DNA from: Cyanidioschyzon merolae | Lineage: Eukaryota | Length of the DNA: 64,000 bases | Assembly: GCA_000091205.1 (NCBI GenBank) | Contig: AP006499.2 | Reading direction: 5' to 3' (one strand) | In this document: positions 1 through 64,000 of the stretch, piece after piece | Layout: every line of letters begins with the position of its first letter | Numbering within the stretch: position 1 is the stretch's first letter | Notes under the pieces: generated by a model | What the model saw: the letters and a program-made list of their open reading frames with translations, nothing else | Databases searched by the model: none | What the model was told of the DNA's origin: nothing | Program-made: the position numbers and the translations under genes

Positions 1-69
1 ACTTGACCACAGACGCCTCCTAGAATTTTTGGACCGGCCACCTACTACTGGTTCCAACTTATTCTTGCA

Positions 70-2176
70 TCATTCCACCTTGAATGGTTCTCCCACAAAA
101 TTCTCTCTTGTCATCTCTGGAAGTCTTTTTTCCATCACCACACATTTCCTGATATTGATTGCGGCGTTAAAGTCTCGGTTCACAAACTCCATCCGTTTCT
201 TGCCATCATTGATTGTACTTACTAATGCAAGTCGCCCATGAACGTTCGCCCTCCTTTCCATTTGCTGTCCCGTCAGCGGTCCGTATTTTTCATATCCTCA
301 GGGCTCCGCTGGCACTTTTTTCATCTCGAATCTCTGAAGTGTGCATCCCAGTTCATGGTGTATATACAATGCTCGGAACTCATCGATCGGTAGCGGAACG
401 AAACGCCTTGCGCACTCCTTGTACGTTCTCGCCGGTGGAGCTGGTGTAGTCCCTTTTTGGGTCTTCCAGCGTCCTGCTCCGTTTGCCACTACGAGCCTCT
501 GACGTTCATCCTCCTTCAAGCCACTCAACTGATTGAAAAAGTTGGCAAACGCCCGCTGCTTCCCACAATACAGGTTCATTCGCAGACGAGCCCACCGAGG
601 CTTTGTATACTCTTTCCACAGCGCATCCCAATGAGCAACGCGACCTTCCATGAATTTCCGAAAAGCTTCAAAGTCCGCTCCTCGACTCGTCACCTTGCTC
701 AAGGCCTCCAGGTGCTCTTTCAGTTATGCGTTCCACGTCTCGATTTTATTCCTTGCATTCATGATTCTGGAATCTCGATAGTTTCTTGCTCTCGAGAACT
801 TTAAAATACTCATGCCTTTCTGAAGTAAGTTGCCGTGGATTCCATCTTCCGCACGCTTGGGTACTGCGGTGGTTATGATACTTGTGCCCCAGGGTCCGCG
901 CCAACGACAAGGTCGTTATCCTGCACTTTCTGCGTCGCAGAATCCGCCTCCTTCTCATCTTCATGCTTCGTTACGGGCGAGGCCGAGCATGGAACAAGAC
1001 GATCCGCCTTCAGGCGCCGACGGTGTACACACATGGATACCCCATCGGTTTCGATCACCCCAGCGAATACCTTTTGTTCGCTGACTTTCAAACGTTTGAT
1101 TTCGAAGATATTTTTCTGGTACTTCTCCCGGTTGACACCGGTGACCTCCTTCCTGCTAACCTTGAACTCCGGACAGATCTCCCTCATGATGCCATGAAGG
1201 ACTGCGGAATCGATGGTCACGAAATGTGCCCTGATGTTGCACAACGGAACCACGTTGAAGCGCTTCTCCATTAGGAACGCTTCCGTCTCTCAGACGCTTC
1301 ATTGTTCCCGCGATTCAGCTCCATCTCCGCCTTGGGTTCGAGCTCTCGGTCTGGGTGCACGAAATAGCGCATAATTAGGGGATATCATCATTTTTTCACC
1401 TTTTTTCATATCTGATACCTTTTCTGCTGGGTTGACCGGCCTCAAGGGTGCACGGTGCTCATGAATAGTCGCACGGATTATAGAATCCTCATTCGTGCAC
1501 CTGCGTGATGTCTTCTTGTCGACGAACTCGATCTCCTGTTCAAGCTGCCGATCGTCCGTCATCCCATTGGTGATGGCCCATCTTTCCTTCGCGAGAGAGA
1601 CCCGGTTGGAGTGCAAACACGGCGCATATCATGAAGCCCTGGAGGTTCATGGTTAAACGGTCTCCAAGTTCGTTAGGTACCGCATGGCCCCGTGGGTGTA
1701 AATATTCCAGTCCCTCTGAATCGAGTACCGTAGAAGCTGTAGAAGGGATGCTTTTCGTGGAGGGCATGCACCCGCTCATTTCCCCTCGAGGTTTCCCCTG
1801 TGGCGAGCACCAGGTGGCGAAGAAGGGTCCTGCTGAAAAATTCTTCCGGAACCTCGGCTGTTTCGATGTCGGCCACGTCTTCATTCATCTCCTTCACCAA
1901 ATGCATTAGCCCTGACGAAGCCTTTATAACACTCATGGAGTAAGACGCAACACGGTTTCTGGGAGTCTCTTGCAACGCTTCCTTGGACGGATGCTTGATA
2001 TGTTTAAGATGGCAGGCTTTGACAACCATCACGTCGTTGTGCCGTCTTTCTTGCAGCCTTTGACGTCGGGCCTCCTTCATTTGCTTCTTTGTCTCGTCCT
2101 GTTCCTCTTCGCACTGGACTGTGTGTTCGTTTGTATCCGCCAGCTGACGACACTGGGCCTCCAGGAGCCTCCACTT
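70..2176 (-). pseudogene. Fanzor1-like RuvC nuclease (TnpB homologue) ORF remnant of copy LA, about 690 codons in 5 frame-shifted pieces
   Basis: The putative ATG at 2176-2174 follows a 5' leader intron. An N-terminal K/R/E-rich (NLS-like) stretch precedes the ASSGLMHLV block, the RuvC-I D in GADPG, LVVANGAGRW at the expected RuvC-II position (no Glu), HHELGCTLQRFE, and NRDFNAAINI (RuvC-III). Confidence 0.55.
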
Positions 2177-2209
2177 TCACTCGCATAACTTTCCTTTTTA
2201 ATTTTTTTT

Positions 2210-2274
2210 CTGAAAAAGAACGCACCTTGAATGCTTCAGGTATAAACAGCGAAAAATCACTTGAATACACTTAC
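2210..2274 (-). other. Putative 65-nt spliceosomal intron in the 5' leader of LA (GTAAGT...TTTTTCAG)
   Basis: Minus-strand reading is CTCAAG|GTAAGTGT ... GCGTTCTTTTTCAG|AAAAAAAATT. An intron of identical length with a GTGAGC...AG boundary sits at the homologous position of L+ (61441-61505). Confidence 0.5.
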
Positions 2275-3119
2275 TTGAGGGTTGGAATACGATTGAACTG
2301 AAAAGCATACTTTGCTACGACTTCAATGCAAATACACCGCGTGCAGCAGAACAACACGCTCTTGATACCGATCGCGTTTCCGTTCAAGAGCAGCATGCGC
2401 GAAGTGTCTCGTGTAACTGGCTGATGTCTCTGGTGCACGTGTCCAGCCCCCTACAGAAAAAAAACAGAGACTCACGACTAACTGGCAACGATATGACAAT
2501 TTCTTTCCCCCCTCTAAGGTAAACGTTAAAAGGCGAAAAGGTTTCCATATTGTCGAAAGTTTATTTTATAGGCGAAACGTCCCGCGAGCCGGACGTGTCT
2601 GCCAGACCAGTGCTTCATGCGACCCCAGTGGAAGGTGCTTGCTGGAAACCCGAGCAACTCGTGCGAAATGCAGTTTATTATGAGACTAGGAGCGGGTATG
2701 CTGCGTCAGGGCGTCGGCCTGGTCGCAGTTATCTCCTTACATATCGCTTGGCGCTGCCGCAGGCACTAGGTCTGTCTGCAGAGCTTGCAGGCTCCCAGAA
2801 AGATTATGTACTCTGGCTCTGTATCGGGAAAAGCGCTCCTCGATTCGATGCCCTCTGTGGTACGGTAACGCGGTTTTGTCTCCGCGATCCATCTGTTCCA
2901 GCGGTTTAGGCGCCACTACGGGTGCTCGTGGTAGGTACTCGCGCACGCTAGAACGTAAAAACCGACCAGTATGTCCGAGATGAAGTGTAAGAGATGGATC
3001 TTAGTCGGCCGGGGCGGGAAGGGCAGCATGATGAGCGCTTCCTCGAAAGCCACTACCCATCCATCCCGAAATCTGGGATCCATGGTAAATGTAAACGTTT
3101 GTCATCGAAAAAAAACAGA

Positions 3120-4483
3120 TCGAAATTAATATGCAATTCACCGTTTAGATCGAAGACGAATTGTCTCTAGTATGTATATTCTTTATTGAAGAGTGCAATG
3201 AGGACTGCATGGTTCCTTCAGGTCAGTCATAGCAGGTCACTCAGGTGGTTGACGAACACTGAAAGAGACCAACAGATGCGCTACGCGCCGAAAACTGATA
3301 TTCTTCAGGCCTGCTTGCGGTCAATGATAGAAAATGGTCCGTTGATAATGCTACCGAAGAGCAAAAGCTATGATAATAGACGTCAAGTAGGTGTCTCTGT
3401 TTCTCACTAGTTTGTTCATGTGGTCCAGCATACAGGGGGATACAGTCGCAAGAAAGTCCTAGTTCACGAACGGTCATCTTCCAATGAAATCGCAACGACA
3501 GCGTTCCTGGAGCTCAGCGATCGGGACAGAGTACAGGAACGTCGGGTTGTTTCAGTTGATGAGATTTCCTTTCGACAAAACGGTCGGAGCATGTATAGGC
3601 ATTTGTGGGGAAAAGAGCCTGTTATATATACGATCGAACTCGAAAATAACTCGGACCTCATTATCTGTTCTAGCTGCAGTCGATTCACTCTCCGGCCTCA
3701 GTCCCGCTCGTAGAGAAGGCTCATCCAACAGCACCAACCATTCCGTCGAATCATTGAAGACTTTTCCCTCACGTCTCGCGACGTTTTTCCACTGAAAAAC
3801 GTGGTATTTCAGCATTACCGTCGCGGTCGAGTTTTTGCCGATTCTGTCGGGGTAGAGTTGGTTTTCATTTCTCCGTGAGCTCCGTGATTCGGTCCCATCG
3901 AAGGAGAGTTTTCGATCGAAAAAAGGTAATGATCTCTCCACTGGGCGAATTGATGAAGCGTCCAGCACACGATGACACCGCGGACAATGTCGTCTCTCTT
4001 CTGCAAGTCTTCCTCTTTCCGGGAAGGTCCTCATTTAGGCACATTCAAAAGTGCGCCCATTCGCAGAAAATGAGGGATGAACTGAGGTGTATATTTCAGA
4101 AGGTCGAGATTGAGAGAAGGCAGCGGAGCGCTTCGGTGATAGGAAAGCACAGAGGGCTGACAGAGCACCACATGACGCTGAGGGTGCGAATTCGAGGACT
4201 ACTTGCACTGGTGAGTTCAACCAGCAGCAAAAAACGCATGAAGTTCGTGAATGGTGAGTTTAACACTGAGAAAAATACAAGGAGATGTGCATTGTTGAAG
4301 ACGAGACGCGAGGAGCTGACGCGAGCGAACTTTATGGGGTAGCCTCTCGGGTTCGAGGTGTACAAGGAGAAGCTGAAGCCGATCGCAGGGTGCCGGCCAA
4401 ATACGGTTTGAAGGCGCCTGCCGTTGGGCGAATATACATACTCAAAAGTCGTGGAATGTTGTTCGTTATACTGGAAAGAATAC
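3120..4483 (+). mobile_element. Short TnpB/Fanzor2-like element copy S1 (degraded, about 1.36 kb)
   Basis: The 5' end (CGAAATTAATATGCAATTCACCGTTTAGATCGAAGACGAATTGTC) is shared with S3. The interior has RuvC-I-like VLAAVDSLSGLSP and the C-terminal sequence MRDELRCIFQKVEIERRQRS...RGLLALVSSTSSKKRMKFVNGEFNTEKNTRRCALLKTRREELTRANFMG (degenerate RuvC-III). The conserved 3' block at 4373-4460 includes CGGTTTGAAGGCGCCTG and GCGAATATACATAC, and the 3' end TACTGGAAAG matches S5. There are multiple frameshifts. Confidence 0.65.
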
Positions 4484-5755
4484 TCGTAGTCAAACCATGA
4501 GGGCTCACCAACGCATGGGTACTTTTAACAACATCAAGCGTTGTTTTGGGACGGCCTCTTCCACTCCTTGCCGCTGGATTTCGTTACCTCACCGCCACCA
4601 AGATGAGTCGTGACGCCCGCTACAAAGCGCTCCTAAAATAACCGATACCACTATGCAGCGCATTCATAAACCACTGCGCGCTTCTCCTTTTCTTACGAAC
4701 AGCACGCTCAAATACCCCATTCATCTGGCTCTCCGTCTAGCGGTTCCATGGCAGCTCGTGGGCGCACCAGATCGCGCCCCTATATCGCGACGACGAACAC
4801 CCGACGTCGGCCGTTCACGAGTGTTCTCAGACACTCATGCCGAAAGCCCAACGGGGTTCTCACGTCAAATACTCCTCTCCGCTCTCATCGCACGCCCCCC
4901 TCTCTTCGCGCCCGTCGACGAGCCGGCACTCAACAGCGACACCGTATGTCTCTCCAGCTGCAGGCTCGCTACGGCTCCCGCGTCTCCCGTTTCCATGGGA
5001 AAGGGGCCTTGGACGCGGGCGCGCGCCGTCGCAGCGGCCGCCTCCAGCAGAGTTTGCGTCACCGCTCTGCACAGCGGGAGCGTAGACGGATCGAACCAGC
5101 TGGGCTGGATATCTCCAGCGCGGATCTCCCTCTTGGTGCCCCGCCTCATCGTGGTCAGCATTGCGTTGCACGGATTCTCCCGCGGACTGGACAGCGTGCG
5201 CGTGCGCATGCGCCCGCCCAGAATACGCGCCGTGCGGATCGCCCCGAGCGAGCCCGGGGTCTGTCGGTACCGCACGAGACGCCGAGACGGAACGAGGGCG
5301 TCGAGGCGACCCTTCTGCATCCGCCAACGACATGTATCGGGCGACGAGGGAGGCCCTCGGTGGATGAGCTTTGTCGGACATGTTGTCACACCTTACCACA
5401 GCCGATCATGGCAGCTACGTTGTGCGTCTCGAGGCTGTACACAGCGAAGATGGCAATGGCAAGCAAAGCATATATCGTGACGACCGCCTCTGGATGAACT
5501 GTTTCAAGAACACCTGGTGGCAGCGAAATCGGGACTTGAACACTGCCATCAGCATCCTTCAACAGTCGACAACGGACTCCGAGGGAGCGGAGCGTCCAGC
5601 ACGCTGACTGGCGGACATAAGAAAGGAAAACGGAGCATTTGCAGAAAGAGTCTGCGAGGGCTGGTGTGCATGACAGTACGATGAAATCCAAACCTGTGCG
5701 AGTACGCCCGTGTCAGGATGCCTGTTCCATTTCATCCCGACATGCGTGAACGTAC
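4484..5755. repeat. Direct repeat R1 (1272 bp), about 99% identical to R2 at 10861-12156
   Basis: Near-identical ORF artefacts (4653-5497 vs 11030-11895) confirm the identity. R2 has a 21-bp insertion (about 11738-11758) and a 3-bp indel at the right end. R begins immediately after the S1 3' end. Confidence 0.85.
5386..5755 (-). repeat. C/H-rich coding-like module of repeat family E (copy a), embedded at the right end of R1
   Basis: Minus-strand translation HVGMKWNRHPDTGVLAQVWISSYCHAHQ...DGSVQVPISLPPGVLETVHPEAVVTIYALLAIAIFAVYSLETHNVAAMIGCGKV is homologous at aa level to 40480-40902 (+), 15170-15613 (+), 11784-12156 (-) and 60990-61165 (-). Confidence 0.6.
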
Positions 5756-6066
5756 ATGCACTGAACCCGTTACGTAGCGGCGACGTCGTATGAGTGATTG
5801 CCGTTTGCAATCACGCGCCGATCGCGAGACGGCCGCGCGTCACAGCATAGGGTGCCAGATTTCAGGGGCGTCTGCTGCGGAGCCGTATCCCACGGCCTGC
5901 CTGCAGGCTCGGACACGTCCCAGATTGGCAACTGATCCCGGACACGTGGTGCGATCTGGACGCGTTTCACATGGACAGCAGCTGGAGCGCTCGCGCGTCG
6001 ATGTGGAACACCCGGCGACAAGAGCCAGCCTGAAATTCACACCCGGCTTTAGAACTCGCTGTACTT

Positions 6067-7902
6067 ATGGTTGCGCTGGAACTTCCAGCAGCCATGTCTA
6101 AGGTGGAAGTGGTAGGTCTGGTGGAGTCCAACACGGGACGACAGGCAGTCCTTGTTTCCGGTGAGCAGGAAGCTGGGCAACCAGACAGGAACTGGTTTAC
6201 AAGTCAGACGGCCGCTGATCTTTGCACCCAGAGCAGGCCTCGTACTCGCCAGATGGGTCCGGTTTACTGTCCAATTCTTGGCAGAGAGCCCACCACCAAA
6301 AACCGGGCACGCTCAGATCAAAATTCGCTCTATGTTCGGGAAGCTTGCGAAGGGACCGTGTACGCTTCCAATCGCTACGAAACACGAACTTCTGAGCTCT
6401 CGCGGGAAGCGCCAAGAGACGAAGCTGGCGACGGTAGAGCGCAGGTTCAAACGACGCCCACGCTGATTTCCGCTGAAAAAAGACTCGAAGAAACCAACAG
6501 CCTTCCCTGTGTTCTCGAAGGTTCCTCTTCACACATGCCACGCGTTCTGAATAGCACCGTCGAAGTGCCGATATGCAAGTCACGGAATATCTCGGCGGCA
6601 GATGAGCAGCCTGAGGTTCTGCGTGAGCGGTCACTGGAGAAAAATGTGAAGCATTGGTCTTCTATTCATTTCCTTCTATCAGCTGCACTTCGTCCCCAGT
6701 ACTCGACAACCGTCAAGGAGGACGATTGCTCGAGACGAGCAAGGCGACGTGTTCATACTCGATCGCGTTCGGCAGGATATGGCGCTCTTCGCGTAGTCCC
6801 GGAGAAGTATCTGCTGGATCGAACGCATGCTTCGGTGCTGGGGGCTTCAAATCAGCGGGTTCTTCGATGGCTCGCACCACACACTGGGGAGAGCGGTGTC
6901 CAGTTATCATCATCATCATCATCAGCAGCAGCAGCAGCAGCGCCCCGGAGCGTTACTGGCACGGGAGCACTGGTATCCAGACCACGCGAGGGCGGATCCG
7001 AGCATGCGGCGCCCAAATGTTCGAGTACGTCATTCACTGCGCGAAAGCGTGGCCGCAACATCTCCTGCACGCTGAACAGCAACGTGAACAAATGCTCTTC
7101 CAGGGACACCGACTCAGACGGGTCGAGTGCAGTCACGGAGATGATCCCCGATACAGAGCACATCCTGATCCATCAGGCTGGCGTCAGTTCACTTGCGGTA
7201 GAGGTAGATGGTGAAATCGATCCATGGCTCATTATCGCCACGCTGCCGCCCCGAGAGTATGCGGCTCCCGCGCCTCAGATCCGCCTACCGAAGCCGGATC
7301 CCGCCGTGCGAGATCGCCCGACACTCGTTTTGGATCTGGATGAGACGCTTGTACACTGCTCGACAGAGTTTATGTCTGATGCTGACTTTAATTTCTCCGT
7401 GCACTTTGAAGGAACGAATTACACAGTATATGTGAAACGGAGACCTTTTTTACAGGCGCTGCTCCAGTACGCTGCTCGCTATTTTGAAGTGGTGGTCTTT
7501 ACCGCCTCGCAGAAAGCGTACGCAGATCGTCTTTTGAACATTTTAGATCCTGATCACACACTAATCCACCACCGGCTCTTTAGAGATGCGTGCATCAATG
7601 TTGCGGGTAACTATCTGAAAGATTTGACCGTGCTGAGTCGTGACCTGCGACGTACCATCATTGTGGATAACAGCCCCCAAGCTTTCGGCTATCATTTGGG
7701 GAACGGCGTTCCGATTCTAACCTGGACCGATGACGAAAATGACCGCGAATTGATCCAGCTGATTCATCTGTTAGAGGATATGCGCGACGAATTGGAACAC
7801 GGTAGCGGCGATGTTCGTTTTCTTGTCGAGCGGCGTTTCCGCAATAAGAATCGCGTTGAGTTCTACAGAGCGTTTCTTGCCTCCATTGATTCTGCACAAT
7901 GA
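6067..7902 (+). CDS. FCP1-homology (NIF/SCP1-like) phosphatase domain protein with a long low-complexity N-terminal region
   Basis: A 611-aa ORF begins at a true ATG. C-terminal HAD-type FCP1 domain: LVLDLDETLVHC (DxDxT), YVKRRPFLQALLQYAARYFEVVVFTASQKAYADRLLNILDP, and IIVDNSPQAFGYHLGNGVPI. Confidence 0.7.
   Translation: MVALELPAAMSKVEVVGLVESNTGRQAVLVSGEQEAGQPDRNWFTSQTAADLCTQSRPRTRQMGPVYCPILGREPTTKNRARSDQNSLYVREACEGTVYASNRYETRTSELSREAPRDEAGDGRAQVQTTPTLISAEKRLEETNSLPCVLEGSSSHMPRVLNSTVEVPICKSRNISAADEQPEVLRERSLEKNVKHWSSIHFLLSAALRPQYSTTVKEDDCSRRARRRVHTRSRSAGYGALRVVPEKYLLDRTHASVLGASNQRVLRWLAPHTGESGVQLSSSSSSAAAAAAPRSVTGTGALVSRPREGGSEHAAPKCSSTSFTARKRGRNISCTLNSNVNKCSSRDTDSDGSSAVTEMIPDTEHILIHQAGVSSLAVEVDGEIDPWLIIATLPPREYAAPAPQIRLPKPDPAVRDRPTLVLDLDETLVHCSTEFMSDADFNFSVHFEGTNYTVYVKRRPFLQALLQYAARYFEVVVFTASQKAYADRLLNILDPDHTLIHHRLFRDACINVAGNYLKDLTVLSRDLRRTIIVDNSPQAFGYHLGNGVPILTWTDDENDRELIQLIHLLEDMRDELEHGSGDVRFLVERRFRNKNRVEFYRAFLASIDSAQ
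6908..6940 (+). repeat. (CAT)5(CAG)6 trinucleotide microsatellite inside the phosphatase ORF, encoding poly-Ser/poly-Ala in frame
   Basis: Direct reading is catcatcatcatcatcagcagcagcagcagcag. The in-frame translation is SSSSSSAAAAAA. Confidence 0.9.
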
Positions 7903-9066
7903 CAACTTGCCACATGAGTATGGAGTATGTTTAGATGGGAAGCATGTTACCTGCCATTGACCACCAGGTTGCGCCTCTCCTGGCGAACAGAAACGATGAC
8001 AGCATTCCTCTGTGCAATGACGCGTCGCGAGATCGAGCGCTGTAATGCGGACCGCGACGCCCACGGAAGCGCCGAGATCATTGTCCGGTGAAACAATTTC
8101 AGTTCGGGCGCTTGGTACTGATCGTCGGGACAGCCGCTGCTCGCGACGAGATTGTATCGCCTGGTGCCCTTTGAGCCTTTGGAGAGCACACGATCGCCGC
8201 GAGTTTCCTACTCTGTACATATAAACGGCTTTTCCCGCTGTGCCAAGTTATACCAGACGCTCTGACGCACAGTTTCCTTTCGAATGAAGTTTTAGAGCTC
8301 TGGAGTTTTACTAGCTGCGAGCATCGAGTCCAGGGAGCGGCTTGGTCTATCAAGGAACGGGATTGCAAGTGATTCTCCTAAAGGAGTGCAGCTTAAACAC
8401 GTATGCATGGAGCCCAGTCCAAGACAGCCTTGGGCAAACTTTACTTTGTGAGAACCCACGAAAACTGTCGGTGATATGCAAGCTCTTATTCTGATGATCT
8501 AACGTTCCCAAGCGCAGATGCTCGCTTGCGAACTCCGTGAGGGAGACGCACCTAAGCTGCGCACACTGAGTACCTCCAAAGAGTTGGAACACTCTCAGGA
8601 TCGGGCTGGGCCGAGCGATATTCATCGAAATTTTCGATTCTCATGCATTTTCCCCATGAGCCTCCGAGTCGATAGGCGTCCGAAGCAGAAACCTTGTCCG
8701 TGCAAATCGATTTGCTGCGCTGAAGTTTCTGTCCGCTGCTGTCCGGCAAAGCTGGTACCGCATTCCGTATGAGTACGCAACGCAAGGCTCTGTTCGCGAA
8801 GCGAACGTCATTGGTCAGAGCGTGTCAACGAGTCCAGATCCGCTGCAAATTGCATGCTTGTCTGTATGCGTGGATGCGTGCGCGCATTAGTGCTTGTATG
8901 TCGATGGAAATCCGGGAGTCAGTCAATCAGTAAGTCAGTCAATCAGCATGCACAGCTGGCCGTCTGCTTGCGGGCATACCTATACGCATATTTACATACA
9001 TGTGTGCGTGCGAGCATGCATGTCTGTCTGCTTGCGGTCGATTGCAGCCTTTCATGCGCCAAAACA

Positions 9067-10368
9067 TCAAATCCAGTCTCCGTGACGAATCTTTTCGGGC
9101 AAATATACTTCGGTTAGGTACTGGAAGCCGAAATTGCTGAGAGCCTGAATCTCAGCCTTCTCTTTCCGCTTCACCATCAGGGAGAGCTCTCGATGCCAGG
9201 CTGGATTCTTTTTGATAAAATCTTCTTCCAGCATGTCTTTTCCGGTCTTAAGATCATTTTCTGTCATCGCAAGGCGGCACTGCTCCGGGATACCGTAGCG
9301 ATCAAGGTCGGTTGGCCGAATCCCCAACCACTTTATATCGGGCGTTGCTAGATTTGCAGAATCGTAGCTCATGCCCTTACTGCCACTCATGTAAACCGAA
9401 AGAATTTTCAGTCCGTACGGATCGCTGTCTACTAGACCAAGGATTGGTAAATGCAATTCCCGCTTCAGTCTTCGCAGAAACAAACGTGTTCCGACGTCCG
9501 GCTGACCTTTTGCAGTGACAATAATGCATTTCACGCGATTATAGAAGCGATCTTCCGCTAAGCGCATAAATGCTGCATCCTTCTCGACCAGGAGGATAAA
9601 TTCGGCGTCCGATGTTATATTCGTGATTCGATCGGTGTACGGAGGTATTGCTTTCCCGCCAACGCCCATACGCGTGCAGTCGATCAAATCCCCGTCTTCC
9701 TGGAAAGTTACACGGCCAACGACGATGCCTTTCTCTGACGCAACGACGTTTAGAGAGTTTCGAGTACAGCCGATCAGGCATGCAACATCGTTGAGCACAT
9801 CGTCTGACTCGGTTTGCTGCCGAAACAATTTCACATCTGTGTAGAACAAGTCGCGTTTTGTTGTGTGTATCCGTCGGGTGCAAAGCTCGTGCACAAGCTG
9901 TAGCACTCTCGTCATGATAGTGGTTTTGCGAACCGAGGCGACGGAGGCGAAGTTGCGAATCGCGACCCCGTCTTTGAGCACGATCCGTTCCAGCTCCTCG
10001 ACGTACTCTTGGTTGCCCGCGGATCTCCGTGGCACCTTGTAGGAGAGACCACGACCCTCCAGTATAGACTTTGCTGCGGAGAGAATGACTCGTTCGAGTT
10101 CGGCAAGTACCTGGTCGCAATCGAGCTCGCGCACCTCTATGCGTGCTGCGCTCGAGGCATCGGAACTCTGCTGCAAAATAAACCGTTGTTTTGCAGCCTC
10201 TCTGGACTCTATTTCCCTTTTCAACTCCCGGACTCTGTTCAGAAAAGACTCAGCGTCAACAGCCGCCGTTCCGCTAGAGACAGCACCCGATTCTGCCGCC
10301 TGTTTCCACTTCCGAGAGGCTGTGCTCAGCCGCGGCTCGGTCGCGGTTTTCTTTCTCTTCGCAACCAT
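9067..10368 (-). CDS. SPO11: Spo11 / DNA topoisomerase VI subunit A family protein (433 aa)
   Basis: True ATG at 10368-10366. The catalytic-Tyr motif is [12 protein letters not shown]. The Toprim domain has LLVEKDAAF (Glu) and [17 protein letters not shown] (DxD). The N-terminal about 110 aa is K/R-rich. Confidence 0.85.
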
Positions 10369-10860
10369 AAGATGAGGTGCTCGGGCCCCAGTCCGTCCAA
10401 AAAGCTTTCAAGCAGGAACGTATGCAGCACAAGCGGTACGACGAAGCAGCCTGCCTTTCGATCTTGAGCGCTGATGCGTACCGTTCGGCGAAAACTCGCG
10501 CCCGCCACGGGATCGGCAGAGGCGCAGTGTGCACCGAACACTCGCGTTCGCGCCAAGCTTGCATGCGGCGTGCGGATGTCAGCGCATCGCCTTCTGAGGC
10601 GAAGTACGACACGCGTATTCGGTTCTCTTCAGCACCTGGACCGGTTTCAGCGCCGCGGATCAAACGCAATCAGGATCGAAAGTCACAGAAAAGGCCTCGA
10701 GGGCCCGTATGGACCATGAAATGTCCGAACCTAAGGCACGATAACTGACGTGAACGCCAGAGCCCGACACAGCAGGAAGAAAAAATCCAGCTTTGAGCTA
10801 CTCCTTCTGATCCTGCATTTCCATTTTTCTCGAAATGTTTTAGATGAGCAGTGCCGAGGT

Positions 10861-12156
10861 TCGTAGTCAAACCATGTGGGCTCACCAACGCATGGGTACT
10901 TTTAACAACATCAAGCGTTGTTTTGGGACGGCCTCTTCCACTCCTTGCCGCTGGATTTCGTTACCTCACCGCCACCAAGATGAGTCGTGACGCCCGCTAC
11001 AAAGCGCTCCTAAAATAACCGATACCACTATGCAGCGCATTCATAAACCACTGCGCGCTTCTCCTTTTCTTACGAACAGCACGCTCAAATACCCCATTCA
11101 TCTGGCTCTCCGTCTAGCGGTTCCATGGCAGCTCGTGGGCGCACCAGATCGCGCCCCTATATCGCGACGACGAACACCCGACGTCGGCCGTTCACGAGTG
11201 TTCTCAGACACTCATGCCGAAAGCCCAACGGGGTTCTCACGTCAAATACTCCTCTCCGCTCTCATCGCACGCCCCCCTCTCTTCGCGCCCGTCGACGAGC
11301 CGGCACTCAACAGCGACACCGTATGTCTCTCCAGCTGCAGGCTCGCTACGGCTCCCGCGTCTCCCGTTTCCATGGGAAAGGGGCCTTGGACGCGGGCGCG
11401 CGCCGTCGCAGCGGCCGCCTCCAGCAGAGTTTGCGTCACCGCTCTGCACAGCGGGAGCGTAGACGGATCGAACCAGCTGGGCTGGATATCTCCAGCGCGG
11501 ATCTCCCTCTTGGTGCCCCGCCTCATCGTGGTCAGCATTGCGTTGCACGGATTCTCCCGCGGACTGGACAGCGTGCGCGTGCGCATGCGCCCGCCCAGAA
11601 TACGCGCCGTGCGGATCGCCCCGAGCGAGCCCGGGGTCTGTCGGTACCGCACGAGACGCCGAGACGGAACGAGGGCGTCGAGGCGACCCTTCTGCATCCG
11701 CCAACGACATGTATCGGGCGACGAGGGAGGCCCTCACGCGCCATGGAGCGGCCCTCGGTGGAGGAGCTTTGTCGGACATGTTGTCACACCTTACCACAGC
11801 CGATCATGGCAGCTACGTTGTGCGTCTCGAGGCTGTACACAGCGAAGATGGCAATGGCAAGCAAAGCATATATCGTGACGACCGCCTCTGGATGAAATGT
11901 TTCAAGAACACCTGGTGGCAGCGAAATCGGGACTTGAACACTGCCATCAGCATCCTTCAACAGTCGACAACGGACTCCGAGGGAGCGGAGCGTCCAGCAC
12001 GCTGACTGGCGGACATAAGAAAGGAAAACGGAGCATTTGCAGAAAGAGTCTGCGAGGGCTGGTGTGCATGACAGTACGATGAAATCCAAACCTGTGCGAG
12101 TACGCCCGTGTCAGGATGCCTGTTCCATTTCATCCCGACATGCGTGTTGAACGCAG
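10861..12156. repeat. Direct repeat R2 (1296 bp), partner of R1
   Basis: See R1. The E-family module lies at 11784-12156 (-). Confidence 0.85.
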
Positions 12157-13024
12157 CAGCAGATTCGTGCCCCATGTGCAGCGCATGATGGAGCCCTCGC
12201 CTCGTGCTCTATAGCGCCCAGCATAACTACCTTCGAAAAACGGCCGTAACCCGTAAAGAAAGCGAAGATTCCTGGGATCTGCACATAATAACGAGCGGCG
12301 ACAACAAGGATTCAAGGAAAATCGGGCCAATGGCTCGCTCTTGTGTACAGGAGACGCGCAAATCTGTCTGGATTTTATGCAAAGCGCAGAATACATGGAT
12401 GTCGTGCACAGGAGACGGATAACTTTCTGTAGCTTTGACGCAAAGCGCAGCATAACTGGATCCTGGGCAATAATAACGCACAATTGAGTTTTTCTCAATA
12501 CGCTCACGCTGAAAGCAAGGACACAGAGGAAAACACAAGACCTTACTCCAGGACGCGTCCCCCGCCAAAAAAATACGGCCTCGCCAGTCACCGGGCTCTT
12601 TTTCAGCGGTTCGCCAGCCCAGTTTCGCCTTGGCGCTCCCCGCAGAGCAGTATCGGAGCTACAATCCCCAGCGACATCGCTAGCACGTGTCCCGGCGCTG
12701 GGATGCGAATCCCGCCAATTGGCGGCTGCACCGAGTCGTGTGCTGATCGCGCAGCGTGATGCACTCAGCGCCGCCGTCGTCGCCGGCGCCGGCGCCGGCG
12801 CCGCCGCATAAGGGCAACCGGACAATCCGCCAGCCACGACACGGCAGCGGCCGGACGTCGGGTGCCGCCAAAGCCTTAGAACGTACACCGTTTCTGCTCG
12901 CGTAACTGAAGGGCCTGGACGCCACGCTCAAAGGGTGTGCGTTGTCGATCTCGTGCTTCTTTCCATAATACGGACGAAACGTTGAAAAACAAAGTTTTTG
13001 TAGTTGAGTGGAGACCCCGAAAAC

Positions 13025-13534
13025 ATGATCGTGTGGAAAGACGTTTTCACTAAAGACGAACTGCTCTCTGATGGAATGAAAAACGTTCGGGAGCTGGAGA
13101 ACGGCCTTCTCCTGGCTTGCGATTCGTACAATGTGACGCTAGGCGGAGGCGACTATGGAATCGCGAACAACGACGAAGAAGCTATGGGGGCAGGCGGCGA
13201 CACTGCGGGCGCAGAGTCGGTGAACGTGGTGGTGGACGCTTTCAAGTTGCAGAACATTCAGCTGCCACGGAAGGATTTTCAGGTGTACATCAAGAAGTAT
13301 TCAAAACGGTTGAAGGAATACCTTGAGAACGAGAATCCATCTAGAGTGGCGGCGTTCATGGAAGGAATGAAGGAATGGGTACCGAAGATGCTCAAGGAGT
13401 TCGACGAGTACGAGTTTTATATGGGCCCTTCCTGCGATCCCGACGCATTACTGGTTCTCGCGAAATACGAAGGCGAAAGTCACTACCCGACTTTTCTGTA
13501 TCTCAAGGATGGGCTTGCTGAAGAGAAGTTTTAG
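13025..13534 (+). CDS. TCTP: Translationally controlled tumour protein (TCTP) homologue
   Basis: ATG at 13025. MIVWKDVFTKDELLSDG...FQVYIKKYSKRLKEYLENENPSRVAAFMEGMKEWVPKMLKEFDEYEFYMGPSCDPDALLVLAKYEGESHYPTFLYLKDGLAEEKF aligns along the full length of TCTP. Confidence 0.85.
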   Translation: MIVWKDVFTKDELLSDGMKNVRELENGLLLACDSYNVTLGGGDYGIANNDEEAMGAGGDTAGAESVNVVVDAFKLQNIQLPRKDFQVYIKKYSKRLKEYLENENPSRVAAFMEGMKEWVPKMLKEFDEYEFYMGPSCDPDALLVLAKYEGESHYPTFLYLKDGLAEEKF

Positions 13535-13629
13535 AACAGAACAGAAACACTCATTTCAGTTTAATCTGCAGGTTAAATACGACCAATGGATACCTGGGGA
13601 TTTAAGACCGCTCGTGACCAACAGTGCGG

Positions 13630-14622
13630 TCATGCGAGGTTGCCTTCGGGCTCTGGCTCTTGTTCACGATGCTCGGCAAACTCATGAGGATCAAATTCTG
13701 GCGGGGGCGATGCACCCCCGGCAACAGAGTGATCAACGCTATCCGAGAGGGGGCTCGCATCCGCCGAAAACCGTGACGGCGTCTTTGACGTCGGGCTCTG
13801 CATACGCTGACTTGTGCGCTCACCCGAGGTGTTCACCTGAGAGCTTTCAGTCCAATCAATCTTTTGACTGGTGAGGCTTCCATGTTCAGTCATAATATCT
13901 TGCAGTTCTCTGTCTTGTTCAATAAGCGGCTCGAATTTCAATGCTGCCAGTTGGTTAGAGATATAAACAATGAGGGCCCTTGAGAACACAACATCCTTGT
14001 TGCGTTCGAGCATTTCAACACCAAGCTGGAGAGAGTTGCAGGCGTCCTCTGCAGACTGTCTGGATTCAAGGAGTTTCAGACGGTTGCGTTCCAAACGCGC
14101 GTCCGAATCCTGCTTTTGCGCTGCTTCGAGCTTCTCGACTTTGGTTAAATAATAGTTGACCTCTCTCAGGCGCTCCTCATACACGTGTGCTCGTTTTCTC
14201 ATCTCTTTGCACTTTTCGAGGAACTCGTCAACTTGCGCTAAGACGCTCTGGACCCCCTCCGGTGTCGGTTTACTCTCGTTCTGGCGGTAACCCGTTGGCG
14301 GTGGGCGAAGAAGACCAATCTTACACATGTGTTGTTCCAGTGCCGAGACAACGTTCGCAGTATCTGTTGCGGTGCTGTAAAATGGGTGCGTAGCTTCGAA
14401 CATAGTCTGTATTGAGCCGGTGGCATCACTCATGTTCGCCAGCAGGCTCTTCCAGGCGTTCTCGTTCGCAGCTAGCACGGCTCGTACTCGTTGGGCCCGA
14501 CGCTCCAGGCTGTCCAGTACGTCCATCGCAGCCTCGTACCGAGTTTCGGGCGCACTCGCCGGCCCCCTGCGAAGTACAGCGTCTTTCGAGCTCTTTAAGC
14601 TTAACTTAACGCGGTGAAGCAT
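13630..14622 (-). CDS. Hypothetical coiled-coil protein (330 aa), possibly BAR-domain-like
   Basis: True ATG at 14622-14620. Long heptad-like helices (LREVNYYLTKVEKLEAAQKQDSDARLERNRLKLLESRQSAEDACNSLQLGVEMLERNKD) and an acidic C-terminus. No confident family assignment from sequence alone. Confidence 0.4.
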   Translation of the reverse strand: MLHRVKLSLKSSKDAVLRRGPASAPETRYEAAMDVLDSLERRAQRVRAVLAANENAWKSLLANMSDATGSIQTMFEATHPFYSTATDTANVVSALEQHMCKIGLLRPPPTGYRQNESKPTPEGVQSVLAQVDEFLEKCKEMRKRAHVYEERLREVNYYLTKVEKLEAAQKQDSDARLERNRLKLLESRQSAEDACNSLQLGVEMLERNKDVVFSRALIVYISNQLAALKFEPLIEQDRELQDIMTEHGSLTSQKIDWTESSQVNTSGERTSQRMQSPTSKTPSRFSADASPLSDSVDHSVAGGASPPPEFDPHEFAEHREQEPEPEGNLA

Positions 14623-15138
14623 GGTTGCGGTCGCTGAGAGGCAGAAGCTTATAATAGCGATGGTTCATTTGCGCCGATCATGAATACATCACGTACAAGT
14701 GCCGTTTTGTCCAGTATTCCCTGGATCATTCCCGAAGGCTGTAACGCAGGACACGTGGCTGCACCGCGGCATCTCGTTCCGGAACGTGCGTAGACGGACG
14801 CCGCGGCCCCTGGGTGTCCGATCATCCGGTGGCGTTCGGCGATGCACCGATGCTGCGGAAACCACGAGTTGATCAGCGAGCGGCTCGAATGCCGAGGTGC
14901 CTCGTCAACGCGCGACGCCAACATCCCCCAAAATACGATATTTCGCGATCGCGACCTGTGGAAACGCCGTTCATGCAGGGGGTTGTCGGCGATGCCGCGC
15001 CAGGCGCAGGCGCACGTGTGGCGCTGCTCAACCAGCCCGAGTCTTTGCGTAGCCAAGGCAAAACATGAAACATGAAAATCACGTTGGGGGCGCTCGACCC
15101 TGAGTCTGGATTTCTGAGCAGCGGATGATACCAGGGCG

Positions 15139-16640
15139 TGCGCCACTACATCCATGTCAGAATAAAATTGAAGAGGTCCACTTAGCCGACATGGGTGCAA
15201 ACATCAGAATCATTTCAGAGTAAAACAGAATAGGTTCATCGCGCAAGCTTGGATCCGCACTCGCTATGGTTACGGCTCTTCCTAATGGCATCAACGCGTG
15301 CCTTTAGAGGCTTTTTCTATGACAGCTTCCCTTTACGCTCTTGTATCTCGGGCTCTATACAGGCCGACCTCCGCTTTCCGTCGAGCTCTGTTGCCAGCAG
15401 TCGGAGGATATTTATGGCAACATATTCGTTTGGATTCCGCCGTTTCCGGCTGCAGCAGACGCATTTCACGCACAGAGTGAAGATGAGATCTACGTTTCTC
15501 TTGCCATTTTCATACTCTTTGCACAAGGCCTCGATACGGTATTCGTAACCTTCAGAATTGCCACTGTTAACGTGTTTCAGTGTGTCCAACACAACTTCTC
15601 CTTCGAGGGCTAGCCTATGACGTATGAACGCTTACTTCATCGCTCGGTGCATGCCCTTGACAGGTACATAAGGTTCACCGCCCCGCTCCGATGTTCTCCT
15701 CGGTTTTCGCGCCCGGTACAGTTCCTTACGATCGCGGACCTCTTGTGAGCGATTCTCGCGGTGAGGGCACTGCACGCTGCTCGTGCAAGCCCAAACTGTT
15801 GTGTTTCAAACATGGATTGTGGAACACGATATTGTCCATGATCAAACAAGTATCGAAAGGAAAATTTAGGCTGGAGGGGAATTCGAGCTGTGTCGGTCCC
15901 TCTACGCTCGCTTCGTGCACAGCGGTGACGCATTCTCTAGTCAAAGCAATCACTGGAATGACTCAAGTCCGAGTCCAAGACGATTCTTCGTGTAAGAAGA
16001 ACAGACGGCAGCCGATGGGAGCGTATTCCTTGGTAGGTATCATGCTGCTGCCGTCGAATAGTGTTTCGTCGATGGACACCAAGAGCGGAGGGTTTGTCTT
16101 TCGAACGAAGTCCAGGATTTGATGTGAAAGGTTCGAAAAACAAGTGGCATGAGCTTTTTAACGACTGGTCAAGGGAGGCTGCCGCGTTTTTTCCTTCCTC
16201 AATCTAGCTACCCGAATTGATACCCCCACGAGTCGCGTTGAAAAGTGACCATCGAAACCTTGAAGAATGCGTTATTTGAGGACGTTACGCATATGGAAAT
16301 GAGCCGACTGGAGGGATGGACGTATGAATCGGATCATGACATCGGAATTTTACGAATACATTGTCGATGGGATCGCGAATCATTTCGATTCACGTGGCGG
16401 AACGAACTCAAGCGACAGAGAGTTTGAGGAGCCACTCCAAAATGACCGCCGAAAGTCCTGAAACTTCGAATGAATCCTCAAGTCCTTGCTGCCGCACTTC
16501 GAATGTCGAGGCTGTACTTCAGAAAACCATTCGAAAGAATCGAAATTATCTGAAGAGAGCGAGAAGCTGAGTGTTGCAATCAATTCTGAAACAGGTTTAG
16601 GAATCTTCTCTTCGGTGCTGCGAACGAATATTCCTTATCT
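15139..16640 (+). repeat. Unclassified repeat family E, copy c (C/H-rich module plus downstream conserved segments)
   Basis: Homologous to 40450-41885 at the nt and aa level. The module at 15170-15613 and LWNTILSMIKQVSKGKF...VRVQD at 15691-16122 match KDLWNSMLSMVEQMLEGKF...VRVQE at 41064-41324. The motif TGCTGCCGCACTTCGAATGTCGAGGCTGTAC is shared. Confidence 0.55.
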
Positions 16641-18152
16641 GGAGCCTGTTGTGACGAGCGACTTTCCAGCATCCAAGAATGACGCTTGTCTGTTGGTGTC
16701 GCTGCAATAAATCTAGCTTTATGTTCATTCATCCTAGTTCACGAAGAAACATATAATTGAATTGAGGATCCTTTCCGATCAATGGGCCACAAGTTATCTT
16801 CGTGATGAATCTTTCTTCTAGAGGCCTCTGGCAAGATTCACCTGGAGACTCGGATATTTTGAACGGGAACGTCTCGCAATGACCATCTCAATTGCCACCA
16901 CTCAACTGCCCAACTCTTGCTCCGCGCCACGCTTTGGTGCCAGGACAGAATCCACGGCCCCCCGGGGCATACCATCAGATACTACCTATTCGACAACGCT
17001 TTCGTTGGGTAGGCTCGATGGATTAAAGCTGATGTTTTCGAGTGCGCGGAGCATGGCGGTTCGTAGGGCACAATCCTCATCTCAGCTGTGGATACAGCTA
17101 GCACCGCTTATACCATATATTTACGTGTACAATGTTCACCTCCGGAACAGCAGCATGATCGTTCCAGCGATACCTCGAGCGACGCATCTTCAGGGAGCAT
17201 TGCTTATGGCACTTGACGCGCCTCCGGGGTCACGCTGCACAGACAGGACGAATTTGCGATGTTTTTGCGGCAGTCAGCTCGAGACTTGCAATCATTTTTT
17301 GAATGATAGAGAGGAACTTCACCGTGAAATAGCGAGCTCGAGCTTACGACTATCCATCGCGTTGAAAGCCGATAGACATCTGATGTGCGAGCTCGTGCAC
17401 TAGATTCGCTGAAGGCAATTTTTTCCAGGAAACAATCATGTATCCAACCAGGATTGCTCTCGTGTGCGATGAGTTCATGCGACAGGGAAATGGATATCAC
17501 ACCGATCAGCGCACCTGAATTTTCCAAGAGCCTCAGAGGATTCTTCCCGTCGAAGCTGGCTGGTTGATGTCTCCACCGATATGAGTTTACCACCGGATGC
17601 CGGGCCTACCGAGGACACGCACTGAGATTCTGCATTTTCGGTAGCGACCCTCCCACAAAATGACCGGTTTCTTTTCGTGGCCATGTGGGCTCGCTACGGT
17701 GCAGAACGTTCTCGCTGAGCCTCAATCGCGAAGCAAGCATTGGTGCCTTGCTGGAGACGCGGTGCGCGCTCTGGGCGTCCACCTCAAACATTCGGAGCCA
17801 GACCTCTGCCAATTCATCATCGTCGCTACTCTGGAAAGTGCTCGAGCGATGCGCGACATGCGTGTGCTCCGAGCGCTCACGAAAGCTCGCGCGCTGAAAC
17901 GCAAACCTTTGCTCCTCTGGCCTGAAAGCCGGTTCTGAATACAGTCTCTACTGCATAGCGCTTGTAGCGGAGCCTCGACGGAGCTGTAAGAAAGGGCCCG
18001 CATTGTCGTTCCAGTCAAGGAGAGCATCATCTGCACAGAGACACAAGTTCAGCGCATAGTACGAGACATGCTCGAGGCAACTGCAACAGCGACAGCACAG
18101 CGGTGCTCCGCACGTGGACATGCAGCACACAAGGCCTTACAATACGCATATT

Positions 18153-19274
18153 TTAGAGCAGCCTGCCAATGAGGCGGCTGAGGAGTAGTCTGAGCTGAAT
18201 TCCGGGAGTCATAGGAAGCTGCAAACGGCGATCGAATGCGTCATAGCCCGAAGCACGTAATTTGCGCAGATAGTCCGCCGCCAAAACAGCTGGTAGAAAC
18301 GCTAATCGACACGAGCGGGGAATCCGCTTCCAGGTCTCTTTGTCTGAGCGAGCGCGCTCCAAATATTCTTCTGCCACAAGTGCAATCGACTGGAAGGCAC
18401 CCCGCCGATCCACGGAGGACTGGACCTGGAGGTTCACCAACTCCTTCGCGGAAATCTTCCAAGCTTCCATGACATCACGAGGCACATATGTCTGCAAGCG
18501 AGCTGCGTGATATGGTGCGCCTCGCAGAAGCGTTGCAAGACCCGCCGCCGTACCTACGTCCATAGCGACTCGATCCAGCAGCTGAGCTGTTTCGCGTTTG
18601 GGCGGCTCGCCGTTGGCCCCGACAGCATGCAAGATTCTCGCGTGCAGCGCAATACACGACCCGTGCGAAGCCTGGGTGTATTCTACCAGATCTTGGATTG
18701 TATGCGGCTGCGGATACTTTAGATCCTGCTCCCTTGCTGCAAATAGTGCTTCAAAAGGCTCTACAGGGAGCGCGAAACGTTGAATCGTTTCGCATAGAGC
18801 ACGCAGCGTCGGACTGGAGATCGAGGTACGAACACCAGTCTCCGCACTGCTTCCATCGTATATTCCGTGCACGGCATTGCGGAAGAAAGATAGACGGAGT
18901 CTTCCCATGTCCTCGTTAGAAACAGAGTCTTTGATTCGAGCGAGCTGCAGGTTGAACGCGAAGAGCGCCGCATGCGCACAACGTGCTCTCTGCTCCGCAT
19001 GAAGTACGTTGATCAAATAGGCTCCATACTCCATCTGTCGCAACTGTTGCAAGCAGTACTCATAATCTTGGCGTTGCGCCTCCAAAACTGTGGGAAACTT
19101 AGGCTCCCAACTCGTCGGGAAGGTATGAACGCTCATGCGGCCCGCGGTGAACGCGTGTGTTTCGGTGGTGCTTCCAGTCCGACAGCCCGTTTCTCCCTTT
19201 TCTAGACTTGATGGCTGCCTCGCCTCAAAGTCTTGAAGGTTCCGGTAACCTCCAGGCGTTCGCCATTGGTCCAT
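18153..19274 (-). CDS. NDUFAF6: NDUFAF6-like protein (squalene/phytoene synthase family; complex I assembly factor homologue)
   Basis: YCLQQLRQMEYGAYLINVLHAEQRARCAHAALFAFNLQLARIKDSVSNEDMGRLRLSFFRNAVHGIY matches the NDUFAF6 pattern. The ORF track starts at TTG 19331. The first ATG in frame is at 19274 (MDQWRTP...). Confidence 0.6.
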   Translation of the reverse strand: MDQWRTPGGYRNLQDFEARQPSSLEKGETGCRTGSTTETHAFTAGRMSVHTFPTSWEPKFPTVLEAQRQDYEYCLQQLRQMEYGAYLINVLHAEQRARCAHAALFAFNLQLARIKDSVSNEDMGRLRLSFFRNAVHGIYDGSSAETGVRTSISSPTLRALCETIQRFALPVEPFEALFAAREQDLKYPQPHTIQDLVEYTQASHGSCIALHARILHAVGANGEPPKRETAQLLDRVAMDVGTAAGLATLLRGAPYHAARLQTYVPRDVMEAWKISAKELVNLQVQSSVDRRGAFQSIALVAEEYLERARSDKETWKRIPRSCRLAFLPAVLAADYLRKLRASGYDAFDRRLQLPMTPGIQLRLLLSRLIGRLL

Positions 19275-19461
19275 GGAACCATTCTTTACGGGAACTTGCA
19301 AGGCTTTCGGCACCCCGCAGCTAGCACACAAGTGCAGGGACAGGCACTTAAGGCGCCGGAGGCGTGCGCGCGCGGCACTGCAGAGCGTTTCGGGGGAGCA
19401 GTCTCCGGCGCTCAGCAGCGAGACGGTGGGTCACCTGTAGAAAGCGTCGCCGATCTCAAGG

Positions 19462-19561
19462 ATGCCGAAGAACAAGGGCAAAGGAGGCAAAAACAGGAGA
19501 AGAGGGAAGAGCGATAATGACTCGATCAAGCGTGAGATAGTTTTCAAGGAGGACGGGCAAG
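19462..19561 (+). CDS. EIF1A: eIF1A exon 1 ([33 protein letters not shown] + 1 nt)
   Basis: ATG at 19462. The exon ends CAAG|GTAAGT. The phase-1 junction joins exon 2 to give ...[15 protein letters not shown], the canonical eIF1A N-terminus. Confidence 0.8.
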
Positions 19562-19818
19562 GTAAGTGACTGCGATGTAACCTGCTAGGGCAGTGTCGAG
19601 CACAGCTGCACGCTCGGTGTGGAATCAGCTCTGCGTGATGAAACTTTCGAGTCTCGAATCCTGAATGGCGAACCAACGTCTCTGAAGAATACTGAACCGA
19701 ATTCCTCGTTTCTGATTGGGCACTGTCTGAGCTTTGCGTGTCTGCGCACCGTAGACAGCGCTGCGTGCACTAGTTCCACGAACAACAACTAACCGTTTCG
19801 TTTTCGTATCGGTGACAG
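19562..19818 (+). other. eIF1A intron (257 nt, GTAAGT...ACAG)
   Basis: The donor is GTAAGTGA at 19562 and the acceptor is ggtgacAG at 19817-19818. The reading frame is restored across the junction. Confidence 0.8.
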
Positions 19819-20189
19819 AATATGGACAAGTTTTGCGCATGCTTGGCAACGGCCGGTGCGAAATCCACTGCTTCGATGGACAGAAGAGGCTTGGACATAT
19901 TAGAGGAAAGATGCGGAAGAAAGTGTGGGTAAATGCGGGCGATATCGTTCTGGTCGGTTTGCGGGATTTCCAAGACGACAAATGCGATATCATTCTCAAG
20001 TATTCTGCTGATGAGTCTCGTGCGCTCCAGCGCAAGGGCGAACTTCCGGATAACATTGTTCTGAATGAAGCAACGGATACTGGGGATGGAGCTGAAGTCG
20101 AGTTTGAGGTCGACTTTGACGAAGAGGAAGAGGTTGCGAAGCAGCCAGCACGCGGGGCCATGCCTGAACTCGACATCGATGACATTTAA
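19819..20189 (+). CDS. EIF1A: eIF1A exon 2 (S1-like OB domain and acidic tail, stop TAA)
   Basis: [62 protein letters not shown]...DFDEEEE...DIDDI. Confidence 0.85.
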
Positions 20190-21184
20190 TGGAGATCGAT
20201 TTGAACTCGGCCTTGTGCACAAGAACGGGATATGATTTGACGACATATCAGCTCCCTTGCGTCAGATCGTGGCCAACCCTACCGCCCTGGGCTGGCAGTG
20301 CGACCCGGGGCCATGCCGATCTCAGGTCGTGAGCCGTCGCCTCTACGCAAATCGTAAAATGCTGTGTGGCAGATGCCGGCCTGTGCGCCTATGCTTCAGA
20401 GTCCATAAACGTATACTCGACATGCGAAAAAGCCGTATTTTCCGAGTCCAGGGCCATGGGTGCAACCATGAAAGACTGAACACGAGCACCCGAAGGGGGC
20501 AGCAGCTAGCGCTCACGACCTACATTGACAGCTGTTTCAGTCACAGACACGAGTGCGGTGTTTTTTGCGTGGTTCAACAGCATCTCGCCCAGTTGGAAAA
20601 TAATGGACAAATTGCTGGCTACCAATGTCTTTGACTCGCACAGACGGCTACTTGCAATGCATTCCATCCTTCTAGGAAAAGGCCTACAGGTGGGTCGCAG
20701 CGATGCTCAAAGGCGCTGGCAACCCAACGTTGCGGTTTAGAAGGTAGTTCGCGTTTTTTAGCAGAGCGATGATAGTACGAATATTTTTCCCCGCTGCAGC
20801 ATAAGCATGGTCCGAAGCCACTCGCTGACTACAGAAGCACAGACTTTACAGTGCCGGAACTGAGTTTTGCACGACACGGAAGCGCCGCACTGCTCTGGGC
20901 TGGTGACACTTGGAGCCTTCAGCGCAGGATCTGGGGTCTCGTTGCCGGCTGCTGGTCGGGGTCGCGCATCCCGGGTCAGTCAACGGCGACGGGTCCGATC
21001 CGTTGCAACACTGGGGAAACGCGTGCGCGAGCCCACGCAGAAGCATTGCACCCAAGATCTGTACATGGGCGGAAGAAGTGGACATTGTGCCCGTGCGCCG
21101 TCGGCGTCGCCACGCACGCGAATGCTCCCGGATACTTTTTGCTCATCATTGAACGTCGTTTCTGTCGCGGCTAGCACTGCATCA

Positions 21185-21340
21185 ATGCCTTCTCATAAAA
21201 CTTTCAAGATAAAGATCAAGCTCGCGAAGAAGGCGAAGCAGAATCGTCCGGTTCCTGTATGGTTTCGGTACAAAAAGGACACAAAGATCAGGTACAACAA
21301 CAAAAGAAGGCACTGGCGGCGAACGAAGCTGAACTTTTGA
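21185..21340 (+). CDS. RPL39: 60S ribosomal protein eL39 (51 aa)
   Basis: [51 protein letters not shown] embedded in the longer artefactual ORF 20867-21340. The ATG is at 21185. Confidence 0.85.
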
Positions 21341-21643
21341 AGCGCAGTACTTGCGAGCAACGCCGTGTACGTCGTCGTGTTTACCGGCGGCTCTGGTAGC
21401 TCAATGTTTCCGAGGAACGCATCGCAAGCTACTGAACGGCAACGGTGCGCTGCTTGAAGGCGATGCGAAGTGTAAACCCGGGTCGGGGAAATAGATCTTT
21501 GGAGCTATCGAAACCAGAGCGCTGGTTGCCCGTGCACCTGAGCAAGTAAAGTTCAATAAGATACCGTGAATACCTTTGATGCAGCTTCTTACGATTAGCA
21601 AGGTTTTAGGCGCTGCAGAGTGACCAGTGTGTTGCGACTAGCG

Positions 21644-22510
21644 TTACAATTCCCAAGGGGTGTCTAGCTTGGACTCTTTCGGTGACGAGGCGCCTCGCGG
21701 CATAGTCGGCCCTCGAGCGGAGAGCGGGGTTTGTCTGTTCGGGGCTTCTCGTACACCAATGACAGCGTCGTTCAGATAAACCTGACTGTCGTCATCTGCC
21801 CCGCTCGGTGCGTGCTTTTCATTCTTCGAATAGCTCGGCCAGTCATATTTTTCCTTGAGCAGCAGCAAATGCTTGTAGACGACATTCCATTTGCGTTCCT
21901 GGCCATTGGGAAGACGGGCTTGTACCTCTTTCGCGATCTGAACTTTGCTACGGATCCTTGGAGCAAGCTCATGGTAAACCTCGCTGAATATCGCATCCTC
22001 CGCTTCAGTGAACCGTAAACGATGCGCTTTGCTGTTGACTGGGACACCGGTCTCGCGGGAGCCGCTGCGCGCTGCCGCATGGCCGTTATAAGTGCGAGCT
22101 TCGCGCTGCTCGACACCGTAGCTCGAGGCCTCTTGGACCTCTCTGAAACCAACTGGGCTGGCGGCTAACGCTCTCTTGGCCGATAACTTTCCGAGTTCGA
22201 TGTTTTCGGATAGTGTTTCAGGTGTCGAGCCCACCTGAACAGTTTCGTTTTCGAGTGTCCCTTGGTGAGTCGGAGCCCCAGTAGAAAGCGTCTCAATCAT
22301 GAACTGGGCTGAAGCAATACTTGCTTGCGCAGCGCTGAGCACAGAAGGCGCGTACTCTGCAGCCCATTCACGGAGCGTCTGCTGTGATTCCAGTGTAACG
22401 GAGAGTTGCCTTAAGTAGTCTAGTTTCTCCCGGAGTGTAGCGGTAGCTGCGAGCAGTTCAGAGAACAGAAGGTTCCATGCCTCTGGCGGAGCGCCTCGCT
22501 CTTGATTCAT
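21644..22510 (-). CDS. Hypothetical protein (about 288 aa), possible SANT/Myb-like helical C-terminal region
   Basis: First ATG at 22510 (MNQERGAPPEAW...). The C-terminus is RFTEAEDAIFSEVYHELAPRIRSKVQIAKEVQARLPNGQERKWNVVYKHLLLLKEKYDWP. The assignment is weak. Confidence 0.35.
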   Translation of the reverse strand: MNQERGAPPEAWNLLFSELLAATATLREKLDYLRQLSVTLESQQTLREWAAEYAPSVLSAAQASIASAQFMIETLSTGAPTHQGTLENETVQVGSTPETLSENIELGKLSAKRALAASPVGFREVQEASSYGVEQREARTYNGHAAARSGSRETGVPVNSKAHRLRFTEAEDAIFSEVYHELAPRIRSKVQIAKEVQARLPNGQERKWNVVYKHLLLLKEKYDWPSYSKNEKHAPSGADDDSQVYLNDAVIGVREAPNRQTPLSARGPTMPRGASSPKESKLDTPWEL

Positions 22511-23054
22511 AAGAGCAACACACCCCACTGTCCAAAGTCTCCTGTTGATTAGTTACTCGTGAAACACAGAGAGGACCATCCGCCCTGAGAAACCAGAACG
22601 CAAAGCCGCTACTGTGCTGGGCGCTCAACAAAACGGTGGCGCACGCGCATCAGTGACGTGTGTTTCCCGGTGCGACGTTGCGCGGTATTTAGTGCAGAGC
22701 GGTCGAGCTTCGGTAACACAACTGTCTTATCTATGAGGACACTCGCATTCTATGCTGGGAGCGCCCAGAAGCGCACTTCTCGTCTGAACCGGACGTAAGG
22801 GCATATGGTGTTGTATCGTCTGGTGCGCTGCGGTCGATAGTGCGCTTGACGGCGTTGGACGATGTAAGGCGCACTTGAACGTGCCTGGTCGCGGTTTCGA
22901 CTGTCGACTCAGCCTCTATAACGTCTAGGCGTTTTCTCTTGTTTTGTAAGTCGCGGAAAACGTACAATAGACAACGCAGCTCCATAGCACAATACACACA
23001 AATTAGTCGAGCGCACGGTGGGAGGTCGGTTGCGTCTCGACGGCAGCGAGCAGG

Positions 23055-24505
23055 CTGCACGCTTTCTGGAGCGAAAAGTTTCGCGACCATAGAATGTACA
23101 CAAATAAACCTACTCACAGAAGACACCCAGCCTTTTTTGACGGACTGCATGCTATCGGCTTCAGCAACCCCTTGCACAGTTTGAGCCTTAGCGGTTGCGC
23201 GACAAAGTTCGCTCGCGTCACCTCCTCGTGTCTTGTCTTCAGCACTGCACATCTTTTGGTATTGATGGCGACGTTACCGTCTCGGTTCACGAAATCCTTG
23301 CGTTTATTGCCTCTGCTTGAACTCAGCATTGCAGGGATTGCTAGAGGTCCTGCCTTCTATGAAATCAAAGTCTCGTTATCGTCTCGTTGAGCAAACACAT
23401 TTTCTCGCCTTTTTCCGTTCTTCTTCTTTATCACTCGCTCTTCTTCGGTTGGTGGTCGGCGTGAAGAGGATCTTTTTTTTCGTTCCTTTTTTGTGGAACC
23501 CGGCGACACCGGGCCTCCAGGATCCTTGACGTCCGTGACCATACCTATTCCTCGGATTTTTTTTATTTGAAAATGAACGCACTTCTTTATGCCCTTAGAT
23601 GAGGGCCTTCCTGGAGCGAGCAGGATTTGCGGAACAAAAACTACTTGTGCCCCGGTGTGTCACCGTGCAGAACGCTCCAGGGACTCGCCCAGTGGAGCGA
23701 TCATTATGTTAAAGGATACAAAACACTCCTTCGATGAGGTTGAAACACGTAGAGCACGGAGGAATGAAAAGCAGCGCTATCTGGATAGAATCTGCAAAAA
23801 CTCGAACGCATCGGAAATGGTGCAATGCCACGTTTTCCAGTAGAGGGAAGTCGGCGGACGTCAGGGAAAAGTCTTCAATGATTCGAATTTGCGGGTGCTG
23901 TTGTATGAGTCTCCTGTACGAGCGAAACTGAGGCCGTCAAATGGATCAACTGCAGCTAGAATAGACGATGATGTCCTCGTTCTCCTCGAGATCGATCGCA
24001 CATACAACGAGCCCCCTCTTTTTGAATACCCATATACGCTTCGGCCGTTTCGTCCAAAGCAAGTCTCATTTACCGGCGAAACAAACCGCCATTCCCGTGC
24101 TTCATACCGATCGCGACGTTTCAGGGATGCTGTCGTAGCGATTTCGATGGACGATGGTCGTGCATGAGCTAGGACTCTTTTTTTGCGACTGTATCCCAGT
24201 GTTTTCAGTACCACATGAACAAGTTTTTGAGAAACAGATACACTCTTGGCGGCTACTATCGTCGCTTTTGCCTCCCGCAGGGTGATCAACGGGTCGTATT
24301 TCCACCATGGACCGCAAAGAGTCTTTAAGAATATGGCTCTTGGCGCGGAGCGCGTATCCTGTGATCTTTCAGTGATCCTCAACTATCTGAGAACTGCCGT
24401 ATGACTGACCTAAAAGAAAAATACGGTCCCCCGTGCACAATGAAGTAAGGAATATATATCCTCCAGGCAGTTTGCCTTCGAATTATACGGTACGATGTAA
24501 CTTGA
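23055..24505 (-). mobile_element. Short TnpB/Fanzor2-like element copy S2 (degraded), with a K/R/E-rich insertion module
   Basis: The 5' region (minus) matches S4. The interior has ILAAVDPFDGLSF (RuvC-I-like). The C-terminus is KRKDFVNRDGNVAINTKRCAVLKTRHEEVTRANFVAQPLRLKLCKGLLKPIACSPSKKAGCLL, and the conserved 3' core CTGAAGCCGATAGCATGCAGTCCGTCAAAAAAGGCTGGGTGTCTTCTG is the reverse complement of 23117-23166. An extra module (23376-23582, MRSFSNKKNPRNRYGHGRQGSW...RASDKEEERKK) is shared with S5. Confidence 0.6.
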
Positions 24506-24935
24506 TATCGATCTGCCGCTCGTACTGCGAAAAAGCATTCGATGACACGCATCAGCGGTGGAACAGAATTGACCTGAAAGTCCGCAGAAATCGAACAATC
24601 TTTCAAGGTTTTGTCCATGATTCTAAAATGTGATATATTGGTCCATAACGCATTGCACGCCAAGCGATCGCGAGCGCCGCTCCCCATGTAACGAGCACCG
24701 ACGCGCGTCTGACGCCGAGCCCGGGCCAAAACTCGAACCGGTGCTGCGCAGCGACGGCCGCGACACGATGTGGCGAATGCCGGCGTATTCGTCGACACTT
24801 TGTAGACGCTCTAGCGCAGGCTTTACGTAACGAACTTTTTCTGATCGAAAACCAAAACTCAGTTTGATCGTACCTTGTGCACGCGTGGACAGTAAAAACT
24901 TGTATTGGGACCGATAATTGTCATAGGACGCGACC

Positions 24936-26447
24936 ATGGCAGTTTGTTTCGTTCTTCCGCACAATGGACTCGCGGCAGTAGCCGGGAGGCGAGCGCAGAG
25001 TGGCTGGAAACCCAGCGGTGCCCTCTTCCGCGAAACGAGAATGGTTATTAGCGCCAAGCCTGATTCAAAGAAAAATACTGGTGGTCGCGTATGGCGACCT
25101 TCTTCTTGGCGGGAAATGCCTGTCAAACAGGTACCGACGTACCCAGACGAGGCGAGGCTGCAGGATGTTGAGGCGAGGCTGCACAAGGCGCTGCCCCTGG
25201 TCTACACTGGTGAGTGTGAGCACCTGAAAAAGCTGATTGCAAAAGCCAGCCGCGGAGAAGCATTCGTTCTACAAGGAGGCGACTGTGCGGAGTCATTCGA
25301 GGAGTTCGAAAAGTACGGTGGCGACAACATACGGGATACTTTTCTCCTGCTCATTCAGATGAGCATCGTTCTCATGTACGCCCTCGGGTTGCCGGTGGTG
25401 AAAATCGGTCGCATGGCTGGGCAGTTTGCGAAACCACGCACATCGCCTATGGAGCGGGAAAAGAATAAGAAGCTTGAACTGCCCAGCTATCGTGGCGACA
25501 TGATCAACGGGCCCGAGTTCGAAGCACGAGCGCGCGTGCCCGATCCCGAACGGATGCTCCGAGCGTATCACCAGAGCACTGCGACGATCAACCTCGTGCG
25601 AGCGCTTGCGTATGGTGGTTTCGTGGATCTACATCGCATCCATGAAATCAACTTGGAATTCGTGAACGGCACACCGCAGGGAAAACGCTTTTTCGAATAC
25701 GCTGCTCGGATCACGGATGCTCTGCGCTTCATGTCGAGCTGCGGCATTCAAGCCAACTCCCCGATGATCAAACAGGCAGAGTTTTTCGTCTCACACGAGG
25801 CACTTCTGCTTCCATACGAAGAAGCGCTCGTACGCCAGGACAGAGAGACCGGCAAGTACTATGCAACTTCAGGCCATATGATCTGGTGCGGCGACCGAAC
25901 CAGACAGCCAGATGGTGGCCATGTCGAGTTCCTACGCGGCATCGCGAACCCGATTGGGATCAAATGCGGACCCTCTCTGACTGAGGCGGAGTTGATTGAG
26001 CTGCTGGACATTTTGAATCCGGACAATGAGCCAGGTCGCATTACGCTGATCTCACGTGTTGGTGCTGGACGAGTACGCGAACATCTGCCTCGTTTTATTG
26101 AATGCGTGCAGCGTGAGGGACGAATCGTTACCTGGTCATGTGATCCAATGCACGGAAATACGGTAACAACTGCATCCGGAGTGAAAACTCGGCGATTCGA
26201 CGACATTTTAAGCGAAGTCAAGGAATTTTTTGAAGTTCATCGTGAAATGGGCTCGATTCCGGGCGGTATTCATCTGGAAATGACCGGCCAGAATGTGACA
26301 GAATGCATCGGAGGTATGTATGAGCTCTCGGATGCGGATCTGGCCACTCGTTTTGAATCTCGATGCGATCCGAGACTGAATGCGAGCCAGAGCCTGGAAT
26401 TAGCTTTTCTGCTCTCGGAGTACATGTCGGGCAAGCGTACGGATTGA
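24936..26447 (+). CDS. aroA(II): Class II (plant-type) 3-deoxy-D-arabino-heptulosonate-7-phosphate (DAHP) synthase, 503 aa, with an N-terminal extension
   Basis: True ATG at 24936. PLVYTGECEHLKKLIAKASRGEAFVLQGGDCAESFEEF, KIGRMAGQFAKPRT and HMIWCGDRTRQPDGGHVEFLRGIANPIGIKCGPS match AroA class II over the full length. Confidence 0.85.
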   Translation: MAVCFVLPHNGLAAVAGRRAQSGWKPSGALFRETRMVISAKPDSKKNTGGRVWRPSSWREMPVKQVPTYPDEARLQDVEARLHKALPLVYTGECEHLKKLIAKASRGEAFVLQGGDCAESFEEFEKYGGDNIRDTFLLLIQMSIVLMYALGLPVVKIGRMAGQFAKPRTSPMEREKNKKLELPSYRGDMINGPEFEARARVPDPERMLRAYHQSTATINLVRALAYGGFVDLHRIHEINLEFVNGTPQGKRFFEYAARITDALRFMSSCGIQANSPMIKQAEFFVSHEALLLPYEEALVRQDRETGKYYATSGHMIWCGDRTRQPDGGHVEFLRGIANPIGIKCGPSLTEAELIELLDILNPDNEPGRITLISRVGAGRVREHLPRFIECVQREGRIVTWSCDPMHGNTVTTASGVKTRRFDDILSEVKEFFEVHREMGSIPGGIHLEMTGQNVTECIGGMYELSDADLATRFESRCDPRLNASQSLELAFLLSEYMSGKRTD

Positions 26448-26539
26448 GCACCCCGCGGAGTAAAGCTCCAGCGAGTATGATCGGCAGGTTCATCTACACC
26501 ATGCAAAAAAACCCGCGACCAGAGCGAGGCCTCGCTCCT

Positions 26540-27211
26540 CTACATGATCGAGCATAGGCTCCGGTCCGCGTTGAGTCTCGCCCATGCTCTGGATGTGTTT
26601 GGCGTGTCGTTTCGATGCGCAGCGGGCTTTTGAAGAACGGGGAGTTCCAGAAGTCTAGTGCCGTCTGGTCGCAAAATATCTCCGTAAATGACGTACTCGA
26701 TGGTATCCAGTTCCTCTTGAGAAAGCGACCGACTGAGGACGCGACTATGCGCACGCAGGAGTTTCTCTGTGACGCGGCTTTCCGGCTGATCGCTCTTCCA
26801 TCGATTTGCTGAAGTCTGCAGAACGTCGCAGTTGGTTGAGTCTGAGCGTCCACCTTTGCCCCAGGGTGCGCGGTGGTCATACTCGTAACAGAGCGGACCG
26901 TTGCAACCATGCAGTGCGCGGCATACCAAGTTCCCGACTCGATCGAAGCGCCAGCGCCTTGGGTGTCTACCCGGAACAACTTGAGCGTTCCTCCAGCAGA
27001 TGTTTCGCTCAGTATGCGAAAACAGGCGCCTTCCGTCGCGACGCGTATCCTCCAGGACGTCTTGCGCGACGGTTAGCAGCTTCCGACCCCAGACCGGCTG
27101 CTGCATCACCTTCCCAGCTGTGCACGCTGAAGCTTGACCAGTGCAAGCAGTAGCGTTGTTTCCTCCAGGGGCTCGTAGCGTCTTATCGAGATCCTTTACC
27201 GAGTTCAGCAA
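26540..27211 (-). CDS. Hypothetical ORF (223 aa), Cys/His-containing; may not be a real gene
   Basis: An ORF in a gene-sized gap between the DAHP synthase and Rab6 genes. NICWRNAQVVPGRHPRRWRFDRVGNLVCRALHGCNGPLCYEYDHRAPW. No family recognised. Confidence 0.2.
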   Translation of the reverse strand: MLNSVKDLDKTLRAPGGNNATACTGQASACTAGKVMQQPVWGRKLLTVAQDVLEDTRRDGRRLFSHTERNICWRNAQVVPGRHPRRWRFDRVGNLVCRALHGCNGPLCYEYDHRAPWGKGGRSDSTNCDVLQTSANRWKSDQPESRVTEKLLRAHSRVLSRSLSQEELDTIEYVIYGDILRPDGTRLLELPVLQKPAAHRNDTPNTSRAWARLNADRSLCSIM

Positions 27212-28570
27212 GAAACCTGGGCAGGCAGTGAACCTAGCAAGCCGGCTTCAAAGGTTTGTTGCACGTCGAAGCGCTCATGAAGAAACCGTTTATCGCCCAA
27301 CACCGTCTGCGCAAGCTGGAACCAAATGAAGCGTTCTAGGATGTTTTCAGGATGTCGTACTGCTAAACTGTCAGCGTTGCGTCCGCAATGCAGCGGTTTG
27401 TGCTGCGCTCTATGATCGATGAAACCTGTGCGAGACAAATATGCTTCCGAGCGACCATCAACGGTGCAGGTCATAGAGCCAATCCATACCTGACAGGTCG
27501 AGAAGAGCATCGATCGATCCTCTGGCAATGCTCCATAGCGAAGACATGTGAGCTAGACTGCGTGATGCGCGACACCCCGAGGATCCATTCGCCCCCGGTC
27601 TTGGAGCGCCCACATGTGAGGTCGAAGATAAAATCACGAGCGCCCAGGTTCTCTTCAGGTATCTCCGCTTTCTTCCGTTGTGTCTATCTCCGGGAGGGAG
27701 CTCCCGTAAACCCAGAAACAACGCGGTAATGAAGAATCCATCGCACAGGACTCGAATTGCTGCTCGAGTGTTGCAACATTCGAGGCACTCAACATCGGGG
27801 TCGTGCATCTGCTTGACATCGCGACGTTCGTGGTTGCGTGCCTTTGCCTATTCGGAAGCTCTAGCGCACGCATGTACGGTGTGCGTCAAGCCGTCACTCC
27901 CTCATACATGGGAAAGCCCTGCTCTCTCTGTGCTGCATCCGCAACTTCGCTATAGGCGCTGTTGCGGACGCTCACGATAGAGTCGGTGTGTGATGGAACG
28001 TACGAAATGACTTGTATCTCCGGGGGGAATAGCGAGTGCTGGAACTTGTAGGTGGGTAGAATTACGGGCGCTTTCCCGATCGCCACTATCAAGCTCAATC
28101 GGAGATTCCTGGTCGCTAGAAAAGTTCTCTCAACAAGCAACGTACAGCGTTCTGGTTCGATGTATGCGCAGCGCCGTGTTCACGTCAGGTTCTGGCGCAG
28201 AAGCGTCGTATGGCTGTTTCCACCGCCGTGGCGGATGCCTTGCTCCAAGCACCAGGTATACGGTCACATTATTGGTACTGACAGGGAAGATGCCTCTCTA
28301 GCGCCGATTCCAACTACGAGATGCTACGTACTGAACGACCTGTGCTGGCGTTTCAGCATACCCAGAGCGACGCCGCATCGGATGCTGCGGAACGTTCTTC
28401 AGTGACATCCTGCACGTGGGTGAAACTGGACGCCCTCTCGGGGACGCGCACTGCGCGCCATCTGCGACACACACCGCGTCCGTTCTGGGTCCGTAGCTGT
28501 GGTCAGTGGGGTTTGCTTGACGACCTGGCGCTTAAAGAGAGCGCAGCATAAATCCGGGTCTGTCTGCTGA

Positions 28571-29230
<660 letters not shown>

Positions 29231-30232
29231 CCTGTAAGGCGATCTTGGCGGTGCAGCACTGAAGGGTTTCAAGGCCCTCGGTTAAATGTCTCAAAGTTCC
29301 GCGTACTAGGCGCGGCGCACGGAAGGCGCGCAGTCGTGTTCGTACCCTAGACTGGTACAGGCTGTGAGAATCTCTTCTCTATCATGCATCCGTCGCAGTA
29401 CGTTCTTTAAGGAAATGCATTTCTATCAAAGGACCTCGGTGGTCCTGGTAAACGAGTAGGGCGATGGTTCCGGAAAAGGCTGAAGGGCGACGGTGCTGTG
29501 CCAGCGCCGACCGCCTTCTTCGTACTAGCGCCCGCTTCTGGCTCTGTAACGCTTGCCTTAGCACTAGCAGTCGCTGACGTCGTGCTCGCTGCACCATTTC
29601 CAGTGGATGCTCTGTCATGTGTTTGCACGCTCTGTGCGGAAGCCGTTTTTGGTGGTTTCTCCGCCGCACTTGACGAGGACCCCGCAGTGCTACCGGCATC
29701 CGTTGGTACCCGAGGCACTACTCCAGTCGTTTGTTTCCTCTCAAATGCTGGCAGCTGGCCGTTGCGAATACGACTGCGAGCTGAATCAGCTCCGGGCATT
29801 GGAAGGCGCTTCTTGCCAAGTTTGCCGCCTCGAGTCAATATCCAGCCGTCGCCGCCCCAGACTCGGTCTGCGCGAAGCACCAGCAACGGGCGGCTGTTCT
29901 GCGCAGAGATCGAGCTCCGCCAGCTAGTCTCGTGAAGTGCATGCGCGCAAAACCCGATGACACCTATTGAACCGAGTGTTCCAAAGGACTGCAACGCACT
30001 CAACGCAAAAGCTTGGCACTGCATGGAGAGGCTCAGACACCCTGAAGGAATTGATGAATAAAGATCAAGCGCAGCTAACTGTGGAGCCGTAGCGGCGGTC
30101 GGCGCTCTGCGGCACACGCGGCAGTGGGTAGTTTAAGAAAAACAACAAAGCGGACATTCTCTTGCGGTGTCCGTGTATAGGGTCTTTCATCTCAATTTCG
30201 TTCCGCCTCTGCTACGTTCTGTAGAAGAAGGT

Positions 30233-31620
30233 CGAAATTATTGTGTAATTAACCTTTTAGATCGTAGACGAATTGTCAGTAGGGTACGTATTCTTTACTA
30301 AACAGTCCACGGAGAACTGCATTCCTTCTTCATGTCAGACATTCCACATCACGCAGATGGTTGCGGAACACTGGAAGACAGGCATAGACGCGCTCTGCGT
30401 CAAGAACCGATATTCTCCACGTGTGCTTCCAATCAACGGTAGAACACGATCCTTTGATCACCTTTTCCGGAAGTACAAAGCGACGATAATAGATGCCACC
30501 AGCGCCTCTGTTTCTAAACAGCTTGTTCATGTGGTCCAGAATACACTAGGATACTGTCGCAAGAATGTCCTAGTTCAATCACCGTCATCTCCCATGGAAA
30601 TCCCAGTTACAGTGCTCCTTGAACATCGAGATCGGTATGAAGCACAGGGACGTGGGTTTTTTTCCTCAGTCAATGAGACTTGCTTCCGATGAAACAGTCG
30701 GAGAAGATACGGATATTTGCGGAGCGGGGCGCCCGTTCCATATACCATCGAATTCGAGACGAACGACGAAATCATCATCCGTTCTAGTTGTAGTGGATTC
30801 TATTTACGGCCTCAGTTTCGATCGTGGGGAAGGCTCATACAACAGCACCAACCATTTTGTCGAATCATTGACGATTTTTCTCTAACATCTGGCGACGTCC
30901 TTCTACTGAACAACGTGGCATTTCACCAGCCCCCTCGCGGTCGAGCGTTTCCCGATTCTATCGGGATAGAGCTCGTTTTCATTCTTCCGTACGCTCCGTG
31001 ATTCAACCGGAACGAAGCAATCTTTTGTATCCTGAAATGCAACGATTGCTCCACAGCGAGATTCGCTGAAGCGTCCAGCACATGGTAAAACTGGGCCACA
31101 TTATGTACCATTTGCGCAAGTGCTTTTTCTTCCGGGAAGGGCCCCACCAAAGGCCATAAAGAAGTGCACTCACTCTAAAAGAATTAAGGGATGAGCTGGG
31201 ATGCACACTTCAGATGCTCGAGATTGAGAAAAGACTGCAGAGCGCTTTGGCGACAGAAATGTACGAAGACATGATAGAGCACCAAATGGCACAGAGGGCC
31301 TAAGTGCGCAGATTCCTCGCATAGGTGAGTACAAGCGGAAGCAAGAAAGGCATGAAGTTCGTGACCCGAGATTATAACGCTGCTATCAATATCAGGAGAT
31401 TTGCGGTGCTGGCGACGAAATCCCGGAAGCTGACGCGAGCTTCCTTTAGAGGGTCAGCATCTCAGGCTCGAAGTATGCTGGGATAAATACTGAAACCGAT
31501 AGCAGGCAACCGGTTGAAAAAGCCTGGGAGGCGTCTTCTGGTGGATATGCATATACCCCCACATGGCGGTGCGAAATTTTTTATTTCACTGAGGGTATGT
31601 ATTTTGATGGACTTAAATAG
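30233..31620 (+). mobile_element. Short TnpB/Fanzor2-like element copy S3 (degraded), with an intact RuvC-III motif
   Basis: The 5' end CGAAATTATTGTGTAATTAACCTTTTAGATCGTAGACGAATTGTC matches S1. The interior has VLVVVDSIYGLSF. The C-terminus is LRDELGCTLQMLEIEKRLQS...KKGMKFVTRDYNAAINIRRFAVLATKSRKLTRASFRG. The 3' core at 31491-31552 is CTGAAACCGATAGCAGGCAACCGGTTGAAAAAGCCTGGGAGGCGTCTTCTGG. Confidence 0.65.
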
Positions 31621-31656
31621 AAGAAGCGGACACGATCGCAGTCGACGCGGGCGTGA

Positions 31657-32955
31657 ATGCTGCGAACCCCGTATTTCCATCCGCCCTTCTGCTGTGCTAA
31701 GCTGTGCTGCGGAAAGAACAAGGTCCCGTGTCAAATGAACACGGAGTCGCGTTGGCGGCGACAATTTGGAAGAGGTGCAATGCTTTCCTCGAATACTCTC
31801 GCCGGCTTTGTGAACGTATTCGGGCCGGTGGCGGGCCAAGCTGGAAGCACGCGTGCGGCGCTTCGAAGCGCAACGGTACGGCTCAGCAGGGTCTGCACGG
31901 ACGCGGTCTCACGGCGAAACCGGAAGCAAGCCACCTGTATGAGGCCGCGCTCGCGTGCGCGACTCTTTATGGGCACCGATACGAACCCAGATGGTGAAGA
32001 CAATGAAACTCGCTCTGGGTCACAAGGAGGTCAAAACTCCAGCGATGTCGAAAAGCACAAGGAGGCGTCTGCCTCATCTGGGCAGTCCGGGAGAAGCGAT
32101 ATGGGTACGCGGGATATTGAATTTAACCTTGGCCCCAAAGGCGAGTCCCTTACTGCGTCAGCTACCGAAAAACCAAATCCATTCTTGGAATATATCCGCT
32201 CCTTGTCTCCGCCAGAGACTTTGAAGCGTTTTGCCGAGTCGGCACCCAAAGAAGTTCAAGCTGCCATGAAACAAATGGTCGTCAACATGTTGGGCAACCT
32301 GCCGCCTTTCGCGTATGCAGTTACCATCACCACGCTGGGGCAGCGTCTAGCGGACCTGCTGTATTCTACAGCGATGACGGGCTACATGTTGCGCAATGCT
32401 GAGTACCGTCTCTCGCTGACGCGCTCGTTGGGATACTGGAGTCCCAACGATAATCAGAGTAACGAGCGGTTGCGGCAAGAGATCGAGCGCATAGCACCGG
32501 ATTCTGTCATTCGTCTGCGCAACTCGGATGGCACAACCACCGAGGTTCCCGCCGCGAAATTCCTCGGAGAGCTCTGTGAAGAAGTGCGCGCTCTGAAAAG
32601 CGAATTAGCCCAGTACGAAGCGGGAAGCAATCGGATTCTCTCCTACATTCGCTCTCTGAAACCCGAGAACCTGGAGCAGCTGACAAAAAGCGCAGGCACT
32701 GAAGCTGTAGATGCAATGAAAAGGACAGTGAAAACCTTGCTTGAGCAGTCGGGAGTTAAGGGCGAGCTTCCAGTCACCCTCCCGGCAGCTGAGCTGTCAT
32801 CGCTCCTCTTCTGGCTCATGGTTCTCGGATATGATATTCGAGAAAAAGAAGTGAAAATGGATTTTGAACGACAGTTTCATAGGGGTTATCTATCGAGTTC
32901 GAACGAACAGAAACCGGAGGACGAAGGAAGCGGCCCGGACGCGCCTCAGCCGTAA
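31657..32955 (+). CDS. DUF760-family protein (two DUF760 repeats), as found in plastid-bearing eukaryotes; the N-terminal start is uncertain
   Basis: PFLEYIRSLSPPETLKRFAESAPKEVQAAMKQMVVNMLGNLPPFAYAVTITTLGQRLADLLYSTAMTGYMLRNAEYRLSLTRSLG recurs as ILSYIRSLKPENLEQLTKSAGTEAVDAMKRTVKTLLEQ...LSSLLFWLMVLGYDIREKEVKMDFERQF. The ORF start abuts the S3 3' end, so the real ATG may be downstream (for example MNTESRW or MLSSNTLAGF). Confidence 0.6.
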   Translation: MLRTPYFHPPFCCAKLCCGKNKVPCQMNTESRWRRQFGRGAMLSSNTLAGFVNVFGPVAGQAGSTRAALRSATVRLSRVCTDAVSRRNRKQATCMRPRSRARLFMGTDTNPDGEDNETRSGSQGGQNSSDVEKHKEASASSGQSGRSDMGTRDIEFNLGPKGESLTASATEKPNPFLEYIRSLSPPETLKRFAESAPKEVQAAMKQMVVNMLGNLPPFAYAVTITTLGQRLADLLYSTAMTGYMLRNAEYRLSLTRSLGYWSPNDNQSNERLRQEIERIAPDSVIRLRNSDGTTTEVPAAKFLGELCEEVRALKSELAQYEAGSNRILSYIRSLKPENLEQLTKSAGTEAVDAMKRTVKTLLEQSGVKGELPVTLPAAELSSLLFWLMVLGYDIREKEVKMDFERQFHRGYLSSSNEQKPEDEGSGPDAPQP

Positions 32956-33067
32956 AAAAGCGAGGCAAGTCGATGGCTGACAAAATTTGTCGCTACTGTA
33001 TTTGGGCTGGGACGAGGAGGTCCTCGGAGCGCGCTGCATTGTCGCTACGACATCGTCTGAGCATTGC

Positions 33068-36000
33068 TTACAGTACCGGAATAGTTGACTGCTTCTGGGC
33101 AGCATCCCATTGGCGATAAAGTTGATGCCATCGACGCAAACGCCGTCGACGAGCTCGCTCGCTTGCGTGACGTTGGTGGCTGGCAGCGGCCTCCATGTGC
33201 GATGATTCCCCTGAGAAAGAATCTTGCTTACGTCGTAGCAACTCGTCACATGTTTCTCCAATATGGACCAAACGATTCGTGTTGAGAGACATTTTCGATT
33301 CGAGTCCGTTCGAAATCAGAACTTGAAGCATGAGCTGCCTTTTCCAGGTTTCGTAAAGCGATATTCGATCGGGATCCGATGACGTAGCGTGGCCAAGTCG
33401 GCGACACCAGGACGCAAAGGATCGCTCCAGCGGCACGTTCACAACAGAACGCTCGAAGGCGTAGAGTTTGCGGGCATCAACCGCCATCGGCAACATATCC
33501 AGCGTGTGTTGGTGCTGGTGTTGTCCTTGCCAAGCAAAGAATCCTAGATAGCTGGCCGCCGCTTCCGCAGCTGCAGCGGTATCGCGTCGACGTGGAATGC
33601 CCTCATCGCTTGTCAGCAGGGTTACAGTGAGGATTGCTGGAGTCGACGCCAGCGTGGCTCGATCCTCCTTGGGTTCGAGGTCACTGGCGCCTGACCCCAC
33701 TGGCCCCGGAGCGTCCTGCACCTGGAAGCGATAGAGATTCCCACCGCGCTCATCGCGTAGAATTTGTAGCGCTTTGATACAGTACGACACCTCTGCAATA
33801 CATAGAGCTTGCGCTTCCGCGTCGGTAACGCCATCACCATCAGGGACCAGACCGCGCACGAGATCCTGCTCTTGAGCAAAATACAAGGCAACGAGTCTCG
33901 ACTGAGCCGTGTTGTACGCTTGTTTCACTAACTTGAATAGCACCTTGTCTAAGGTAAAGAGCACGTACGATTCAGGCCCCAGTACGCGGCGGCAGTAGTC
34001 TTCATACTCTTGGCTATCGATGGCATTACTCAGGTACCTCCGGAGCATGTCCATATATTCTCTGTATATGTCCGAGGGGGCGCGCAGCGTCGCCTCCGCC
34101 CTCGCTTCACCTTCGGGATTGTAGAGGGAGTCGGAGATGGATTTGAGGTCCATGGCCGCCTCAGGCTGACGTTGCTCGTTCATTCGAGCTGATCGTTGCC
34201 TCTCGTACTGGGACTGCGCCATCTGTCGAGCGGCGGCCAGACGCTGGAATGCGATTTCGTAGAGCCGCATGAGAATATACAGGGACTCGTCGGCGAAAAG
34301 AACCGAGTCGTTCCGATAGCGCATCCTCTCGACTCTTGCATTGCGCTTCGGACCCGGCACAGAAGTCGACCCGGTTTCCGCCTTGATCGCTGGTGCCTCT
34401 CCGGGTCGCACACTGGGCACCTCCTCTGACAACGACAGAATGACTGGATCGAGGCCATTCCCGCCATCCCGTGTGTCCATCTCAGCACAGAAGTTTTCAT
34501 CAGGCGATGACTTTCGCGAGACGCTGTCGGAGGCCGCCGGCGAGTCCCCCGCTGAGCGCTCATCTGCAGCACGAGCCAGCTCATTCCGCAAAAGGCCACT
34601 CACATCCGCAAGCTCCGAATCCGTCTCTTCGCGAACGACGGGCGCAGTGCACTCGCCAGGAGTCTCGACTGCGCGAACACCAGGATCATGCAAATTGATG
34701 CCAAAGAATCTCCCGAAAAGCTCCGCATAGAACTGCAAGAGATGCGCACATTCCATCGGCCCGTACTCTAGATGAGACAAAAACGACACCAGTGCATATA
34801 GGTCCTGATGCGCCTTCTTCAGACGGAGGCGGAATCGCAAGCACGGAGGCTCTAGCGCCGACACCACCGCAAAGGGGTCGCGTTCAGGCGCCGCCGCTGA
34901 ATCGCCACACGCAGCGCTCAGTGATGCGTGCGCGCACTCGAACGTGCCCCCGTGGACGCACTGCAAAGCAACTTGCCGAGCGCGCCAACTGTTTTCGAAC
35001 TCACGGCTGAGCGCAGGGTGTCCGAAACCGCAGCCGAAAGCGACACAATCACAGGAGCCAGCCATGATATTCGCGGCAAAGACAGCGACCGTGATCGCTT
35101 CCATGAGCGTCCGGACCTCTGCGATGTCGTGGATGTCCTGGAGGAGGCCACGGACGCTGATTGTGCGCTTATCACTCTGTCTGAAATAAAAGCTTCGGTG
35201 ATCCAGGCTCTTGAAATAGTTGCGTTCACAGATTTCTCTCCAGAGTTTGTTCATTTCGACGCGAGCTCTTCGCCATTCCTCGTCCTTCTGTTTGAGGCGG
35301 TTCAGGACAATTGGAACTGCCACACTTGGTTGCATCTTCACATGCATGACCATTTCTGGGCCGTGTGCTCCATAGACTCGCTCTATGGCCCGGTAATGCA
35401 CTGCACTGAGGGCGTGCTCGGCGAGCATATGTTTTGCCTTTTCTTCGTCGCTCATATGGGCGATCACCATGGCCAGAGGTTCAAGCTTATGAATCGTTGC
35501 CGCATTCGTCTCGATGACCATATCCAGCTCGTAGCGATCGTCTTCACATCGAAAGAGATTGTCTTCAAACTGATTGCGACGCATGTGCTTGAACGAGCCC
35601 TCCTCGCTCCCGGTCGGCACTGACACCCAGATATCGTTCAGTACCTGTTTCTCAAGCTCACCGCGACCACTACATGGCATGGATTGAAATTCGGAAGGTA
35701 TGCGTTTGTAGCTGGTGTCACAACGTTCCCGGGACTCTGCTGCCGCCTCGCTGAGCGACTTGTAGCGCCAGAGCCCGTCAACCGGGGGGGCGGTCGCCGA
35801 CGGTGGAGCACGGCCCTCTAGAATCGCCAGCGCTGCCTCGACGCCCGACATTGCACTTTCTGCATCGGTTGGATGCTTGGACCTGCGTGCTGGGGCACAA
35901 GCATCCAAGAACGTGCGGAAGGCCTCGCTTAAAATATGCCTGTGTCCGAAAAGTTCATCAGCAAGGCTCATCAGCTCTGTTCTGCCGATAATCTCCTGGT

Positions 36001-37723
36001 TGTAAAGACTCAGGCACTTGATGAACTCATGAAATTGATGTGCTTCCATGCGCTCCCGCAATTTTTCGAAAAAGAGAAGCTCGGCTCGAGCTCCGTAAGA
36101 AATGGGCGAAAGTCCAGACAACGCAGTAGCAGCCGTTGAAGACGCGTGCGGCGCTGTCGCAATCGTCTGTTCCAGGTGCTGTGGAACGAGTGCAGCCTGG
36201 AGCGGAGCATCACGCCCGTCGAGGCTAACTCCCTGCGCAGTTTCGCTGCGTCGACTCCTTTTGGTTCGCTTTGTGGGTCCTCCCGTCGCACCAAGGTTGC
36301 TCGCCGCTCGTTTTGCCCAAGTTATTTGTCTTGCGCTCTCGATTTCATCCTCCACAGAATCTGGAAGAAAACTCTTGAACTCTTCCAGGAGATCTGGATG
36401 ACCGCGAAAGATCTGAGAGACTTCATCCAGCACGCTGAATTTGTCCTCTCCGTCGCGCTGATAGGCCTGCAGAATGTTCAGAAACCTCTGGTAGATTGCT
36501 GGTTGGTTCTGAAAACGCTGCTTGACTTTGTTCACGTATTGGATAGCGTGGTCGAATTCCTCATTGTTGAACGTGGACAAGCTTGGTGGTACCCCAACGG
36601 CTTGTGCGTTCACGACAGCTGCACTGTCGGCGACGGTATCCGCAACACGTTGCGGGACGTGCAGCTGTTTGGGTTCCTGCGAAGGCTGAAACGCTCGAAA
36701 CGCTTCAGGTCCAGCTCTAATGTGGGCGTTTCCCATGGCAGAAGACATTTCAGCGACTCTGTATGCGTCTGGAACAGCATGCTGACTTGGACGAGTGATT
36801 GCGCCTGGATATGGAGCGCGAGCACGGGTATCCTCTGCAGCGACCGTAATCTTCGCATCATCCCTTTCATTTGCAGGGCCGGGTGTTTCTGCGTGAACGG
36901 GTGCTGCATCCAAGCAGTCTGAGAGCTCAATTTTGTATCCCGCCGGCAGAAAAGTGTTGAAGCCAAGCACAAGGTTGGGATAGCCGCGAAAAAGACGCGT
37001 AACTTGCTCAATTACGCCTGGTGTATCGATTGTTTGCGCCTTGAATTCTTTCATGATGTCCAGGAATTTTGCATAGATTCGCGGCCGATCCTCGAACTGG
37101 GCCTTCACCTGCTCTAAATAAGCCAGAGCGTCCTCGACTCTCAAAGCTCGCGCCTGCGAGCCTTCCTCGGTCTCAGCAGGTTGATTCATTCGGTCAGCAG
37201 CTGCACTGGTCTCCTCGGACTGGGGATCGAGCTTAAGCACCGTGCGTGCGGCACCAGCTCGTTCTGTGCTGTCGCTCTCGCGTTTCGAGCTACTATTTTT
37301 ACCGCTCACCGTCGGTTCAAGGTTTTGCGTAACCTGTTTCTCTGTAAACTCTAAGTGCGTTTTGTGCTGGCTCGAAGTAGGCGATATAGGCTGGGTTGCT
37401 GTCTCCCGAACGTGCGAATGCGCACCCTCAACTAGCGTCGCCAGTTCATCTTCTATTGTTCGTGCACCTTCTCTCGGCATGGTGTCCGCCGTGACATCTC
37501 TGGGCACGTTTTCGGTCTCCGAACGTAGCGCTTCAGCGCGTTCGCTACGATCATCTGTGCTTTGCAAAATCATCCCGGCCTCTTCGCTGCTTCCGAGACC
37601 AGCAGATCCCTGCGGACGCTGTGGTTCTGCCTCAACGCGCAGAGGCACTGTTTGCGTTTCTGGTGGCACCAGTGATGCCTCACCCGAGATCCGCTCCAGT
37701 AATCTATCTTCAGACTCCTCCAT
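33068..37723 (-). CDS. SIN3: Sin3-family transcriptional co-repressor (1551 aa) with three PAH domains and an HDAC-interaction domain
   Basis: True ATG at 37723-37721. PAH1 is ALAYLEQVKAQFEDRPRIYAKFLDIMKEFKAQTIDTPGVIEQVTRLFRGYPNLVLGFNTFLPAGYKIE. PAH2 is AIQYVNKVKQRFQNQPAIYQRFLNILQAYQRDGEDKFSVLDEVSQIFRGHPDLLEEFKSFLP. PAH3 is HEFIKCLSLYNQEIIGRTELMSLADELFG. The HID-like and Sin3 C-terminal regions follow. The ORF is one continuous open frame. Confidence 0.9.
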   Translation of the reverse strand: MEESEDRLLERISGEASLVPPETQTVPLRVEAEPQRPQGSAGLGSSEEAGMILQSTDDRSERAEALRSETENVPRDVTADTMPREGARTIEDELATLVEGAHSHVRETATQPISPTSSQHKTHLEFTEKQVTQNLEPTVSGKNSSSKRESDSTERAGAARTVLKLDPQSEETSAAADRMNQPAETEEGSQARALRVEDALAYLEQVKAQFEDRPRIYAKFLDIMKEFKAQTIDTPGVIEQVTRLFRGYPNLVLGFNTFLPAGYKIELSDCLDAAPVHAETPGPANERDDAKITVAAEDTRARAPYPGAITRPSQHAVPDAYRVAEMSSAMGNAHIRAGPEAFRAFQPSQEPKQLHVPQRVADTVADSAAVVNAQAVGVPPSLSTFNNEEFDHAIQYVNKVKQRFQNQPAIYQRFLNILQAYQRDGEDKFSVLDEVSQIFRGHPDLLEEFKSFLPDSVEDEIESARQITWAKRAASNLGATGGPTKRTKRSRRSETAQGVSLDGRDAPLQAALVPQHLEQTIATAPHASSTAATALSGLSPISYGARAELLFFEKLRERMEAHQFHEFIKCLSLYNQEIIGRTELMSLADELFGHRHILSEAFRTFLDACAPARRSKHPTDAESAMSGVEAALAILEGRAPPSATAPPVDGLWRYKSLSEAAAESRERCDTSYKRIPSEFQSMPCSGRGELEKQVLNDIWVSVPTGSEEGSFKHMRRNQFEDNLFRCEDDRYELDMVIETNAATIHKLEPLAMVIAHMSDEEKAKHMLAEHALSAVHYRAIERVYGAHGPEMVMHVKMQPSVAVPIVLNRLKQKDEEWRRARVEMNKLWREICERNYFKSLDHRSFYFRQSDKRTISVRGLLQDIHDIAEVRTLMEAITVAVFAANIMAGSCDCVAFGCGFGHPALSREFENSWRARQVALQCVHGGTFECAHASLSAACGDSAAAPERDPFAVVSALEPPCLRFRLRLKKAHQDLYALVSFLSHLEYGPMECAHLLQFYAELFGRFFGINLHDPGVRAVETPGECTAPVVREETDSELADVSGLLRNELARAADERSAGDSPAASDSVSRKSSPDENFCAEMDTRDGGNGLDPVILSLSEEVPSVRPGEAPAIKAETGSTSVPGPKRNARVERMRYRNDSVLFADESLYILMRLYEIAFQRLAAARQMAQSQYERQRSARMNEQRQPEAAMDLKSISDSLYNPEGEARAEATLRAPSDIYREYMDMLRRYLSNAIDSQEYEDYCRRVLGPESYVLFTLDKVLFKLVKQAYNTAQSRLVALYFAQEQDLVRGLVPDGDGVTDAEAQALCIAEVSYCIKALQILRDERGGNLYRFQVQDAPGPVGSGASDLEPKEDRATLASTPAILTVTLLTSDEGIPRRRDTAAAAEAAASYLGFFAWQGQHQHQHTLDMLPMAVDARKLYAFERSVVNVPLERSFASWCRRLGHATSSDPDRISLYETWKRQLMLQVLISNGLESKMSLNTNRLVHIGETCDELLRRKQDSFSGESSHMEAAASHQRHASERARRRRLRRWHQLYRQWDAAQKQSTIPVL

Positions 37724-38427
37724 CTATTGTGGCGAGTTGGCTTTTGCCCAGGTTGCGACCAAGGCAAGCTCACGACTATATTTCCACAGCAGTGCTGGCT
37801 TTCCTCGAGCGAGAGCAACCTGCGCGCAGCAGTCTCAGATCCGACTCCGCTTCCCCGGGGCGCGTAGCTTCTAGAGTGGTGAAAACATTATTAACACAAT
37901 CCGTGACCTGTATTGAAATTGTGCAAGCTAACCAGATTCAAGTAACGGGTAATAAATATAAAAATAAATCTTATCGTCGTCATTCAGGACGTCCAGGAGG
38001 GATGAAGATTCGTTATTTTTATCAAATAGGTGGAAAAAGAGCATTGGAACATGCAATTAAAGGTATGCTTCCAAAAGGTGTGAAAGGTCGCCAATTGTGG
38101 CGAAAAATTCGTATAGAAGCTTAGAAAGAGTTATGTATGCCATAGGAAAACGTAAATGTGCCATCCCCGGGGAAGCAACCAGCCTGTATCGTGTACCAAG
38201 CTGCAATCCATATTTGTGCATATTAATTCTAAACATTCCACGATTGAACTGGATCCAGTGCAGCCTCGAATCGCGATGCCACCCTGGCGGCTAACCTGCT
38301 GCGCGTACCTGGCAGCTAAAAATGATTCTTGTTCCTCTAGTTGCTTTCAACTTAATTCAGTTCCAACCCCGCTGTATAAAATCGAATGATTTTTCTCAGT
38401 GTAGAGCACGAGATCGAGGTCACTATG

Positions 38428-39788
38428 TAATTTATTGTGTACATCTTAGATGAATAGCCTGTAGGATATATTCTTTAGTAAACAATCCCTGCAGGACTGT
38501 ATTTATCCTTCAGGTCAGTCATACAACAGTACTCAGACGGCTCAGGAACACTGAAAGAAAGGAGTATATGCGCTCCGCGCCAAGTACCGATATTCTCAAA
38601 GCATGGTTGCGGTGAATTGTAGGAATTGGACCCGTTGATCGTTTTTTACGGAAAGCAAAAGCGAAGATAATAGCGAACACGGGCGTCACTTTTCTCACGA
38701 GCTTGTTCGGGTGGCGCTGAAAACAGAGGTATACTGCCGGAGAAAAGAGCCCAGTCTCATGCACGGCAATCTCCCGCTGAAATCGCCTCAGCAGAACTCC
38801 TGGAACGTTGCGATCTGTAAGAAGTAGAGGAACTCCGGATCGTTTTCTCTGTCAATCAGACTTTATTAGGAAAATACGGTCGGTGCGTGTATGGGTATTC
38901 GCAGAGCAGGCAGCCGGTTGTATGTAAGATGAAACTCACAGAGAACGAGGATATTATCATCTATTCTAGCTGCGGTGGATTTACTTGGCGGCCTCGGTTT
39001 CGCTCGTAGAAGAGAATCATGCAACAGCACCTGCTACGTCGAACCATTGAAGACTTTCCCCTGACGTCTCACGACGGCCTTCTATTGGACACCGTAGCAT
39101 TGCAACATTCCCCTTGCGTTCGAGCTCTTGCCGATCCTGTCTGGGGTAGAGCTGCTTTTCAATCCTTCATACACTCCCTGGAAAAATCCAATCGAAGGAA
39201 TGTTTTCTATTGTGAAACGTACTGATCGCTCTACTGGACGAATCGCTGAAGATCTCAGCACATGGTTACACCGAGGCACATGTCGCATGTCGTCCGCAAG
39301 TCCTCCTCGCTCCAGGAAGGTCCTCACCTCAGGGCCTAAAGATTTGCATTCATTTTCAAAAACCAAAAATCTCAGGGATGAGCTGGGGTGCACGCTTCAC
39401 AAGGTCGAGATGGAAAGAAGGCAACGGATCGCCTCGGCGATGGAAATGGACAGAGACATCACAGAGCTGCAAGTGGCATTGAGGGCGCGCATTCGAGGAC
39501 TCCTTGCACCGATGAGTATCACGAGTGAGAAGAAATGCATGGAGTTCGCGAACCGAGATTTCAGCGCCATCGTCAATATCAGATGATGTGCGGTGCTGAA
39601 GACAAGACCCGAGGAGCTGACGTGATCCACTTTTTGGGGCAGTATATCAGGCTCTAAGTGTACAGGGATAGAAACTGAACCTGACAGCAGGATATCGGTT
39701 GAAAAAGGCTGGGGCATCCGCGAATGGGCGAATATATACCATCCATAGGCGTGAAATGTGTATCCTTTTTCCTGCAGTATGTATTCAT
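38428..39788 (+). mobile_element. Short TnpB/Fanzor2-like element copy S4 (degraded)
   Basis: The 5' region is shared with S2. The C-terminus is LRDELGCTLHKVEMERRQRIASAMEMDRDITELQVALRARIRGLLAPMSITSEKKCMEFANRDFSAIVNIR*. The 3' core at 39675-39725 is GAAACTGAACCTGACAGCAGGATATCGGTTGAAAAAGGCTGGGGCATCCG, followed by GCGAATATATACCATCC. Confidence 0.6.
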
Positions 39789-40449
39789 GCATTCATCACG
39801 ATTAGGTGGATCGAGTGGCGACCTCTCGTTCGTACGCTGAACGCGCGTCCGAACAGCAGCTTTGCTGGAACAGGGGCAGTGCTTTGTTGTCGAAAACAGG
39901 CCGAAAACCAAGCCGCGGCTTGTTGCCAGTCAGCATTTTCCCGAGAACGATTCCCATTGATCGACATCGTAAATTTGAATCCGAGATGCCTCCTGCATGA
40001 AGCTTGCTACGCACTGGGTTTTGCTCCACTCGATACAAACCTGCGCAATCTTTCCACGAATGCTGAAGTCCCAGTTTCGGAGCAACGAGTTGTACTATGA
40101 ATAGAGCAAACTTGCAACCAGTTCATGATTTCGTAAACTTGCACTAGGGCGGCTGGCAAGAAACACTGGCTTTTCGATACGGCGCATGCTGAGCGATATC
40201 AGCCCGATATTGAAATACGGTATTTTCTTCTCGTGAAATGCAGCAGGCAGCCCGCGCAGAAGGAACCTGAGCCGAAGCATCCCAGAAGTGCCTTTCGGGG
40301 AGAAAGCAGCAAAGTACATGACAAATTTCTACGCAGATCATTATGCGTATGGCCTGGCCACATCCAGCGGGCATCTTTGTGAAACAGCACTTTCATAAGA
40401 CGCTGCTGTGAAAAGCCCTTGAATGCATCACTATTTCCAAGTTCTGCGC

Positions 40450-41885
40450 GTGCGCCGCCACCGATACAGCATCTTCGGCTCCTTTATGCATGCACGCAGA
40501 TACATCCACGTCAAATTCAAATGGAACCGGGCACATTCACCTAACACGGATGTTTACTCTAAAGTTTGGGTCCGGTCCCTTTGCCATCAACACCAGCATT
40601 TGCGGCATTTTTACGCGACTGCTTCCTCTTGCTTTCTCTCACCGCCGGCTTTAAATATGCAGGTCTTTCCATTTCTCCAGCCGCGTTGCCAGAATTCGAT
40701 TGATCTGGATGACAGCATCAAGGTCCTGATTATGATGCTTCCGGCAGCTGCCGACGCAATTAAAGCAGATGCGGAAGTTGCTATCTACACCCTGCTTGCC
40801 ATTTTCATCTTCTTCTTACATCGCCTCGGTGTGCCCATTGCAGTAGATGCACTTGGCTGCGGTATAAAATTCCCATGGTTACACCACATATTCTCCTCAT
40901 AGGGCGGCCCTCTGAAGCGTGAACGTTTACTTCATCGCTTGCAGTAGGTCGATGAAGAGTACTTGAGGCTCCCCTCGGTTGCGTTCTCCGTTTCCGATCC
41001 CGATATCATGCCCCAAGATCATAAGCTTTTCCGGGGCAATCACATAAACGAGCTATCTGTCCGATGCGTGAACGCGCACTGTTCCATTCGATAAAAGATT
41101 TGTGGAATTCGATGTTGTCCATGGTGGAACAAATGCTAGAAGGGAAATTCGCGCAAGCGATCGAATCGAGAAATTTCGATCCGTTTACGCTCCATTCGTG
41201 CAAATTGTTGAAGCACTGTCGACTAGAAGCGATCGCTGCTATGATGCGAGTCCGAGTCCAAGAGCCTTTTCTATGGAAACAGAAGATATGGAATCATCTG
41301 AAAGATATCCATGTAGAGGTATGACGCTGGTGTGGACTGCATTTTCGTCGATAGCCACAAAAAGATGAATGATTCGTCTTCCGGAAGAAATTGATTATAT
41401 GGAATGAAATGCTCAGTATGTGTTCGGCGTGAGCTCGTGAAGAAATCGTCATGGAAGGTGACCGAGTGTTTTATTTCGTCCATAGAGCAGCGCGGATTGC
41501 TGCGCCCAAGATTTGCGTTGAAGTAGAAAAAAAATTCTTCGAAATTCCTTATTTGACTATGCAAGAGGTAATAAAAAGATAAGAAAGAATTCTTTTACAC
41601 ATGGATTGGATGATCAAATTGTTTATTCGAAGCACCGTCGTTTGAGGGTGTCACGAATACTCTTTATAACGGTGACGTACCAAAATTCCAGGGGCAGAGT
41701 GTCGACAGTGCTACTCCAAGAGAACGATCGCAAACCCCAAACTGCTTATGCATCCATCAGCCCTTGGTGCTGTGCATCGAATGTTAAGGCTGTACATCTA
41801 TAAAGAAGATCGACAAAGTCGACATGCATAAAGCGAGTGCGCGGCTCAGTTTCACATTTAAATTTCACTTCAGGATTATATCAAC
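40450..41885 (+). repeat. Unclassified repeat family E, copy b (C/H-rich module plus downstream conserved segments)
   Basis: ORF 40423-40902 (HVKFKWNRAHSPNTDVYSKVWVRSLCHQHQ...LPAADAIKADAEVAIYTLLAIFIFFLHRLGVPIAVDALGCGIKFPW) and 41064-41324 are homologous to copy c (15139-16640). Copy b carries an AT-rich insertion at about 41500-41640. Confidence 0.55.
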
Positions 41886-42439
41886 TCTAGAGGGCGTACT
41901 GGGCATTCGATAATTGTCCAAAAACGCAGCGCGTCACCTCTGCCAAGTTGTGAAATTCCATGAAGTACAGTATGCGTTCCGTCATGCTGTCGCTTCCACT
42001 AGAAGCACCCGCGGTAACATTCCGTGGGAAAGGATGCGCGGCTGCGCATTGCATGCAAAACAACTTGGTTGTGAGAGAAGAGATCGCTGTTTGAAATATC
42101 CATCACTCTGCATAGCCAACACGGATGCAAAGCACAAGATCTCCAGCGAATCTTCTCGTATAGAGTGTTCTTCTGTCATGTCGCCGTCATTAACAAGAAG
42201 AGCCCTTGAATCCACATATCTTTGGAGCCCAGTAGAGATGCGCAGCGCTCTCGAGCGCAGTATCTGGCGAGGATATCTCTCCTCATCCTGGGTTCGGGGC
42301 TCTTTCGCAAGCTCCAGACGAGACTCTCACTCACGAATGTAGAATGACTTAGCCTCATCGTAGTTCATCACTTGCCACGGAAAATCGTTCCCTGCGTATA
42401 CATGCGACGTTGAAACTTTGCTGGATTAACGAACAGTAC

Positions 42440-44800
42440 CACACCAGCGACACGTGCCAGTTGGGAATCGAGTGCGATCACTCCTGGCGGCTGAGATTCT
42501 TCTCGACGGTCGTCTTCACCGTTTCAGCGCAACGCCGACACTGAGTAATGAGCGATTTCCTCGAAATTTCGCTTGAGACAGAGCTGCTGAAAGCTCAGGA
42601 AGCACGAGAAGTTTCCGGACGTTGGTCGAGATCTTCAAGTCACGATGCAGAAACCGCTTGCCGGAATGCGTAAAGTTGGAATCACAGCCAAGAAAGCATC
42701 TCATCTTCATCCATGATGGCATCTGACGGTGAACCGGCGTACCGAATAATATCTCGTACACCCAGTTCAGTTTCAATGTATTTTTTTCGACCTGTTCCCG
42801 CAGGCGCCCATGCACATGTTGCCTGGATGCCGTAAAAAACTGATCGATGAGACTCACATAGAATCGATTCTAGCACTTGTCATGCGCTCTCGTTGAAGGC
42901 GTGGGAGTGAAGCCTTTTAACGGTCCAGCACGTTCATAATAATCGGATACCATCAAACGACACGATTTCTCGGTCATATTCTTTCCCAAGTCATTGAAGA
43001 AGTTGGCAAATGCGCGCTGCCCTGCCCTGTACAATTAAAACCGTTGGCGGCTCGAGCACGTTTCCATATGCGCCCAACAGGAATCGTACGCATGAGCCAC
43101 TTGGACGCATTCGCATTCTCTGACTGGAGAAAGCAAAGCATTGTCCCTGCTCGACAAATTGCCAAGGGCGTTGAGACTGGTCCTGAAGCTGCCATTCCGC
43201 CCATTGGTATTCCTAATAGCGCGCATCATTCTCGAGCCCAGATGGTATCGACCTCTGGGAAATTGCTTTTCTTGATCTACTTTCTGTTCATGTATTTAAC
43301 TTGGCCCTCTTTATTTAGAGGTACCCTGGCAGCCATGGCGGTCTTAAATCGGCGATCTATGCCCCTGAAATGATCGTTCTATTCATCTTCTCTAAAGATT
43401 AAAAACGAGTCATGTTGCTCGACTCAGTCCTAGGTTTCACGAGTTTCTTGATGTCCTCCCAGCTAAATTCTCTGCCGGTCTCCGTGGTCCATGTAAAAGC
43501 TTTCCGTTTCACCCCTGTAGACGAGAAACCTTGCACGAGCTCCGCCGATGCTCTTCCCGATATTGTTGGAATGCGTCGTGGTTTCTCGCAGAGGGCAACT
43601 CTATCTTCACCTTTCTCGCTCCATGGCTGGCCAGCATGAACGTTGTTGCTCAGCTTCACATCCGTTTTCCCCGCAGAATCCAGACGCACCGTCCAGACGC
43701 ACTGCTCCGAGCGTGTTACCGAAACTTGCCCTCTCTATTCATGTATCCTCTATTTCTTAACTAAATTTTCGCTTTCTGCTCCGTCGCGAGCATGCCCATG
43801 AACCGAAGCGCGCCTTTTCGCTTCCTCTCTCGCATGAGTTGAGGAGCAACGCAGCAGTCGTGGTGTTTTGAAAGCAGAGAACGATTTTGCGAAGACCGCT
43901 ATCACGGATGCGAATGACTCTTCTGTATCATAGATCATATAAATTGCGTTTGACGGTAGAGTAGACACCTTTGACTGGACTGGGCCAGGGAGAGTAAATA
44001 CGCACGAAGAGAAGCTCAAATCTTGTCCCAGCAGTGTCCCGCTAACCGTTTTGAGTAATATGAAGCAGTGTAATCTAGGAACAGGAAACAGGTATGTGGG
44101 AAGGAGCCGCCCCGAGTTATGCCTCGAGAAATGATGAGCTATTTAATGATTCATTCAGTTTGACCATTCGATTCATACACCGCCGAGGCTGATAATGGCG
44201 GATTACTCGCTTTTCTAGTCTTCAGAAATAGTTATTTGCCTCTTGCTGAGTGCCCGTGTAGAGTTCTCGCATTTCTCTCGAATGCAGTCTCATCTAGTGA
44301 TTCGAAAACCCATCTCCAATCTAATGAGCGCTCCTATTTTAGTACCAATTCTACACCATGCTGCTCAGCGCGCGATGGTTTCCAGTAGAAGCGCGCGTTT
44401 TGCTTTATACATCCACGTCTCTTCGCCACCGTCCGTTCCAACGATGCGAGAAGCTCATTTCCTGTCGATTTTTCAATGTTATTTCTTAGGGAACGTATGG
44501 AGTGGCGTGAATCGGCTACGGGGCAGCCTTGCACATAGTGATCGGATGGTTCTGTTTCGTCGACGCGACCTCCGGGATAAAAGCTAAGATATGGATGGTC
44601 CATCCCCTTGTTGATCCATTGAACGACTAACCTCGTCGAGTAAGTTTTTATTTCTCGCCAGCTAATATTGACAGTATAAAGCCTTTCCATAACCTTTCCC
44701 TAATCTACAGGATACAATACTTTCGTTAAATACCCGCTAGAAGAGCAAACATAACCAGTAAGGTTGCGGTGATCCAGATAGTCCAGAATTCACTGCACTG
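42440..44800 (-). mobile_element. Long TnpB/Fanzor1-like element copy L3 (diverged, degraded)
   Basis: Minus-strand segments align to LA/L+: 44334-44690 (YSTRLVVQWINKGMDHPYL, about the ASSGLMHLV block), 43750-44019 (...DGAESENLVKK, about GDGAESREQ), 43399-43689 (VKRKAFTWTTETGREFSWEDIKKLVKP, about VRKIEFTGETSETYWKNIFDIKHLK), 43035-43229 and 42880-43040 (VQVAHAYDSCWAHMETCSSRQRF*...QRAFANFFNDLGK, about VRVAHWDALWEEYTKPRW...QRAFANFFNQL), and 42516-42857 (RFYVSLIDQFF...GKRFLHRDLKISTNVRK, about RDFNAAINIRK). The 3' core at 42472-42530 resembles the family block. Confidence 0.55.
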
Positions 44801-45221
44801 AGTACAACGCACATGAAACCAACGCACACAAACCAAGGACAGTTGCATTCTCGCCAAACTGCGCAGCATTCTCAGGCTGATGACTGCCAAATAGAATATA
44901 GGCACGAGAGCAACCGATATGGAACACTGCTTTCCATGGTAGATCGAGAGGTCGGTGTCGTGCACCTGAACAAGCAGCCAGCCTTGGGTGTGAATCCACC
45001 CCTAGGGATGCACGCCCAGAACTGTATCGTCGAAACAAGACGCGTGCCTTGAGTTCGGGAAGCCCAGTTTCTCGCCTATACTTGTTAGGAACTGCAGTTT
45101 CTTGAGAAAGGCACTCCCAGTAGTAGTGAGGGCGTGTTGGTGCTTCCTGGCTTCGAAGCTGGAAACGAGAGCACTGAATTCTGGGTTGGCGAGGACTCTA
45201 GGAAACTGGCCTGCGGTCTCA

Positions 45222-45935
45222 ATGATAGAGCGCTGCGGTAGTTCTTTCTGTACAGCCTATATCGCCTTATCCGTCCTCTTCGACGTCTATCTTGTGCGAT
45301 TTTTTTTGGACGCGGTAAAGGTTGCCTTGGGTCTACCCAAATCAGCGGGGGAAAAGCTCTTCTCCGCAAGACTCTACAAAGCCCTTCAGAGCACGAAGAA
45401 GAGATCTATTCCCCTCTTCGTCCGGGTGATTTCTTCGAGTTGTGACGGTACCATTTGGTTCTTCTTCCCTTTGCTTGTGGGGCTCGTCGCAAACAGTCCT
45501 TTTGCATGGCCTCTGCTGCTGCACTGTTTCCTAGTGCCAGCGCTAGCCGAGCTTGTGGTGAAGAGCATCTTCAGACGACCGCGCCCCAGTCACAATACCC
45601 GTCACGTGTTTCTGGCCCCTGGGGAACGCTTTTCCTTTCCTTCTGGCCACTCGACGAGAGCAGCCGCCATCGCATGTTTCTGGACAAGATGGTTATGTTG
45701 CGCTTTGAGTCCTCGAAATGTGTGTTTAGCGCTTTGCGTGCACTTCTGGGCAATCAGCATCTCGCTCTCGAGAGTGACTCTCGGACGCCATTATCCCAGC
45801 GACGTCATCGCAGGGCACTTGGTCGGGACTCTTGCAACGATCATTTCGCAAGAGGTGCTTCTCTTGGATGCGCGATTGCCGCCCCCATGGCAACTCCTGC
45901 ACAGTAACCTGTTGTCCAGGCGTTTTGCAAATTGA
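45222..45935 (+). CDS. PAP2-superfamily lipid phosphate phosphatase (type 2 phosphatidic acid phosphatase family)
   Basis: Tripartite PAP2 motif: KSIFRRPRP, FPSGHS and SRVTLGRHYPSDVIAGHLVG, with several TM helices. The ORF track begins at TTG 45102. The first ATG is at 45222 (MIERCGSSF...). Confidence 0.65.
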   Translation: MIERCGSSFCTAYIALSVLFDVYLVRFFLDAVKVALGLPKSAGEKLFSARLYKALQSTKKRSIPLFVRVISSSCDGTIWFFFPLLVGLVANSPFAWPLLLHCFLVPALAELVVKSIFRRPRPSHNTRHVFLAPGERFSFPSGHSTRAAAIACFWTRWLCCALSPRNVCLALCVHFWAISISLSRVTLGRHYPSDVIAGHLVGTLATIISQEVLLLDARLPPPWQLLHSNLLSRRFAN

Positions 45936-47169
45936 AGCCGCCGGTTACACCGTCGACATCGAGCACTTCCCCGCCAAAGTATAGACCTGGCACGCGCTTG
46001 CTCTCGCACGAGGCCATATTCACATCGCGAAGGTCGACGCCGCCTGCCATTACGAACTCTTCCTTGAAGGGAGAGCGGCCCACTATATGAAGCTCACAGC
46101 GAGTAAGAGCATCACCGAGACGTTTCATTTCCGCTGCGCTTAGGTTTGCGTAATTTTGCGTGCTATGAATTCGAGCTACCTTGGTTACAAGTGCAGCCCA
46201 GAGCCTCCGAGGCAACATGAAGGGATTCCTGGTGAGAATGCCAAGACGACGACCCGAGCTCTTCCGCCAGCTCTCCATGACCTCCGTGAAAGGGCCGAAA
46301 GAAGGAATGAAATTCAATTGAGCAGTGAAGCGGTACTTGCGTTCACAAAATACTCGAGCGCCAAAAGCAGATAGGGCAAGCACCGCTGGCCCCGTTATAC
46401 CACTGTGACTTATGAGCAATGGACCAGTCTCCTTTAGTGCAGGGCCATTTAGAGTTGCTCGGGACGCGGGTTGCGCGCTCGGCTCCGCGAAACTGACCTC
46501 AGCTTCTGGTATCGCGATGCCAGCCAGCTCGAGAAGCCATGCATGTCTCTCGGGGCATACCGTAAAGCTAAACAGACTGGGTACGAGCGGCACGACGCGA
46601 TGATCGCCGAGCATCTGGGCCCAGTCGAGTGCTCTTTGTGAGGCTCCAGTTGCCAACATCAGCCTCCGCGAACTAAAGTGCCCGCGCTTTGCAACGTCGA
46701 CTCGGAACAGCGGCTGGTCGCCCTCGCGCTCGTGTGCAACGTCCGTGACTTTGCAGTTTGTCTCGACTTGCACACCAAGCCGATCAGCCTCTGAAACGAG
46801 GGCGTCTACTATACTCTGGCTTTTATTAGAAACCGGAAAAACTCTTCGATCAGATTCTACCTTTAACTTAACTCCGCGACGCTCAAACCAGTCGAAGGTT
46901 TCGCGAGGCCCAAAGCGACTCAACGGTCCGAGTAGCTCACGACTTCCACGTGGATAACGTCCGGAAAAAGTTTGCAGATCGAACGCTGCGTGCGTCACGT
47001 TACATCGTCCACCACCGCTTATACGAACCTTCCCCAGCACTTGAGAACCGGCTTCGAAGATAAGCACCCGCGGTTGAGTGCCGCTGAGCGCTAGCGCACA
47101 CTGAGCACAATGAATCGCCGCGAAGAAACCAGCGGGGCCTCCACCTACTATGACAACGTCAAATATCAT
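45841..47169 (-). CDS. HI0933/BaiN-like FAD-dependent flavoprotein (aminoacetone-oxidase family)
   Basis: N-terminal Rossmann motif MIFDVVIVGGGPAGFFAAIHCAQ and RISGGGRCNVTHA, typical of the HI0933 family. The ATG is at 47169 (the ORF track starts at GTG 47214). The 3' end overlaps the convergent PAP2 gene by 95 bp. Confidence 0.65.
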   Translation of the reverse strand: MIFDVVIVGGGPAGFFAAIHCAQCALALSGTQPRVLIFEAGSQVLGKVRISGGGRCNVTHAAFDLQTFSGRYPRGSRELLGPLSRFGPRETFDWFERRGVKLKVESDRRVFPVSNKSQSIVDALVSEADRLGVQVETNCKVTDVAHEREGDQPLFRVDVAKRGHFSSRRLMLATGASQRALDWAQMLGDHRVVPLVPSLFSFTVCPERHAWLLELAGIAIPEAEVSFAEPSAQPASRATLNGPALKETGPLLISHSGITGPAVLALSAFGARVFCERKYRFTAQLNFIPSFGPFTEVMESWRKSSGRRLGILTRNPFMLPRRLWAALVTKVARIHSTQNYANLSAAEMKRLGDALTRCELHIVGRSPFKEEFVMAGGVDLRDVNMASCESKRVPGLYFGGEVLDVDGVTGGFNLQNAWTTGYCAGVAMGAAIAHPREAPLAK

Positions 47170-48121
47170 CAGTGAGATACGATTCGATTCATCTAATGCG
47201 CCTTGTCTAGCCACGGGAGCGTCAAGTAACGCGGCAGTGCCTGGCCCTCAGCACTGAATACACAAAAGTCTTACGAAGGCTGGCGATGCCCTGCCGCAAA
47301 TCACCAGAATCACAGGGATTGGTTCGCTGCTGGGCGCTGTTTGCGCCCCGTATAGGATACAGCATGATTGTTCCGCCTTCTTTGCTTCCGTCATGTCGTG
47401 TCATACGAAACTTGGATGCTTCGAGCCGTTCTGTAGAGTATTGTGGCGGAGCGCATGCCAAAAGATGCCGCTCGTCGAGGCTCCGCGGCTGGCGAGATGC
47501 ACTTTATGCTTGGGTTCGATAGTGGAGCGCATCTGACTTGCGTGATAGGTGTCTGTTCTGGAGGGGTTGTTGGAAAAGCGGAGTCTCTGGACTGAGACAT
47601 TCAATGGTGTGCATCAACGCTATTTGCCGTTTAAATTGGCTCCGGAGCGCCTCAAATCCTGACGATCTGCCGCCGTTTTGGGCGGCATTCTCTGCACCTG
47701 CCTCAAGCAATAGATCGAGTATATCGTGGAACACTACTGGAGCATTTCTTCCCGAAGCAGACACCCGCAGCATTTCGGTCTGACGCCACTGGAGCTTAGG
47801 CTGCTTCTTCGGCAGGGGGTCTAGGTCTTTTTCCCGCAGCGGCTGCATGCAGATAAAAAGGATCCGTCCATTTCTCCAACTGAAGGAAAGATTTTATGTT
47901 CGTGCAAAAGCGGTATTTCTATCGACGGGCATGGCAATGGACACGGGAGGAACTTGAATACATTCGAAGGATTTCAGCGTGTTTAGCTTGCAGACGAACA
48001 CCTGCCTCGAAAAGCAGCTCTCAACGAACCCGACCAGATGCTCCATCGGAGAAATTCACCTTTGTATCTAATGCATGTGCCCTATAGGAATGGATGCTCC
48101 AGTGGAAGGCGCGCCAACGAC

Positions 48122-48988
48122 TCAGCACCGAACGAATCGAATCCGAAAAATCTGTCGACCGTTCAAAATGCAGCGCATCTCACGCTCGCTCCGCACGGGA
48201 TACGGAGAATCGCTCAGGTTTTCGGCGGTGAACTTTCCGCTGCTGACGAAAACCTCTCTGATATACTCGTGGACCTCTGCTACATCGGTTTGGCACACCA
48301 CTTCTGCGCCAGGGGCCAGGCCTTCCGACAAGCAGTGCACCAGCTCAGGCTGCACCACGCGTCTTTTGTGCTGACGTCGCTTAAAATAAGGATCCGGAAA
48401 GTTCAGCGAAATTCGGCGCACCATGCCCAATGTATATGTCGATATAATTTTTTCCATGGCAGCGTTCGCATTACAGCACACGAAAAAGACCCTGTCGGCC
48501 ACGTGTGCGCGCTCTGCGCGTATATTGGCGAACTCTACGAGTGGACGACGAATCTCCAATCCGACATAGTTGTAGCTTGGATCTTCCTGCGATAACTCAA
48601 GCAGAAAAGTTCCGGTCGCACAACCAATATCAATATGCAACGGTGCCCGACGATCGTTATACACTCCGACCGGCCATTCCGGTGGAAGCTCTACCAAAGT
48701 TCGCAGGTGTTCCGATAAAGGGTTCACGTGCTGCCGCACTCTCGGGCGCTTTGCGCGATCTGATCCAGAGTCTCCTACATTGGGAACCATACCTTTCAGA
48801 TCAAAACTGTTATCGGGCGCGTTCTGTGAGGCGTGGGCGCATACTAGACAGCGGCGCGACAGGCAAAGTAGCAGGCTTCGCTGAACGGAGCACGCTCCGG
48901 GCCTTGTGGCGTTCTCCACTGCGAACTGACCAAAAGCACTTCGAGGGAAGCAGAAAAGAGAGGCAAATAAAAGCCTTCTCAGGAGCAT
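48122..48988 (-). CDS. TRM8: tRNA (guanine-N7)-methyltransferase (TrmB / Trm8 / METTL1 family)
   Basis: True ATG at 48988-48986. RVRQHVNPLSE...PVGVYNDRRAPLHIDIGCATGTFLLELSQEDPSYNYVGLEIRRPLVEFANIRAE...NFPDPYFKRRQHKRRVVQPELV, with an N-terminal extension of about 70 aa. Confidence 0.8.
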   Translation of the reverse strand: MLLRRLLFASLFCFPRSAFGQFAVENATRPGACSVQRSLLLCLSRRCLVCAHASQNAPDNSFDLKGMVPNVGDSGSDRAKRPRVRQHVNPLSEHLRTLVELPPEWPVGVYNDRRAPLHIDIGCATGTFLLELSQEDPSYNYVGLEIRRPLVEFANIRAERAHVADRVFFVCCNANAAMEKIISTYTLGMVRRISLNFPDPYFKRRQHKRRVVQPELVHCLSEGLAPGAEVVCQTDVAEVHEYIREVFVSSGKFTAENLSDSPYPVRSEREMRCILNGRQIFRIRFVRC

Positions 48989-50458
48989 TCAACAGGATCA
49001 GGGCTCTTCGTGAAAGTGTATAAGGTGGAGTAACACGAAACTCTTCGGCCTTCGTGCGTGGCGCACAGGGCCAAATGCAATGCCACAGGTGGCTCTTTGA
49101 ACAGCAGGTGCTAGCCCGCGGCATCTTCATTGAGCTCCAGGGGAACAAAAGAACGAGCAGACCTGGTTATCCGGTGTTTGTATGACCCAGAAATGCAAAG
49201 ATAGTGTCCGCAGGTGAGAATCCCCCAGAATAATCAGTTTTGCTACAATATGCCGCCGATGCACGCGGAATGCGCTCGATTTATCGCATGACGCAGTCGA
49301 GGACGCTTAGGTTTTGCACCCGTGTGCATTCGTGCCTTGTCATCGACGCACCATGTGACACCCTCGATAGGATCGGTTTAGGTTCGGCATCCAGGCCTGC
49401 AGATCCGACAAACGCACCCCAGCAGTTAATGTTTGTAATTGAGGTGTGTAGATGAATCGATCCAGACGCTCCTGGATGCGCGAGTATTCAGAGCCTGGAT
49501 GCACGGGAGAGCTCTCGGTTTCGGATTGACGCCTCTTTGTTGCAGCAGCTCCACATCACCTTTCGCAACCGGAAACAGAAGCTCGATCGATCTAGTGATA
49601 CCAGGATGTTGAGTTTACAGCACGCGCATCCAGCAGCACCGAAAGCACCGCCGCCCATGTCCCGAGGAGTTCGCGCGTGTCCGCTATCCCTGAAGGTCTA
49701 CGATCGATGTAACTAGCCAGAATGCTTCAGATAAGTAGTTTTATGGGCGTGGGATCGTTTAAACGAACCAGGGATCCCCTTTCCTGATTTAGTGCAGCAC
49801 TCCAGAGCGTATACGCGGAGTTCTTCAAGGAAATTAGACGAACGGGCCAGATATGCCCTTGCGGCTTTCAGGTTGCAGTCCGTTCGACGCGACGATACCA
49901 CCTGCATTCGAGCGGAATGCGACATGAGGGCAGAATAACGCTAGCGTTGCGGCTTTTAGGACGGAGTTGGTGCACCCGCAACCCGAGTGCGATAGAGCGG
50001 GACAGCCGGGTTGTTCAAACCGGGTTGATCCATTAGAGGCCTTGTGAGACAGCAACCGAGCTTCGGTGCTGTCCGCAAGCGTAACGCTGGAGAACACACG
50101 GTTTCGGCGGCCGTGCGAGTTACTTGTCTTCGAAGGTGCACGGCTTGGTTCCCAAGCAGCTGCTCCCTGCTCGTTGAATTAGCACAGCCGTGGTACACGG
50201 GTGTCGTGTCTTTCCACCACAGCACGGCTGCTAAGCACCGGCACTCGTCGCAAAGTTCCGCTATAGACTGCGACCGCGCCTAACGCGCTCCGACCTTGAT
50301 AGCTCGAAAGCGTCCACGAATTCGTAGGGAGCGAGCCTGGAACGGAGTGCTGGTCTTCAGCGGAACTAACTGCAAAGCTACGTCTTGCACTGCAGCTACG
50401 TCCAGCGAGCGTTGACCAGGACCGCTCAGACGCCTACAGCGAATCATAGAAAGCGGGC

Positions 50459-50474
50459 CAGAAACTAGTTTCTG
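50459..50474. repeat. Perfect 16-nt palindrome CAGAAACTAGTTTCTG inside a 2.4-kb gene-free, structure-rich region (48990-51440)
   Basis: Read directly from the sequence. No long ORF with recognisable homology lies between TRM8 and S5. Confidence 0.8.
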
Positions 50475-51471
50475 TGCAGAAAAGACCTCGGACGTGTCAG
50501 CAGAGAGCCGGACTCCTCAGATCTGCAGACTCGGGTGGCCTGCGCAAGTCGTCGCCGCAGTAACGGTGACTGGACGCCGGTCCAGAAACTTTTGAGCCGC
50601 GTGACGCCAAAGTACACCCATGGTTACTTCATGCGGCAGAGCTGCACGCCTGCGAGCGTGCTCCCGGATGTGCCAGCAACTGGAGCTCGAAGACGGCAGC
50701 AGTGTCCCGTTGAAACAATGGCAACCACAGCCTGCATACCAACGAGACGCTGAGCAGAAGGTCTCCATATATCGCCAAAGCCACTGCATGCTGCTGTGTC
50801 TGTTTCGAGGTGCGCACTCAACGCCATGCGGAAGCAGCTCATCGGCCGAGCAACCGCCTCCGACAGATACTGCTTCTCGAGGAGCCGAGCAGCAACACTA
50901 GTCGACAGCGACCGGTGCTGGGGAGGCCTCGGTCACCCATGCACTTCCGGACGCTCTTGTTCTTCGACTCAACTGCGCACATGTTGTACCAGCCGCTTAC
51001 TGATGCTGGCGCGCGCATAGAGCACGTTGCTGGTGCTTCAGGGTGCATGACTAAACTGAATCACCGCGCGGGGATGTTAACGGCGAGATCGATTTTCCCG
51101 CGGTGGTGCTACTGTAGCGCCTGCTCGCAGCAGCAACAGCAGCATCAAAAGCTGCAGTCATGCCGGTACATGGTGCACTGTTTACTGCGTGCGCGTTGCG
51201 CAAGCAGAGTCCTCTATATCCCGAAATTGTGTTTCGCGCAGTCTCATCACAGGCAGTTTGTTGGCTTCGAGCGCGCTTCATCGAGTCCCGAGTTGGTATC
51301 ACAAATAAAGAAACTTTCGAATGGTGTCTTAGTCGTTGCAGTAGATGCAAACGATCGCGTGATGCCTTTCGTGCAGCACTCTTGCGGTCGCGAATGCCGA
51401 TGCCGGGGTTTGCTGTGTCGGCGTCTATGGCGTGCACGCACTCGCAGCAATAAGTACACATGCGGGAGCTT

Positions 51472-52000
51472 TTGTATCGCCAGTAAAATGGACAACATTT
51501 CATGATCATAGAGGGAAAATATATACCTTCTCACAGACGCTTCCCAGCCTTTTTCAATCAGTTGCCTGCTATCGGTTTCAGTGTTTATCCCCGCACGCGT
51601 CGAGCCTACGAGGCTATCCCAAGAAGTTGGATCGCTCCAGCTCCTTGGGTCTCGTCTTCAGTGCGACACACCTTCTGATATTAATGGCGGCGCTGACGTC
51701 TCGGTGCAAGAACTCCACGCGTGCATTGACGCTGGTTAAACTCGCCACTGCAAGGATTGCTGGAAATCGTGCCCTCTGTGTAACTACAGTCTCGTCATCG
51801 TCCCGTCTCGTAAACACCTTTCCTCGCCTGTCTCCTCTTTTTTCTTCTTCGTCACTTGCTCTGCTTCGCTCAATATTCGGCGAGAAGAGAATTTTTTCCG
51901 TTTCCTTCAGGCAGCCAACGATGACGGCCTTCCAGGATCCGGGACTTCCATGCCCATGCTTTGTCCTTGGATTTTTTATTTCTTCAAATGAACGCACTTG
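51472..52000 (-). mobile_element. 5'-truncated short TnpB/Fanzor2-like element copy S5, closest to S3, with an intact RuvC-III motif
   Basis: Minus ORF 51614-51997: MRSFEEIKNPRTKHGHGSPGSW...RASDEEEKRGDRRGK (the module shared with S2), then ...PAILAVASLTSVNARVEFLHRDVSAAINIRRCVALKTRPKELERSNFLG. The 3' core (reverse complement of 51523-51578) is CTGAAACCGATAGCAGGCAACTGATTGAAAAAGGCTGGGAAGCGTCTGTGAG. The tail GAAATGTTGTCCATTTTACTGG matches the S1 tail. Confidence 0.6.
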
Positions 52001-52208
52001 GGGTCCATCTGCGATAAACCGCGAAAAAGCATTTGCTTACACGCACCTGGGGTCGGAATATCATTGAGGTCAAAGACTAGAAGCAGAATCCTCTGGGTAC
52101 TTACGCGGGGCGTCGTCCCTCTGGCGAACTTGCGCTCGGAGAGGCGCGCGGATTGTTTATGCAGATTCTCGCGTTTCAACGCATATCAAAAAGGTTTCCG
52201 CAGGCCTC

Positions 52209-52547
52209 ATGGATACGGAACAGCCACAGGATATCTCTCCTGACGAGACTCGGCTGCGGCCTGGCGAGGTTGAGAGGAGAATAATTCAGGTGGAGTCCCA
52301 GCTGACAATGGCTAGGCGCGCCCGTCTGGTAGCCGAGGCGGCACTCGAGGCGCTCGGAACTGTTGCGCCAGAGCGCCAAGTTGCACGCGCCGTCGGCAAG
52401 TGCTTTGTGCTCTCGACACATTCTCGAGTGGAAGATCAGCTACGTGCGGAACTAGTGCGTTCGGAGGAAAGCATCGCGAGGCTCTCGGAACTCAAGTCCC
52501 TGTTTGAGAAAAAGTTAGCACCGCGCACTGTGCGCTCGGAGCATTAG
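52209..52547 (+). CDS. Small coiled-coil protein (112 aa), possibly a prefoldin beta-type subunit
   Basis: ATG at 52209. Helix - beta-hairpin - helix layout (…RLVAEAALEALGTVAPERQVARAVGKCFVLSTHSRVEDQLRAELVRSEESIARLSELKSLFEKK). The assignment is tentative. Confidence 0.35.
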   Translation: MDTEQPQDISPDETRLRPGEVERRIIQVESQLTMARRARLVAEAALEALGTVAPERQVARAVGKCFVLSTHSRVEDQLRAELVRSEESIARLSELKSLFEKKLAPRTVRSEH

Positions 52548-54096
52548 GTGCCTCATTCCGCGCAGCGAGTGCACGCAGATTTGCGCAGAACCCACGGTCC
52601 GCCGAGCTTGCGCGTTAAGAGAGCTTGACGTGTGCGTCCGGCTGCAGCTGGAGCGGTATATTGGTGAATACGGTCTCAAAGTTTGGGGCACCTGCCCAGC
52701 CGGAGCATGACAGCTGCGGATAGTTATGGGATAGCAGCATACACGAGTAGCTTCGGAAACGCAGTGTATCTGCAGCGAGCTCGCCTAACAGCCGTACTGA
52801 TGCGAGCGGCTTGCGCATAGACTGCAAACGGATCTCGATGACGCTACGAAGTGGTGCCTTTGTCTCGCCAGCTGTGTCCTCGGCATCGGGCCAGCACTGA
52901 GCCCTGTAGAATGCGAAGGACCGACTATTCGTACGATAGAATGGGGTGAGGGGTTCGCGTTGTACAGTTGCACACCACCTGTTCGTGAGCATCCGAGCGC
53001 CGCGAGTCGAGAGCTCGCGTCTTCCCATATGATCGCCAGATCAGGGGCACCTGCTGCAATGCATTGCGAAGGCCGTGCATTGCTTATCAGAGCTGGCACG
53101 CTGCATCTGCGTTGTCGCGATACAACGCGAATATGCCGTGAGCCGAGTGGTGCTCTTGTGGCAGGGGGCGTAGCGCTGCCTTGTGGCCTGCACAGCATCA
53201 CGCGATGTCATCGAACGATGACTCGCCATTGCTGTCTGTAAAGCATTTACACACAGTTATTGCGCTCATTGCATGTCATGCAACCAGGCGTCGATTGCGA
53301 GTGACTGGCCTGGGCGCAGGTGCAGTTTATGAACATGCCAGCGACCGGGTGCTCCTGGCCCTTTTTCAGACGAGTTGCTACGTAGAGCATGCGACTCCAA
53401 TATCTCAGGTCTGAATGGCTGGCAAGCTGGCTGGCCCTGGGTGCTCTGGAGATGCATCCGCAGCGTAGTCCGTGCCGGCTCGCATAACCGAACAAATATA
53501 TACATTTTTGTATCTTTTAGACCATCGATGATTCACCAGACGGTGCGCGAGACGGAAGTCACCCGCCGGGGTGGCATGCATATGACGCTCCACGAGCGCG
53601 TCGCTCGAAAGCGTCCAAGTTCCTTGGTACGCCGGGCCTCCCTGTGGCTGGCTTATCCGACAGGCCAACCACTTGTATCGTGCTTCTCTTCACGCTGATT
53701 CTATGAATCGAATACCCCCTCCTCGGCACCATGCACATGCCCGAACGCAAGTCGTTTTTCGCAGTACGTCAGATCCAAGTATTCCTGATCGTTAAATTCT
53801 TTTTAGGCACTTTTATGAATGGACGTCTAATGCTCTTCTGCTGAGCCAGCTCGCGAATCTAAGGTCGGTTGTTAATTTGAAGTTTTACGTTCAACACTCA
53901 CGAAGCGTCCGCATGAATGCGCACCGCCGATTGAAAGAACAAAATCGATCGCAATAGCGTCTACAGCCATGTTCTCGTGGAAGTATTGCTGCGTATGTGA
54001 AGGCTCAGATACACAGATATCTAAGAAGCTTGGATCCGTTCACCCTCTGGATCGAAGCACTGAGTTACAACACCAAGCTTCAGATGCTGGTACAAT

Positions 54097-55164
54097 ATGC
54101 CAAAGTGGTCGCCCTCGAGGTTCCACCGCTACCGGGCACGTCTGTTTTCTCTACTATTCGCTTACACACTAGCACTTGTTGCGTTCGCTGCAGCCCTGCG
54201 CGCACTTTCCCTTAGGGGCTTCTCTAAGACCCCATTTCCCGCCCAAAAGGCACCAGTCTCGTTGCTCATTATAGTTTTAGGTTATAATCGACCGTTGGCG
54301 CTTCGGAGGCTCTTAGAGTCGCTAGCCAAAGTCAACTGGCTGCAAACTCGTATAGACTTGAGAGTTTGGATCGATGCTGGGGATATTGCGGCTTCCTACG
54401 ACGTAGCTAAGGGCTTCCATTGGGACCACGGCCAGAAAATTGTTCGCCAACGTCTGAGGCACCACGGCCTGTGCGGGTCCTGGCTGAACGCCTGGCCAGC
54501 CTGGGACACGCACGAGTATGCCCTGATACTGGAGGATGATCTAGAGGTCCACCCACAAATTTTCGAAGTTTTCCAATACCTGATTGCAAAGGGCGTTCGG
54601 GCGAACGCTTCTGGCTTTATACTGGAAAAGCTTGCCGAGGTTCCCTGTGGGTCTCTTGTTCATTACGCTTCCAGCTGGGCCCCCGTTTTCTCGCGCCGCC
54701 TTTTCCAGGACTTCGCGCGCTGGTACGATTCACGTCGAAAATGCGCCCCAGACTTTAGACCTTTCATTCGCGGCCATGATGAAACGTACAACCTTTGGAT
54801 TCGGGAGCATCGCGACGTATGGTCACCATGGCTCCGGAGATTTCTCTTCGAACGCGGCATCGCTCTTACGTATCTGGGTTCTCTCGATCTGGTGCATAAT
54901 CATCAGGAGCGAGGTTCCAGTCGAAAGGGTGCTTCTCCTTTCTTCATTCGCACAGTTGATTGGAGGCATATCGAATTGGATCTAATTGACACCTGCGTCG
55001 TGAGAGAGCCGCCTGTGTACGAGTGCTTCCTGAAAGCGAGCAAACATTTTTGCACGCGTTTAGACGGCAATCGAAGCTCTCTTGTAGACCGAGGCTGGAT
55101 CGAGTTTTTGACGGACAAACTCTGGATCTGCTCACCATCGGCCCCGTCTGTAAAGGCGAAATGA
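54097..55164 (+). CDS. Putative type II membrane glycosyltransferase (GT-A-like fold with a DxD-type EDD motif)
   Basis: N-terminal signal-anchor LFSLLFAYTLALVAFAAAL, then LIIVLGYNRPLALRRLLESL and ALILEDDLEVHP. No exact family is named. Confidence 0.4.
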   Translation: MPKWSPSRFHRYRARLFSLLFAYTLALVAFAAALRALSLRGFSKTPFPAQKAPVSLLIIVLGYNRPLALRRLLESLAKVNWLQTRIDLRVWIDAGDIAASYDVAKGFHWDHGQKIVRQRLRHHGLCGSWLNAWPAWDTHEYALILEDDLEVHPQIFEVFQYLIAKGVRANASGFILEKLAEVPCGSLVHYASSWAPVFSRRLFQDFARWYDSRRKCAPDFRPFIRGHDETYNLWIREHRDVWSPWLRRFLFERGIALTYLGSLDLVHNHQERGSSRKGASPFFIRTVDWRHIELDLIDTCVVREPPVYECFLKASKHFCTRLDGNRSSLVDRGWIEFLTDKLWICSPSAPSVKAK

Positions 55165-55767
55165 TCGGTTTTGGGTAAGAAACACAGAGCAAGGCAAGTG
55201 AAGACGCCTATTCAGATTCTGGCATTCAGAATCCAGCTCGGATATCTATTATCTTCGAAGTGCGGCGCGCTTGAACATCCCGACCGGATGCTCTAATACT
55301 GAAATTTGCGAATGAATTTTTCGATGCCTCGAACGATGGTTCATGAAAGCGTTTTGGGCCAATCGTCCCGTATGTGCAACTGACAGAGCGTGGCGTGTTC
55401 ACAGGGCGGAGACAAAGCTATCATAACATGGAAGTTGAAGGAATCCACGTTCTGAGCGCAACGCTAGTAAACTTGACCGAGCAAGCCAGATAACCTTCGG
55501 TGACGGCGCTGAATATCTAAATGACGGCGAAGTTTGTTGGTCAAATCCGGTGACAAGGCTCAAAACACGTTCCGAGTCCAGACATACAAATCGAAGGAGC
55601 AAGGCTGTTTTACCGCATACATCTTCAGAACCAACTCACTGGGATACATATCCCCCGGTTTCTAGAATCATGCATCTTAGGCTGATGTCAATCGGACACA
55701 GCGATTTGGTAATCAATGCGGATGCGTTTGCATGAAAACGACGAAAAAGCATTCACCATCTCGGGGT

Positions 55768-58002
55768 TCAACTCGTCTGCTCCGGCTCGCGGTATCCATA
55801 CGCGACATCCTCGCGTTCGACGATACCGACTAGTTTCCCACGTTCGGTGACATATATCATTGAAGGCATCAGCATAACGAAAAGAAAATGAAGTTGTCGA
55901 ACGAGCGAGTAGCTCGTGACCACAATGGGCGAAACATCACAAGGGACGACAAGAGAGGAGGTTGGTTCCAAAACTGTCGCGGTCCGCTTGCCTTTGGATG
56001 AATGCTCGCCACTTGGCGTTTCATCGACAAGACCCTCGATATTCTCACTCAGATCCGCAGCGTCCAGAAGGACTAAGGTCCGGTGGCCGGCGATCGGCTC
56101 TGGAACATCTTCTAGTACGTGTTGCAGTCGATCCACAATTTCCTTCCGAGATATAGCGCCAAGAAGGTATCCGTTTGCGTCGATCACGGGAAAAACCAGT
56201 CTATTCGGAAACTTCTCAAGGATCCCCTTAATATGTTGTGGCTCTGAATCTGGAAAAAGATGAGGTTCTCCCTCTATCGGGTGCATGATTTCTCGAGCCG
56301 TCATCTCAGGGCTCCTATCTCTCCGCAAAATTGGCATATAGGGGAGGTGTTTCATCAGAACAAGCGTTTCGTACAGCGATCGATTGAAAGCGTTGCCCAC
56401 AATAACTGCCAGCAAAACCGAAATCAGAACAGGCACAAGGTGCCGAATCTGACCGGTTACCTCGAAGATGATTACTGCACACGAGAGCGCCCTAGTGACG
56501 CCTGCTGTGAAGGCGGCTGCCCCCACAACTGCATAGCTGCCGGGAACGATCGCATTCCCGAACACAACACGCATCAGCTCACCGTACAGCCGCCCGAAGC
56601 CGGCTCCGATGAGAAAGCTGGGCACAAAGACACCGGCGGGAAGTGGAAGACCGATGGACAAAGCAACCAAAATGAACTTAATTATAGGCATTAGTATCAG
56701 TTCTGTCCAGCCAAAATGATCCGTTTGGTACAGCGGCACAGCCTTGAACAGATCATTGATCGTGGCGCGTGGGTCCAACGCAAACAAGCGAAATGGATAC
56801 TGCAGCGCCGACGCAAAAAGCGCCACGACACCCACAAGAAAGTAGCGATTAGTGCCTGGATAGTGTCGCATTCGTAGTTCGTAGATGCTACGGACACAGC
56901 GGATGAATAATGCTCCAAGAACGCCCATGAGAGCCCCCAGAATGGCGTACAGCAAAGTTTGTGTTCGGCTCACATCGGAAGCGTCAAAGTTTGTACCCTC
57001 AAATGCCTCAACGAGTGGCGTCGTATAGAGCAGCTCGTAAACGATGGCACCGGATAGCGCACTCAGCACCCCCTTCCAAAAAGCTTGCACGAGATAGAAT
57101 GAAGCTATGGTTTCAATGGAATAGAGTACGCCTCCAAGAGGCGCACCAAACGAGGATGCAAGACCCACTGCGCATGCTGCCGCCAAAGTCTGCAGGCGCA
57201 GGGCCCGGTCTGTACAAAGCTCCTTGAAAACACCTAGCCGATAGAACTGATGAGCAATGATGCAGGCGATATGCACGTTGGGGCCCTCCCAGCCTACGGG
57301 CAGGCCACCACCGATCGCACATATGAGGCCCAGTGCTTTTGCAAAAAGAACTCGAAGTTCAAGAGCACTTCTCATTTTGTCATAGAACCCTGAAAGTATT
57401 GACTTCATCTGCGGGAGGCCGGACCCCTCCGCCTCGGTGCTTAGAACAGCGCACCAAAACGTCGACAGCAGGCACAACGCGACGCCGGATACTACGTACA
57501 GAATATAGCCGGCGAACCGTCCAGCGAGACGGCTGATCTTCATGCGCAGCTCCTCCAGTCCGTGCACCGCGAGATCCACAGCGAAAATAAACAGCGCCGC
57601 GGTCACTCCGAGCAGGGTTAAGAAACAGACGAGCCGCAGGAGGTACATCAGAGATCCCCTTGGCGTGCAGCTACCAAGCGCATTCCAACAACGGTATGCA
57701 TCTCGCGGTGAGACGGAGCCGTATGATCGCTCGTTGGCGTCAAAACCTGTGTCGTAGGGAGCCAGCCTCAGACCGCTCTCCGTTTCCTCGAGGGAGATTT
57801 GCTGACTCGATTCCGACGCTCTCGTTCCCACCGGGGTTGGATGGCGGGCGAGGTTGCCCATACTATCAAGAAGTCCATAGTCTACTTCAAGTGTCCCAGT
57901 TATTTTGGAGCTCATGAACGCTCGCTGAAGCGTTCTATGGATACGCGTCTGAAACTTGTTTTCGATGTCAACAATATGAATTGTTATTAAGGTAAACGTC
58001 AT
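55768..58002 (-). CDS. CLC: CLC-family voltage-gated chloride channel / Cl-/H+ antiporter with C-terminal CBS domains (744 aa)
   Basis: CLC selectivity motifs GSGLPQMKS, GWEGPNVHIA and AGVFVPSFLIGAGFG, with tandem CBS-like regions near the C-terminus. True ATG at 58002-58000. An internal Met (MSSKITG) is an alternative start. Confidence 0.85.
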   Translation of the reverse strand: MTFTLITIHIVDIENKFQTRIHRTLQRAFMSSKITGTLEVDYGLLDSMGNLARHPTPVGTRASESSQQISLEETESGLRLAPYDTGFDANERSYGSVSPRDAYRCWNALGSCTPRGSLMYLLRLVCFLTLLGVTAALFIFAVDLAVHGLEELRMKISRLAGRFAGYILYVVSGVALCLLSTFWCAVLSTEAEGSGLPQMKSILSGFYDKMRSALELRVLFAKALGLICAIGGGLPVGWEGPNVHIACIIAHQFYRLGVFKELCTDRALRLQTLAAACAVGLASSFGAPLGGVLYSIETIASFYLVQAFWKGVLSALSGAIVYELLYTTPLVEAFEGTNFDASDVSRTQTLLYAILGALMGVLGALFIRCVRSIYELRMRHYPGTNRYFLVGVVALFASALQYPFRLFALDPRATINDLFKAVPLYQTDHFGWTELILMPIIKFILVALSIGLPLPAGVFVPSFLIGAGFGRLYGELMRVVFGNAIVPGSYAVVGAAAFTAGVTRALSCAVIIFEVTGQIRHLVPVLISVLLAVIVGNAFNRSLYETLVLMKHLPYMPILRRDRSPEMTAREIMHPIEGEPHLFPDSEPQHIKGILEKFPNRLVFPVIDANGYLLGAISRKEIVDRLQHVLEDVPEPIAGHRTLVLLDAADLSENIEGLVDETPSGEHSSKGKRTATVLEPTSSLVVPCDVSPIVVTSYSLVRQLHFLFVMLMPSMIYVTERGKLVGIVEREDVAYGYREPEQTS

Positions 58003-58160
58003 GTGGCCGGTTAGCGCAAGCGCGCTACAATAATCATTTGAGTCTCGCAGTCTCTACAAGTTCGGTGTCAGCCTCTTGCCACTCTGGCCGTTTCTGCTTT
58101 AATTCTGTAGAACACTTTGTTCAAGCAAGAGGAATTCTCGTTCCCAGGAGCCAAAAAGCG

Positions 58161-58880
58161 CTGCTGAATATGGGTCAGGCTATGTCTAGGTGGTACGAAA
58201 CAACCCTCTTCGATGGGGCGATGGAACTCTTCGAGTCCAATACGCAACGGAAACTGCGCCAGAGACTCTTTCAGTACATGGATTGCGATGAGCCAACGAA
58301 TACTACGTCGGTGCTCGAAATAGGAGCTGGCGCAGGTTTGAATCTCCCACACTATCCGGTATGGGTCAAAGAGCTTCACGCTTCGAGTCTATCGCCCGAC
58401 TTACCACCAAAAGCTAAAAAACGAGCGAGGAAGAGGAACATCAAGGTATACTACAAACAAGGAAAGCCAATAGGTCTACCATATCCGGAAAACTCGTTCG
58501 ACTATGTCGTTGCTACGTTGATCCTTTGCTCTCTACCGGATCGCGAAGGTTTCGTGAAGGAGATCTATCGAGTACTCAAGCCAGGCGGAAAGTATTTGTT
58601 CATGGATCACGCTTGGCAAAGTGCGGAGGCTCAGACTCATCTGTCCCGCATGCTTGCCCCGCTACATCGTAGGCTAGCTCTCGGATGCAGCCTCAAAAGT
58701 GTCTGGGCTGACTCAGTTTTTACCTCTGCTGGTTTCAAACGAGAGGATCTTCATGTAGAAGAAGAGATACCGAAGGGGTTTTCATGGCTTGTAGGTAAAA
58801 TTTTTCTGGGCTATGCGACAAAGCGTCCGGAGGCTAGCGACTTTAAAATGGACGACCGGCATGGCCAGAGGGCGTGTTGA
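58161..58880 (+). CDS. Class I SAM-dependent methyltransferase (Methyltransf_11-like)
   Basis: VLEIGAGAGLNL (motif I), LPYPENSFDYVVATLILCSLPD and YRVLKPGGKYLFMDH. The ORF track starts at TTG 58038. The first ATG is at 58161. Divergently arranged with CLC (158-bp intergenic region). Confidence 0.6.
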   Translation: MLNMGQAMSRWYETTLFDGAMELFESNTQRKLRQRLFQYMDCDEPTNTTSVLEIGAGAGLNLPHYPVWVKELHASSLSPDLPPKAKKRARKRNIKVYYKQGKPIGLPYPENSFDYVVATLILCSLPDREGFVKEIYRVLKPGGKYLFMDHAWQSAEAQTHLSRMLAPLHRRLALGCSLKSVWADSVFTSAGFKREDLHVEEEIPKGFSWLVGKIFLGYATKRPEASDFKMDDRHGQRAC

Positions 58881-60989
58881 ATTTACTTGTGTCGATGTGT
58901 AGAACAGGTGAGCAGTCCAAAGAGCACACAGCATTGGATGGGTGCGATAGCCATATGGCTATGCTGATGAAGTCTGTGACGAGGTCCCTCTGCTTAATCG
59001 CTGAGAAACTTTTCTCGTCCGATACAGTGCCTTGCATGGGTTTCGGATGTTCGGCTTGAACGCTGTTTCCGTCAAAACGCCGCACGGGTGCAACCGCACG
59101 AAACCTCTCCCAGCCTTTAAACATCTAGGGAGCACCCCCTTTGGATTCTACGCTTCTACCAGCGAGCAAGCAAGAGAGATTTTTGCTGATGATTCAGAGG
59201 CCGTCAGAATAATTAGAAGGGTCTTCCTTAACGTTTACCCGAAAGGCTGTAGCACGCCAGCTCGACAGGAGTCTTCAAAAAAGCTCAAAGTGTTGACAGT
59301 ACGTGAGCGAAGAGCAACTGCACTCATGCAAACGTCTACCCCTACACCGCATGGAGACTTTCCAGTATGCGGGATTCTTGGATACAGCATCCTCCAAACC
59401 AGTGGGAAAATGAATTTTACTTAACGCGTCCTTGAGCCGCCGCCCGCGAGGGTGCTGTAAAGCTGCGCTGCCTCTGTACGACGTGCACAGACCCGCGCCT
59501 CGCACCCGAGAGAGCCCCCACTGGAGACTAGGCTGCTGGAGAGCCGCGTGCTCGATCAAGCCAATATTCCACAGGCGTTTCCATGACTAAAGCTGGCTGA
59601 GCGAGGAAATGCCCGTGGGTGAGGTGAATTCTCTGTTCTGAGCATTGAGAGTACGTCCACATCAGTGGAAACTTTTAGAAGCTTTCATCTAAATGAAATA
59701 ATTAGTGCATTTACCTCATCGGGCTGTGCCCGACTCATGAAATGACTAAGCGTTTGAACTAGACTGTCTCATTTCCGCACCAATGAAATGGCGCTTTTTT
59801 CCCGCGGAGCTGTTTGTTCACTTACGTTGTAGCTGTATATCAACGAATCCAATCATCACTATCCAAAAGCTGAGTTGCAGTTGGATGCTGAGGAAGAAAT
59901 CACTGTAGCAATCGAGGCCTCCGTAAGTTAGACCGACCCCACCCGTGTGTCAGAATAAAACGGAACGTCGCACTGCTCGCTTTTCCCATGCCTTTCTAAT
60001 TTTAGCCCAATCATTTCTTAGATGCGCATCCTCCGCACTCAAACTAAAATAATAAAAGTTTACAGGTTCACTCGTGGTTTTTTTGGATTCTCGTTCGTTT
60101 TTCCGTGGTAGCTTGTTCGACTCTTTGTTGCTGGAATGCGTTTCTTTGTCGAAATCATAATGATTCACGACGCCATTGAACAAGGATTCGTAAAGTACCC
60201 GATTATATTATCCAGTTGATACGTCCAAGATTCCATTTTTCTCCTTTCTTTGCGTCTAGTACGATGAAACAGCGCATTCTTCAAGTGTTTGACCTTTCTG
60301 CTTCAAGACAGCTGGAGCGCGTAGCAACTTGCACCGCTGGATTGACGACGACGAAGAAAATTCGACATCGTCCCTTGAATAGCGTTTCGTAAACGCACGC
60401 CAAACGCTCACTGAACCAATCACAGCAAGTAATCGATGCGGTTCGAAAAGCAAGTCCTTCCCTCTTGATCGCCATCGACGAAACGGGATTCCGCCGCAAT
60501 TATAAGCTATCTCTCACGGGACCCGCTCCCAGAGGCACCCATCTCATTTTCCGCGCGGAAAAGGTTCTTGGACTAGAACTAGAGTCGTCGCTGCGATCGC
60601 TTCCACTCGGGATTCCGTCACCGCTTTGAGCCTGGGGGCGTACACGGATCGAGATCTCTCGAGCGCTTTCACAACCTGGAGCTTCCTTCTGGTACTTGTT
60701 TCAGCATGGTCAACATAGCGTTCCGTGAATCCTCTATCGAATAGAACAGCGAGCACTCGGGCGCGCAGCAGACATAGTACTCGCCAAGTAGTCACCCAGC
60801 TCAAGCACGTCATCGTAGAGTTCGCCGTCGGACCCGGAAACGGAGGAGCGAACGGACAGGACCCTTTTCTGGCTGTCAAATTGGCATGTGCCGAACGATG
60901 AAGAAAGGGTTCATGATCTGCAGGGCGACCCTTTGAGGAACAGTTTTCGGGTATATAGGGGAACACTTGACCACAATCAGATGTCATCG

Positions 60990-61165
60990 CCGCGATGAGC
61001 GCACCGCGACTTTACGCGAGGAAGACGCAAATGGCAAGCAAAGCGTAGATCGCATCTCCCTTTCGAGCATTAGATGCGTGAGCAGCAGCCGGAAGCAGTG
61101 AAATGGTGGCTTTGACACTGCCATCAACATACTTCTACTTCTGAAAACGGAGCTAGAGGGACAAG
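60990..61165 (-). repeat. Partial copy (d) of the E-family C/H-rich module, directly upstream of L+
   Basis: The minus-strand translation DGSVKATISLLPAAAHASNARKGDAIYALLAICVFLA* matches DGSVQVPISLPPGVLETVHPEAVVTIYALLAIAIF of copy a. The nt motif GATGGCAGTGT(C/T)(A)AAG is shared. Confidence 0.5.
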
Positions 61166-61440
61166 AGAATTCTGCGTTGCTACAGGCGCATATGAGAGAG
61201 ACAAGGGAAGTAGTCAAACATCATGCCCGCCAAGACTGGTATTGACGAAAGTGAGAAGCGACCCAAAGCCTAGTCTTTTCTCCCGAGTTAGAGGGTCGGT
61301 CCTCGTTTGTTCAGAAATGAGTGTAGATCTGCCTCCACGTTGGGGGCCTATTAATGAAATGATTCATAATCCGCGTCCTCCTGCTGGCAAACCTGCTCTT
61401 TCTACTTATGGTCTATCACCTCAATTTAGTTCCAATCTCA

Positions 61441-61505
61441 GGTGAGCGTCATCGAATGCTTTTTCGCAGTTTTCAGCAGGAGCATTGGAGTGCATTCATT
61501 TTGAA
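61441..61505 (+). other. Putative 65-nt spliceosomal intron in the L+ 5' leader (CTCAG|GTGAGCG...TTTTGAAG|)
   Basis: Same length and position as the LA intron (GTAAGT...CAG). A leader of about 25 nt precedes the ATG at 61531, as in LA. The upstream ORF 61242-61445 cannot be spliced in frame, so exon 1 is non-coding. Confidence 0.5.
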
Positions 61506-61530
61506 GAAATGAATAATCCAAGGTGAAGCT

Positions 61531-63678
61531 ATGGATATGCAGGACAGAGATCCTGTTCACCAAGTGTCGCCGGCTGCCAGAGAAAAGCAAAAAGCAGTGT
61601 CTAGTCCAGAGGAAAAGGAGAGGACAAGAAAGAAACGGCAGGTGGCCCGAAGTCAATGGCCGCAAGAAAGACGAATGTACGACGATACGGTGGTGATAGC
61701 CTGTCTTTTCGGACATATCACGGATACGTACGAGGAAAAATTGCGAGACGCCATCAGAAACCGTGTCGATTCGTACTCCATGAGTACTAGAAAGGCGTCG
61801 TCAGGGCTAATGCATTTGGTGATGAAGATGAACGAAAACGTGACGCACATGGAAACAGTCGCGGTTCCGGACGAGTTTTTCGACAAGACCTTTATTCGTA
61901 ACCTAATGCTTGGCACAGGCGAAACACGGAGAGAAAATAGCGGGTTCACGCCCTCCACGAAAATTATGCCGAACTCCGCTTCGAGGGTACTCGAAACAGG
62001 GGTGACCAGGATATTTACGCATGCGGAGCGATGAAGTATCTCACGAACCTGAAGAACCATTTGACGATGAACCTCGAACGTTCCATGATACGCGCCGTGG
62101 TTGCACTCTACTCGGGCCTGTCTCGCAAAGGACTGCGGGCGATTATCAATGGCATCACGAAGGATCGCAAGCATGAAGATGAGATCGAATTCGTCGACAA
62201 GAAGACGTCACGCAGGAGCACAAATGAAGCGTCTGTAATCCAAGGGGTTATAAAAGAGCGCCGTACAGTGTTGGGGCTGGCGAATCCAGTAGAAGAGGTA
62301 TCAGATATGAAAAAAATGAAGAGAGACACTATCGCCTCGTCCTGCGATATTTCGTGTTTTTGGACCAAGAGGTCGAACGCAAGAAGGAGATGAAGCTGAG
62401 TGAGCAAAAAATGAAGATTGGGAGAGACGGAAGGCTGCCCTGACGGGGAAGCGCTTCAACGTCGATCCGATATGTAACGTCAAGTCATACTTTGTGGGTA
62501 TCGATTCAAGAGTCCTCCATGGAATCATGAAGGAGATCAGTCCGGAGTTCAATGTAAGGAAGATAGAGTTCACTGGTGAAACAAGTGAGACGTACTGGAA
62601 AAACATCTTCGATATCAAACATCTCAAAACGAGCAAGCAAAAGGTATTTACTGGGATGATTGAAACCGATGGAGTAGCCTCGTGTGTGCACTATCGGCGG
62701 TTGAAGAAAGATCGGCCAGTCCCTTCGTCGGCTGCGCCCGTTACGAAGGATGAAGAAAACAATGAGGAGGATCCTGCGATGCAGGAGGTGCAGGATAACG
62801 ACCTTGTCTTTGACATGACGAAGGATGAAGAAAAGAAGAAGGCGGATCCTGCGATGCAGAAAACGCAGGATAACGACTTTGCCGTCGGCGTGGACCCTGC
62901 GAATACGAATGTCATAAGTATCGCAGTACCTAAGCGTGCGGAAAACGGTACTGACGGTAATTTACGTCAGAAAGACATGCGTCTGTTGAGATTCTCGAGA
63001 GCGAGATTCTATTGGGAATCGGGAATAATGAATGCGAGGAAGAAAATCGACACTTAGAATGCAGGAATGAATAATCACCTGGAAGCTTTGAGCGAGGTGA
63101 CTAGCCGAGGAGCGTACTATGAAGCCTTTCGGAAATTCATGGAAGTTCGTGTTGCCCACTGGGATGCGCTGTGGGAAGAGTATACTAAGCCCCGGTGGGC
63201 TCTTTTGCGAATGAATCTATACGGTGAGAGGCAGCGGGCGTTCGCGAATCTTTTCAATCAGTTGAGCGCCCTCAAAGAGGATCAAAGTCAGAGGCTGGTA
63301 GTGGCATACGGAGCACGGCGATGGAAGACCAAAAAAGGGTATACGCCAGCTCCAACGACAAGAACGTACAAGGATTCCGCAAGGCGTTTCGTCACGATAC
63401 CTCTAGATGAGTTTCGAACATTGCATACACACCATGAACTGGGGTGTACATTTCAGAGAGTGGAGATAGAAAAGTGCCAGAGGAGCCCTGAGGATATAAA
63501 AAAGTATGGACCGCTGACGGAAGAGCAAATGGAAAGGATTTCGAAAGTTCGTGGACTACTTGCATTAGTAAGTAAAACCAGTGATGGTAAGAAACGTATG
63601 GAGTATGTGAACCGAGATTTTAATGCCGCTATCAATATTAGGGAATGTGCGGTGCTGGAGAATAGGCCTCCAAAGTAG
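61531..63678 (+). pseudogene. Fanzor1-like RuvC nuclease (TnpB homologue), about 690 codons in 4 segments (61531-62034, 62031-62393, 62494-63057, 63067-63678)
   Basis: N-terminal K/R/E-rich region, then the ASSGLMHLV block. RuvC-I is DNDFAVGVDPANTNVISIAV. LVVAYGARRW lies at the expected RuvC-II position. The Cys/His cluster is HTHHELGCTFQRVEIEKCQ, and RuvC-III is GKKRMEYVNRDFNAAINIRE. A +2 frameshift at 62031, a stop or frameshift near 62391-62403 and an in-frame TAG at 63679 (PPK*TRENFIGQPLKVE...) disrupt the ORF. Confidence 0.65.
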
Positions 63679-63836
63679 ACAAGAGAGAACTTTATTGGAC
63701 AACCTCTCAAAGTGGAACTATATGAGAGAAAGTTGGAAGCAGTGGTGGATGCCCGGTCCGAAAAGACGGGGAGGCGTCTGCACGTCAGCTGGAGAGGATT
63801 TGTCTAAGGCGCGCTGATCGCCACTACTGTCCACCG
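63679..63836 (+). ncRNA. Candidate omega-RNA (guide RNA scaffold) region of L+, conserved with the 3' blocks of all seven other copies
   Basis: AAGTTGGAAGCAGTGGTGGATGCCCGGTCCGAAAAGACGGGGAGGCGTCTGCACGTCAGCTGG (63731-63792) aligns with the reverse complement of 1-62 (LA) and with the S-family core CGGTTGAAAAAGGCTGGGAGGCGTCTTCTGG. The conservation persists where the overlapping ORF tails differ in stop position and frame. Confidence 0.4.
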
Positions 63837-63870
63837 CCGGCGAGCACGCGCTCGTGCGCGTGCTCGCCGG
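63837..63870 (+). other. Perfect 15-bp inverted repeat (hairpin) CCGGCGAGCACGCGC-TCGT-GCGCGTGCTCGCCGG at the 3' end of the L+ conserved block
   Basis: Read directly from the sequence. Its position suggests a 3' structural element of the candidate RNA, a terminator, or a subterminal transposon hairpin. Confidence 0.75.
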
Positions 63871-64000
63871 ATGCCGCTCCGCGACATGAAATCCGCCACC
63901 AACCCCCTTTTCGGTTTATTGCTGAGGTGGTGGGAGTGTATTGCTCGTTTGAAAAACCGTGAATTCGGGAAAGATGCGGGAATCAAAAATTTGCAAGCCA

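Follow-up and report, generated by a model that had tools for sequence, protein, structure and literature searches.

The window analysed here is a stretch of 64,000 nucleotides of contig AP006499.2. Three of its long open reading frames are exact matches to the Cyanidioschyzon merolae 10D proteins BAM82022, BAM82030 and BAM82035, which places the window in the nuclear genome of this red alga. The 10D genome is finished from telomere to telomere and has introns in just 0.5% of its genes (PMC1955436). When the window was compared with itself and searched at the protein level, homologous TnpB/Fanzor-like copies were found at both of its ends and in its interior, and the protein reconstructed from the right-end copy gave six more partial matches within the window. 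Repeats make up at least 23% of the sequence. Searching the entire window against Rfam at the gathering threshold gave no match, and no tRNA was found in it. The original prediction, a decaying transposon family that carries a TnpB/RuvC-type nuclease gene and has all of its copies disabled, was supported on both counts: every copy in the window is broken, and the damage is heavier than had been listed. In our reading, which we hold with considerable confidence, the long copies at the left end (LA) and at the right end (L+) are dead old members of the known family CMe-1A, and the short copies belong to a second, equally old dead family of chimeric structure.

Two long copies of the CMe-1A element

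LA occupies positions 3107-1 on the minus strand and is one CMe-1A element. Using blastn and global alignment, it was matched to positions 1-3088 of the 3169-bp consensus with 83-84% identity, and its final ~80 bp lie past the window start. An end at 2176 had been proposed for this copy, and the element in fact reaches 3107, ~930 bp further. Its 5' module (2461..3107, minus) corresponds to consensus 1-635, the part that is common to CMe-1A and TE-N2_CMe (PMC3627910), with 83% identity. The Fanzor1 pseudo-ORF of LA covers 1..2186 on the minus strand and begins with an ATG at 2186-2184. In the alignment to the consensus it contains about ten frameshifting indels (at 2126, 1713, 1662, 1586, 1398, 1281, 888, 322, 292 and 10); read in the consensus frame, it has stops at four positions (1390, 1387, 726 and 72). 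The RuvC-I motif GADPG and the RuvC-III motif NRDFNAAINIR are still legible; the TS motif has changed to AL, and the final Cys of the finger to Val.

L+ lies at 61407..63860 on the plus strand and corresponds to consensus 786-3169 with 84-87% identity, lacking the 5' 785 bp. Three 1-bp deletions (61925, 62315 and 62403) and three stops (61938, 63055 and 63676) break its Fanzor1 pseudo-ORF (61531..63807, plus), and 75 bp are duplicated in tandem, with the frame kept, at 62743-62881. The RuvC D and RD motifs are present in LA as well as in L+. No lesion is common to the two copies in the consensus alignments, and this complete lack of overlap supports the earlier claim that they were disabled independently.

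Several of the individual lesions had been misplaced in the original prediction because a wrong frame was read. For example, the frameshift assigned to the GETSRGNE/PSTKSIPS region of LA is absent, as 'PSTKSIPS' is the +1 reading of HALHEKHPF, and the true 1-bp deletion lies at window position 1713, ~20 codons after the GETSRGNE region. Likewise, two TGA codons described as in frame between segments 2 and 3 of LA fall in the out-of-frame stretch between the indels at 1398 and 1281. For L+, the shift placed at 62031 is actually located at 61925. The shift or stop expected at 62391-62403 was confirmed as the 1-bp deletion at 62403, and the in-frame TAG given at 63679 is also present, at 63676-63678. 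The deletion at 62315, the stops at 61938 and 63055 and the 75-bp duplication had been overlooked, and for LA the complete list of about ten frameshifting indels and four stops had likewise been missed.

The consensus DNA and protein used in these alignments were taken from the supplement of the CMe-1A description (PMC3627910). There, Bao and Jurka presented CMe-1A as a C. merolae Fanzor1 element of ~150 copies, each ~80% identical to the 3169-bp consensus, with a single-exon ORF of 734 codons and no TIRs, and sharing its 5' 635 bp with TE-N2_CMe; some of the copies were described as intact, and the authors remarked on the 'long lasting coding capability' of the element (PMC3627910). From the same genome, Nozaki et al. 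reported a 253-copy interspersed repeat of ~3.2 kb with a WSV486-like ORF that is truncated in all copies, together with transcription of the repeat family (PMC1955436). The TnpB/Fanzor nature of this ORF was missed in that work, and DDE transposase relics were counted separately, as eight class II elements (PMC1955436). With an identity of 83-87% to the consensus (LA over 1-3088, L+ over 786-3169), LA and L+ are members of CMe-1A, the ~150-253-copy interspersed repeat of this genome. Compared with CMe-1A as published (intronless ORF of 734 codons, no TIRs, copies ~80% identical to the consensus), they show nothing essentially different, except that L+ is without the 5' 785 bp and carries the 75-bp in-frame duplication, and that both copies are dead. 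The repeat of Nozaki et al. agrees in its genome, its ~3.2 kb size and the truncation of the ORF in its copies (PMC1955436). The CMe-1A family, its decay and its age are thereby already on record.

Fanzor1 proteins are eukaryotic relatives of TnpB, an RNA-guided RuvC nuclease, and the 3' end of the element encodes the guide RNA. The reconstructed L+ protein had no match in Pfam, relatives gave Cas12f1-like_TNB alone and below threshold, and neither single-sequence nor small-profile searches of the PDB sequences returned a match. A protein search yielded 36 close relatives, all of them metagenomic, and a second search from the most distant of the 36 added 240 more. When a profile of 122 relatives was compared with the PDB, it matched PpFz1 of Parasitella (E 5.6e-19), SpuFz1 of Spizellomyces (E 5.7e-11) and GtFz1 of Guillardia (E 0.056). 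For one relative, P0001, the AlphaFold model was confident (mean pLDDT 83.7, pTM 0.82); in a Foldseek search of the PDB its top seven matches were all Fanzor1 structures (E 2e-16 to 3e-13), and Cas12 proteins came next, at a long distance behind. The CMe-1A protein is thus a Fanzor1 by sequence homology and by its Fanzor/TnpB fold, in which a split RuvC is combined with REC and WED-like parts.

The Fanzor1 motif has been given as D-X(125,275)-[TS][TS]-X-X-[C4 zinc finger]-X(5,50)-RD (PMC3627910). In the CMe-1A consensus we found RuvC-I GADPG (D), DEFRTSYT (TS) and RuvC-III NRDFNAAIN (RD), and a zinc-binding segment, HHELGC...EKC, which has two His and two Cys and is not a canonical C4 finger. 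Compared with SpuFz1, PpFz1 and GtFz1 (PDB 8gkh, 9cf0 and 9cer), the overall fold is the same (TM 0.48-0.67), and the RuvC-I D, the DEFRTS and the RuvC-III RD are kept in the CMe-1A family. In contrast, the identity to the solved proteins is just 12-15%, the finger reads HH..C..C where they have C4, and the relative P0001 has a long disordered acidic repeat linker at residues 390-469. The ancestral CMe-1A protein was presumably active as an RNA-guided nuclease.

DDE_3-Fanzor chimeras and related relics

Four short copies lie in the interior of the window: a 4-kb copy at 3117..4459 (plus), which meets LA 5' end to 5' end, a 23-kb copy at 23572..24583 (minus), a 31-kb copy at 30229..31540 (plus) and a 39-kb copy at 38344..39774 (plus). 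They share ~70% identity with each other. Their consensus matched Pfam DDE_3 with 48.7 bits in a single frame (cut-off 28.6), and the score increased to 61.4 bits once a common frameshift pair had been repaired. The closest intact relative is P0206, a DDE_3 protein of 259 aa. Downstream of the transposase part, and in its frame, the last ~115 codons of a Fanzor and a 3' block follow, as in the 4-kb copy, and upstream a leader of ~70-85 bp resembles CMe-1A consensus 786-870. The short copies are chimeric, with a DDE_3 (IS630/Tc1-like) transposase gene and a Fanzor tail, and are not short versions of CMe-1A. The 23-kb copy has the 5' leader and the DDE_3 part only, and it is joined to a mini-element.

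In this mini-element (23104..23584, minus), the leader and the first ~60 Fanzor codons run directly into the final ~70 codons and a 3' end of the short-copy type. A second mini-element at 51481..52088 (minus) has the same junction between the first ~60 and the last ~70 Fanzor codons; it had been taken for a 5'-truncated short copy and is instead internally deleted. A TE-N2_CMe-like fragment at 27908..28132 (minus) matches consensus 4-232 and is also present in 8 syntenic metagenome assemblies.

All four short copies are heavily damaged. A compensating frameshift pair, which shifts ~50 codons of the DDE core into a wrong frame, is common to three of them, and two stops are common to the 4-kb and 31-kb copies. 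The first catalytic D of the DDE triad is N in three of the four copies, and three of the four have K, N or E in place of the second D. In addition, 8-11 stops per copy lie in the consensus frame, partly within shifted stretches, and 3-6 frameshifts are private to each copy. Two lesions that had been named specifically were found again: the mutated RuvC-III of the 4-kb copy, which reads NGEFNTEKNTRR where NRDFNAAINIRR is expected, and the stop within NIR*CAVL of the 39-kb copy. The dN/dS among the short copies is ~1, a noisy value obtained from segments of 33-87 codons. The common lesions and a dN/dS of ~1 indicate that the template of the short copies was damaged before they multiplied, and that drift has followed. 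In the three short copies searched, no TIRs joining the two ends were found, and the collection of 5.8 billion proteins contained no intact ORF of the short type. As a separate observation, one 35-codon segment of the short copies gave a dN/dS of 0.3-0.5 in the derived frame, its neighbouring segments gave ~1, and the sample is small.

Taken together, the short copies are best explained as a second family that is as old as CMe-1A and entirely dead. In this reading, its members combine a DDE_3 gene with three parts of a sister Fanzor element, namely the leader, the final ~115 codons and the 3' block. The template from which they were copied already had a frameshifted transposase gene, and neutral drift followed.

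Further relics combine the same two kinds of gene. An older composite relic at 42558..44615 (minus) has a DDE_3 remnant at 43934-44615, followed by a Fanzor-like RuvC half at 42558-43265. Directly upstream of L+, and on the same strand, a DDE_3 relic of a third family occupies 60153..60749 (plus), and relics related to it are located at 15817-16390 and 41079-41367 (both minus).

Decay and age of the copies

It could be argued that the genes are functional, and that the breaks are spliceosomal introns, programmed frameshifts, effects of a variant code or errors in the sequence, the more so as many of the breaks are 1-bp indels and one of them lies within an A-run (consensus 1691-1694). However, relatives read uninterrupted across the same positions, so that introns do not explain the breaks, and this finished genome has few introns (PMC1955436). 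Break positions vary between copies, and TGA and TAA serve as stops in host genes; the original prediction had named TAA, TAG and TGA as host stops, and the TGA and TAA gene ends that were seen support its conclusion of a standard code. The straight-through relatives, the standard host stops and the differing break sites thus led us to reject introns, programmed frameshifts and a variant code.

Sequence errors are equally hard to reconcile with the data. The two short copies adjoining the DAHP synthase gene recur, with all their breaks, in 8 independent metagenome assemblies; orthologues of the 31-kb copy are 99.5-99.9% identical to it and gapless in 7 of the 8 assemblies, and those of the 23-kb copy are 97.6-98.9% identical in the 8 assemblies. 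Among 89 fetched loci, no orthologue of LA or L+ was found, the best matches being 77-82% identical, and ten errors in the 2.2 kb of finished sequence of LA are not plausible. The recurrence of the short copies and the finished host genome (PMC1955436) support lesions that are real and not sequencing or assembly errors, and we regard functional genes behind these breaks as extremely unlikely. The earlier statement that lesions vary from copy to copy is correct for LA and L+ and fails for the short copies, in which some frameshifts and stops are shared.

Divergence between the long copies is considerable, and each of them is ~84-86% identical to the consensus. In the self-comparison of the window, 10-2287 (minus) and 61430-63780 (plus) are 73-81% identical, and between LA and L+ dS is 0.50 and dN is 0.22. 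The corresponding dN/dS is 0.45 for the entire ORF and 0.29 for the RuvC half; against the consensus it is 0.40 for LA and 0.33 for L+. As these values are well under the ~1 expected for purely neutral decay from one master, most of the divergence must have built up in lineages that were still coding.

As a proxy for a census of the family, we turned to JGI hot-spring metagenomes, in which there were 344 related stretches; the 80 with the best scores were taken together with one further locus, L001, giving 81 loci. Several of the sampled metagenomes contain contigs that are 99.5-99.7% identical to 21.5 kb of the window, which indicates that these metagenomes sample C. merolae populations. When copies with at least 97% identity were merged, 50 distinct copies remained, including LA and L+, with a median pairwise identity of 80% and a median nearest-neighbour identity of 85%. 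LA is 80% identical to its nearest neighbour and L+ 84% to its own, and none of the 48 other distinct copies exceeds 84% to either. None of the 81 fetched loci (the best 80 of 344 plus L001) is intact, and a typical locus among them has 3-4 frameshifts and ~3 stops. The best locus, L002, has one stop only. L001 has an open frame of 819 codons, but its ATG is gone and it stops at about codon 699-700.

These data bear directly on the proposal that the family was recently active, with nearly identical copies that have just begun to decay and intact masters still present. The differing lesions of LA and L+, the existence of the near-intact relatives L002 and L001, and the intact copies mentioned by Bao and Jurka (PMC3627910) would all fit such a history. 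Against it stand the 73-81% identity and the dS of 0.50 between LA and L+, the limit of 84% to any of the 48 other distinct copies, the 6-14 disabling lesions in each long copy of the window, the lack of an intact locus among the 81 (the best 80 of 344 plus L001), and the short copies, which are ~70% identical to each other with a dN/dS of ~1. Recent activity is accordingly very unlikely in our view. On intact masters elsewhere in the genome the published accounts diverge, as some CMe-1A copies are intact according to Bao and Jurka (PMC3627910) and all 253 are truncated according to Nozaki et al. (PMC1955436), so that such masters may or may not exist. The copies had been called highly similar, which is wrong for LA and L+ and for the short copies alike, and 'recently active' is unsupported by the dS and the nearest-neighbour identities. 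The observation that the copies are disabled and the interpretation placed on it are each partly upheld, and the reading as a recent burst is wrong.

CMe-1A is an old, almost wholly dead family with a few nearly intact members, and there was no recent burst. According to the history that we favour, in which LA and L+ are dead old copies, CMe-1A lineages would have diverged for a long time under purifying selection on the nuclease gene, and single insertions would afterwards have decayed independently through 1-bp indels and nonsense mutations.

3' hairpins and a possible two-gene ancestor

In CMe-1A copies, two hairpins follow the stop codon, and homology ceases a few bases past the second one. 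In L+, this 3' block occupies 63808..63870 (plus), with hairpin H1 at 63808-63822 and the terminal hairpin H2 at 63837-63870. At one pair of H1, a CG-to-GC swap divides the sequences 14:14 with pairing kept, and at least three sequence versions of H2 exist, all of which pair. When RNAalifold was applied to a MAFFT alignment of the 3' ends, H1 alone was recovered, the versions of H2 being aligned in different registers, and H2 was assessed by folding each copy against shuffles. Compared with dinucleotide shuffles its mean z is -2.27, and 24 of 38 copies fall below -2. The 3' region as a whole is 79-88% identical to the consensus, no better conserved than the ORF; at consensus 1-690 the per-position conservation profile is unreliable, as the global alignment forces flanking DNA there. 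The 3' ends of the short-copy type are without H1 and H2 and differ from those of CMe-1A. By analogy with TnpB and Fanzor, the hairpins are putatively the end of a guide-RNA (fRNA/omega RNA) scaffold.

Protein-dead copies might have been kept for another role, either as transcribed repeats or as carriers of a guide RNA or terminal hairpin that still works in trans with a rare intact Fanzor or transposase. The pairing of H1 and H2 survives sequence change, the short copies and mini-elements keep exactly the leader and the 3' tail, and transcription of the repeat family has been reported (PMC1955436), all of which is compatible with a retained role. However, the conservation of the 3' region (79-88%) is not above that of the ORF, H1 and H2 are absent from the 3' ends of the short-copy type, and no intact partner protein was found among the 81 loci or in the 5.8-billion-protein collection. 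We therefore give a retained role only a small chance of being correct.

Two-gene elements that combine a Mariner transposase with Fanzor1 have been described as PUl-1 and PGv-1 (PMC3627910). The window resembles them in that a DDE_3/Tc1-mariner-type gene lies upstream of a Fanzor1 on the same strand at 44615-42558 (minus) and at 60153-63860 (plus), and that the two are fused in the short copies. It differs from them in that no TIRs were found (in three short copies), that the short copies have the last ~115 Fanzor codons only, and that all copies are dead. The repeated adjacency of DDE_3 and Fanzor relics suggests, without proving it, an ancestral element with a transposase and a Fanzor, similar to PUl-1. 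A more specific proposal is that CMe-1A itself derives from a two-gene DDE_3 plus Fanzor1 transposon, and that the chimeras and mini-elements were non-autonomous riders that kept the cis modules and obtained the enzyme in trans. Two cis modules would then be involved, a leader of ~85 bp and the 3' tail of the Fanzor together with the 3' block, and this block may act as a guide-RNA scaffold or as a terminal hairpin. We consider this derivation possible but rather doubtful. The elements may have been moved by an enzyme of the DDE_3 type.

In conclusion, the value of this analysis is chiefly corrective, as the copies in the window belong to CMe-1A, a Fanzor1 family already known from this model red alga. 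To the published picture it adds the dN/dS of 0.29-0.45, which points to purifying selection during most of the divergence and fits a Fanzor1 that served its element. It also adds a proxy census in natural C. merolae populations, in which none of the 81 related loci (the best 80 of 344 plus L001) is intact. In addition, the recognition of the chimeras gives a hint of the transposase that formerly mobilised these elements, which have no TIRs. If the two-gene derivation were true, CMe-1A would gain a superfamily, and the riders would be eukaryotic guide-RNA-only satellites of a Fanzor.

Repeat content of the region

Repeats cover at least 14.7 kb (23%) of the window, compared with a published genome-wide share of about 5% for the CMe-1A repeat family, so transposon relics are unusually abundant here. 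By far the closest-matching repeat pair of the window is a direct duplication of 1.27 kb (4484-5748 and 10861-12146), the two units of which are 98.1% identical, enclose two genes (6067-7902 and 9067-10368) and are without a convincing ORF.

Degraded and composite elements

Two mini-elements, at 51481-52088(-) and 23104-23584(-), consist of the first ~60 Fanzor codons joined to the last ~70 and the 3' end of the short copies. They share only 70.6% identity, and thus represent an old internally deleted derivative that is present in at least two copies. Relics of a third family of DDE_3 transposases, with 64-69% mutual identity, were found at 15817-16390(-), 41079-41367(-) and 60153-60749(+), the last of which lies immediately upstream of the dead CMe-1A copy L+ on the same strand. 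An old composite relic at 42558-44615(-) contains a DDE_3 remnant followed by a Fanzor-like RuvC half, which has about 30% identity to CMe-1 and reads HRDLKISTNV where CMe-1 reads NRDFNAAINI. Near the start of the window, the 5' end of LA, a further dead CMe-1A copy (3107, minus strand), and the start of the 4-kb short copy, which is truncated at its 5' end (3117, plus strand), are 10 bp apart, probably through insertion of one element into the other's leader.

When the window was compared with the syntenic loci of natural strains from eight independent metagenome assemblies (L082-L089), the 23-kb short copy (23104-24583) showed 97.6-98.9% identity with indels, whereas the surrounding 21.5 kb was less variable (99.5-99.7% identity). 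The higher divergence of this copy between strains is consistent with a lack of constraint.

Acidic linker and 3' end of CMe-1A

The acidic KHEE..ADPATQEVQDND stretch that separates the N-terminal half from RuvC-I forms a tandem repeat, with two repeats in L+ (62743-62881) and four in the relative P0001 (residues 390-469), where disorder is predicted (pLDDT <50). Immediately 3' of the stop codon, CMe-1A carries two hairpins (63808-63870 in L+, and the 3' ends of the related metagenomic loci L001-L081), and the pairing of both is preserved despite sequence change. The terminal hairpin occurs in at least three sequence versions, and the element ends a few bases past it. A stop stands at consensus codon 700, right after ENF[VIM]G, in the 4-kb short copy (4340-4342), the 51-kb mini-element (~51617) and L001, the longest open relative (8257-8259 of that locus). 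The 34 codons that close the consensus ORF may therefore be dispensable or mainly RNA-encoding.

Follow-up and report, generated by a model that had tools for sequence, protein, structure and literature searches.

The 64 kb stretch of DNA analysed here (the window) comes from strain 10D of the red alga Cyanidioschyzon merolae. Two conserved host-type genes, a NIF/CTD-small-phosphatase-like gene and a Spo11/topoisomerase VI-A gene, lie between two direct repeats, R1 and R2. The gene calls had been proposed previously from the letters alone (the sequence-only reading) and were confirmed with Pfam (NIF; TP6A_N plus Toprim). No gag/pol gene or remnant was found in the interior, which holds NIF and Spo11 only. 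The coordinates of the features are given in Table 1.

Table 1 Features of the R1/R2 locus and copies of the R family in the window
Feature	Coordinates	Strand	Remarks
S1, repeat of a different family	3112-4471	+	3' end similar to that of the T element; stops 11-17 bp before R1
R1	4484-5748	+	1265 bp copy of R, 5'-truncated relative to the family; abuts the S1 repeat
NIF/CTD-small-phosphatase-like gene	6067-7902	+	Pfam PF03031, E = 1.5e-53; exact protein match BAM82022
Spo11/topoisomerase VI-A gene	9067-10368	-	Pfam PF21180 and PF04406 (TP6A_N plus Toprim); exact match BAM82023
R2-only 5' continuation of the R family	10783-10860	+	No R1 counterpart; from the family HMM
R2	10861-12146	+	1286 bp tract, 99.7% identical to R1
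GC-rich core of R	11030-11878 (R1 equivalent 4653-5480)	+	62-74% GC; few plus-strand stops
21 bp segment	~11729-11749	+	Present in R2 and all wild copies; missing from R1 of 10D
TCTP and 330-residue gene block	13022-14776		Inverted relative to Cyanidiococcus; bracketed by R2 (+) and R16k (-)
R16k, diverged R-family copy	15212-16462	-	~56% identical to R1/R2; nhmmer E = 4e-80
R41k, diverged R-family copy	40507-41761	-	~54% identical to R1/R2
R60k, diverged R-family copy	60080-61322	+	~57% identical to R1/R2

Self-BLAST and repeat finding returned a single direct pair in the window (R1 and R2, spaced by 5.1 kb) and no further near-identical copy of R. The two copies were aligned together with their flanks using MAFFT. 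The tract of identity opens at TCGTAGTC and closes at ...GACATGCGTG, and the differences within it are three SNPs (R2 positions 17, 903 and 1037) and one 21 bp indel bounded by the 7 bp direct repeat GGCCCTC. The near-identity claimed in the sequence-only reading was upheld by all three procedures, and so were its few SNPs; the separate 3 bp indel that it listed does not exist, the five BLAST gap openings reflecting uncertain alignment at the one indel. A duplication-like insertion in R2 had been proposed for the 21 bp. All wild R copies, whether at the R1 or the R2 position, retain them, and they are homologous to other members of the R family; their absence from R1 of 10D is therefore a deletion. 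An assembly artefact is contradicted by independent metagenome contigs that extend into unique flanking sequence (L002, L014, L028 and L029) and contain the same junctions.

A search of the window with R2 as the nhmmer query gave three other full-length matches with E values from 1e-70 to 1e-87. Pairwise identities with these three copies are 54-60%. The family thus has at least five copies in 64 kb, homologous over their whole length and sharing discrete ends, and is an old, non-coding dispersed repeat of about 1.3-1.4 kb. The E-family module that had been thought to be embedded at the right end of R belongs to a homology with the three other elements that runs over the whole of R, and R embeds no foreign module. 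The same reading had allowed that R might be a common dispersed repeat, its position around the two genes being coincidental. R is indeed dispersed, but the other copies are just 54-60% identical, and two random insertions would therefore not by coincidence have left R1 and R2 99.7% identical.

A family HMM was built from the three other copies, leaving out R1 and R2. It aligned to R1 from 4482 to 5759, starting at HMM position 150, and to R2 from 10783, which is HMM position 73. In a local alignment test of flank against family the left flank of R2 gave P = 0.006 and that of R1 gave P = 0.63. Of the two copies, R2 preserves more of the family: at least 78 bp of the family 5' end are missing from R1, at the junction with S1. 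The left bound of the identity tract is the truncation of R1 at S1 and the right bound is the family 3' end, to within about 15 bp, the two HMM alignments also ending within 15 bp of each other. From these extents the tract of identity coincides with the shared homology, as gene conversion predicts.

No terminal inverted repeats, target-site duplications or hairpins were detected in R, nor a poly(A) tract, a transposase or reverse-transcriptase ORF or a Pfam match. Rfam gave nothing at the gathering threshold over the window and nothing credible on R2 at E <= 1, and no tRNA genes were found. Two placements were considered and rejected: the ends of R, compared by eye, do not fit a Helitron (5' TC, 3' CTRR, insertion at an AT dinucleotide), and the window contains no telomere repeat that would mark a subtelomeric location. 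In a metagenome scan near-identical copies of R occurred at this locus alone, which is weak evidence because the collection holds few Cyanidioschyzon contigs.

Two other repeats adjoin members of the R family: S1 lies to the left of R1, T' to the right of R60k. A relationship between R and these T/S (Fanzor-type) repeats was rejected, no similarity being detected by nhmmer or tblastx. T has 254 related protein clusters, and its ORFs matched no Pfam or PDB sequence. We regard T as a putative Fanzor from its ...RD.NAA.NI motif, its copy number and the literature, in which an interspersed element (253 copies, about 3.2 kb) carrying a truncated WSV486-like ORF is described from C. merolae (PMC1955436) and identified with the Fanzor1-bearing CMe-1A and TE-N2_CMe (PMC3627910). 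R resembles the latter elements in being old, dispersed and largely intergenic, with no terminal inverted repeats or recognizable target-site duplications; it differs from them in having no Fanzor-like ORF and in its lower pairwise identity (54-60%, compared with 71-81% for S and T).

The near-identity of R1 and R2 is probably best explained by ongoing non-allelic gene conversion between them, as the sequence-only reading had suggested. R1 and R2, which belong to an old family of interspersed, non-coding repeats and lie on either side of the ancestral Spo11/NIF pair, would have repaired repeatedly from each other by intrachromosomal or sister-chromatid non-allelic conversion. Such exchange would hold all of the homology shared by R1 and R2 at about 99.7% while the other family copies drifted to 54-60%. 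It would also appear to be GC-biased and to have driven the R core to its present composition.

The main evidence is the distribution of alleles. The alleles 265A and 1104T are private to 10D; both are present in R1 and in R2 of the finished 10D sequence and in none of 12 wild R sequences. At site 719, L002 has T at the R1 position, L014, L028 and L029 have T at the R2 position, and other strains have G at both; the alleles at 333/365 and 1256 are likewise common to the two positions. The wild sequences are short-read metagenome assemblies that may collapse the copies into one consensus, and these haplotypes are less certain than those of 10D. All lineages, including one 0.46% diverged from 10D, have the same R1/R2 junctions, and we therefore infer that the pair predates the split of these lineages. 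The divergence of R1 from R2 in 10D (0.24%) is not significantly below the strain divergence (0.23-0.46%); three differences in 1265 bp were counted and about 5.8 would be expected from the deepest strain split, again not a significant deficit. It is thus the way in which alleles are shared, and not the level of divergence, that argues for conversion. R16k, which is only 3 kb from R2 and inverted, has not been homogenized, and this counts against conversion.

Non-allelic conversion of HERV LTRs (PMC4921805) and of Y-palindrome arms (PMC8600007) offers the closest parallels. There, as here, the paralogues are near-identical and their relatives diverged, lineage-specific alleles are found in both copies and polymorphisms are common to the paralogues, the identity stops at the end of the homology and the footprint is GC-biased. 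Unlike the substrates in those systems, R1 and R2 belong to an ancient family of interspersed, non-coding repeats and stand as direct repeats on either side of two single-copy genes, in a very compact algal genome of 16.5 Mb, and conversion between them is deduced from sequences.

An alternative that we consider unlikely is a single recent event in which the part of R2 running from family position 150 to the 3' terminus was copied beside S1, by duplication or retro-copying, not long before the split of the sampled lineages. The identity would then mostly reflect youth, with little later conversion. The 78 bp of family sequence present in R2 and missing from R1 make R2 to R1 the sole possible direction of copying, and loss of the 5' end with the 3' end intact is what target-primed retro-copying leaves; C. 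merolae does possess non-LTR retrotransposons (PMC1955436). The similarity of the R1-R2 divergence to the strain divergence also suits a single recent copying, as does an R 28-mer that matched only contigs of this locus in one metagenome collection. However, neither a poly(A) tail nor a target-site duplication or terminal repeat accompanies the copy, and its source would already have been about 43% diverged from its relatives. Exchange later than the formation of the two copies is needed to account for the alleles private to 10D that occur in both of them and for the polymorphisms common to the two positions.

Base composition also bears on the choice. On the R1/R2 branch 99 AT-to-GC changes were counted against 23 GC-to-AT changes, compared with 112 and 177, respectively, for the other three copies together (Fisher P = 1.6e-15). 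The GC content of R1/R2 is 0.60, compared with 0.46-0.50 in the other copies. GC-biased conversion may be the cause, and one-off copying alone does not explain a bias weighted towards the centre of R. The excess is focused on R positions 100-1000 and is absent from the outer 100-290 bp, although these edges are near-identical too, which counts against conversion. Allelic GC-biased conversion could also have produced it, as could a promoter-type composition that the R2 site already had when a later copy was made; the adjoining intergenic DNA is itself 56-61% GC.

The GC-rich core contains orphan open frames of 282 and 256 residues. An improbable account of R1/R2 is that their plus strand is a young protein-coding or translated gene, so that selection on this gene, and not conversion alone, shapes the sequence. 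Its basis is a marked depletion of stops: the plus strand of the core has four stop trinucleotides over all three frames, where shuffles predict 15-16 and none of 2000 had as few, and the other family copies have 25-29. The minus strand is not depleted (22 observed, 25 expected). Moreover, the 21 bp indel keeps the frame and the core ORF is unbroken in all known haplotypes. Against a gene, the depletion affects all three frames and not one, the substitutions on the R1/R2 branch have no codon periodicity (37/33/33) and the predicted protein is rich in Arg, Ala, Ser and Pro, resembling translated random GC-rich DNA. The GC content of R is flat across codon positions, in contrast to the real genes in the window, and likewise speaks against a young gene.

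The other coding tests of R agree with the earlier statement that it has no convincing coding potential of its own. No codon periodicity was detected, no frame exceeded the others in frame-wise BLOSUM scores, and a consensus ORF search and Pfam searches of all long ORFs were negative. The ORFs are not annotated at NCBI, exact look-ups in NCBI and IMG returned nothing, and 5.8 billion protein clusters contained no homologue of the core ORF outside the locus, a further point against the gene.

The setting of the two genes was compared with the syntenic loci of Cyanidiococcus. The order is the same there, with TCTP and a 328-residue gene, then Spo11, then NIF, and on this comparison Spo11 and NIF are ancestral neighbours. 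No R-family copies were detected in the Cyanidiococcus loci at E <= 1e-3, although copies as diverged as those of this family would look the same whether decayed or absent. The sequence-only reading had likened R1 and R2 to LTRs, and direct repeats of about 1.3 kb around an interior of about 5 kb do recall an LTR retrotransposon or a pair of solo LTRs. The likeness does not extend further: the ends of R read TCGTAG...GCGTG and not TG..CA, the flanks contain no target-site duplication, the 5' boundaries are unequal, gag/pol is missing and the interior is ancestral host DNA. A composite mobile or LTR-like element, with R1 and R2 as its termini, that had taken up Spo11 and NIF and were transposed or excised whole is highly improbable. 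Such an element was suggested by the direct repeats bracketing the 5.1 kb interior and by one circle-like contig (L003, reading Spo11 side, R, NIF side, with overlapping ends). Synteny largely refutes it: in Cyanidiococcus Spo11 and NIF adjoin the TCTP block, no R-family match was found there, and the two genes were therefore not brought in by an element. In addition, LTR hallmarks are missing, the genome paper on C. merolae reports no LTR elements and a de Bruijn assembler yields such a cycle from any repeat-flanked segment.

R1 and R2 are a tidy example of a known process, gene conversion, in a genome on which little work has been done. C. merolae serves as the 'simplest' photosynthetic eukaryote, with a genome described as almost repeat-free. 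From a rough sum of repeat coordinates, old interspersed repeats make up about a quarter of the 64 kb window, and such repeats still shape the genome, one pair evolving in concert and another bracketing an inversion relative to the sister genus. To our knowledge, concerted evolution with a footprint like that of GC-biased conversion has not been described in C. merolae, and a literature search returned nothing on concerted repeat evolution or GC-biased conversion in this species.

Recombination between R1 and R2 could delete both genes, as the sequence-only reading had anticipated; direct-repeat pop-out has been demonstrated experimentally in 10D, where it is used for marker recycling (PMC13353863). 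In that system direct repeats flank the cassette and a crossover leaves one repeat, which is the structure of four metagenome contigs (L018, L025, L030 and L031) with the deletion junction S1/R/TCTP side. The repeats were engineered and the loss was selected there, whereas here the events are deduced from contigs that are possibly assembler artefacts. Three of the deletion-type contigs share samples with short interior contigs, identified by exact protein look-ups; a mixed population or an assembler artefact is possible. The junction of L003 is that of a circle or tandem form, and natural R1/R2 crossovers may have given a deletion together with a circle or tandem duplication. Two partial Spo11 contigs (L032 and L033) come from other samples and have chimeric-looking ends.

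A diverged Cyanidioschyzon lineage with 20 private SNPs in the 8.2 kb flank was present in at least three hot-spring metagenomes. A bolder proposal, possible although rather doubtful, is that R1/R2 recombination is active in the wild and that this lineage has popped out the Spo11 and NIF cassette and so lacks this Spo11/TopoVI-A homologue, that the reciprocal circle or tandem exists and that the stop-free plus-strand R core is newly translated. One of the genes between the repeats is a Spo11/TopoVI-A homologue, and the sexual cycle of C. merolae was not described until 2026. Should the deletion-type contigs prove genuine, some wild lineages would have this homologue and others not, which would bear on sexual versus clonal reproduction in hot springs. 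For the engineering of 10D, the locus is a natural cassette with 1.27 kb direct repeats, from which pop-out can be expected.

Repeat finding and self-BLAST yielded a single near-identical direct pair in the window (GC content about 52%), R1 and R2, and an alignment including the flanks bore out the sequence-only reading that such repeats exist. The genes between them were assigned by Pfam, in agreement with that reading, as NIF and Spo11/TopoVI-A; both lack introns and the Spo11-like and NIF-like proteins match BAM82023 and BAM82022, respectively, of Cyanidioschyzon merolae strain 10D exactly. Twelve wild R sequences were obtained from metagenome contigs that show 99.1–99.8% identity to the window. 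R1 and R2 differ by three SNPs and one 21 bp indel; the 3 bp indel described earlier does not exist. The 21 bp are flanked by a 7 bp direct repeat (GGCCCTC), are retained in all wild copies at the R1 and R2 positions alike and can be aligned with other R-family members, so that R1 of 10D has undergone a microhomology deletion and R2 not the insertion that had been proposed.

Repeat and gene features in window coordinates
Feature	Position	Strand or orientation	Basis
R1	4484-5748	direct repeat	repeat finding, self-BLAST
R2, tract near-identical to R1	10861-12146	direct repeat	repeat finding, self-BLAST
NIF gene	6067-7902	+	Pfam
Spo11/TopoVI-A gene	9067-10368	-	Pfam
R-family copy R16k	15212-16462	-	nhmmer with R2
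R-family copy	40507-41761	-	nhmmer with R2
R-family copy	60080-61322	+	nhmmer with R2
T element copy	1-2305	-	
T element copy	61412-63781	+	
S1 (S copy left of R1)	3112-4471		
S copy	23075-24516	-	
S copy	30224-31583		
S copy	38391-39771		
S fragments	51478-51783, plus both window ends		

Three more full-length relatives were found in the window using R2 as the nhmmer query, with 54–60% identity to R and among themselves; what had been taken for an embedded E-family module is merely the part of this homology visible by eye. A family HMM was constructed from these three diverged relatives together with additional flanking sequence. R2 was aligned from 10783, 78 bp upstream of the start of R1 identity, and R1 from 4482 only, both alignments ending no more than about 15 bp apart at the family 3' end. 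The left flank of R2 resembles those of the other copies (P = 0.006), whereas that of R1 does not (P = 0.63). The HMM starts and flank similarity indicate that R2 is the more complete member and that R1 is truncated at the S1 junction; the near-identical tract is exactly the homology common to both. Terminal inverted repeats, target-site duplications, poly(A) tails and Rfam matches were not found in R, nor was any relationship to the other repeats of the window, T and S. R1 and R2 are best classed as copies of one old interspersed repeat.

The gene order in Cyanidiococcus yangmingshanensis is SQS, TCTP, a 328-aa gene, Spo11, NIF, and no R-family match was found in 21 kb of this locus; Spo11 and NIF were therefore neither captured nor imported. 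This ancestral neighbourhood removes the LTR-like and composite-element readings, the former of which had been put forward from the sequence, and the genome paper reports no LTR elements for C. merolae.

Relative to its flanking genes, the block 13022–14776 with TCTP and a 330-aa gene has the opposite orientation to that in C. yangmingshanensis. It lies between R2 (10783–12146, +) and R16k (15212–16462, −), the 3' ends of which point toward it, an arrangement that would fit an old inversion by R2 × R16k recombination, the inversion being relative and placeable in either lineage. Just outside R1, a 57 bp stretch upstream of NIF (5927–5983) shows 89% identity between C. merolae and Cyanidiococcus (L011, 14202–14258) within intergenic DNA that is otherwise unalignable, and may be a conserved element of regulatory or 5'-UTR type. 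In the NIF gene, around 6914–6922, many metagenome contigs break (at 6914–6917), and NIF protein variants of 611, 612 and 634 aa occur; together these suggest that the N-terminal half contains a segment polymorphic in length.

The similarity of R1 and R2 was examined at variant sites. Both repeats of finished 10D carry the 10D-private alleles 265A and 1104T, which occur in 0/12 wild copies. 719T occupies the R1 position in one metagenome contig (L002) and the R2 position in three (L014, L028 and L029). Other strains have 719G at R1 and R2 alike, and the variants at 333/365 and 1256 are shared in the same manner. This pattern requires transfer of variants between R1 and R2, with the reservation that short-read assemblers may merge the copies into one consensus. 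All lineages, even one with a flank divergence of 0.46% from 10D, have the same outer junctions, so the pair predates the split of the sampled lineages. The private alleles and shared polymorphisms uphold the gene conversion suggested earlier, and the pair is best filed under non-allelic gene conversion between old repeat copies, a known process.

In the R1/R2 lineage 99 AT-to-GC and 23 GC-to-AT changes were counted, compared with 112 and 177 in the other three copies pooled (P = 1.6 × 10^-15). The bias is centred on R positions 100–1000, where GC reaches 62–74%. GC-biased gene conversion is the reading preferred for this footprint and would imply that the copies have long been exchanging sequence. 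A cause specific to the R2 locus is also possible; nearby intergenic DNA likewise has 56–61% GC.

No coding signal was detected in the R family: mismatches are equal over codon positions, no frame shows better amino-acid conservation than the rest, and GC is flat over the three codon positions, in contrast to every real gene in the window. The NCBI annotation does not list the long ORFs of R1/R2, and a homology search gave no homologue beyond this locus. The + strand of the R1/R2 core (4653–5480 and 11030–11878) contains four stop trinucleotides over all three frames, against 15–16 expected from local dinucleotide shuffles (0/2000 as low), with TGA once versus TCA 16 times; other R-family copies contain 25–29. 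The − strand is not depleted (22 stops versus 25 expected). The substitution spectrum is strand-symmetric, and no codon periodicity was found on the R1/R2 branch. This strand asymmetry of the stops cannot arise from processes that treat both strands alike, biased conversion among them; selection for open frames, another strand-specific constraint and chance are all possible.

An R1 × R2 crossover would reduce the chromosomal locus to S1–R–TCTP side and release a circle, or make a tandem copy, with the junction Spo11 side–R–NIF side. The risk of losing both genes, noted earlier, holds, direct-repeat pop-out having been demonstrated experimentally in 10D (PMC13353863). Deletion junctions were found in four contigs, L018 (11.6 kb; ENA ERZ27249350), L025 (51 kb; JGI 3300005861), L030 (JGI 3300025503) and L031 (JGI 3300050380), and a circle-type junction in L003, the ends of which overlap by 131 bp. 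A real deletion allele, dominant beside a low-abundance interior, is possible: L018, L025 and L030 have a common private flank haplotype (window 12147–21878; 20 private SNPs in 8.2 kb) and carry 1037A in R, otherwise present only in R2 of 10D, and the interior contigs from deletion-junction samples are short, reaching just 33–108 bp into R (L021 and L022 stop at 9906 and L024 at 8214; L023 shares this interior haplotype and ends at 9853). However, the interior is present in the same samples and L031 has a different haplotype background. Deletion and circle junctions may instead be de Bruijn assembler artefacts, as a collapsed repeat can yield any of four traversals. A Spo11 homologue may be subject to a natural deletion polymorphism. 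The haplotype of L018, L025 and L030 is farther from the remaining wild haplotypes than is 10D, an Italian strain, and may represent a separate Cyanidioschyzon lineage. Two contigs, L032 and L033, jump back inside Spo11 (9807 to 10300 and 9762 to 10039), and anomalies recur within the same 150 bp of the gene (region 9762–10300), where L021–L023 end at 9853–9906; these are probably chimeric or low-coverage ends.

The two T copies (2.3 kb, 75–81% identical) lie inverted near opposite ends of the window. The copy at 61412 contains a broken ORF run of 167, 120, 187 and 203 aa ending in NRDFNAAINI, a TnpB/Fanzor-type C-terminal motif, and the T protein has 254 related clusters in hot-spring metagenomes. 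The abundant interspersed element of C. merolae has been described as a 253-copy repeat with a WSV486-like ORF (PMC1955436) and also under the name CMe-1A, bearing Fanzor1 (PMC3627910); judged from the literature, T is probably this element. S copies (about 1.4 kb) are 71–74% identical and their last ~350 bp match the T 3' end. S resembles a derivative with an internal deletion that retains the T end expected to hold a Fanzor guide RNA. By a rough coordinate sum, T, S and R occupy about a quarter of the 64 kb window, far above the roughly 5.7% repeat share reported for the whole genome.

Follow-up and report, generated by a model that had tools for sequence, protein, structure and literature searches.

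A decayed transposon family of Cyanidioschyzon merolae with fragments of a Tc1/mariner-like transposase and a Fanzor gene

Background

Mariner elements that carry both a transposase and a Fanzor1 gene, with TA target-site duplications, are known from the examples PUl-1 and PGv-1 (Bao & Jurka 2013, PMC3627910). PUl-1 of Pythium ultimum spans 3,620 bp, with 24-bp terminal inverted repeats (TIRs), a TA target-site duplication and an 802-aa Fanzor1 (PMC3627910), and autonomous Mariner/Tc1-Fanzor associations have been reported (Jiang et al. 2023, PMC10530073). The Fanzor1 motif reads [TS][TS]-x-x-[C4 zinc finger]-x(5,50)-RD, with the RuvC-I aspartate 125-275 residues upstream of [TS][TS] (PMC3627910). 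A single Fanzor1 family, CMe-1, is listed for Cyanidioschyzon; CMe-1A of Cyanidioschyzon merolae (3,169 bp; ~150 copies, ~80 % identical to the consensus), in which no TIRs were found, is unclassified (Bao & Jurka 2013, PMC3627910).

Here, a repeat family designated E is analysed in a stretch of 64,000 nucleotides of Cyanidioschyzon merolae contig AP006499.2 (assembly GCA_000091205.1), referred to as the window. Non-autonomous Tc1/mariner derivatives formed by internal deletion constitute a general class that includes the precursors of MITEs. Family E represents the decayed fossil of a transposon rather than a new gene family, and its kind is one already known, that of the Mariner/Tc1-Fanzor1 elements (Bao & Jurka 2013).

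Results and discussion

Copies and divergence of family E

Using positions 40200-42200 as blastn query against the window, the other copies were recovered at 68-71 % identity (E down to 2e-16), with matches that are collinear along ~1.3 kb, and the five collinear window copies of ~1.27-1.45 kb each could be aligned end to end with MAFFT (Table 1). All five copies of the preliminary description are real, while the extents it gave for copies a, b and e are far too short. At least ten further distinct copies occur on metagenome contigs. The fifteen aligned copies (~11 independent) are all collinear and share one junction. Identity to the consensus is 67-77 % (72-77 % for most copies), and between copies it amounts to 51-62 %, in a star-like pattern. 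The existence of the repeat family is far beyond chance. Copies a and b differ very little (98.1 % identity with a 21-nt indel counted, ~99.7 % outside it), and copy a is a recent 5'-truncated copy of b. Some consensus columns are uncertain because the copies from which it was built are only ~57 % identical to each other. A protein homologue search with the stitched consensus returned a single match, a gene call on another decayed copy.

Table 1. Copies of family E in the window and features of copy d. Strands refer to the sense strand of the element, which is the minus strand for copy d, the ends of which were set by aligning the family terminal consensus to it.
Feature	Position	Strand	Remarks
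Copy a	4484-5750	+	5'-truncated, 21-nt deletion; lacks ~100 nt at 5' end including 5' TIR
Copy b	~10769-12147	+	full length, old; 5' terminal region degenerate
Copy c	15147-16599	-	full length, TA at both ends; ~50-nt duplication at 3' terminus
Copy d	40501-41878	-	whole element, 1,378 bp; TA at 40501-40502 and 41877-41878
Copy e	59940-61325	+	full length; directly upstream of 5'-truncated CMe-1A Fanzor element (61407-63842)
Copy d, 5' TIR	41852-41878	-	sense-strand reading TAATCCTGAAGTGAAATTTAAATGTGAA
Copy d, transposase pseudogene	41099-41797	-	N-terminal ~230 aa, Tc1/IS630-like; several stops, one frameshift
Copy d, internal-deletion junction (approximate)	41074-41098	-	transposase ends after DNIxFHK; Fanzor from ~residue 560, other frame
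Copy d, Fanzor/TnpB-like pseudogene	40565-41073	-	C-terminal ~170 aa; four stops, one frameshift
Copy d, 3' TIR	40501-40527	-	+ strand reading TACATCCACGTCAAATTCAAATGGAAC; homologous to L011/L016 3' TIR GTGTTCCATTTCTACTTTCTCTGGTGTA

Transposase and Fanzor fragments

The 11-copy consensus restores stop-free open reading frames in just two sense frames, one for a transposase (~230 aa) and one for a Fanzor (~190 aa). Its Pfam matches include DDE_3 (34.6 bits, E=2e-8; cut-off 28.6), over profile positions 3-117 of 146, HTH_Tnp_Tc3_2 (E=6e-5), HTH_33 (E=8.5e-5) and Cas12f1-like_TNB (31.4 bits, E=2e-7; cut-off 26.3), and a four-copy consensus scored 29.5 bits for DDE_3 and 25.1 bits for TNB. In copy d, the transposase pseudogene retains the HTH region together with the first and second catalytic D motifs (AIDEN..., TMDNIEFHK). 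The consensus transposase fragment matches copy d at 41797-41099 (E=9e-49), and the transposase of L011, one of the intact relatives described below, matches copy d at 41629-41096 (E=6e-8) and copy c at 16346-15819 (E=3e-17) by tblastn. As judged from the DDE_3 core and the N-terminal HTH, family E belongs to the Tc1/mariner superfamily (IS630-Tc1-mariner). The transposase part is cut off just past the second catalytic D (DNIAFHK), and as the complete DD34E/DD34D triad is missing, family E is a non-autonomous derivative and not an autonomous member. The PPYSPxxNPIE motif with the third catalytic residue is absent from family E, with at best a doubtful YSPxxSP trace. This candidate, picked by eye (VPHETPRRNEGVE), was rejected: the DDE_3 profile stops at 117-118 of 146, and its reading as the third motif is doubtful because the region overlaps the Fanzor alignment.

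The Fanzor pseudogene of copy d includes the vviGYG region, the RuvC-II E (PWEFYTA), a CxxC...CxxC zinc ribbon and RuvC-III (HNQDLDAVIQINRI). Copy d itself matches Cas12f1-like_TNB at E=0.027 and the consensus Fanzor fragment at E=5e-38, while the L011 Fanzor finds copy d at 41034-40678 (E=7e-5) and copy b at 11670-11999 (E=6e-6) by tblastn. The Fanzor1 C-terminal motif is kept in the consensus (TTAKCHRC...CMKC...NRD / TTAKCHRC...CMKCVDNSRKQRNRD), and the zinc-ribbon cysteines are partly mutated in individual copies. The RuvC-I aspartate and the N-terminal half are missing, with the homology starting at ~residue 560 of a 780-aa relative, and family E holds a fragment of a Fanzor gene, not a Fanzor gene. 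The eukaryotic host, the Tc1/mariner carrier, the 763-780-aa relatives and the homology to PUl-1 suggest that this fragment has Fanzor1 affinity. It resembles the TnpB of IS200/IS605 and IS607 elements in its match to the TnpB/Cas12f TNB and in the order of RuvC-II, zinc ribbon and RuvC-III; however, family E resides in a eukaryote, has a DDE (Tc1-like) partner rather than a Y1 or serine TnpA, and has TIRs and TA flanks. PDB sequence searches with the CMe-1A-type Fanzor ORF of the window, the family E transposase part and the family E Fanzor fragment gave no match.

When aligned to the consensus, the L011 transposase (aa 2-255; tblastn E=6e-47) and the L011 Fanzor (aa 545-760; E=4e-32, 43 % identity) overlap by ~120 nt in different frames, and the convincing parts of the two alignments meet at consensus nt ~925-935. 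The junction is thus placed approximately, and the weak YSPxxSP match in the overlap could put the breakpoint ~70 nt further 3'.

Termini

The family consensus 5' TIR (TACACCTGTATCAGATTAAAATGGAA) resembles the TIR of L011 (TACAACCGTGAAAATTAAAATGGAACAC), and an ATT-AAATGGAA core is common to both. Copies c and d have TA at both ends, and copy e and several metagenomic copies have it at the 3' end; it is degenerate in copies a (AA) and b (TT), at the 5' end of copy e and in several metagenomic copies. TA flanks and TIRs fit a Tc1/mariner element, the TA duplication being putative. The terminal evidence on family E itself is modest because of this degeneracy and because the consensus TIRs pair at 21/29 positions (~70 % complementary). 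In scans of the individual copies no convincing inverted repeats emerged, the TIRs having decayed too far. An early candidate for the 5' TIR, TACAGCCT... at 41794, is the start of the transposase ORF, with the true TIR ~85 nt further out. A Helitron, IS605-like or LTR nature, considered from the a/b borders (TCGTAG...GCGTG) that lack TIRs and a target-site duplication, was discarded with the finding of family-wide termini and of the 5' truncation of copy a.

Intact relatives in other metagenomes

Intact relatives, with 34-43 % protein identity to family E, are found in other (saline-lake) metagenomes. One element of 3,610 bp occurs in both L011 and L016, where its flanking sequences are unrelated; it is bordered by TA on either side, has 28-bp TIRs homologous to the family E termini, and encodes a 326-aa DD34E transposase followed by a 780-aa Fanzor. 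The same arrangement of a DDE_3 transposase (317-326 aa across L011/L016, L012/L013, L014 and L022) and then a Fanzor recurs in all of these elements; the L012 Fanzor is complete at 763 aa, as is that of L011, and those of L014 and L022 run off their contigs. The L011 transposase scores 98.5 bits for DDE_3 and 28.7 bits for HTH_33, and 34 residues, read off the sequence, separate its second D from the E. Its Fanzor has GLDPG at D451, 196 residues before TT; in the form that Bao & Jurka defined, the motif is D451-X196-TT-xx-C4 zinc finger-RD. Directly against the window copies, the L011 proteins give tblastn values of E=3e-17 to 7e-5. L011/L016 may be regarded as candidate active Tc1-Fanzor elements.

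The inferred parent of family E has the architecture and size of PUl-1 and PGv-1 (transposase, Fanzor1, short TIRs, TA), preserved intact in L011/L016. Kinship with PUl-1 is no more than distant, with L011 showing 25 % identity in the transposase (E=3e-14) and 24 % in the C-terminal part of the Fanzor (E=5e-6); for the relatives as a whole, homology to the PUl-1 Fanzor1 lies at E=5e-6 to 5e-7. Family E further differs from PUl-1 in being a deletion derivative with ~230 aa of transposase and ~190 aa of Fanzor, non-coding today, and in its host, a Cyanidioschyzon-like red alga.

Neighbouring Fanzor elements

The elements next to family E are members either of the published CMe-1A family or of one with a CMe-1A-type Fanzor 3' end. 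The CMe-1A consensus matches the window at 10-3107 (82.9 % over its full length) and at 61407-63842 (83-87 %), and the neighbouring elements previously labelled 'L' match it at 83-87 %. Family E, in contrast, has only a 29-nt match to the 3,169-bp consensus, at the RD motif, and is not a CMe-1A member; tblastn with the CMe-1A-type Fanzor C-terminal ORF of the window (63067-63678) did not find family E at E<0.01. Both are old Fanzor1-bearing repeat families of the same genome with the RuvC-III motif NRDFNAAINI in common, but in family E part of a Tc1-like transposase is present and TIRs can be recognised; it is also more decayed (~25 % from its consensus) and has intact ORFs in no copy. The proximity of some copies to Fanzor-like elements had been taken as a possible sign of a shared carrier transposon, but it gives no indication of one, since the Fanzor fragment of family E differs from that of its neighbours and the relative orientations differ between loci.

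A further family of the window, T, is unrelated to family E and combines part of a Tc1-like transposase with just the 3' ~350 nt of a CMe-1-type Fanzor. A weak DDE_3 match in a neighbouring T copy, at first suspected to be spurious, was confirmed by the T consensus; the E-like tail of that consensus is an artefact, copy a having been included in the T1 extract. Together, families E and T hint that the CMe-1 Fanzor, too, was once on a Tc1/mariner carrier. For a Cyanidioschyzon-like red alga, from which just the unclassified CMe-1A was previously known, family E would add a second, Tc1/mariner-borne lineage related to Fanzor1.

Origin of family E

Family E is very probably an ancient, non-autonomous and internally deleted Tc1/mariner derivative, the parent of which carried a Fanzor1 gene downstream of the transposase. 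This parent would have measured ~3.6 kb, in the order TA / 27-bp TIR / DD34E transposase / ~780-aa Fanzor / TIR / TA, and a single deletion of ~2.1 kb would have fused the transposase, just past its second catalytic aspartate (DNIAFHK), to ~residue 560 of the Fanzor. This deletion would have spared the two TIRs, residues ~1-230 of the transposase and, at the end of the Fanzor, ~190 residues with RuvC-II, the zinc ribbon, RuvC-III and the basic tail. The product would be neither an active transposase, because the third catalytic residue is missing, nor an active nuclease, because RuvC-I and the N-terminal half are missing. Mobilisation was presumably in trans, by the transposase of a full-length element acting on the retained TIRs, with insertion at TA. 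The shared junction and the star-like divergence argue for amplification from one deleted progenitor, after which every copy would have decayed neutrally to ~25 % from the consensus; the a/b pair would be much younger, the outcome of a partial duplication or of gene conversion in which no transposase took part. Family E resembles other internal-deletion Tc1/mariner derivatives in having lost its middle, third catalytic residue included, while retaining the TIR at either end, and in the rise of many copies from a single deleted progenitor followed by neutral decay. At ~1.38 kb it is larger than a typical MITE, however, and its 3' side is the tail of a Fanzor gene rather than transposase sequence alone.

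A chimera formed by nested insertion, of a Tc1-like element in or beside an unrelated Fanzor element with later truncation, could draw on a genome full of neighbouring Fanzor (CMe-1A) and Tc1-like remnants, in which a full-length parent of the family E lineage was not found. It is nevertheless improbable, as the intact relatives show the same gene order and orientation within one TIR pair, to which both family E termini are homologous, and as the Fanzor fragment has its nearest counterpart in these composite elements (43 %) and not in the resident CMe-1A. Even less credit can be given to the idea that one locus multiplied through segmental duplication or gene conversion in place of transposition. 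The near-identity of copies a and b (98-99.7 %), and the 5' truncation of copy a, which lacks a TA target-site duplication, fit such a process, and for this pair alone the explanation holds; in the rest of the family, the flanks are unrelated immediately outside the TIRs, the copies lie in both orientations on many different contigs, their divergence is star-like, and the termini consist of TA and TIR.

Family E keeps that portion of the parent in which Fanzor guide RNAs are encoded, namely the 3' end of the Fanzor ORF and the TIR. Family T, too, has independently retained just the 3' part of a Fanzor beside its Tc1-like transposase part. Folding of the 3' ~235-240 nt gave weak z-scores (z=-2.67 for the family E consensus, z=-1.84 for L011), an Rfam search of the family E locus gave no match, and column support at the 3' end (0.65-0.73 vs 0.71-0.78 elsewhere) shows that it is not more conserved. 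It is conceivable, though unlikely, that the derivative is no random leftover and that members of family E were guide-RNA-bearing parasites which once relied in trans on full-length elements for transposase and Fanzor nuclease alike; the idea concerns the time at which the family was active, extra conservation of the region being absent today. If true, such parasites would be a eukaryotic analogue of the guide-only satellites of TnpB systems.

Antisense reading frames

The preliminary description had read the + strand of copy d as encoding a C/H-rich module of about 130 aa, conserved at the amino acid level, from a gene family, probably multi-exon, or from the coding part of an unknown transposon. 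What stands of this is a former transposon coding part and a connection to Fanzors, not the gene family or the unknown kind. The + strand ORF 40423-40902 of copy d does contain the quoted peptide strings, but this frame is antisense and protein-level conservation is found in no frame, so that both the C/H-rich protein and the multi-exon gene are rejected. Pairwise amino acid identity is equal in all six frames (27-32 % in the region of module 1, 35-40 % in that of module 2), contrary to the claimed conservation, and tblastx gives similar scores in all frames. Substitutions are uniform over the codon positions of all six frames (chi-square p 0.4-0.99), with 652/657/664 in the part derived from the transposase and 431/393/416 in that derived from the Fanzor, and dN/dS lies at 0.72-0.92 in each frame, close to 1 and alike whichever frame is read, which argues against conservation at the protein level. 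The known transposon domains are matched on the opposite strand, where the consensus exceeds the Pfam cut-offs for DDE_3 and Cas12f1-like TNB. A dN/dS near 1 and a match to a known transposase domain are the two outcomes that the preliminary description had itself named as refuting it.

The modules stem from frames that happen to be open antisense to the core of the transposase, the C-terminus of the Fanzor and the 3' TIR. Module 1 (LPAAADA...AIYxLLAI...GCGIKF) is a codon-aligned antisense reading of the Fanzor pseudogene, module 2 (ORF 41064-41324 +) one of the transposase pseudogene, and the 'KWNR' motif is the AAATGGAAC core of the 3' TIR. The module ORF is intact in copy d only; copies a and b need a frameshift, copy e has a stop and copy c aligns partly, and the + strand module ORFs have no Pfam match. 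Although copy d offers intact + strand ORFs of 159 aa (40423-40902) and 86 aa (41064-41324), with which tblastn finds the other copies at 37-44 % identity, a real, possibly multi-exon protein family can be dismissed almost entirely, given the uniform frames and codon positions, the broken or partial ORFs of the other copies, the absence of a Pfam match, the two known domains and the intact element (E=6e-47, 4e-32) matched on the opposite strand, and the position of the N-terminal third of the module on a terminal inverted repeat. For annotation, a false 'new gene family' is hereby removed, and antisense ORFs over decayed transposons are seen to be capable of mimicking protein conservation. A block shared downstream, previously described as non-coding, is likewise the antisense of the first transposase codons, (M)YSLDIRSAA.

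Extent and termini of the family E copies

Repeat family E, described in a preliminary description as coding for a C/H-rich protein module, is a real repeat family and an ordinary transposon fossil. Using blastn within the window, the other four copies match region 40200-42200, which contains copy d; identities are 68-71 % and the lowest E-value is 2e-16. All five copies are collinear across ~1.3 kb (tblastx) and align end to end (MAFFT). The 3' terminal region of copy c (15147-15250) incorporates a duplication of ~50 nt with two segments resembling the terminal inverted repeat (TIR) in tandem, and the TGTA ending occurs on the outer one only.

Coordinates of the transposon remnants in the window and of the intact relative in metagenome contigs
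Feature	Position (strand)	Remarks
E copy a	4484-5750	without first ~100 nt
E copy b	~10769-12147	
E copy c	15147-16599	TA at both ends
E copy d	40501-41878	TA at both ends
E copy e	59940-61325	
CMe-1A, full length	10-3107 (-)	82.9 % over 3,111 nt vs published consensus
CMe-1A, 5'-truncated	61407-63842 (+)	83-87 % vs published consensus
Family T copies	3174-4400 (+), 30287-31560 (+), 38467-39745 (+), 23126-24457 (-)	
Further CMe-1A or T-type fragments	42600-43175 (-), 51474-51996 (-), 27908-28132 (-)	intergenic
Intact 3.6-kb Tc1 (DD34E) + Fanzor (780 aa) element	L011 24-3633 (Ga0209937_1004465), L016 23-3637 (Ga0102927_1002676)	saline-lake metagenome contigs

Domain content of family E and its intact relatives

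A six-frame Pfam scan of 38400-42000 returned no match in the frame originally proposed for the module, and a weak match to the TnpB zinc ribbon (Cas12f1-like_TNB; TNB) on the opposite strand (40911-40702). On this opposite strand, a consensus of four copies matched the Tc1/IS630-like transposase core (DDE_3) and TNB in two different frames, at 29.5 and 25.1 bits, respectively. The stitched consensus, used as protein query, gave a single match, a gene call on another decayed E copy. Scanning metagenomes yielded 32 loci. Fifteen copies, five from the window and ten metagenomic, some of them redundant, were aligned, and the consensus of the eleven independent copies restored two stop-free sense ORFs. 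The first is a transposase fragment (MYSLDIRSAAIRAY...AIDETAFH...GKGSWTRTRVIAAIAS...FIMDNIAFHK; DDE_3 34.6 bits, HTH_Tnp_Tc3_2 E=6e-5), and the second a Fanzor fragment (...RMEQRALARAADRVLAERIAQRKPVIVGYGTGRGNGGGHRGE...MWEHLTTAKCHRCEE...DRNYRLCMKC...NRDFNAAINILRLL...ERPAYL...; TNB 31.4 bits).

Both fragments have counterparts in an intact element on the 3,757-nt metagenome contig L011. The first ORF of this element (326 aa; DDE_3 98.5 bits, HTH_33 28.7 bits) carries IDETGF, LMDNIAFHK and PPYSPWFNPIE as motifs, its second D being separated from the E by 34 residues, and is matched over aa 2-255 by the E transposase fragment (E=6e-47). The second ORF (780 aa) includes GLDPG (RuvC-I), VWEHLTTRKCHRC, CEHC and NRDFNAAINIL, conforms to the Fanzor motif D-X196-TT-xx-C4-RD, and is matched over aa 545-760 by the E Fanzor fragment (E=4e-32, 43 % identity). 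In the alignment of E, conservation begins at TACACCTGTATCAGATTAAAATGGAA and stops at ...GTTCCATTTCATTCTGACATGGGTGTA; these two ends are inverted repeats matching at 21/29 positions, and are similar to the TIRs of the L011 element. The same 3,610-bp element is present with another flank on contig L016, and in both cases the borders read TA|CAACCGTGAAAATTAAAATGGAACAC ... GTGTTCCATTTCTACTTTCTCTGGTG|TA. Considering its ~99-100 % identity at two different genomic sites, its TA flanks and its 28-bp TIRs, this is probably a eukaryotic Tc1-Fanzor transposon that is active now or was until recently. Diverged intact relatives occur at L012/L013, L014, L018 and L022, and the same gene order was observed in L012/L013, L014 and L022.

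Selection on the E copies and the antisense reading frames

The peptide strings first reported are present on the + strand of copy d, in ORFs 40423-40902 (159 aa) and 41064-41324 (86 aa). However, their interpretation as an amino-acid-conserved module of a real gene family is not supported. Substitutions relative to the E consensus are spread evenly over the three codon positions (transposase part, 652/657/664; Fanzor part, 431/393/416; chi-square p = 0.4-0.99 in all six frames), while dN/dS lies near 1 (0.72-0.92) and is alike in all six frames, as are pairwise amino acid identities and tblastx scores, which are equal and comparable, respectively. Thus the similarity between copies reflects nucleotide-level repeat identity, the outcome that the preliminary description itself named as contrary to its reading, and the copies have decayed neutrally.

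The proposed modules are antisense to the element's own features. The C-terminal part of module 1 (LPAAADA...AIYxLLAI...GCGIKF) runs codon-aligned and antisense to the part of Fanzor that comprises RuvC-II, the zinc ribbon and RuvC-III. Further towards the N-terminus, the module (HVxxKWNR...CHxHQ) covers the 3' TIR (AAATGGAAC) together with antisense sequence of the basic Fanzor tail. Similarly, module 2 (LWNxxLSM...VRVQ[DE]) is the antisense of the DDE core (GSWTRT...MDNIxFHK), and the supposed non-coding block is antisense to the codons with which the transposase ORF begins. Automatic gene callers have placed hypothetical proteins on decayed metagenomic E copies (L001 847-1422, protein P0001; L002 3955-4426), on both strands and including the antisense ORF of the preliminary description (MRKRTLFLSIRDLLNAMLSM...). 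Public protein databases thus already hold spurious entries derived from family E.

Origin and amplification of family E

In E, the Fanzor fragment joins the transposase fragment directly after DNIAFHK, in a different frame, which corresponds to the loss of ~2.1 kb of the parent element. This deletion junction is common to all E copies, which share 67-77 % identity (most 72-77 %) with the consensus and 51-62 % with each other. Together these values indicate that the family stems from one deleted progenitor and one old amplification, followed by independent decay. Such a progenitor would have been mobilised in trans by the transposase of its parent, and would have inserted at TA.

Copies a and b represent a late partial copy. 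They share a stretch with sharp borders (4484-5750 and 10861-12147; 1,265 and 1,286 nt, respectively) which is 98-99.7 % identical, differing by one 21-nt indel and few substitutions, whereas the rest of E is ~25 % from the consensus. Both are G+C-rich (~58 %) in comparison with copies d and e. Copy a lacks the 21 nt relative to both copy b and the family, is 5'-truncated without a TA and adjoins the end of a T copy. Its deletion, missing 5' end and missing TA argue against transposition, and indicate that an ectopic duplication or a gene conversion took place recently, spanning 6.4 kb with the NIF-phosphatase and Spo11 genes.

The guide RNA of Fanzor overlaps the 3' end and TIR (PMC10530073). 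Folding of the 3' ~235-240 nt is slightly better than that of shuffled sequences (z=-2.67 for the E consensus; z=-1.84 for L011). In the alignment of E copies this region is no more conserved than the rest of the element, and the E locus has no Rfam match.

Relationship to CMe-1A, family T and known elements

By match to the consensus of Bao & Jurka 2013 (supplementary file 2), the Fanzor-like family (L) of the preliminary description is CMe-1A, the published C. merolae Fanzor1 family, which identifies the source of the window as C. merolae or a very close relative. Two copies in inverted orientation, one per window end, have Fanzor ORFs broken into 3-4 pieces. The acidic linker of one pseudogene contains a 75-nt tandem duplication (62743-62892; 81 % identity). 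The second repeat family, T, consists of a Tc1-like transposase remnant (VLLLKNVAFHHS...FIPPCAPxFNPIEGVFSILK; matched by L011 transposase aa 218-283, E=5e-12) with the last ~110 codons of a CMe-1-type Fanzor immediately behind it, which match CMe-1A nt 2737-3084 at 78 %. T is a second, independent derivative joining a transposase to a Fanzor 3' end, and suggests a Tc1/mariner carrier as ancestor of CMe-1A too, a lineage so far unclassified.

Published Mariner elements, including PUl-1 (3,620 bp) and PGv-1, carry TA target-site duplications and encode Fanzor1 alongside a transposase (PMC3627910). Since PUl-1 is distantly homologous to the L011 element, while E is unrelated to CMe-1A at the nucleotide level (a 29-nt match only), E is a new, dead member of this known type, although it may already be listed in Repbase under an uninformative name.

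The window (G+C ~52 %) derives from an intron-poor eukaryote: Sin3 (1,551 aa), Spo11, a CLC channel, a DUF760 protein, a phytoene/squalene synthase and class-II DAHP synthase are each encoded by a single long ORF. Database records of the identical DAHP synthase are confined to metagenome contigs. Sin3 (33068-37723) and a HI0933-like gene (45841-47214) are separated by an 8-kb transposon island, which comprises T, copy d of E and the C-terminal fragment of a Fanzor.

Follow-up and report, generated by a model that had tools for sequence, protein, structure and literature searches.

Fanzor1 elements are already known from Cyanidioschyzon merolae, where CMe-1A, with a 3169-bp consensus and ∼150 copies, was described as a single-exon element (Bao & Jurka 2013, Mob DNA 4:12, PMC3627910). 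CMe-1 and CMe-1A were listed as Fanzor1 'CMe', with no TIRs or TSDs reported and the TE class given as unknown (PMC3627910). The same study includes Mariner/Tc1 elements that carry Fanzor1 (PUl-1, PUl-2, PGv-1), and PUl-4, which has only Fanzor together with Mariner TIRs (PMC3627910). In PUl-1, PUl-2 and PGv-1, the transposase is followed by Fanzor1 within TA-flanked TIRs, as in several environmental composites (L012, L026, L041, L053, L079) and in the ancestor proposed below, and PUl-4 is a Fanzor-only derivative of the kind also found among the derivatives described here. In contrast to these elements, the abundant CMe-1A form of C. merolae has different ends, being extended by ∼140 nt at the 5' side and closed by a hairpin at the 3' side.

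We analyzed a contiguous 64-kb stretch of the genome of C. merolae 10D (the window), in which a preliminary description had reported eight related loci, here named L+, LA, L3 and S1 to S5. Its view that the host is eukaryotic agrees with the proteins encoded in the window, which match C. merolae 10D BAM82022-82037 exactly. All eight loci were recovered by tblastn with the repaired L+ protein, which found, besides L+ itself, LA at 115-2155 (minus strand), S1 at 4079-4306 (plus), S2 at 23231-23320 (minus), S3 at 31193-31429 (plus), S4 at 39359-39610 (plus), L3 at 42600-43265 (minus) and S5 at 51647-51760 (minus). The stretch at 61407-63842 is very probably a dead CMe-1A copy, and the eight copies derivatives of a single two-gene Tc1/mariner-Fanzor1 transposon. 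The features are as follows:

L+, 61407-63842, plus strand: decayed CMe-1A Fanzor1 element, shortened at its 5' side, corresponding to consensus 786-3145 (blastn)
Leader of L+, 61407-61525, plus strand: consensus 786 to ∼905, common to long and short copies
Fanzor1 ORF remnant of L+, 61531-63807, plus strand: pseudogene, 85.6% identity to the consensus ORF
Tandem duplication in L+, 62743-62881, plus strand: 62743-62806 versus 62818-62881, 86% identity
RuvC-I motif GVDPANTN, 62887-62910, plus strand: predicted catalytic Asp; D484 (P0001 numbering) invariant in 40 relatives
RuvC-II motif LDEFRTL, 63403-63423, plus strand: predicted catalytic Glu; E656 invariant in 40 relatives
RuvC-III motif NRDFNAAINIR, 63610-63642, plus strand: predicted catalytic Asp; R724, D725, N727, A729 and N731 invariant
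GC-rich palindrome, 63837-63870, no strand assigned: at the position of the terminal hairpin in other CMe-1A copies
LA, 10-3107, minus strand: CMe-1A copy of full length that also has the 5' TE-N2_CMe part, 82.9% identity to consensus 1-3083
S1, 3108-4482, plus strand: decayed Tc1/mariner-type transposase gene and Fanzor1 3' remnant (4077-4348)
S2, 23060-24586, minus strand: transposase remnant, Fanzor 5' piece (consensus 869-969) and Fanzor tail (2864-3010)
S3, 30176-31597, plus strand: transposase remnant and Fanzor tail (consensus 2737-3082), TA at both flanks
S4, 38338-39779, plus strand: transposase remnant (DDE_3, ...NPSYTPWKNPIEGMFS...) and Fanzor tail sharing one reading frame, TA flanks
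L3, 42528-44717, minus strand: divergent, heavily decayed composite, transposase remnant (44717-43937) and Fanzor1 C-terminal part
S5, 51475-52079, minus strand: double-deletion derivative of ∼600 nt, leader and start (consensus 788-969) plus Fanzor tail, without transposase

L+ and LA belong to the same genome and sequence family as CMe-1A, with 83-87% identity, and the divergence between copies (∼80-85%) is as published. For L+, blastn against the consensus aligned one segment of 1411 nt (82.6% identity) and one of 1027 nt (87.1%); nothing essential differs, apart from the missing consensus positions 1-785 and a different terminal palindrome. The match begins at a TA dinucleotide (61407-61408); similarity runs from 61407, not 61290, to ∼63842-63872, and LA extends to 3107 rather than 2450, its 3' end continuing beyond the window. 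For the spliced 5' leader suggested earlier for the long copies, there is no counterpart in the published single-exon description (PMC3627910). Both copies are pseudogenes, since their ORFs are broken: that of L+ has three 1-nt frameshift deletions, one 75-nt in-frame duplication and three stops (consensus codons 137, 485 and 692, with a premature TAG at 63676), and that of LA has 10 frameshifts and four stops. The tandem duplication of L+ lies within an acidic, Lys-rich linker upstream of RuvC-I, the copy number of which differs between relatives. Among 12 long copies, diversity at third codon positions in the RuvC half is 2-2.6 times that at positions 1+2, which suggests past selection on the Fanzor protein. 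The family, presented in the preliminary description as new, is CMe-1/CMe-1A Fanzor1, and the main finding is already known, Fanzor1 in C. merolae having been in print since 2013 (PMC3627910).

The proposal that the long copies encode Fanzor-type TnpB homologs is supported by profile, fold search and catalytic residues alike, and we predict from sequence and structure model that they are of the Fanzor1 type. In L+, the three RuvC motifs occur in TnpB order, and D484, E656 and D725 occur without exception, and in collinear arrangement, in 40 diverse relatives from a family that counts 1527 representative homologs. A profile of these 40 relatives, the first sequence of which (P0001) is an intact 752-aa relative with 61% identity to L+, matched PDB sequences of PpFz1 (9cf0, E 1.2e-19), SpuFz1 (8gkh, 3.6e-12) and GtFz1 (9cer, 4.5e-6), the match spanning the WED/REC 'TGxIETDGV' region, RuvC-I, RuvC-II and RuvC-III of characterized Fanzor1. 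The AF2 model, made of intact P0001 and not of the broken L+, reached pLDDT 78.5 and pTM 0.76 (only pLDDT 34 was obtained with a shallow alignment), and the top seven Foldseek hits in the PDB were all Fanzor1 (SpuFz, PpFz, GtFz; E 3e-16 to 9e-13, TMt ≤0.72), with TnpB and Cas12 far lower. The fold of SpuFz1 (8GKH, 9CEU-9CEZ), PpFz1 (9CF0-3) and GtFz1 (9CER-T) is thus matched by the family model with TM ≤0.72, whereas sequence identity to the CMe-1 family is 12-15%, the zinc finger is not evident in CMe-1, and the window copies are pseudogenes. Between RuvC-II and RuvC-III, CMe-1 reads ...TSYTHHELGCTLQRVEMEKCQ...GLLALVSTT..., with two Cys and two His only; a canonical C4 zinc finger (CxxC...CxxC) was unrecognizable there, and in a PF07282 (OrfB_Zn_ribbon) scan P0001 scored E 0.23 and seven of the 40 relatives matched weakly. 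Characterized Fanzor1 proteins bind an omega RNA derived from the transposon 3' end and cut DNA matching the guide, RNA-guided nuclease activity of Fanzor having been known since 2023. By homology, the CMe-1A family may have been capable of RNA-guided cleavage as well.

The short copies are of another make. Upstream of a Fanzor part that consists of the last ∼115 codons, S1-S4 contain ∼270 codons of an HTH + DDE_3 transposase. The translated short-copy consensus (...SVDE...LLDN/KNVAFHH...PPxxPxFNPIEGVFS) aligns with P0044, P0045 and P0058 (PF01498/PF13384 + PF13358), the motifs being SVDETSF, LLDNVSFHH and PPYSPWFNPIEGVFS with a D-to-E spacing of 35, and database homologs of this transposase carry PF01498 and PF13358; the decayed S4 itself matches DDE_3 at E 2e-5, below the gathering score. 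S1-S4 encode, as read from these motifs and domain matches, a decayed Tc1/mariner/IS630-type DDE transposase followed by an internally deleted Fanzor1. The 'AVDSLSGLS' box, which had been assigned to RuvC-I in the short copies, sits within the transposase reading frame, and the homology between long and short copies, thought to cover the C-terminal half, amounts to ∼350 nt (consensus 2737-3085) plus a ∼120-nt leader. S1 lacks this leader and adjoins the 5' end of LA. As for the RuvC-III motif that all eight loci were said to share, exact matches to RD[FYV][NS]AAINI occur in L+ (63610-63642), LA (148-180), S3 (31364-31396) and S5 (51674-51706), but only degenerate forms in S1 (NGEFNTEKNTR), S2 (NRDGNVAINTK), S4 (NRDFSAIVNIR) and L3 (HRDLKISTNVR). 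L3, counted earlier as a third long copy, holds only a transposase remnant and the last ∼240 Fanzor codons (43265-42555, 31% identity to CMe-1), and no match between L3 and the CMe-1A consensus was detectable by blastn. Two ORFs (4653-5480 and 11030-11878) lie in a neighboring 1.27-kb duplicated repeat and had no Pfam match, even at E 10.

Intact relatives with both genes were found in metagenome contigs (L012, L026, L035, L041, L053, L064, L079, L086), which come from organisms other than C. merolae and contain a homologous transposase ORF (295-302 aa) together with a full-length Fanzor1 ORF (628-702 aa). These units are ∼3.0-3.2 kb long and bounded by TIRs of 28-48 bp, which start with CAC directly after TA in most loci. 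In C. merolae itself, all that was seen were reciprocal deletion derivatives and never an intact transposase-Fanzor composite, and Cyanidioschyzon-like metagenome contigs show the same deletion architectures as the window copies. Because intact TIR-bounded composites occur elsewhere, the window copies are very probably deletion derivatives of a two-gene Tc1/mariner-Fanzor1 transposon.

As to the ends, 22 distinct short copies have Tc1-like CAGT termini and TA, and many Cyanidioschyzon copies end in TA-(C/T)AGT...GTTTCAC and GTGAAAC...CACTGAC..TA, in degenerate form; the leader of L+ likewise includes a degenerate Tc1-like 5' terminal repeat, TA-(C/T)AGT-CTTTCAACTCAATTnnGTTTCAC. A search of the window copies and the CMe-1A consensus for TIRs gave a 15-nt inverted match (13/15, consensus 5-19 versus 3094-3108, p ∼0.01), the other matches being weak, and the TIRs of the window copies are degenerate candidates that are not established on the window sequence. 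Canonical CMe-1A copies reach ∼140 nt further at the 5' side, end in a hairpin (CGTTCGA-CTT-TCGAACG or CGTTTTTC-TTTT-GAAAGGCG) and have no Tc1-like repeats at their ends, which weighs against the derivation set out below. A CMe-1A core starting at consensus 786 was rejected, as most long copies in relatives reach ∼648-670 and a start at 786 is found only in L+ and the short copies. A 3' repeat of the short-class type at the end of L+ (∼63900-63940) was also rejected, its local alignment being no better than that of shuffled sequences.

The ancestor would have been an element of the Tc1/mariner superfamily in which a DD35E transposase gene and Fanzor1, in this order, were enclosed by TIRs and flanked by TA. 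L+ and LA would have lost the transposase gene, the ORF of L+ having formerly encoded a presumable 734-aa Fanzor1 with a split RuvC nuclease (D-E-D). S1-S4 would have retained the transposase and lost Fanzor except for its last ∼115 codons, while S5 would have lost both. L3 would represent an older, divergent composite that kept the transposase and half of Fanzor. Frameshifts and stops have inactivated all copies in the window.

That the RuvC-like motifs are chance matches in an unrelated repeat would be in line with the lack of a significant Pfam match for the L+ ORF fragments and with the shallow family profile, which found no match among PDB sequences. Yet once 40 diverse relatives from a representative search were included, profile and fold search both succeeded and matched Fanzor1 specifically, and the number of representative homologs, the invariance of the D/E/D residues and the published assignment of the family to Fanzor1 (PMC3627910) all speak against this reading, to which we attach a negligible probability. 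It is also extremely unlikely that the window holds two true Fanzor size classes, as the preliminary description had it, with a Fanzor2-like short class of ∼400 codons that has its own RuvC-I (AVDS) and RuvC-III. The RuvC-III region is indeed present in the short copies, and in S4 the frame continues into it from upstream, but what lies upstream is the HTH + DDE_3 transposase, and only Fanzor consensus 2737-3085 is retained, without a RuvC-I or RuvC-II segment. Fanzor has been deleted internally in these copies, as seen from the junction, which joins the Fanzor 5'UTR to codon ∼612. With Fanzor2 and IS607-type TnpB elements, the short copies have the generic RuvC-III motif alone in common; they carry a DDE transposase instead of a serine recombinase, and no IS607-type serine recombinase or TnpB_IS607-like sequence was seen. 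The short class is thus a DDE transposase plus an internally deleted Fanzor1.

The short elements might further be seen as functional fusions of the transposase with the Fanzor C-terminus, or their tail as kept for an omega RNA or cis element, with Fanzor provided in trans. In S4 and in the metagenome protein P0051, the transposase frame reads on into the tail, a consensus built from 22 tails gives an open frame of 84 codons, the tail is kept in all independent deletion variants (with breakpoints at Fanzor residues 607-691), and its diversity is 0.35, versus 0.59 in the last 50 nt of the element. However, its codon-position asymmetry is marginal (0.327/0.349/0.375, p = 0.044), a RuvC-III fragment would not be able to fold by itself, RNAalifold gave no consensus structure for the 22 short-copy tails, and a scan of synonymous-site diversity in the long copies for an overlapping RNA showed no drop at the ORF 3' end, these sites being unconstrained there. 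Internal deletions of DNA transposons, moreover, usually leave the termini, for which no special function is needed, and we consider a functional fusion or a retained RNA or cis element quite unlikely. Most of the '3' RNA block' noted earlier is coding sequence; the true Fanzor ORF runs on to position 3110 of the consensus (...RRFV, then stop). The 3' 258 nt of the consensus fold only mildly better than shuffled sequences, and do so in the antisense (z = -2.3) as well as the sense orientation (z = -2.9); a conserved UTR box, CGCCACTACTGT, and a terminal hairpin are present.

Returning to derivation from a two-gene transposon, the value of this analysis lies mainly in corrections: the window has no Fanzor2-like class, and what was called a 'RuvC-I box' in the short copies belongs to the transposase. 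Its value as a discovery is small, the family being in print and the copies dead. For an active enzyme or guide RNA, the intact environmental elements, among them L012, L041, L053 and L079, and the intact P0001 would be a better start than the window locus. A wider picture, which we regard as unlikely, would have the CMe-1A lineage descend from a Tc1/mariner-Fanzor1 ancestor still intact in uncultured eukaryotes and split into reciprocal derivatives with a division of labor, the short ones providing the transposase and the long ones Fanzor, in which no transposase copy has given up the 3' segment of Fanzor, perhaps since it specifies an omega RNA or another cis element. Compared with the published description, the short copies, L3 and the intact environmental relatives here connect CMe-1A with a transposase of the Tc1/mariner type, and this link bears on the classification of CMe-1A, which was left as 'unknown' in 2013.

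The long copy L+ (61407-63842, plus strand) holds four consecutive ORF pieces. Bridging two frame changes and one in-frame stop joins them into a single repaired protein, whose three motifs follow the order seen in TnpB:

61531-62034, 62031-62393, 62494-63057 and 63067-63678, plus strand: consecutive ORF pieces
62887, plus strand: GVDPANTN, first motif
63403, plus strand: LDEFRTL, second motif
63610, plus strand: NRDFNAAINIR, third motif

By tblastn, this protein matched seven further loci in the window: the long copy LA over nearly its full length (50-69% amino-acid identity), the divergent copy L3 over 227 residues (31%), and the short copies S1-S5 over its last 30-85 residues. The eight-copy family of the preliminary description therefore holds only in part, for a C-terminal segment. 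Four of the eight copies have an exact RuvC-III motif, the remaining four a degenerate one.

Neither Pfam searches with L+ fragments nor a shallow family profile run against PDB sequences gave a match. A word-indexed search retrieved 42 close relatives, all from JGI metagenomes, among them an intact 752-aa ORF (P0001, 61% identical); their sole label was PF26935/DUF8286, which was also the only, weak, precomputed Pfam match of P0001-P0041, and part of a Fanzor1 protein apparently falls under this "domain of unknown function" model. With the family profile, an exhaustive representative search reached 1527 homologues (E <= 1e-3). Forty diverse full-length members were aligned; none deviates at the RuvC-I Asp, the RuvC-II Glu or the RuvC-III R-D-x-N-x-A-x-N, and a profile of this alignment matched the solved chains of Parasitella PpFz1 (E 1.2e-19), Spizellomyces SpuFz1 (E 3.6e-12) and Guillardia GtFz1 (E 4.5e-6). 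The AlphaFold2 model of P0001 from the same alignment is confident (pLDDT 78.5, pTM 0.76), and Fanzor1 structures fill the first seven places among its PDB matches (E 3e-16 to 9e-13, TM as high as 0.72), with Cas12i, TnpB and Cas12f far below. The Fanzor assignment of the long copies is thus borne out, as Fanzor1. This clade shows no evident canonical C4 zinc finger and matches PF07282 weakly; the CxxC...CxxC between RuvC-II and RuvC-III appears to be missing (alignment A4, residues ~605-665 of the published protein CMe-1), CMe-1 having HH..C..C only and the clade consensus being GLLWCxST. Just upstream of RuvC-I (62743-62881) lies a 25-codon acidic, Lys-rich unit, also found in P0001, P0007 and P0008 and present in 1 to at least 5 copies among family members; its region is disordered in the P0001 model (residues 373-470, pLDDT <50).

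One C. merolae Fanzor1 family, CMe-1A, was described by Bao and Jurka (2013; PMC3627910), with a 3169-bp consensus, ~150 copies each ~80% identical to it, a 734-aa single-exon Fanzor1 product, no TIRs, undetermined TSDs, "TE classification unknown", and 5' 635 bp in common with another repeat, TE-N2_CMe. We aligned the consensus from their supplement to the window:

3107-10, minus strand: LA, consensus 1-3083 (82.9%)
61407-63842, plus strand: L+, consensus 786-3145 (83-87%)
S1, S3 and S4: consensus 2737 to ~3082 only
S2: consensus 869-969 and 2864-3010
S5: consensus 788-969, its Fanzor tail being seen in other comparisons, including tblastn
L3: no DNA-level match to the consensus

As L+ and LA align to CMe-1A, the long-copy family is a rediscovery of the published one. 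Exact-sequence look-up of five neighbouring ORFs (DAHP synthase, Sin3, Spo11/TopVIA, a CTD-phosphatase-like protein and a flavoprotein) found four identical to proteins annotated on a 1.23-Mb chromosome of C. merolae strain 10D (BAM82022-BAM82035); the fifth shares a 90% cluster with BAM82037.

Scored against the consensus ORF (906-3110), L+ is 85.6% identical and is interrupted by three stops and three 1-nt frameshift deletions, besides a 75-nt in-frame duplication. LA carries four stops and ten frameshifts, and S1-S5 and L3 have many of both; no copy in the window is able to encode an active protein. In 12 long copies, taken from the window and from related contigs, diversity at third codon positions of the RuvC half is 2-2.6 fold that of positions 1+2. 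Purifying selection therefore acted on the protein as the family diversified, a view also argued by Bao and Jurka (PMC3627910).

Most canonical long copies reach ~140 nt further 5' than the short copies or L+ (to consensus ~648-670); L+ starts at an inner Tc1-like repeat (consensus 786) with TA at 61407-61408. TE-N2_CMe (1-635) is a separate repeat that adjoins long copies in either orientation (metagenome contigs L090:1-266, L096:40-261 and L002:8342-9145), which suggests an insertion hot spot or target preference at the CMe-1A 5' end; an isolated fragment at 27908-28132 (minus strand) is 70% identical to the TE-N2_CMe part (consensus 4-232). At their 3' end (alignment A10, consensus 3122-3169), long copies have a near-invariant 3'UTR box, CGCCACTACTGT, and a terminal hairpin ending ...GGCG(T), of which two sequence versions exist; the box is complementary to CAGTAGTGG, ~80 nt upstream in the ORF. 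L+ has a palindrome (63837-63870) in place of the hairpin, and the match of a suspected short-class-type 3' repeat downstream of it was not significant.

The short copies had been taken for a second, Fanzor2-like size class. This reading is wrong: they encode a DDE transposase and an internally deleted Fanzor gene. Translations of S1, S3, S4 and a four-copy consensus show an HTH-like N-terminal segment (IYSLLNS..T..FLQVSHTT..RWL) and then the Tc1/mariner/IS630 hallmarks SVDE, LLDN/KNVAFHH and PPxxPxFNPIEGVFSILKR. Even the decayed S4 matches DDE_3 (E 2e-5), database homologues of the consensus are ~300 aa long with PF01498/PF13384 and PF13358, and a DD35E arrangement is visible in the transposase alignment; the supposed RuvC-I box "AVDS" lies within this transposase. 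Downstream of it, the CMe-1A 5'UTR is joined directly to Fanzor codon ~612 (HELGCT...), an internal deletion of the Fanzor gene. S2 additionally retains ~100 nt of the Fanzor 5' end, and S5 has the long-type leader, start and tail without transposase. In L3, a transposase remnant (44717-43937, minus strand) is followed by the last ~240 Fanzor codons (31% identity); this copy is an older, divergent composite. In 22 distinct short copies the ends read TA|(C/T)AGT-CTTTCAACTCAATTnnGTTTCAC and GTGAAACnTTTTnnGTTTCACTGAC-nn-TA, degenerate Tc1-like CAGT termini with an inner GTTTCAC common to both and TA as a putative target duplication. Where LA (minus strand) and S1 (plus strand) meet head to head, at 3107/3108, LA has its 5' end and S1 no leader of its own; probably, therefore, one of them inserted into the other or recombined with it.

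A second repeat family has copies immediately next to S1 and upstream of both L3 and L+:

4484-5748 and 10861-12146: two young copies, 98% identical over ~1.27 kb, long ORFs without Pfam match
15300-16400 (minus strand), 40675-41286 (minus strand) and 60153-61158 (plus strand): decayed relatives, the first with a weak Tc1/mariner transposase match at 15816-16085 (E 5e-9)

An active family member would be expected, by homology, to work with an omega RNA made from the 3' end; the SpuFz1 structure, by its PDB description, includes omega RNA and target DNA. The "3' RNA block" seen in the window consists mostly of the ORF's last 37 codons, part of which L+ loses through a premature TAG. Four analyses gave no clear sign of an omega RNA: RNAalifold found no consensus structure in the short-copy tails, the 3' 258 nt of the consensus beat shuffles only mildly in folding and did so on both strands, synonymous sites at the ORF 3' end of 12 long copies are not unusually conserved, and codon-position asymmetry in the tails is marginal (p = 0.044). 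That the tail retained by the short copies is functional therefore stays a minority hypothesis.

The best reading of the window copies is as reciprocal deletion derivatives of a two-gene element of transposase and Fanzor1. Scanning metagenomes with the short-class transposase consensus gave 80 loci, in which tblastn of the transposase and CMe-1 protein showed two patterns. Cyanidioschyzon-like contigs carry the same derivatives as the window (transposase, then Fanzor residues ~607-733, or 1-55 + 640-733). Contigs of other environments carry a homologous transposase and, downstream of it on the same strand, a full-length Fanzor1 (CMe-1 residues ~14-700, 25-43% identity). Eight of these loci have two intact ORFs (295-302 and 628-702 aa) inside 28-48-bp terminal inverted repeats, starting TA|CAC in most, in units of 2.9-3.2 kb:

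L012:1-3400 (retains NRDFNAAINI), L026:1362-4467, L041:169-3330, L053:236-3256
L064:93-3236, L079:199-3166, L035:1087-4151, L086:20-2964

The same Mariner + Fanzor1 layout is known from PUl-1 and PGv-1 (Bao and Jurka; PMC3627910). What is modestly new is that CMe-1A can be linked to a Tc1/mariner-type transposase and to intact two-gene relatives from environmental eukaryotes. These eight units, apparently intact and of non-Cyanidioschyzon sources, make candidate sources of active enzymes and guide RNAs.

Follow-up and report, generated by a model that had tools for sequence, protein, structure and literature searches.

The long element on the plus strand of the window (the 64,000 nucleotides of Cyanidioschyzon merolae DNA analysed here), designated L+, is very probably a decayed copy of the repeat CMe-1A whose intact protein, CMe-1, is a Fanzor1 with a D-altE-D active site and a loss of the Cys4 zinc finger that extends across its clade. 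The absence of a glutamate at the canonical RuvC-II position is the textbook Fanzor rearrangement, and the element itself is a catalogued C. merolae repeat.

The CMe-1A copies in the window

CMe-1A is a Fanzor1 transposon of this red alga. The element family is already known, having been published in 2013 (Bao & Jurka, 2013, Mobile DNA 4:12, PMC3627910). Its consensus encodes the 734-residue Fanzor1 protein CMe-1, and the genome has about 150 copies, each with an identity of about 80% to this consensus (PMC3627910). The 3169-bp consensus (PMC3627910, supplementary file 2) was compared with the window using blastn, and matches L+ and a second element, LA on the minus strand, along their length at 83–87% DNA identity. 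LA corresponds to consensus nt 1–3083 (82.9% identity) and L+ to nt 786–3145 (82.6–87.1%), a divergence in line with the published figure. L+ and LA are two long decayed copies of CMe-1A, a repeat of about 3.2 kb encoding CMe-1 and dispersed within a eukaryotic genome. The published protein includes QRLVVAYGAGRW, VDEFRTSYTHHELGCTLQRVEMEKCQ, RGLLALVS and NRDFNAAINIRRC. The features of both copies are listed in Table 1.

Table 1. Positions in the window of the two CMe-1A copies and of their protein motifs
Feature	Position	Strand	Basis
L+ element, 5′-truncated CMe-1A copy	61407..63842	+	blastn of consensus
L+ Fanzor1 (CMe-1) pseudogene	61531..63807	+	alignment to consensus ORF, translations
L+ acidic tandem repeat, 2 units of about 25 aa each, immediately N-terminal of RuvC-I strand	62743..62881	+	self-match 62743–62806 vs 62818–62881
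L+ RuvC-I motif GVDPANTN, predicted catalytic Asp 62893–62895	62887..62910	+	Asp aligns to SpuFz1 D383
L+ canonical RuvC-II position QRLVVAYGARRW, Gly 63310–63312 in place of TnpB Glu	63289..63324	+	translation, profile alignment, model
L+ PLDEFRT, predicted relocated (alternative) catalytic Glu 63409–63411	63400..63420	+	profile alignment to SpuFz1 E541
L+ NUC/TNB-domain remnant without C4 zinc finger	63424..63606	+	profile alignment to SpuFz1 and PpFz1
L+ segment HTHHELGCTFQRVEIEKCQ, two Cys only	63424..63480	+	
L+ RuvC-III motif VNRDFNAAINI, predicted catalytic Asp 63616–63618	63607..63639	+	aligns to SpuFz1 NRD (D606)
LA, CMe-1A copy of nearly full length (consensus nt 1–3083), cut by window edge	10..3107	-	blastn, alignment to consensus ORF
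LA RuvC-I GADPG	888..902	-	translation
LA canonical RuvC-II position QRLVVANGAGRW, no acidic residue	466..501	-	translation
LA PIDEFRA, Glu at 379–381	370..390	-	translation
LA RuvC-III VNRDFNAAINI	151..183	-	translation

Both copies are pseudogenes, unable to make a functional protein, and are not to be taken as candidate nucleases. Alignment of L+ to the consensus ORF gives net frameshifts near 61926, 62316 and 62404, in-frame TAG stops at 63055–63057 (in place of Trp) and 63676–63678 (in place of Leu), and a 75-bp in-frame repeat insertion at 62790. The stretch from RuvC-I to RuvC-III is a single reading frame containing only the first TAG, the second being just downstream, and required no frameshift correction. 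The two motifs that bound it lie within 62880–63640, the range given in the earlier note. Over its C-terminal 427 residues L+ shares 82% identity with the CMe-1 consensus protein. LA is heavily decayed, with 12 frameshifting indels and four stops. Motif changes specific to L+ are DPG to DPA, TS to TL, and Tyr to His; LA keeps DPG and reads AL at the TS position, and both TL and AL are the result of decay. The acidic repeat is present in one to five units in different copies (alignment A1) and is predicted to be disordered (pLDDT below 50 at the equivalent residues 374–470). Pairwise dN/dS among family copies is 0.23–0.33, indicating purifying selection through much of the spread of the family.

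The Rfam scan of the whole window gave no matches, so that no omega-RNA was detected, and the tRNA scan of the window likewise gave none. RNAalifold on the 3′ parts common to long and short copies gave −13.7 kcal/mol and a covariation term of +0.35, values unconvincing for an omega-RNA. Short chimeric relatives of the element bear a decayed DDE_3-like transposase. Host genes of the window are Sin3, a CLC channel, class-II DAHP synthase, Spo11, DUF760 and phytoene synthase; each is an uninterrupted ORF, consistent with an intron-poor alga. An oomycete source, considered in view of Mariner-borne Fanzor1 and a similar GC content, was rejected when this gene content and the match to the CMe-1A consensus indicated C. 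merolae. Our literature search found no publications on Fanzor in Cyanidioschyzon, or on Fanzor1 proteins without a zinc finger, beyond Bao & Jurka (2013), and no published nuclease activity for CMe-1.

Fanzor1 membership and the third acidic residue

A narrow family profile (alignment A1, 12 sequences, about 75% identity) gave only noise against the PDB. Pfam recognised no family in L+ or in four intact homologues: the sole trace was Cas12f1-like_TNB, at E = 0.23 over NRDFNAAINI, and the OrfB/TnpB-family zinc-ribbon domain gave no match above threshold. The narrow profile thus matches nothing in PDB or Pfam, and the link to Fanzor1 needs a broader alignment. A profile of 41 diverse relatives (A4) matches the Parasitella Fanzor1 PpFz1 (E = 3.4e-20), SpuFz1 (3.8e-11) and GtFz1 (6e-6), with no other family below E = 1. 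AlphaFold gave a pLDDT of 30.8 with the shallow 12-sequence alignment, and a usable model only after relatives at ≤50% identity had been added. This model shows a clear RuvC/Fanzor1 fold. Canonical TnpB is a poor description of the element: there is Gly at the RuvC-II position, the RuvC-I motif is DPG, and no TnpA-like ORF was found adjoining the window copies.

Neither copy has an acidic residue at the RuvC-II box, as the earlier note had observed, and Glu is absent from the canonical position in every reconstruction and in the consensus. Measured from the Gly at the canonical position, the box precedes the RuvC-III Asp by 102 residues (109 if counted from the Q), and not by about 85 as had been estimated. 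Frameshifts and stops in both copies, together with the three motif changes in L+, might suggest that the missing Glu and Cys are simply artefacts of pseudogene decay. The chance of this is negligible: the published consensus has the same residues, as do more than 70 independent homologues and relatives at ≤50% identity, and the RuvC half of L+ contains no frameshift. The consensus and homologue data refute the idea. The motifs quoted recur in the CMe-1 consensus and in 120 homologues among the matches listed, and more than 100 metagenomic homologues carry them; they are therefore traits of the family, and not products of chance or decay.

The third acidic residue is predicted to be the Glu of PLDEFRT, on the basis of profile alignment, conservation and strand topology. 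In the profile alignment the family Asp, Glu and Asp fall on D383, E541 and D606 of SpuFz1, which are the Mg-binding residues in its cryo-EM structure (PMC10432273). The Glu of DEFRT is aligned to that of SpuFz1 DEYKTS (E541), and the Gly at the canonical position to that of VVMGDW. In the model, this Gly terminates the strand 617–623, and the DEFRT Glu is two residues past the strand that comes next. The predicted relocated Glu is 33 residues downstream of the Gly and is E603 in the CMe-1 consensus numbering, which together with its L+ position (Table 1) fixes the exact codon. The suggestion in the earlier note that the Glu is supplied from elsewhere, in a rearranged RuvC site, thus holds up well.

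Conservation was counted over about 115 representative relatives at ≤50% identity. The alternative Glu is present in 115/117 of these, and the canonical position is Gly in 110/114. The RuvC-I Asp is kept in 115/118 and the Gly of DPG in 117/118, the family consensus here being GADPGNTN; at RuvC-III, the Arg is kept in 107/107 and the Asp in 105/106. Another Glu could in principle provide the third acid, for example in HHELGC or VEIEK, and E665 of HHELGC (P0004 numbering) is indeed invariant in the narrow family. However, the HHELGC position is Glu in only 47 of about 115 broader relatives, with K, G, D and R also frequent, while the far better conserved DEFRT Glu is aligned to the experimentally defined E541 of SpuFz1. 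We consider a different Glu to be highly improbable.

The D-altE-D layout is already known as a published hallmark of all Fanzors. All have the RuvC-II Glu replaced by Gly or Pro and a conserved downstream Glu (Jiang et al., 2023, PMC10530073), and the mutation E467A in ApmFz2 abolishes cleavage (PMC10530073). The shifted Glu had been attributed to a subset of TnpB/Fanzor proteins, but in the literature it defines all Fanzors (PMC10530073, PMC10711439). Fanzors also have DPG at RuvC-I (Yoon et al., 2023), with the shifted Glu six residues ahead of the zinc finger, and in Fanzor1 G500 and E536 are “extremely conserved” (PMC3627910). The consensus DEFRTS...NRD agrees with the [TS][TS] and RD elements of the motif D-X(125,275)-[TS][TS]-X-X-[C4]-X(5,50)-RD (Bao & Jurka, PMC3627910), with an Asp-to-TS spacing of 175 aa.

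Loss of the zinc finger

The zinc ligand positions were set by profile alignment to SpuFz1 CPRC...CTNPNC and PpFz1 CPKC...CKNMSC. In CMe-1 and L+ the four positions are His (63430–63432), Leu (63439–63441), Leu (63565–63567) and a fourth with no aligned Cys. At the expected second knuckle L+ reads RGLLALVS (63550–63573), again with no Cys. The zinc finger had been described as degenerate, and this is borne out. The further description as a His/Cys cluster is correct for the two Cys, but its His part is in part specific to this copy, since the consensus reads SYTHHELGC and L+ has His for Tyr. The NUC domain also holds a family-specific two-helix insert (SPEDIKKYGPLTEEQMERISK), according to the secondary structure of the model.

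None of about 105 relatives (≤50% identity) has two CxxC motifs; two have any CxxC, and the median is one Cys in the segment. Of these zinc-finger-less relatives, 97–99% retain each of D, altE and D. The clade has been encountered mainly in environmental eukaryotes, and at the 50% identity level it numbers about 1500 clusters (E ≤ 1e-3); the loss is seen in the best-ranked part of the list. We tentatively consider it quite possible that CMe-1 is part of a large Fanzor1 clade in which the Cys4 was lost long ago and a near-invariant D-altE-D is under purifying selection. Given that “many”, not all, TnpBs and Fanzors carry a zinc finger, and that zinc-finger-less TnpB branches exist (PMC10691335), the zinc finger was treated as a variable feature that does not exclude membership of Fanzor1. 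Its loss, common to a large clade, is less well described than the shifted Glu, and is a modest side point.

The loss of the zinc finger, the fact that every copy lacks an acid at the canonical position, and the existence of inactivated TnpB branches in prokaryotes (PMC10691335) could together point to a family derived from TnpB/Fanzor that is catalytically dead or exapted, having lost the RuvC-II Glu and retaining only nucleic-acid binding. This is very unlikely, because inactivated branches usually lose several residues of the triad (PMC10691335), whereas here 97–99% of about 115 relatives retain each of D, altE and D while adjacent positions vary freely, and because the same layout of Gly and downstream Glu is catalytically active in ApmFz2 and SpuFz1. 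The idea of a catalytically altered family, also raised in the earlier note, is therefore not supported for the family, even though L+ and LA are themselves dead.

Alternatively, the His/Cys cluster may be a re-wired working metal site, formed for example by His610, Cys615, Cys625 and Cys682 (consensus numbering). H663 and C668 (P0004 numbering) do not vary across the family alignment of 12 sequences, and the Cys that follows RuvC-III (NIRRC) is retained clade-wide, in 90 of about 104. Across the clade, however, position 1 is H in 52, C in 9 and something else in 55, position 2 is D, T or L, and the C668 equivalent is mainly S or T; the C678 equivalent is within the insert, and is Y or V in some family copies. 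The four-position combinations vary widely, and the confidence of the model in this zinc-finger-less domain is only 58–89. A re-wired site is thus rather unlikely. A substitute clade-wide H/D/C/C site was tested for and rejected, the ligand combinations being too variable.

If members of the clade are active RNA-guided nucleases, Fanzor1 proteins can work without a zinc finger, and any regex or Pfam screen demanding CxxC...CxxC would have overlooked the clade systematically. The clade also bears on the need for a zinc finger in the NUC domain in target-strand loading. The regular expression DPGx(120,160)ExxxxxxCxxC...CxxC used in Fanzor mining (PMC10711439) would miss its proteins.

The preferred reading, a Fanzor1 with relocated Glu and no zinc finger, leads to the following picture. 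Intact CMe-1 would be a TnpB-type nuclease of eukaryotes, with an omega-RNA as its presumed guide. It would have a single RuvC site, with the DPG Asp on strand β1, Gly at the end of β4 where TnpB carries Glu, the catalytic Glu in DEFRTS, right after the next strand, and the last Asp in NRD, where the final helix begins. Both the CMe-1 family and the whole of the surrounding Fanzor1 clade would have lost the Cys4 zinc finger that usually separates this Glu from the NRD Asp, so that the NUC domain is presumably held together without zinc. We infer both that intact CMe-1 is active as an RNA-guided nuclease and that its folding needs no metal.

Comparison with known systems

In ISDra2 TnpB the RuvC-I Asp (D191) and RuvC-II Glu (E278) are 87 aa apart, compared to 139 aa from the Asp to the canonical-position Gly in the CMe-1 family. 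The difference is about 50 aa, and the insertion of about 150 aa that had been proposed between RuvC-I and RuvC-II is an overestimate. The Asp and the relocated Glu are 172 aa apart, compared with 158 aa in SpuFz1 (D383 to E541), a spacing normal for a Fanzor1. ISDra2 TnpB (8H1J) and canonical IS200/IS605 TnpB have a Glu at the end of β4, a D-hydrophobic-G motif, a C4 zinc finger and a TnpA partner, and CMe-1 lacks all four. The TnpB branches RIIr-3, RIIr-5 and RIIIr-4 (Altae-Tran et al., 2023, PMC10691335) offer precedents both for relocation of the Glu and for loss of the C4 zinc finger throughout a clade with conserved catalytic residues. These lineages are prokaryotic or viral, and the zinc-finger-less branch is rearranged differently (at RuvC-III).

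The solved Fanzor1 structures compared were SpuFz1 from Spizellomyces punctatus (8GKH, 9CEU–9CEZ), PpFz1 (9CF0) and GtFz1 (9CER), with which CMe-1 shares only 13–15% sequence identity. All three keep the Cys4 (CxxC...CxxxxC), where CMe-1 has H, L, L and nothing. Unlike them, CMe-1 has the two-helix insert in its NUC domain and a disordered acidic repeat ahead of RuvC-I.

Compared with CMe-1/CMe-1A (PMC3627910), the window copies belong to the same family and differ in nothing of kind, their protein motifs being those of the consensus apart from copy-specific decay; L+ lacks nt 1–785 of the CMe-1A consensus and has one extra acidic repeat unit. The 2013 paper (PMC3627910) calls the C4 zinc finger strictly conserved in Fanzor/TnpB, a rule with which CMe-1 itself does not comply.

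Identity of the long copies and their fold

The two long copies in the window, L+ (5'-truncated) and LA (nearly full length), match the published consensus of CMe-1A (3169 bp, with about 150 copies that each show about 80% identity to it; Bao & Jurka, 2013, PMC3627910), and their C-terminal 420–430 residues are 82% (L+) and 77% (LA) identical to its consensus protein, CMe-1. The finding therefore concerns a catalogued Fanzor1 family.

Translation of both copies confirmed the peptides quoted in an earlier note, which had reported from the sequence a missing RuvC-II glutamate and a degenerate zinc finger. In L+, 62880–63640 is a single reading frame on the + strand. Both copies are non-functional relics: L+ carries net frameshifts, an in-frame insertion and two stops, and in LA there are 12 indels that shift the frame, besides four stops. 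There is no frameshift between RuvC-I and RuvC-III of L+, so frameshift correction cannot yield a Glu there. Judged against related sequences, the odd residues of L+ and LA are family traits and not decay. The CMe-1 supplementary protein of Bao & Jurka (734 aa) has the family motifs exactly, including QRLVVAYGAGRW, VDEFRTSYTHHELGCTLQRVEMEKCQ and RGLLALVSTTSDGKKRMEFVNRDFNAAINIRRC. A protein search found 183 homologues, all metagenomic and 55–80% identical, and the prevailing strings in the 120 listed are VGADPGNTN, QRLVVAYGAGRW, (V/I)DEFRTSYTHHELGCTLQR and MEFVNRDFNAAINIR. Much of the family divergence occurred under purifying selection, as pairwise dN/dS indicates: 0.32–0.33 among L+, LA and a metagenomic gene that looks intact, and 0.23 when L+ and this gene are compared over the RuvC part.

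Positions of the long copies, their motifs and related repeats in the window
Feature	Position (strand)	Remarks
LA	3107-10 (-)	CMe-1A consensus nt 1-3083, 82.9% identity
LA motifs, in order	(-)	GADPG, QRLVVANGAGRW, PIDEFRA, YIHHELGCTLQRFEMKKVP, VNRDFNAAINI
LA, DEFRT-equivalent Glu	379-381 (-)	predicted catalytic
LA, acidic repeat	near 905-980 (-)
LA, 5' ~785 bp	2322-3107 (-)	absent entirely from L+
L+	61407-63842 (+)	CMe-1A consensus nt 786-3145, 82.6-87.1% identity
L+, net frameshifts	near 61926, 62316, 62404
L+, acidic repeat	62743-62881 (+)
L+, in-frame insertion	62790	75 bp
GVDPANTN	62887-62910 (+)	L+ translation
L+, TAG stops	63055-63057, 63676-63678
QRLVVAYGARRW	63289-63324 (+)	L+ translation
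PLDEFRT	63400-63420 (+)	L+ translation
Glu of DEFRT	63409-63411	predicted catalytic
HTHHELGCTFQRVEIEKCQ	63424-63480 (+)	L+ translation
Cys4 positions, L+	63430-63432, 63439-63441, 63565-63567	His, Leu, Leu
RGLLALVS	63550-63573 (+)	L+ translation
VNRDFNAAINI	63607-63639 (+)	L+ translation
NIRRC-equivalent Cys, L+	63646-63648	kept
Palindrome	63837-63870	34 nt, near-perfect
Short elements	3116-4459 (+), 30229-31536 (+), 38344-39759 (+), 23104-24583 (-), 51521-52088 (-)	last one further deleted
Divergent copy	42600-43265 (-)	probably to ~44300
Solo 5' fragment	27908-28132 (-)	consensus nt 4-232, 70% identity
Direct repeat	4484-4700, 10861-11077	217 bp, 99.5% identity
ORFs overlapped by direct repeat	4653-5480, 11030-11878	at their starts

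Pfam gave no family for L+/LA-type sequences alone, a PDB profile search with narrow family sequences alone gave no match, and AlphaFold with a shallow family alignment failed (pLDDT 31). An HMM scan of 1.84 billion cluster representatives (E ≤ 1e-3) yielded 1508 relatives, many of full length (600–700 aa), of which 40 were aligned with the homologue P0004 (alignment A4). The A4 profile matched solved Fanzor1 proteins only, namely those of Parasitella parasitica (PpFz1, E 3.4e-20), Spizellomyces punctatus (SpuFz1, 3.8e-11) and Guillardia theta (6e-6). The AlphaFold model from A4 has pLDDT 80.6 and pTM 0.78, with disorder confined to an acidic repeat (residues 374–470). The RuvC fold of the family is not in doubt.

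The third acidic residue

In the HMM alignment, family vvgiDPGr corresponds to VVVIDPNK of SpuFz1, vaYGsA to VVMGDW, vlvdEFRt to FLLDEYKT and FvnRDlNAA to YWNRDMLST. After subtraction of the 394-residue MBP offset, the Asp of the first motif (chain residue 777) is D383 and the Glu of the third (chain residue 935) is E541. In the SpuFz1 cryo-EM structure the Mg2+ ligands are D383, N385, E541 and D606 (PMC10432273). Because the DEFRT Glu aligns with the Mg2+-binding E541, it is the predicted catalytic Glu of CMe-1 (E603 in the consensus). Over about 115 representatives, at most 50% identical to one another, the conserved residues are the Asp of RuvC-I (115/118), the Gly of DPG (117/118), the canonical-position Gly (110/114), the relocated Glu (115/117) and, in RuvC-III, Arg (107/107) and Asp (105/106). 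In the AlphaFold model, strand 617–623 ends in Gly and is followed by a helix and then strand 650–654, with the Glu two residues past the latter, a topology that would be expected if the carboxylate had shifted from the end of β4 to the end of the neighbouring β5. The suggestion of a relocated Glu is supported by the profile alignment to E541, conservation, model topology and selection.

The distances first proposed need revision. The canonical-position Gly and the RuvC-III Asp are 102 residues apart and not about 85, and the insertion between RuvC-I and RuvC-II, put at about 150 aa, amounts to about 50 extra aa: there are 139 aa to the canonical position, against 87 in ISDra2 TnpB (D191–E278). 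From the RuvC-I Asp to the DEFRT Glu the family has 172 aa, close to 158 in SpuFz1, and this spacing matches the description of extended RuvC helices in that protein. The acidic repeat precedes RuvC-I and does not fall between the RuvC motifs. Its tandem units of about 25 aa (..TKDEEKKKADPAMQKTQDNDF..) sit directly before the RuvC-I strand and are predicted to be disordered; the published consensus has one, L+ two (via the 75-bp insertion) and the metagenomic homologue P0002 up to about five.

Intact CMe-1 would be expected to bind RNA from the 3' end of its own element and to cut DNA with D431, E603 and D672 (consensus numbering), and its NUC domain is probably zinc-free. No omega-RNA was demonstrated by an Rfam scan of the window or RNAalifold on 3' ends.

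Related repeats in the window

The window is eukaryotic and intron-poor; its host genes (Sin3, a CLC channel, class-II DAHP synthase, Spo11, a DUF760 protein and phytoene synthase) have long uninterrupted ORFs, and tRNA and Rfam scans of it gave no matches. A tblastn search of the window with the L+ protein additionally found five short fragments, of the C-terminal part only, and one divergent Fanzor1-like copy. This is heavily decayed and shows 31% identity to L+ across 227 aa (E 1e-19); it has the motifs ..LIDQFFTAS.. and ..RCFLGCDSN..HRDLKISTNV and retains two Cys close to the position of the second knuckle. The copy appears to represent a second Fanzor1-like family of greater age; Bao & Jurka give a single Fanzor1 family for C. 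merolae.

Five short elements (about 1.35–1.45 kb) each share with CMe-1A consensus nt ~788–969, around the ORF start, and nt 2737–3082, which hold the final ~115 codons of the Fanzor ORF. The two pieces are separated by about 1 kb of decayed sequence from a Tc1/mariner/IS630-like DDE transposase with the motif ..PPYSP.LNPIE..; its Pfam DDE_3 match (E 9e-4) does not pass the cutoff. The short elements look like chimeric relatives retaining only the Fanzor 3' end, where omega-RNA would be encoded; RNAalifold on this part gave no convincing structure.

The first 635 bp of CMe-1A, in the part to which the 5' ~785 bp of LA correspond, are 95% identical to a separate repeat, TE-N2_CMe (Bao & Jurka, 2013), and a solo fragment of this 5' part is also present. 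The palindrome (CCGGCGAGCACGCGCT..CGTGCGCGTGCTCGCCGG-like) is at the 3' boundary of the match between L+ and the consensus. The direct repeat lies downstream of the first of the short elements and may stem from a recent segmental duplication that copied the start of a gene.

The zinc finger and comparison with described Fanzors

The degenerate zinc finger is borne out: the Cys4 finger is missing in CMe-1 and across its relatives. In the profile alignment its ligands are CPRC...CTNPNC in SpuFz1 and CPKC...CKNMSC in PpFz1, whereas CMe-1 has His, Leu, Leu and no aligned Cys. Among the representatives, the first position has 52 His, 9 Cys and 55 other residues; the second is Asp, Thr or Leu, and Cys once; the third is Cys in 79/108 (RGLLWC motif); and the fourth is never a conserved Cys. 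Between the relocated Glu and the last Asp the median Cys count is 1, with any CxxC in 2/105 sequences and two in 0/105. The residue combinations at the former ligand positions are too variable to point to a replacement metal site. Two Cys are conserved clade-wide (relatives P0121–P0268): that of RGLLWC, which is Leu in L+ and lost in CMe-1, and that of NIRRC just after RuvC-III (90/~104). Their candidate roles are structural core, disulfide or partial metal site.

In Fanzor nucleases, Pro or Gly replaces the RuvC-II Glu, an alternative conserved Glu is found about 45 residues away in all Fanzors, and cleavage by ApmFz2 is abolished by E467A (Jiang et al., PMC10530073). Yoon et al. defined Fanzors by DPG and by a Glu displaced towards the C terminus, six residues ahead of the zinc finger; Bao & Jurka called G500 and E536 "extremely conserved" in Fanzor1; and the D-altE-D site, the triad with the relocated Glu, was engineered in a 2026 preprint. 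The Gly–Glu spacing is 36 residues in Bao & Jurka's Fanzor1 and in SpuFz1, and 33 in CMe-1. The D-altE-D arrangement of CMe-1 is thus a published Fanzor hallmark, ordinary for the protein class, and so is the absence of the canonical Glu; both the CMe-1A family and the relocated Glu were already known.

Finger loss is less well trodden. It is documented in prokaryotic TnpB branches, for example RIIIr-4 (PMC10691335); an explicit account for Fanzor1 was not found in the literature, our coverage of which was incomplete. All three solved Fanzor1s retain the Cys4 finger, unlike CMe-1. The motif of Bao & Jurka gives the C4 finger as strictly conserved, and CMe-1 and the Volvox elements VCa-1/2, from their own data set, are without it. 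The modest residual point is that in the whole Fanzor1 clade around CMe-1 the zinc finger is gone and the catalytic triad is conserved.
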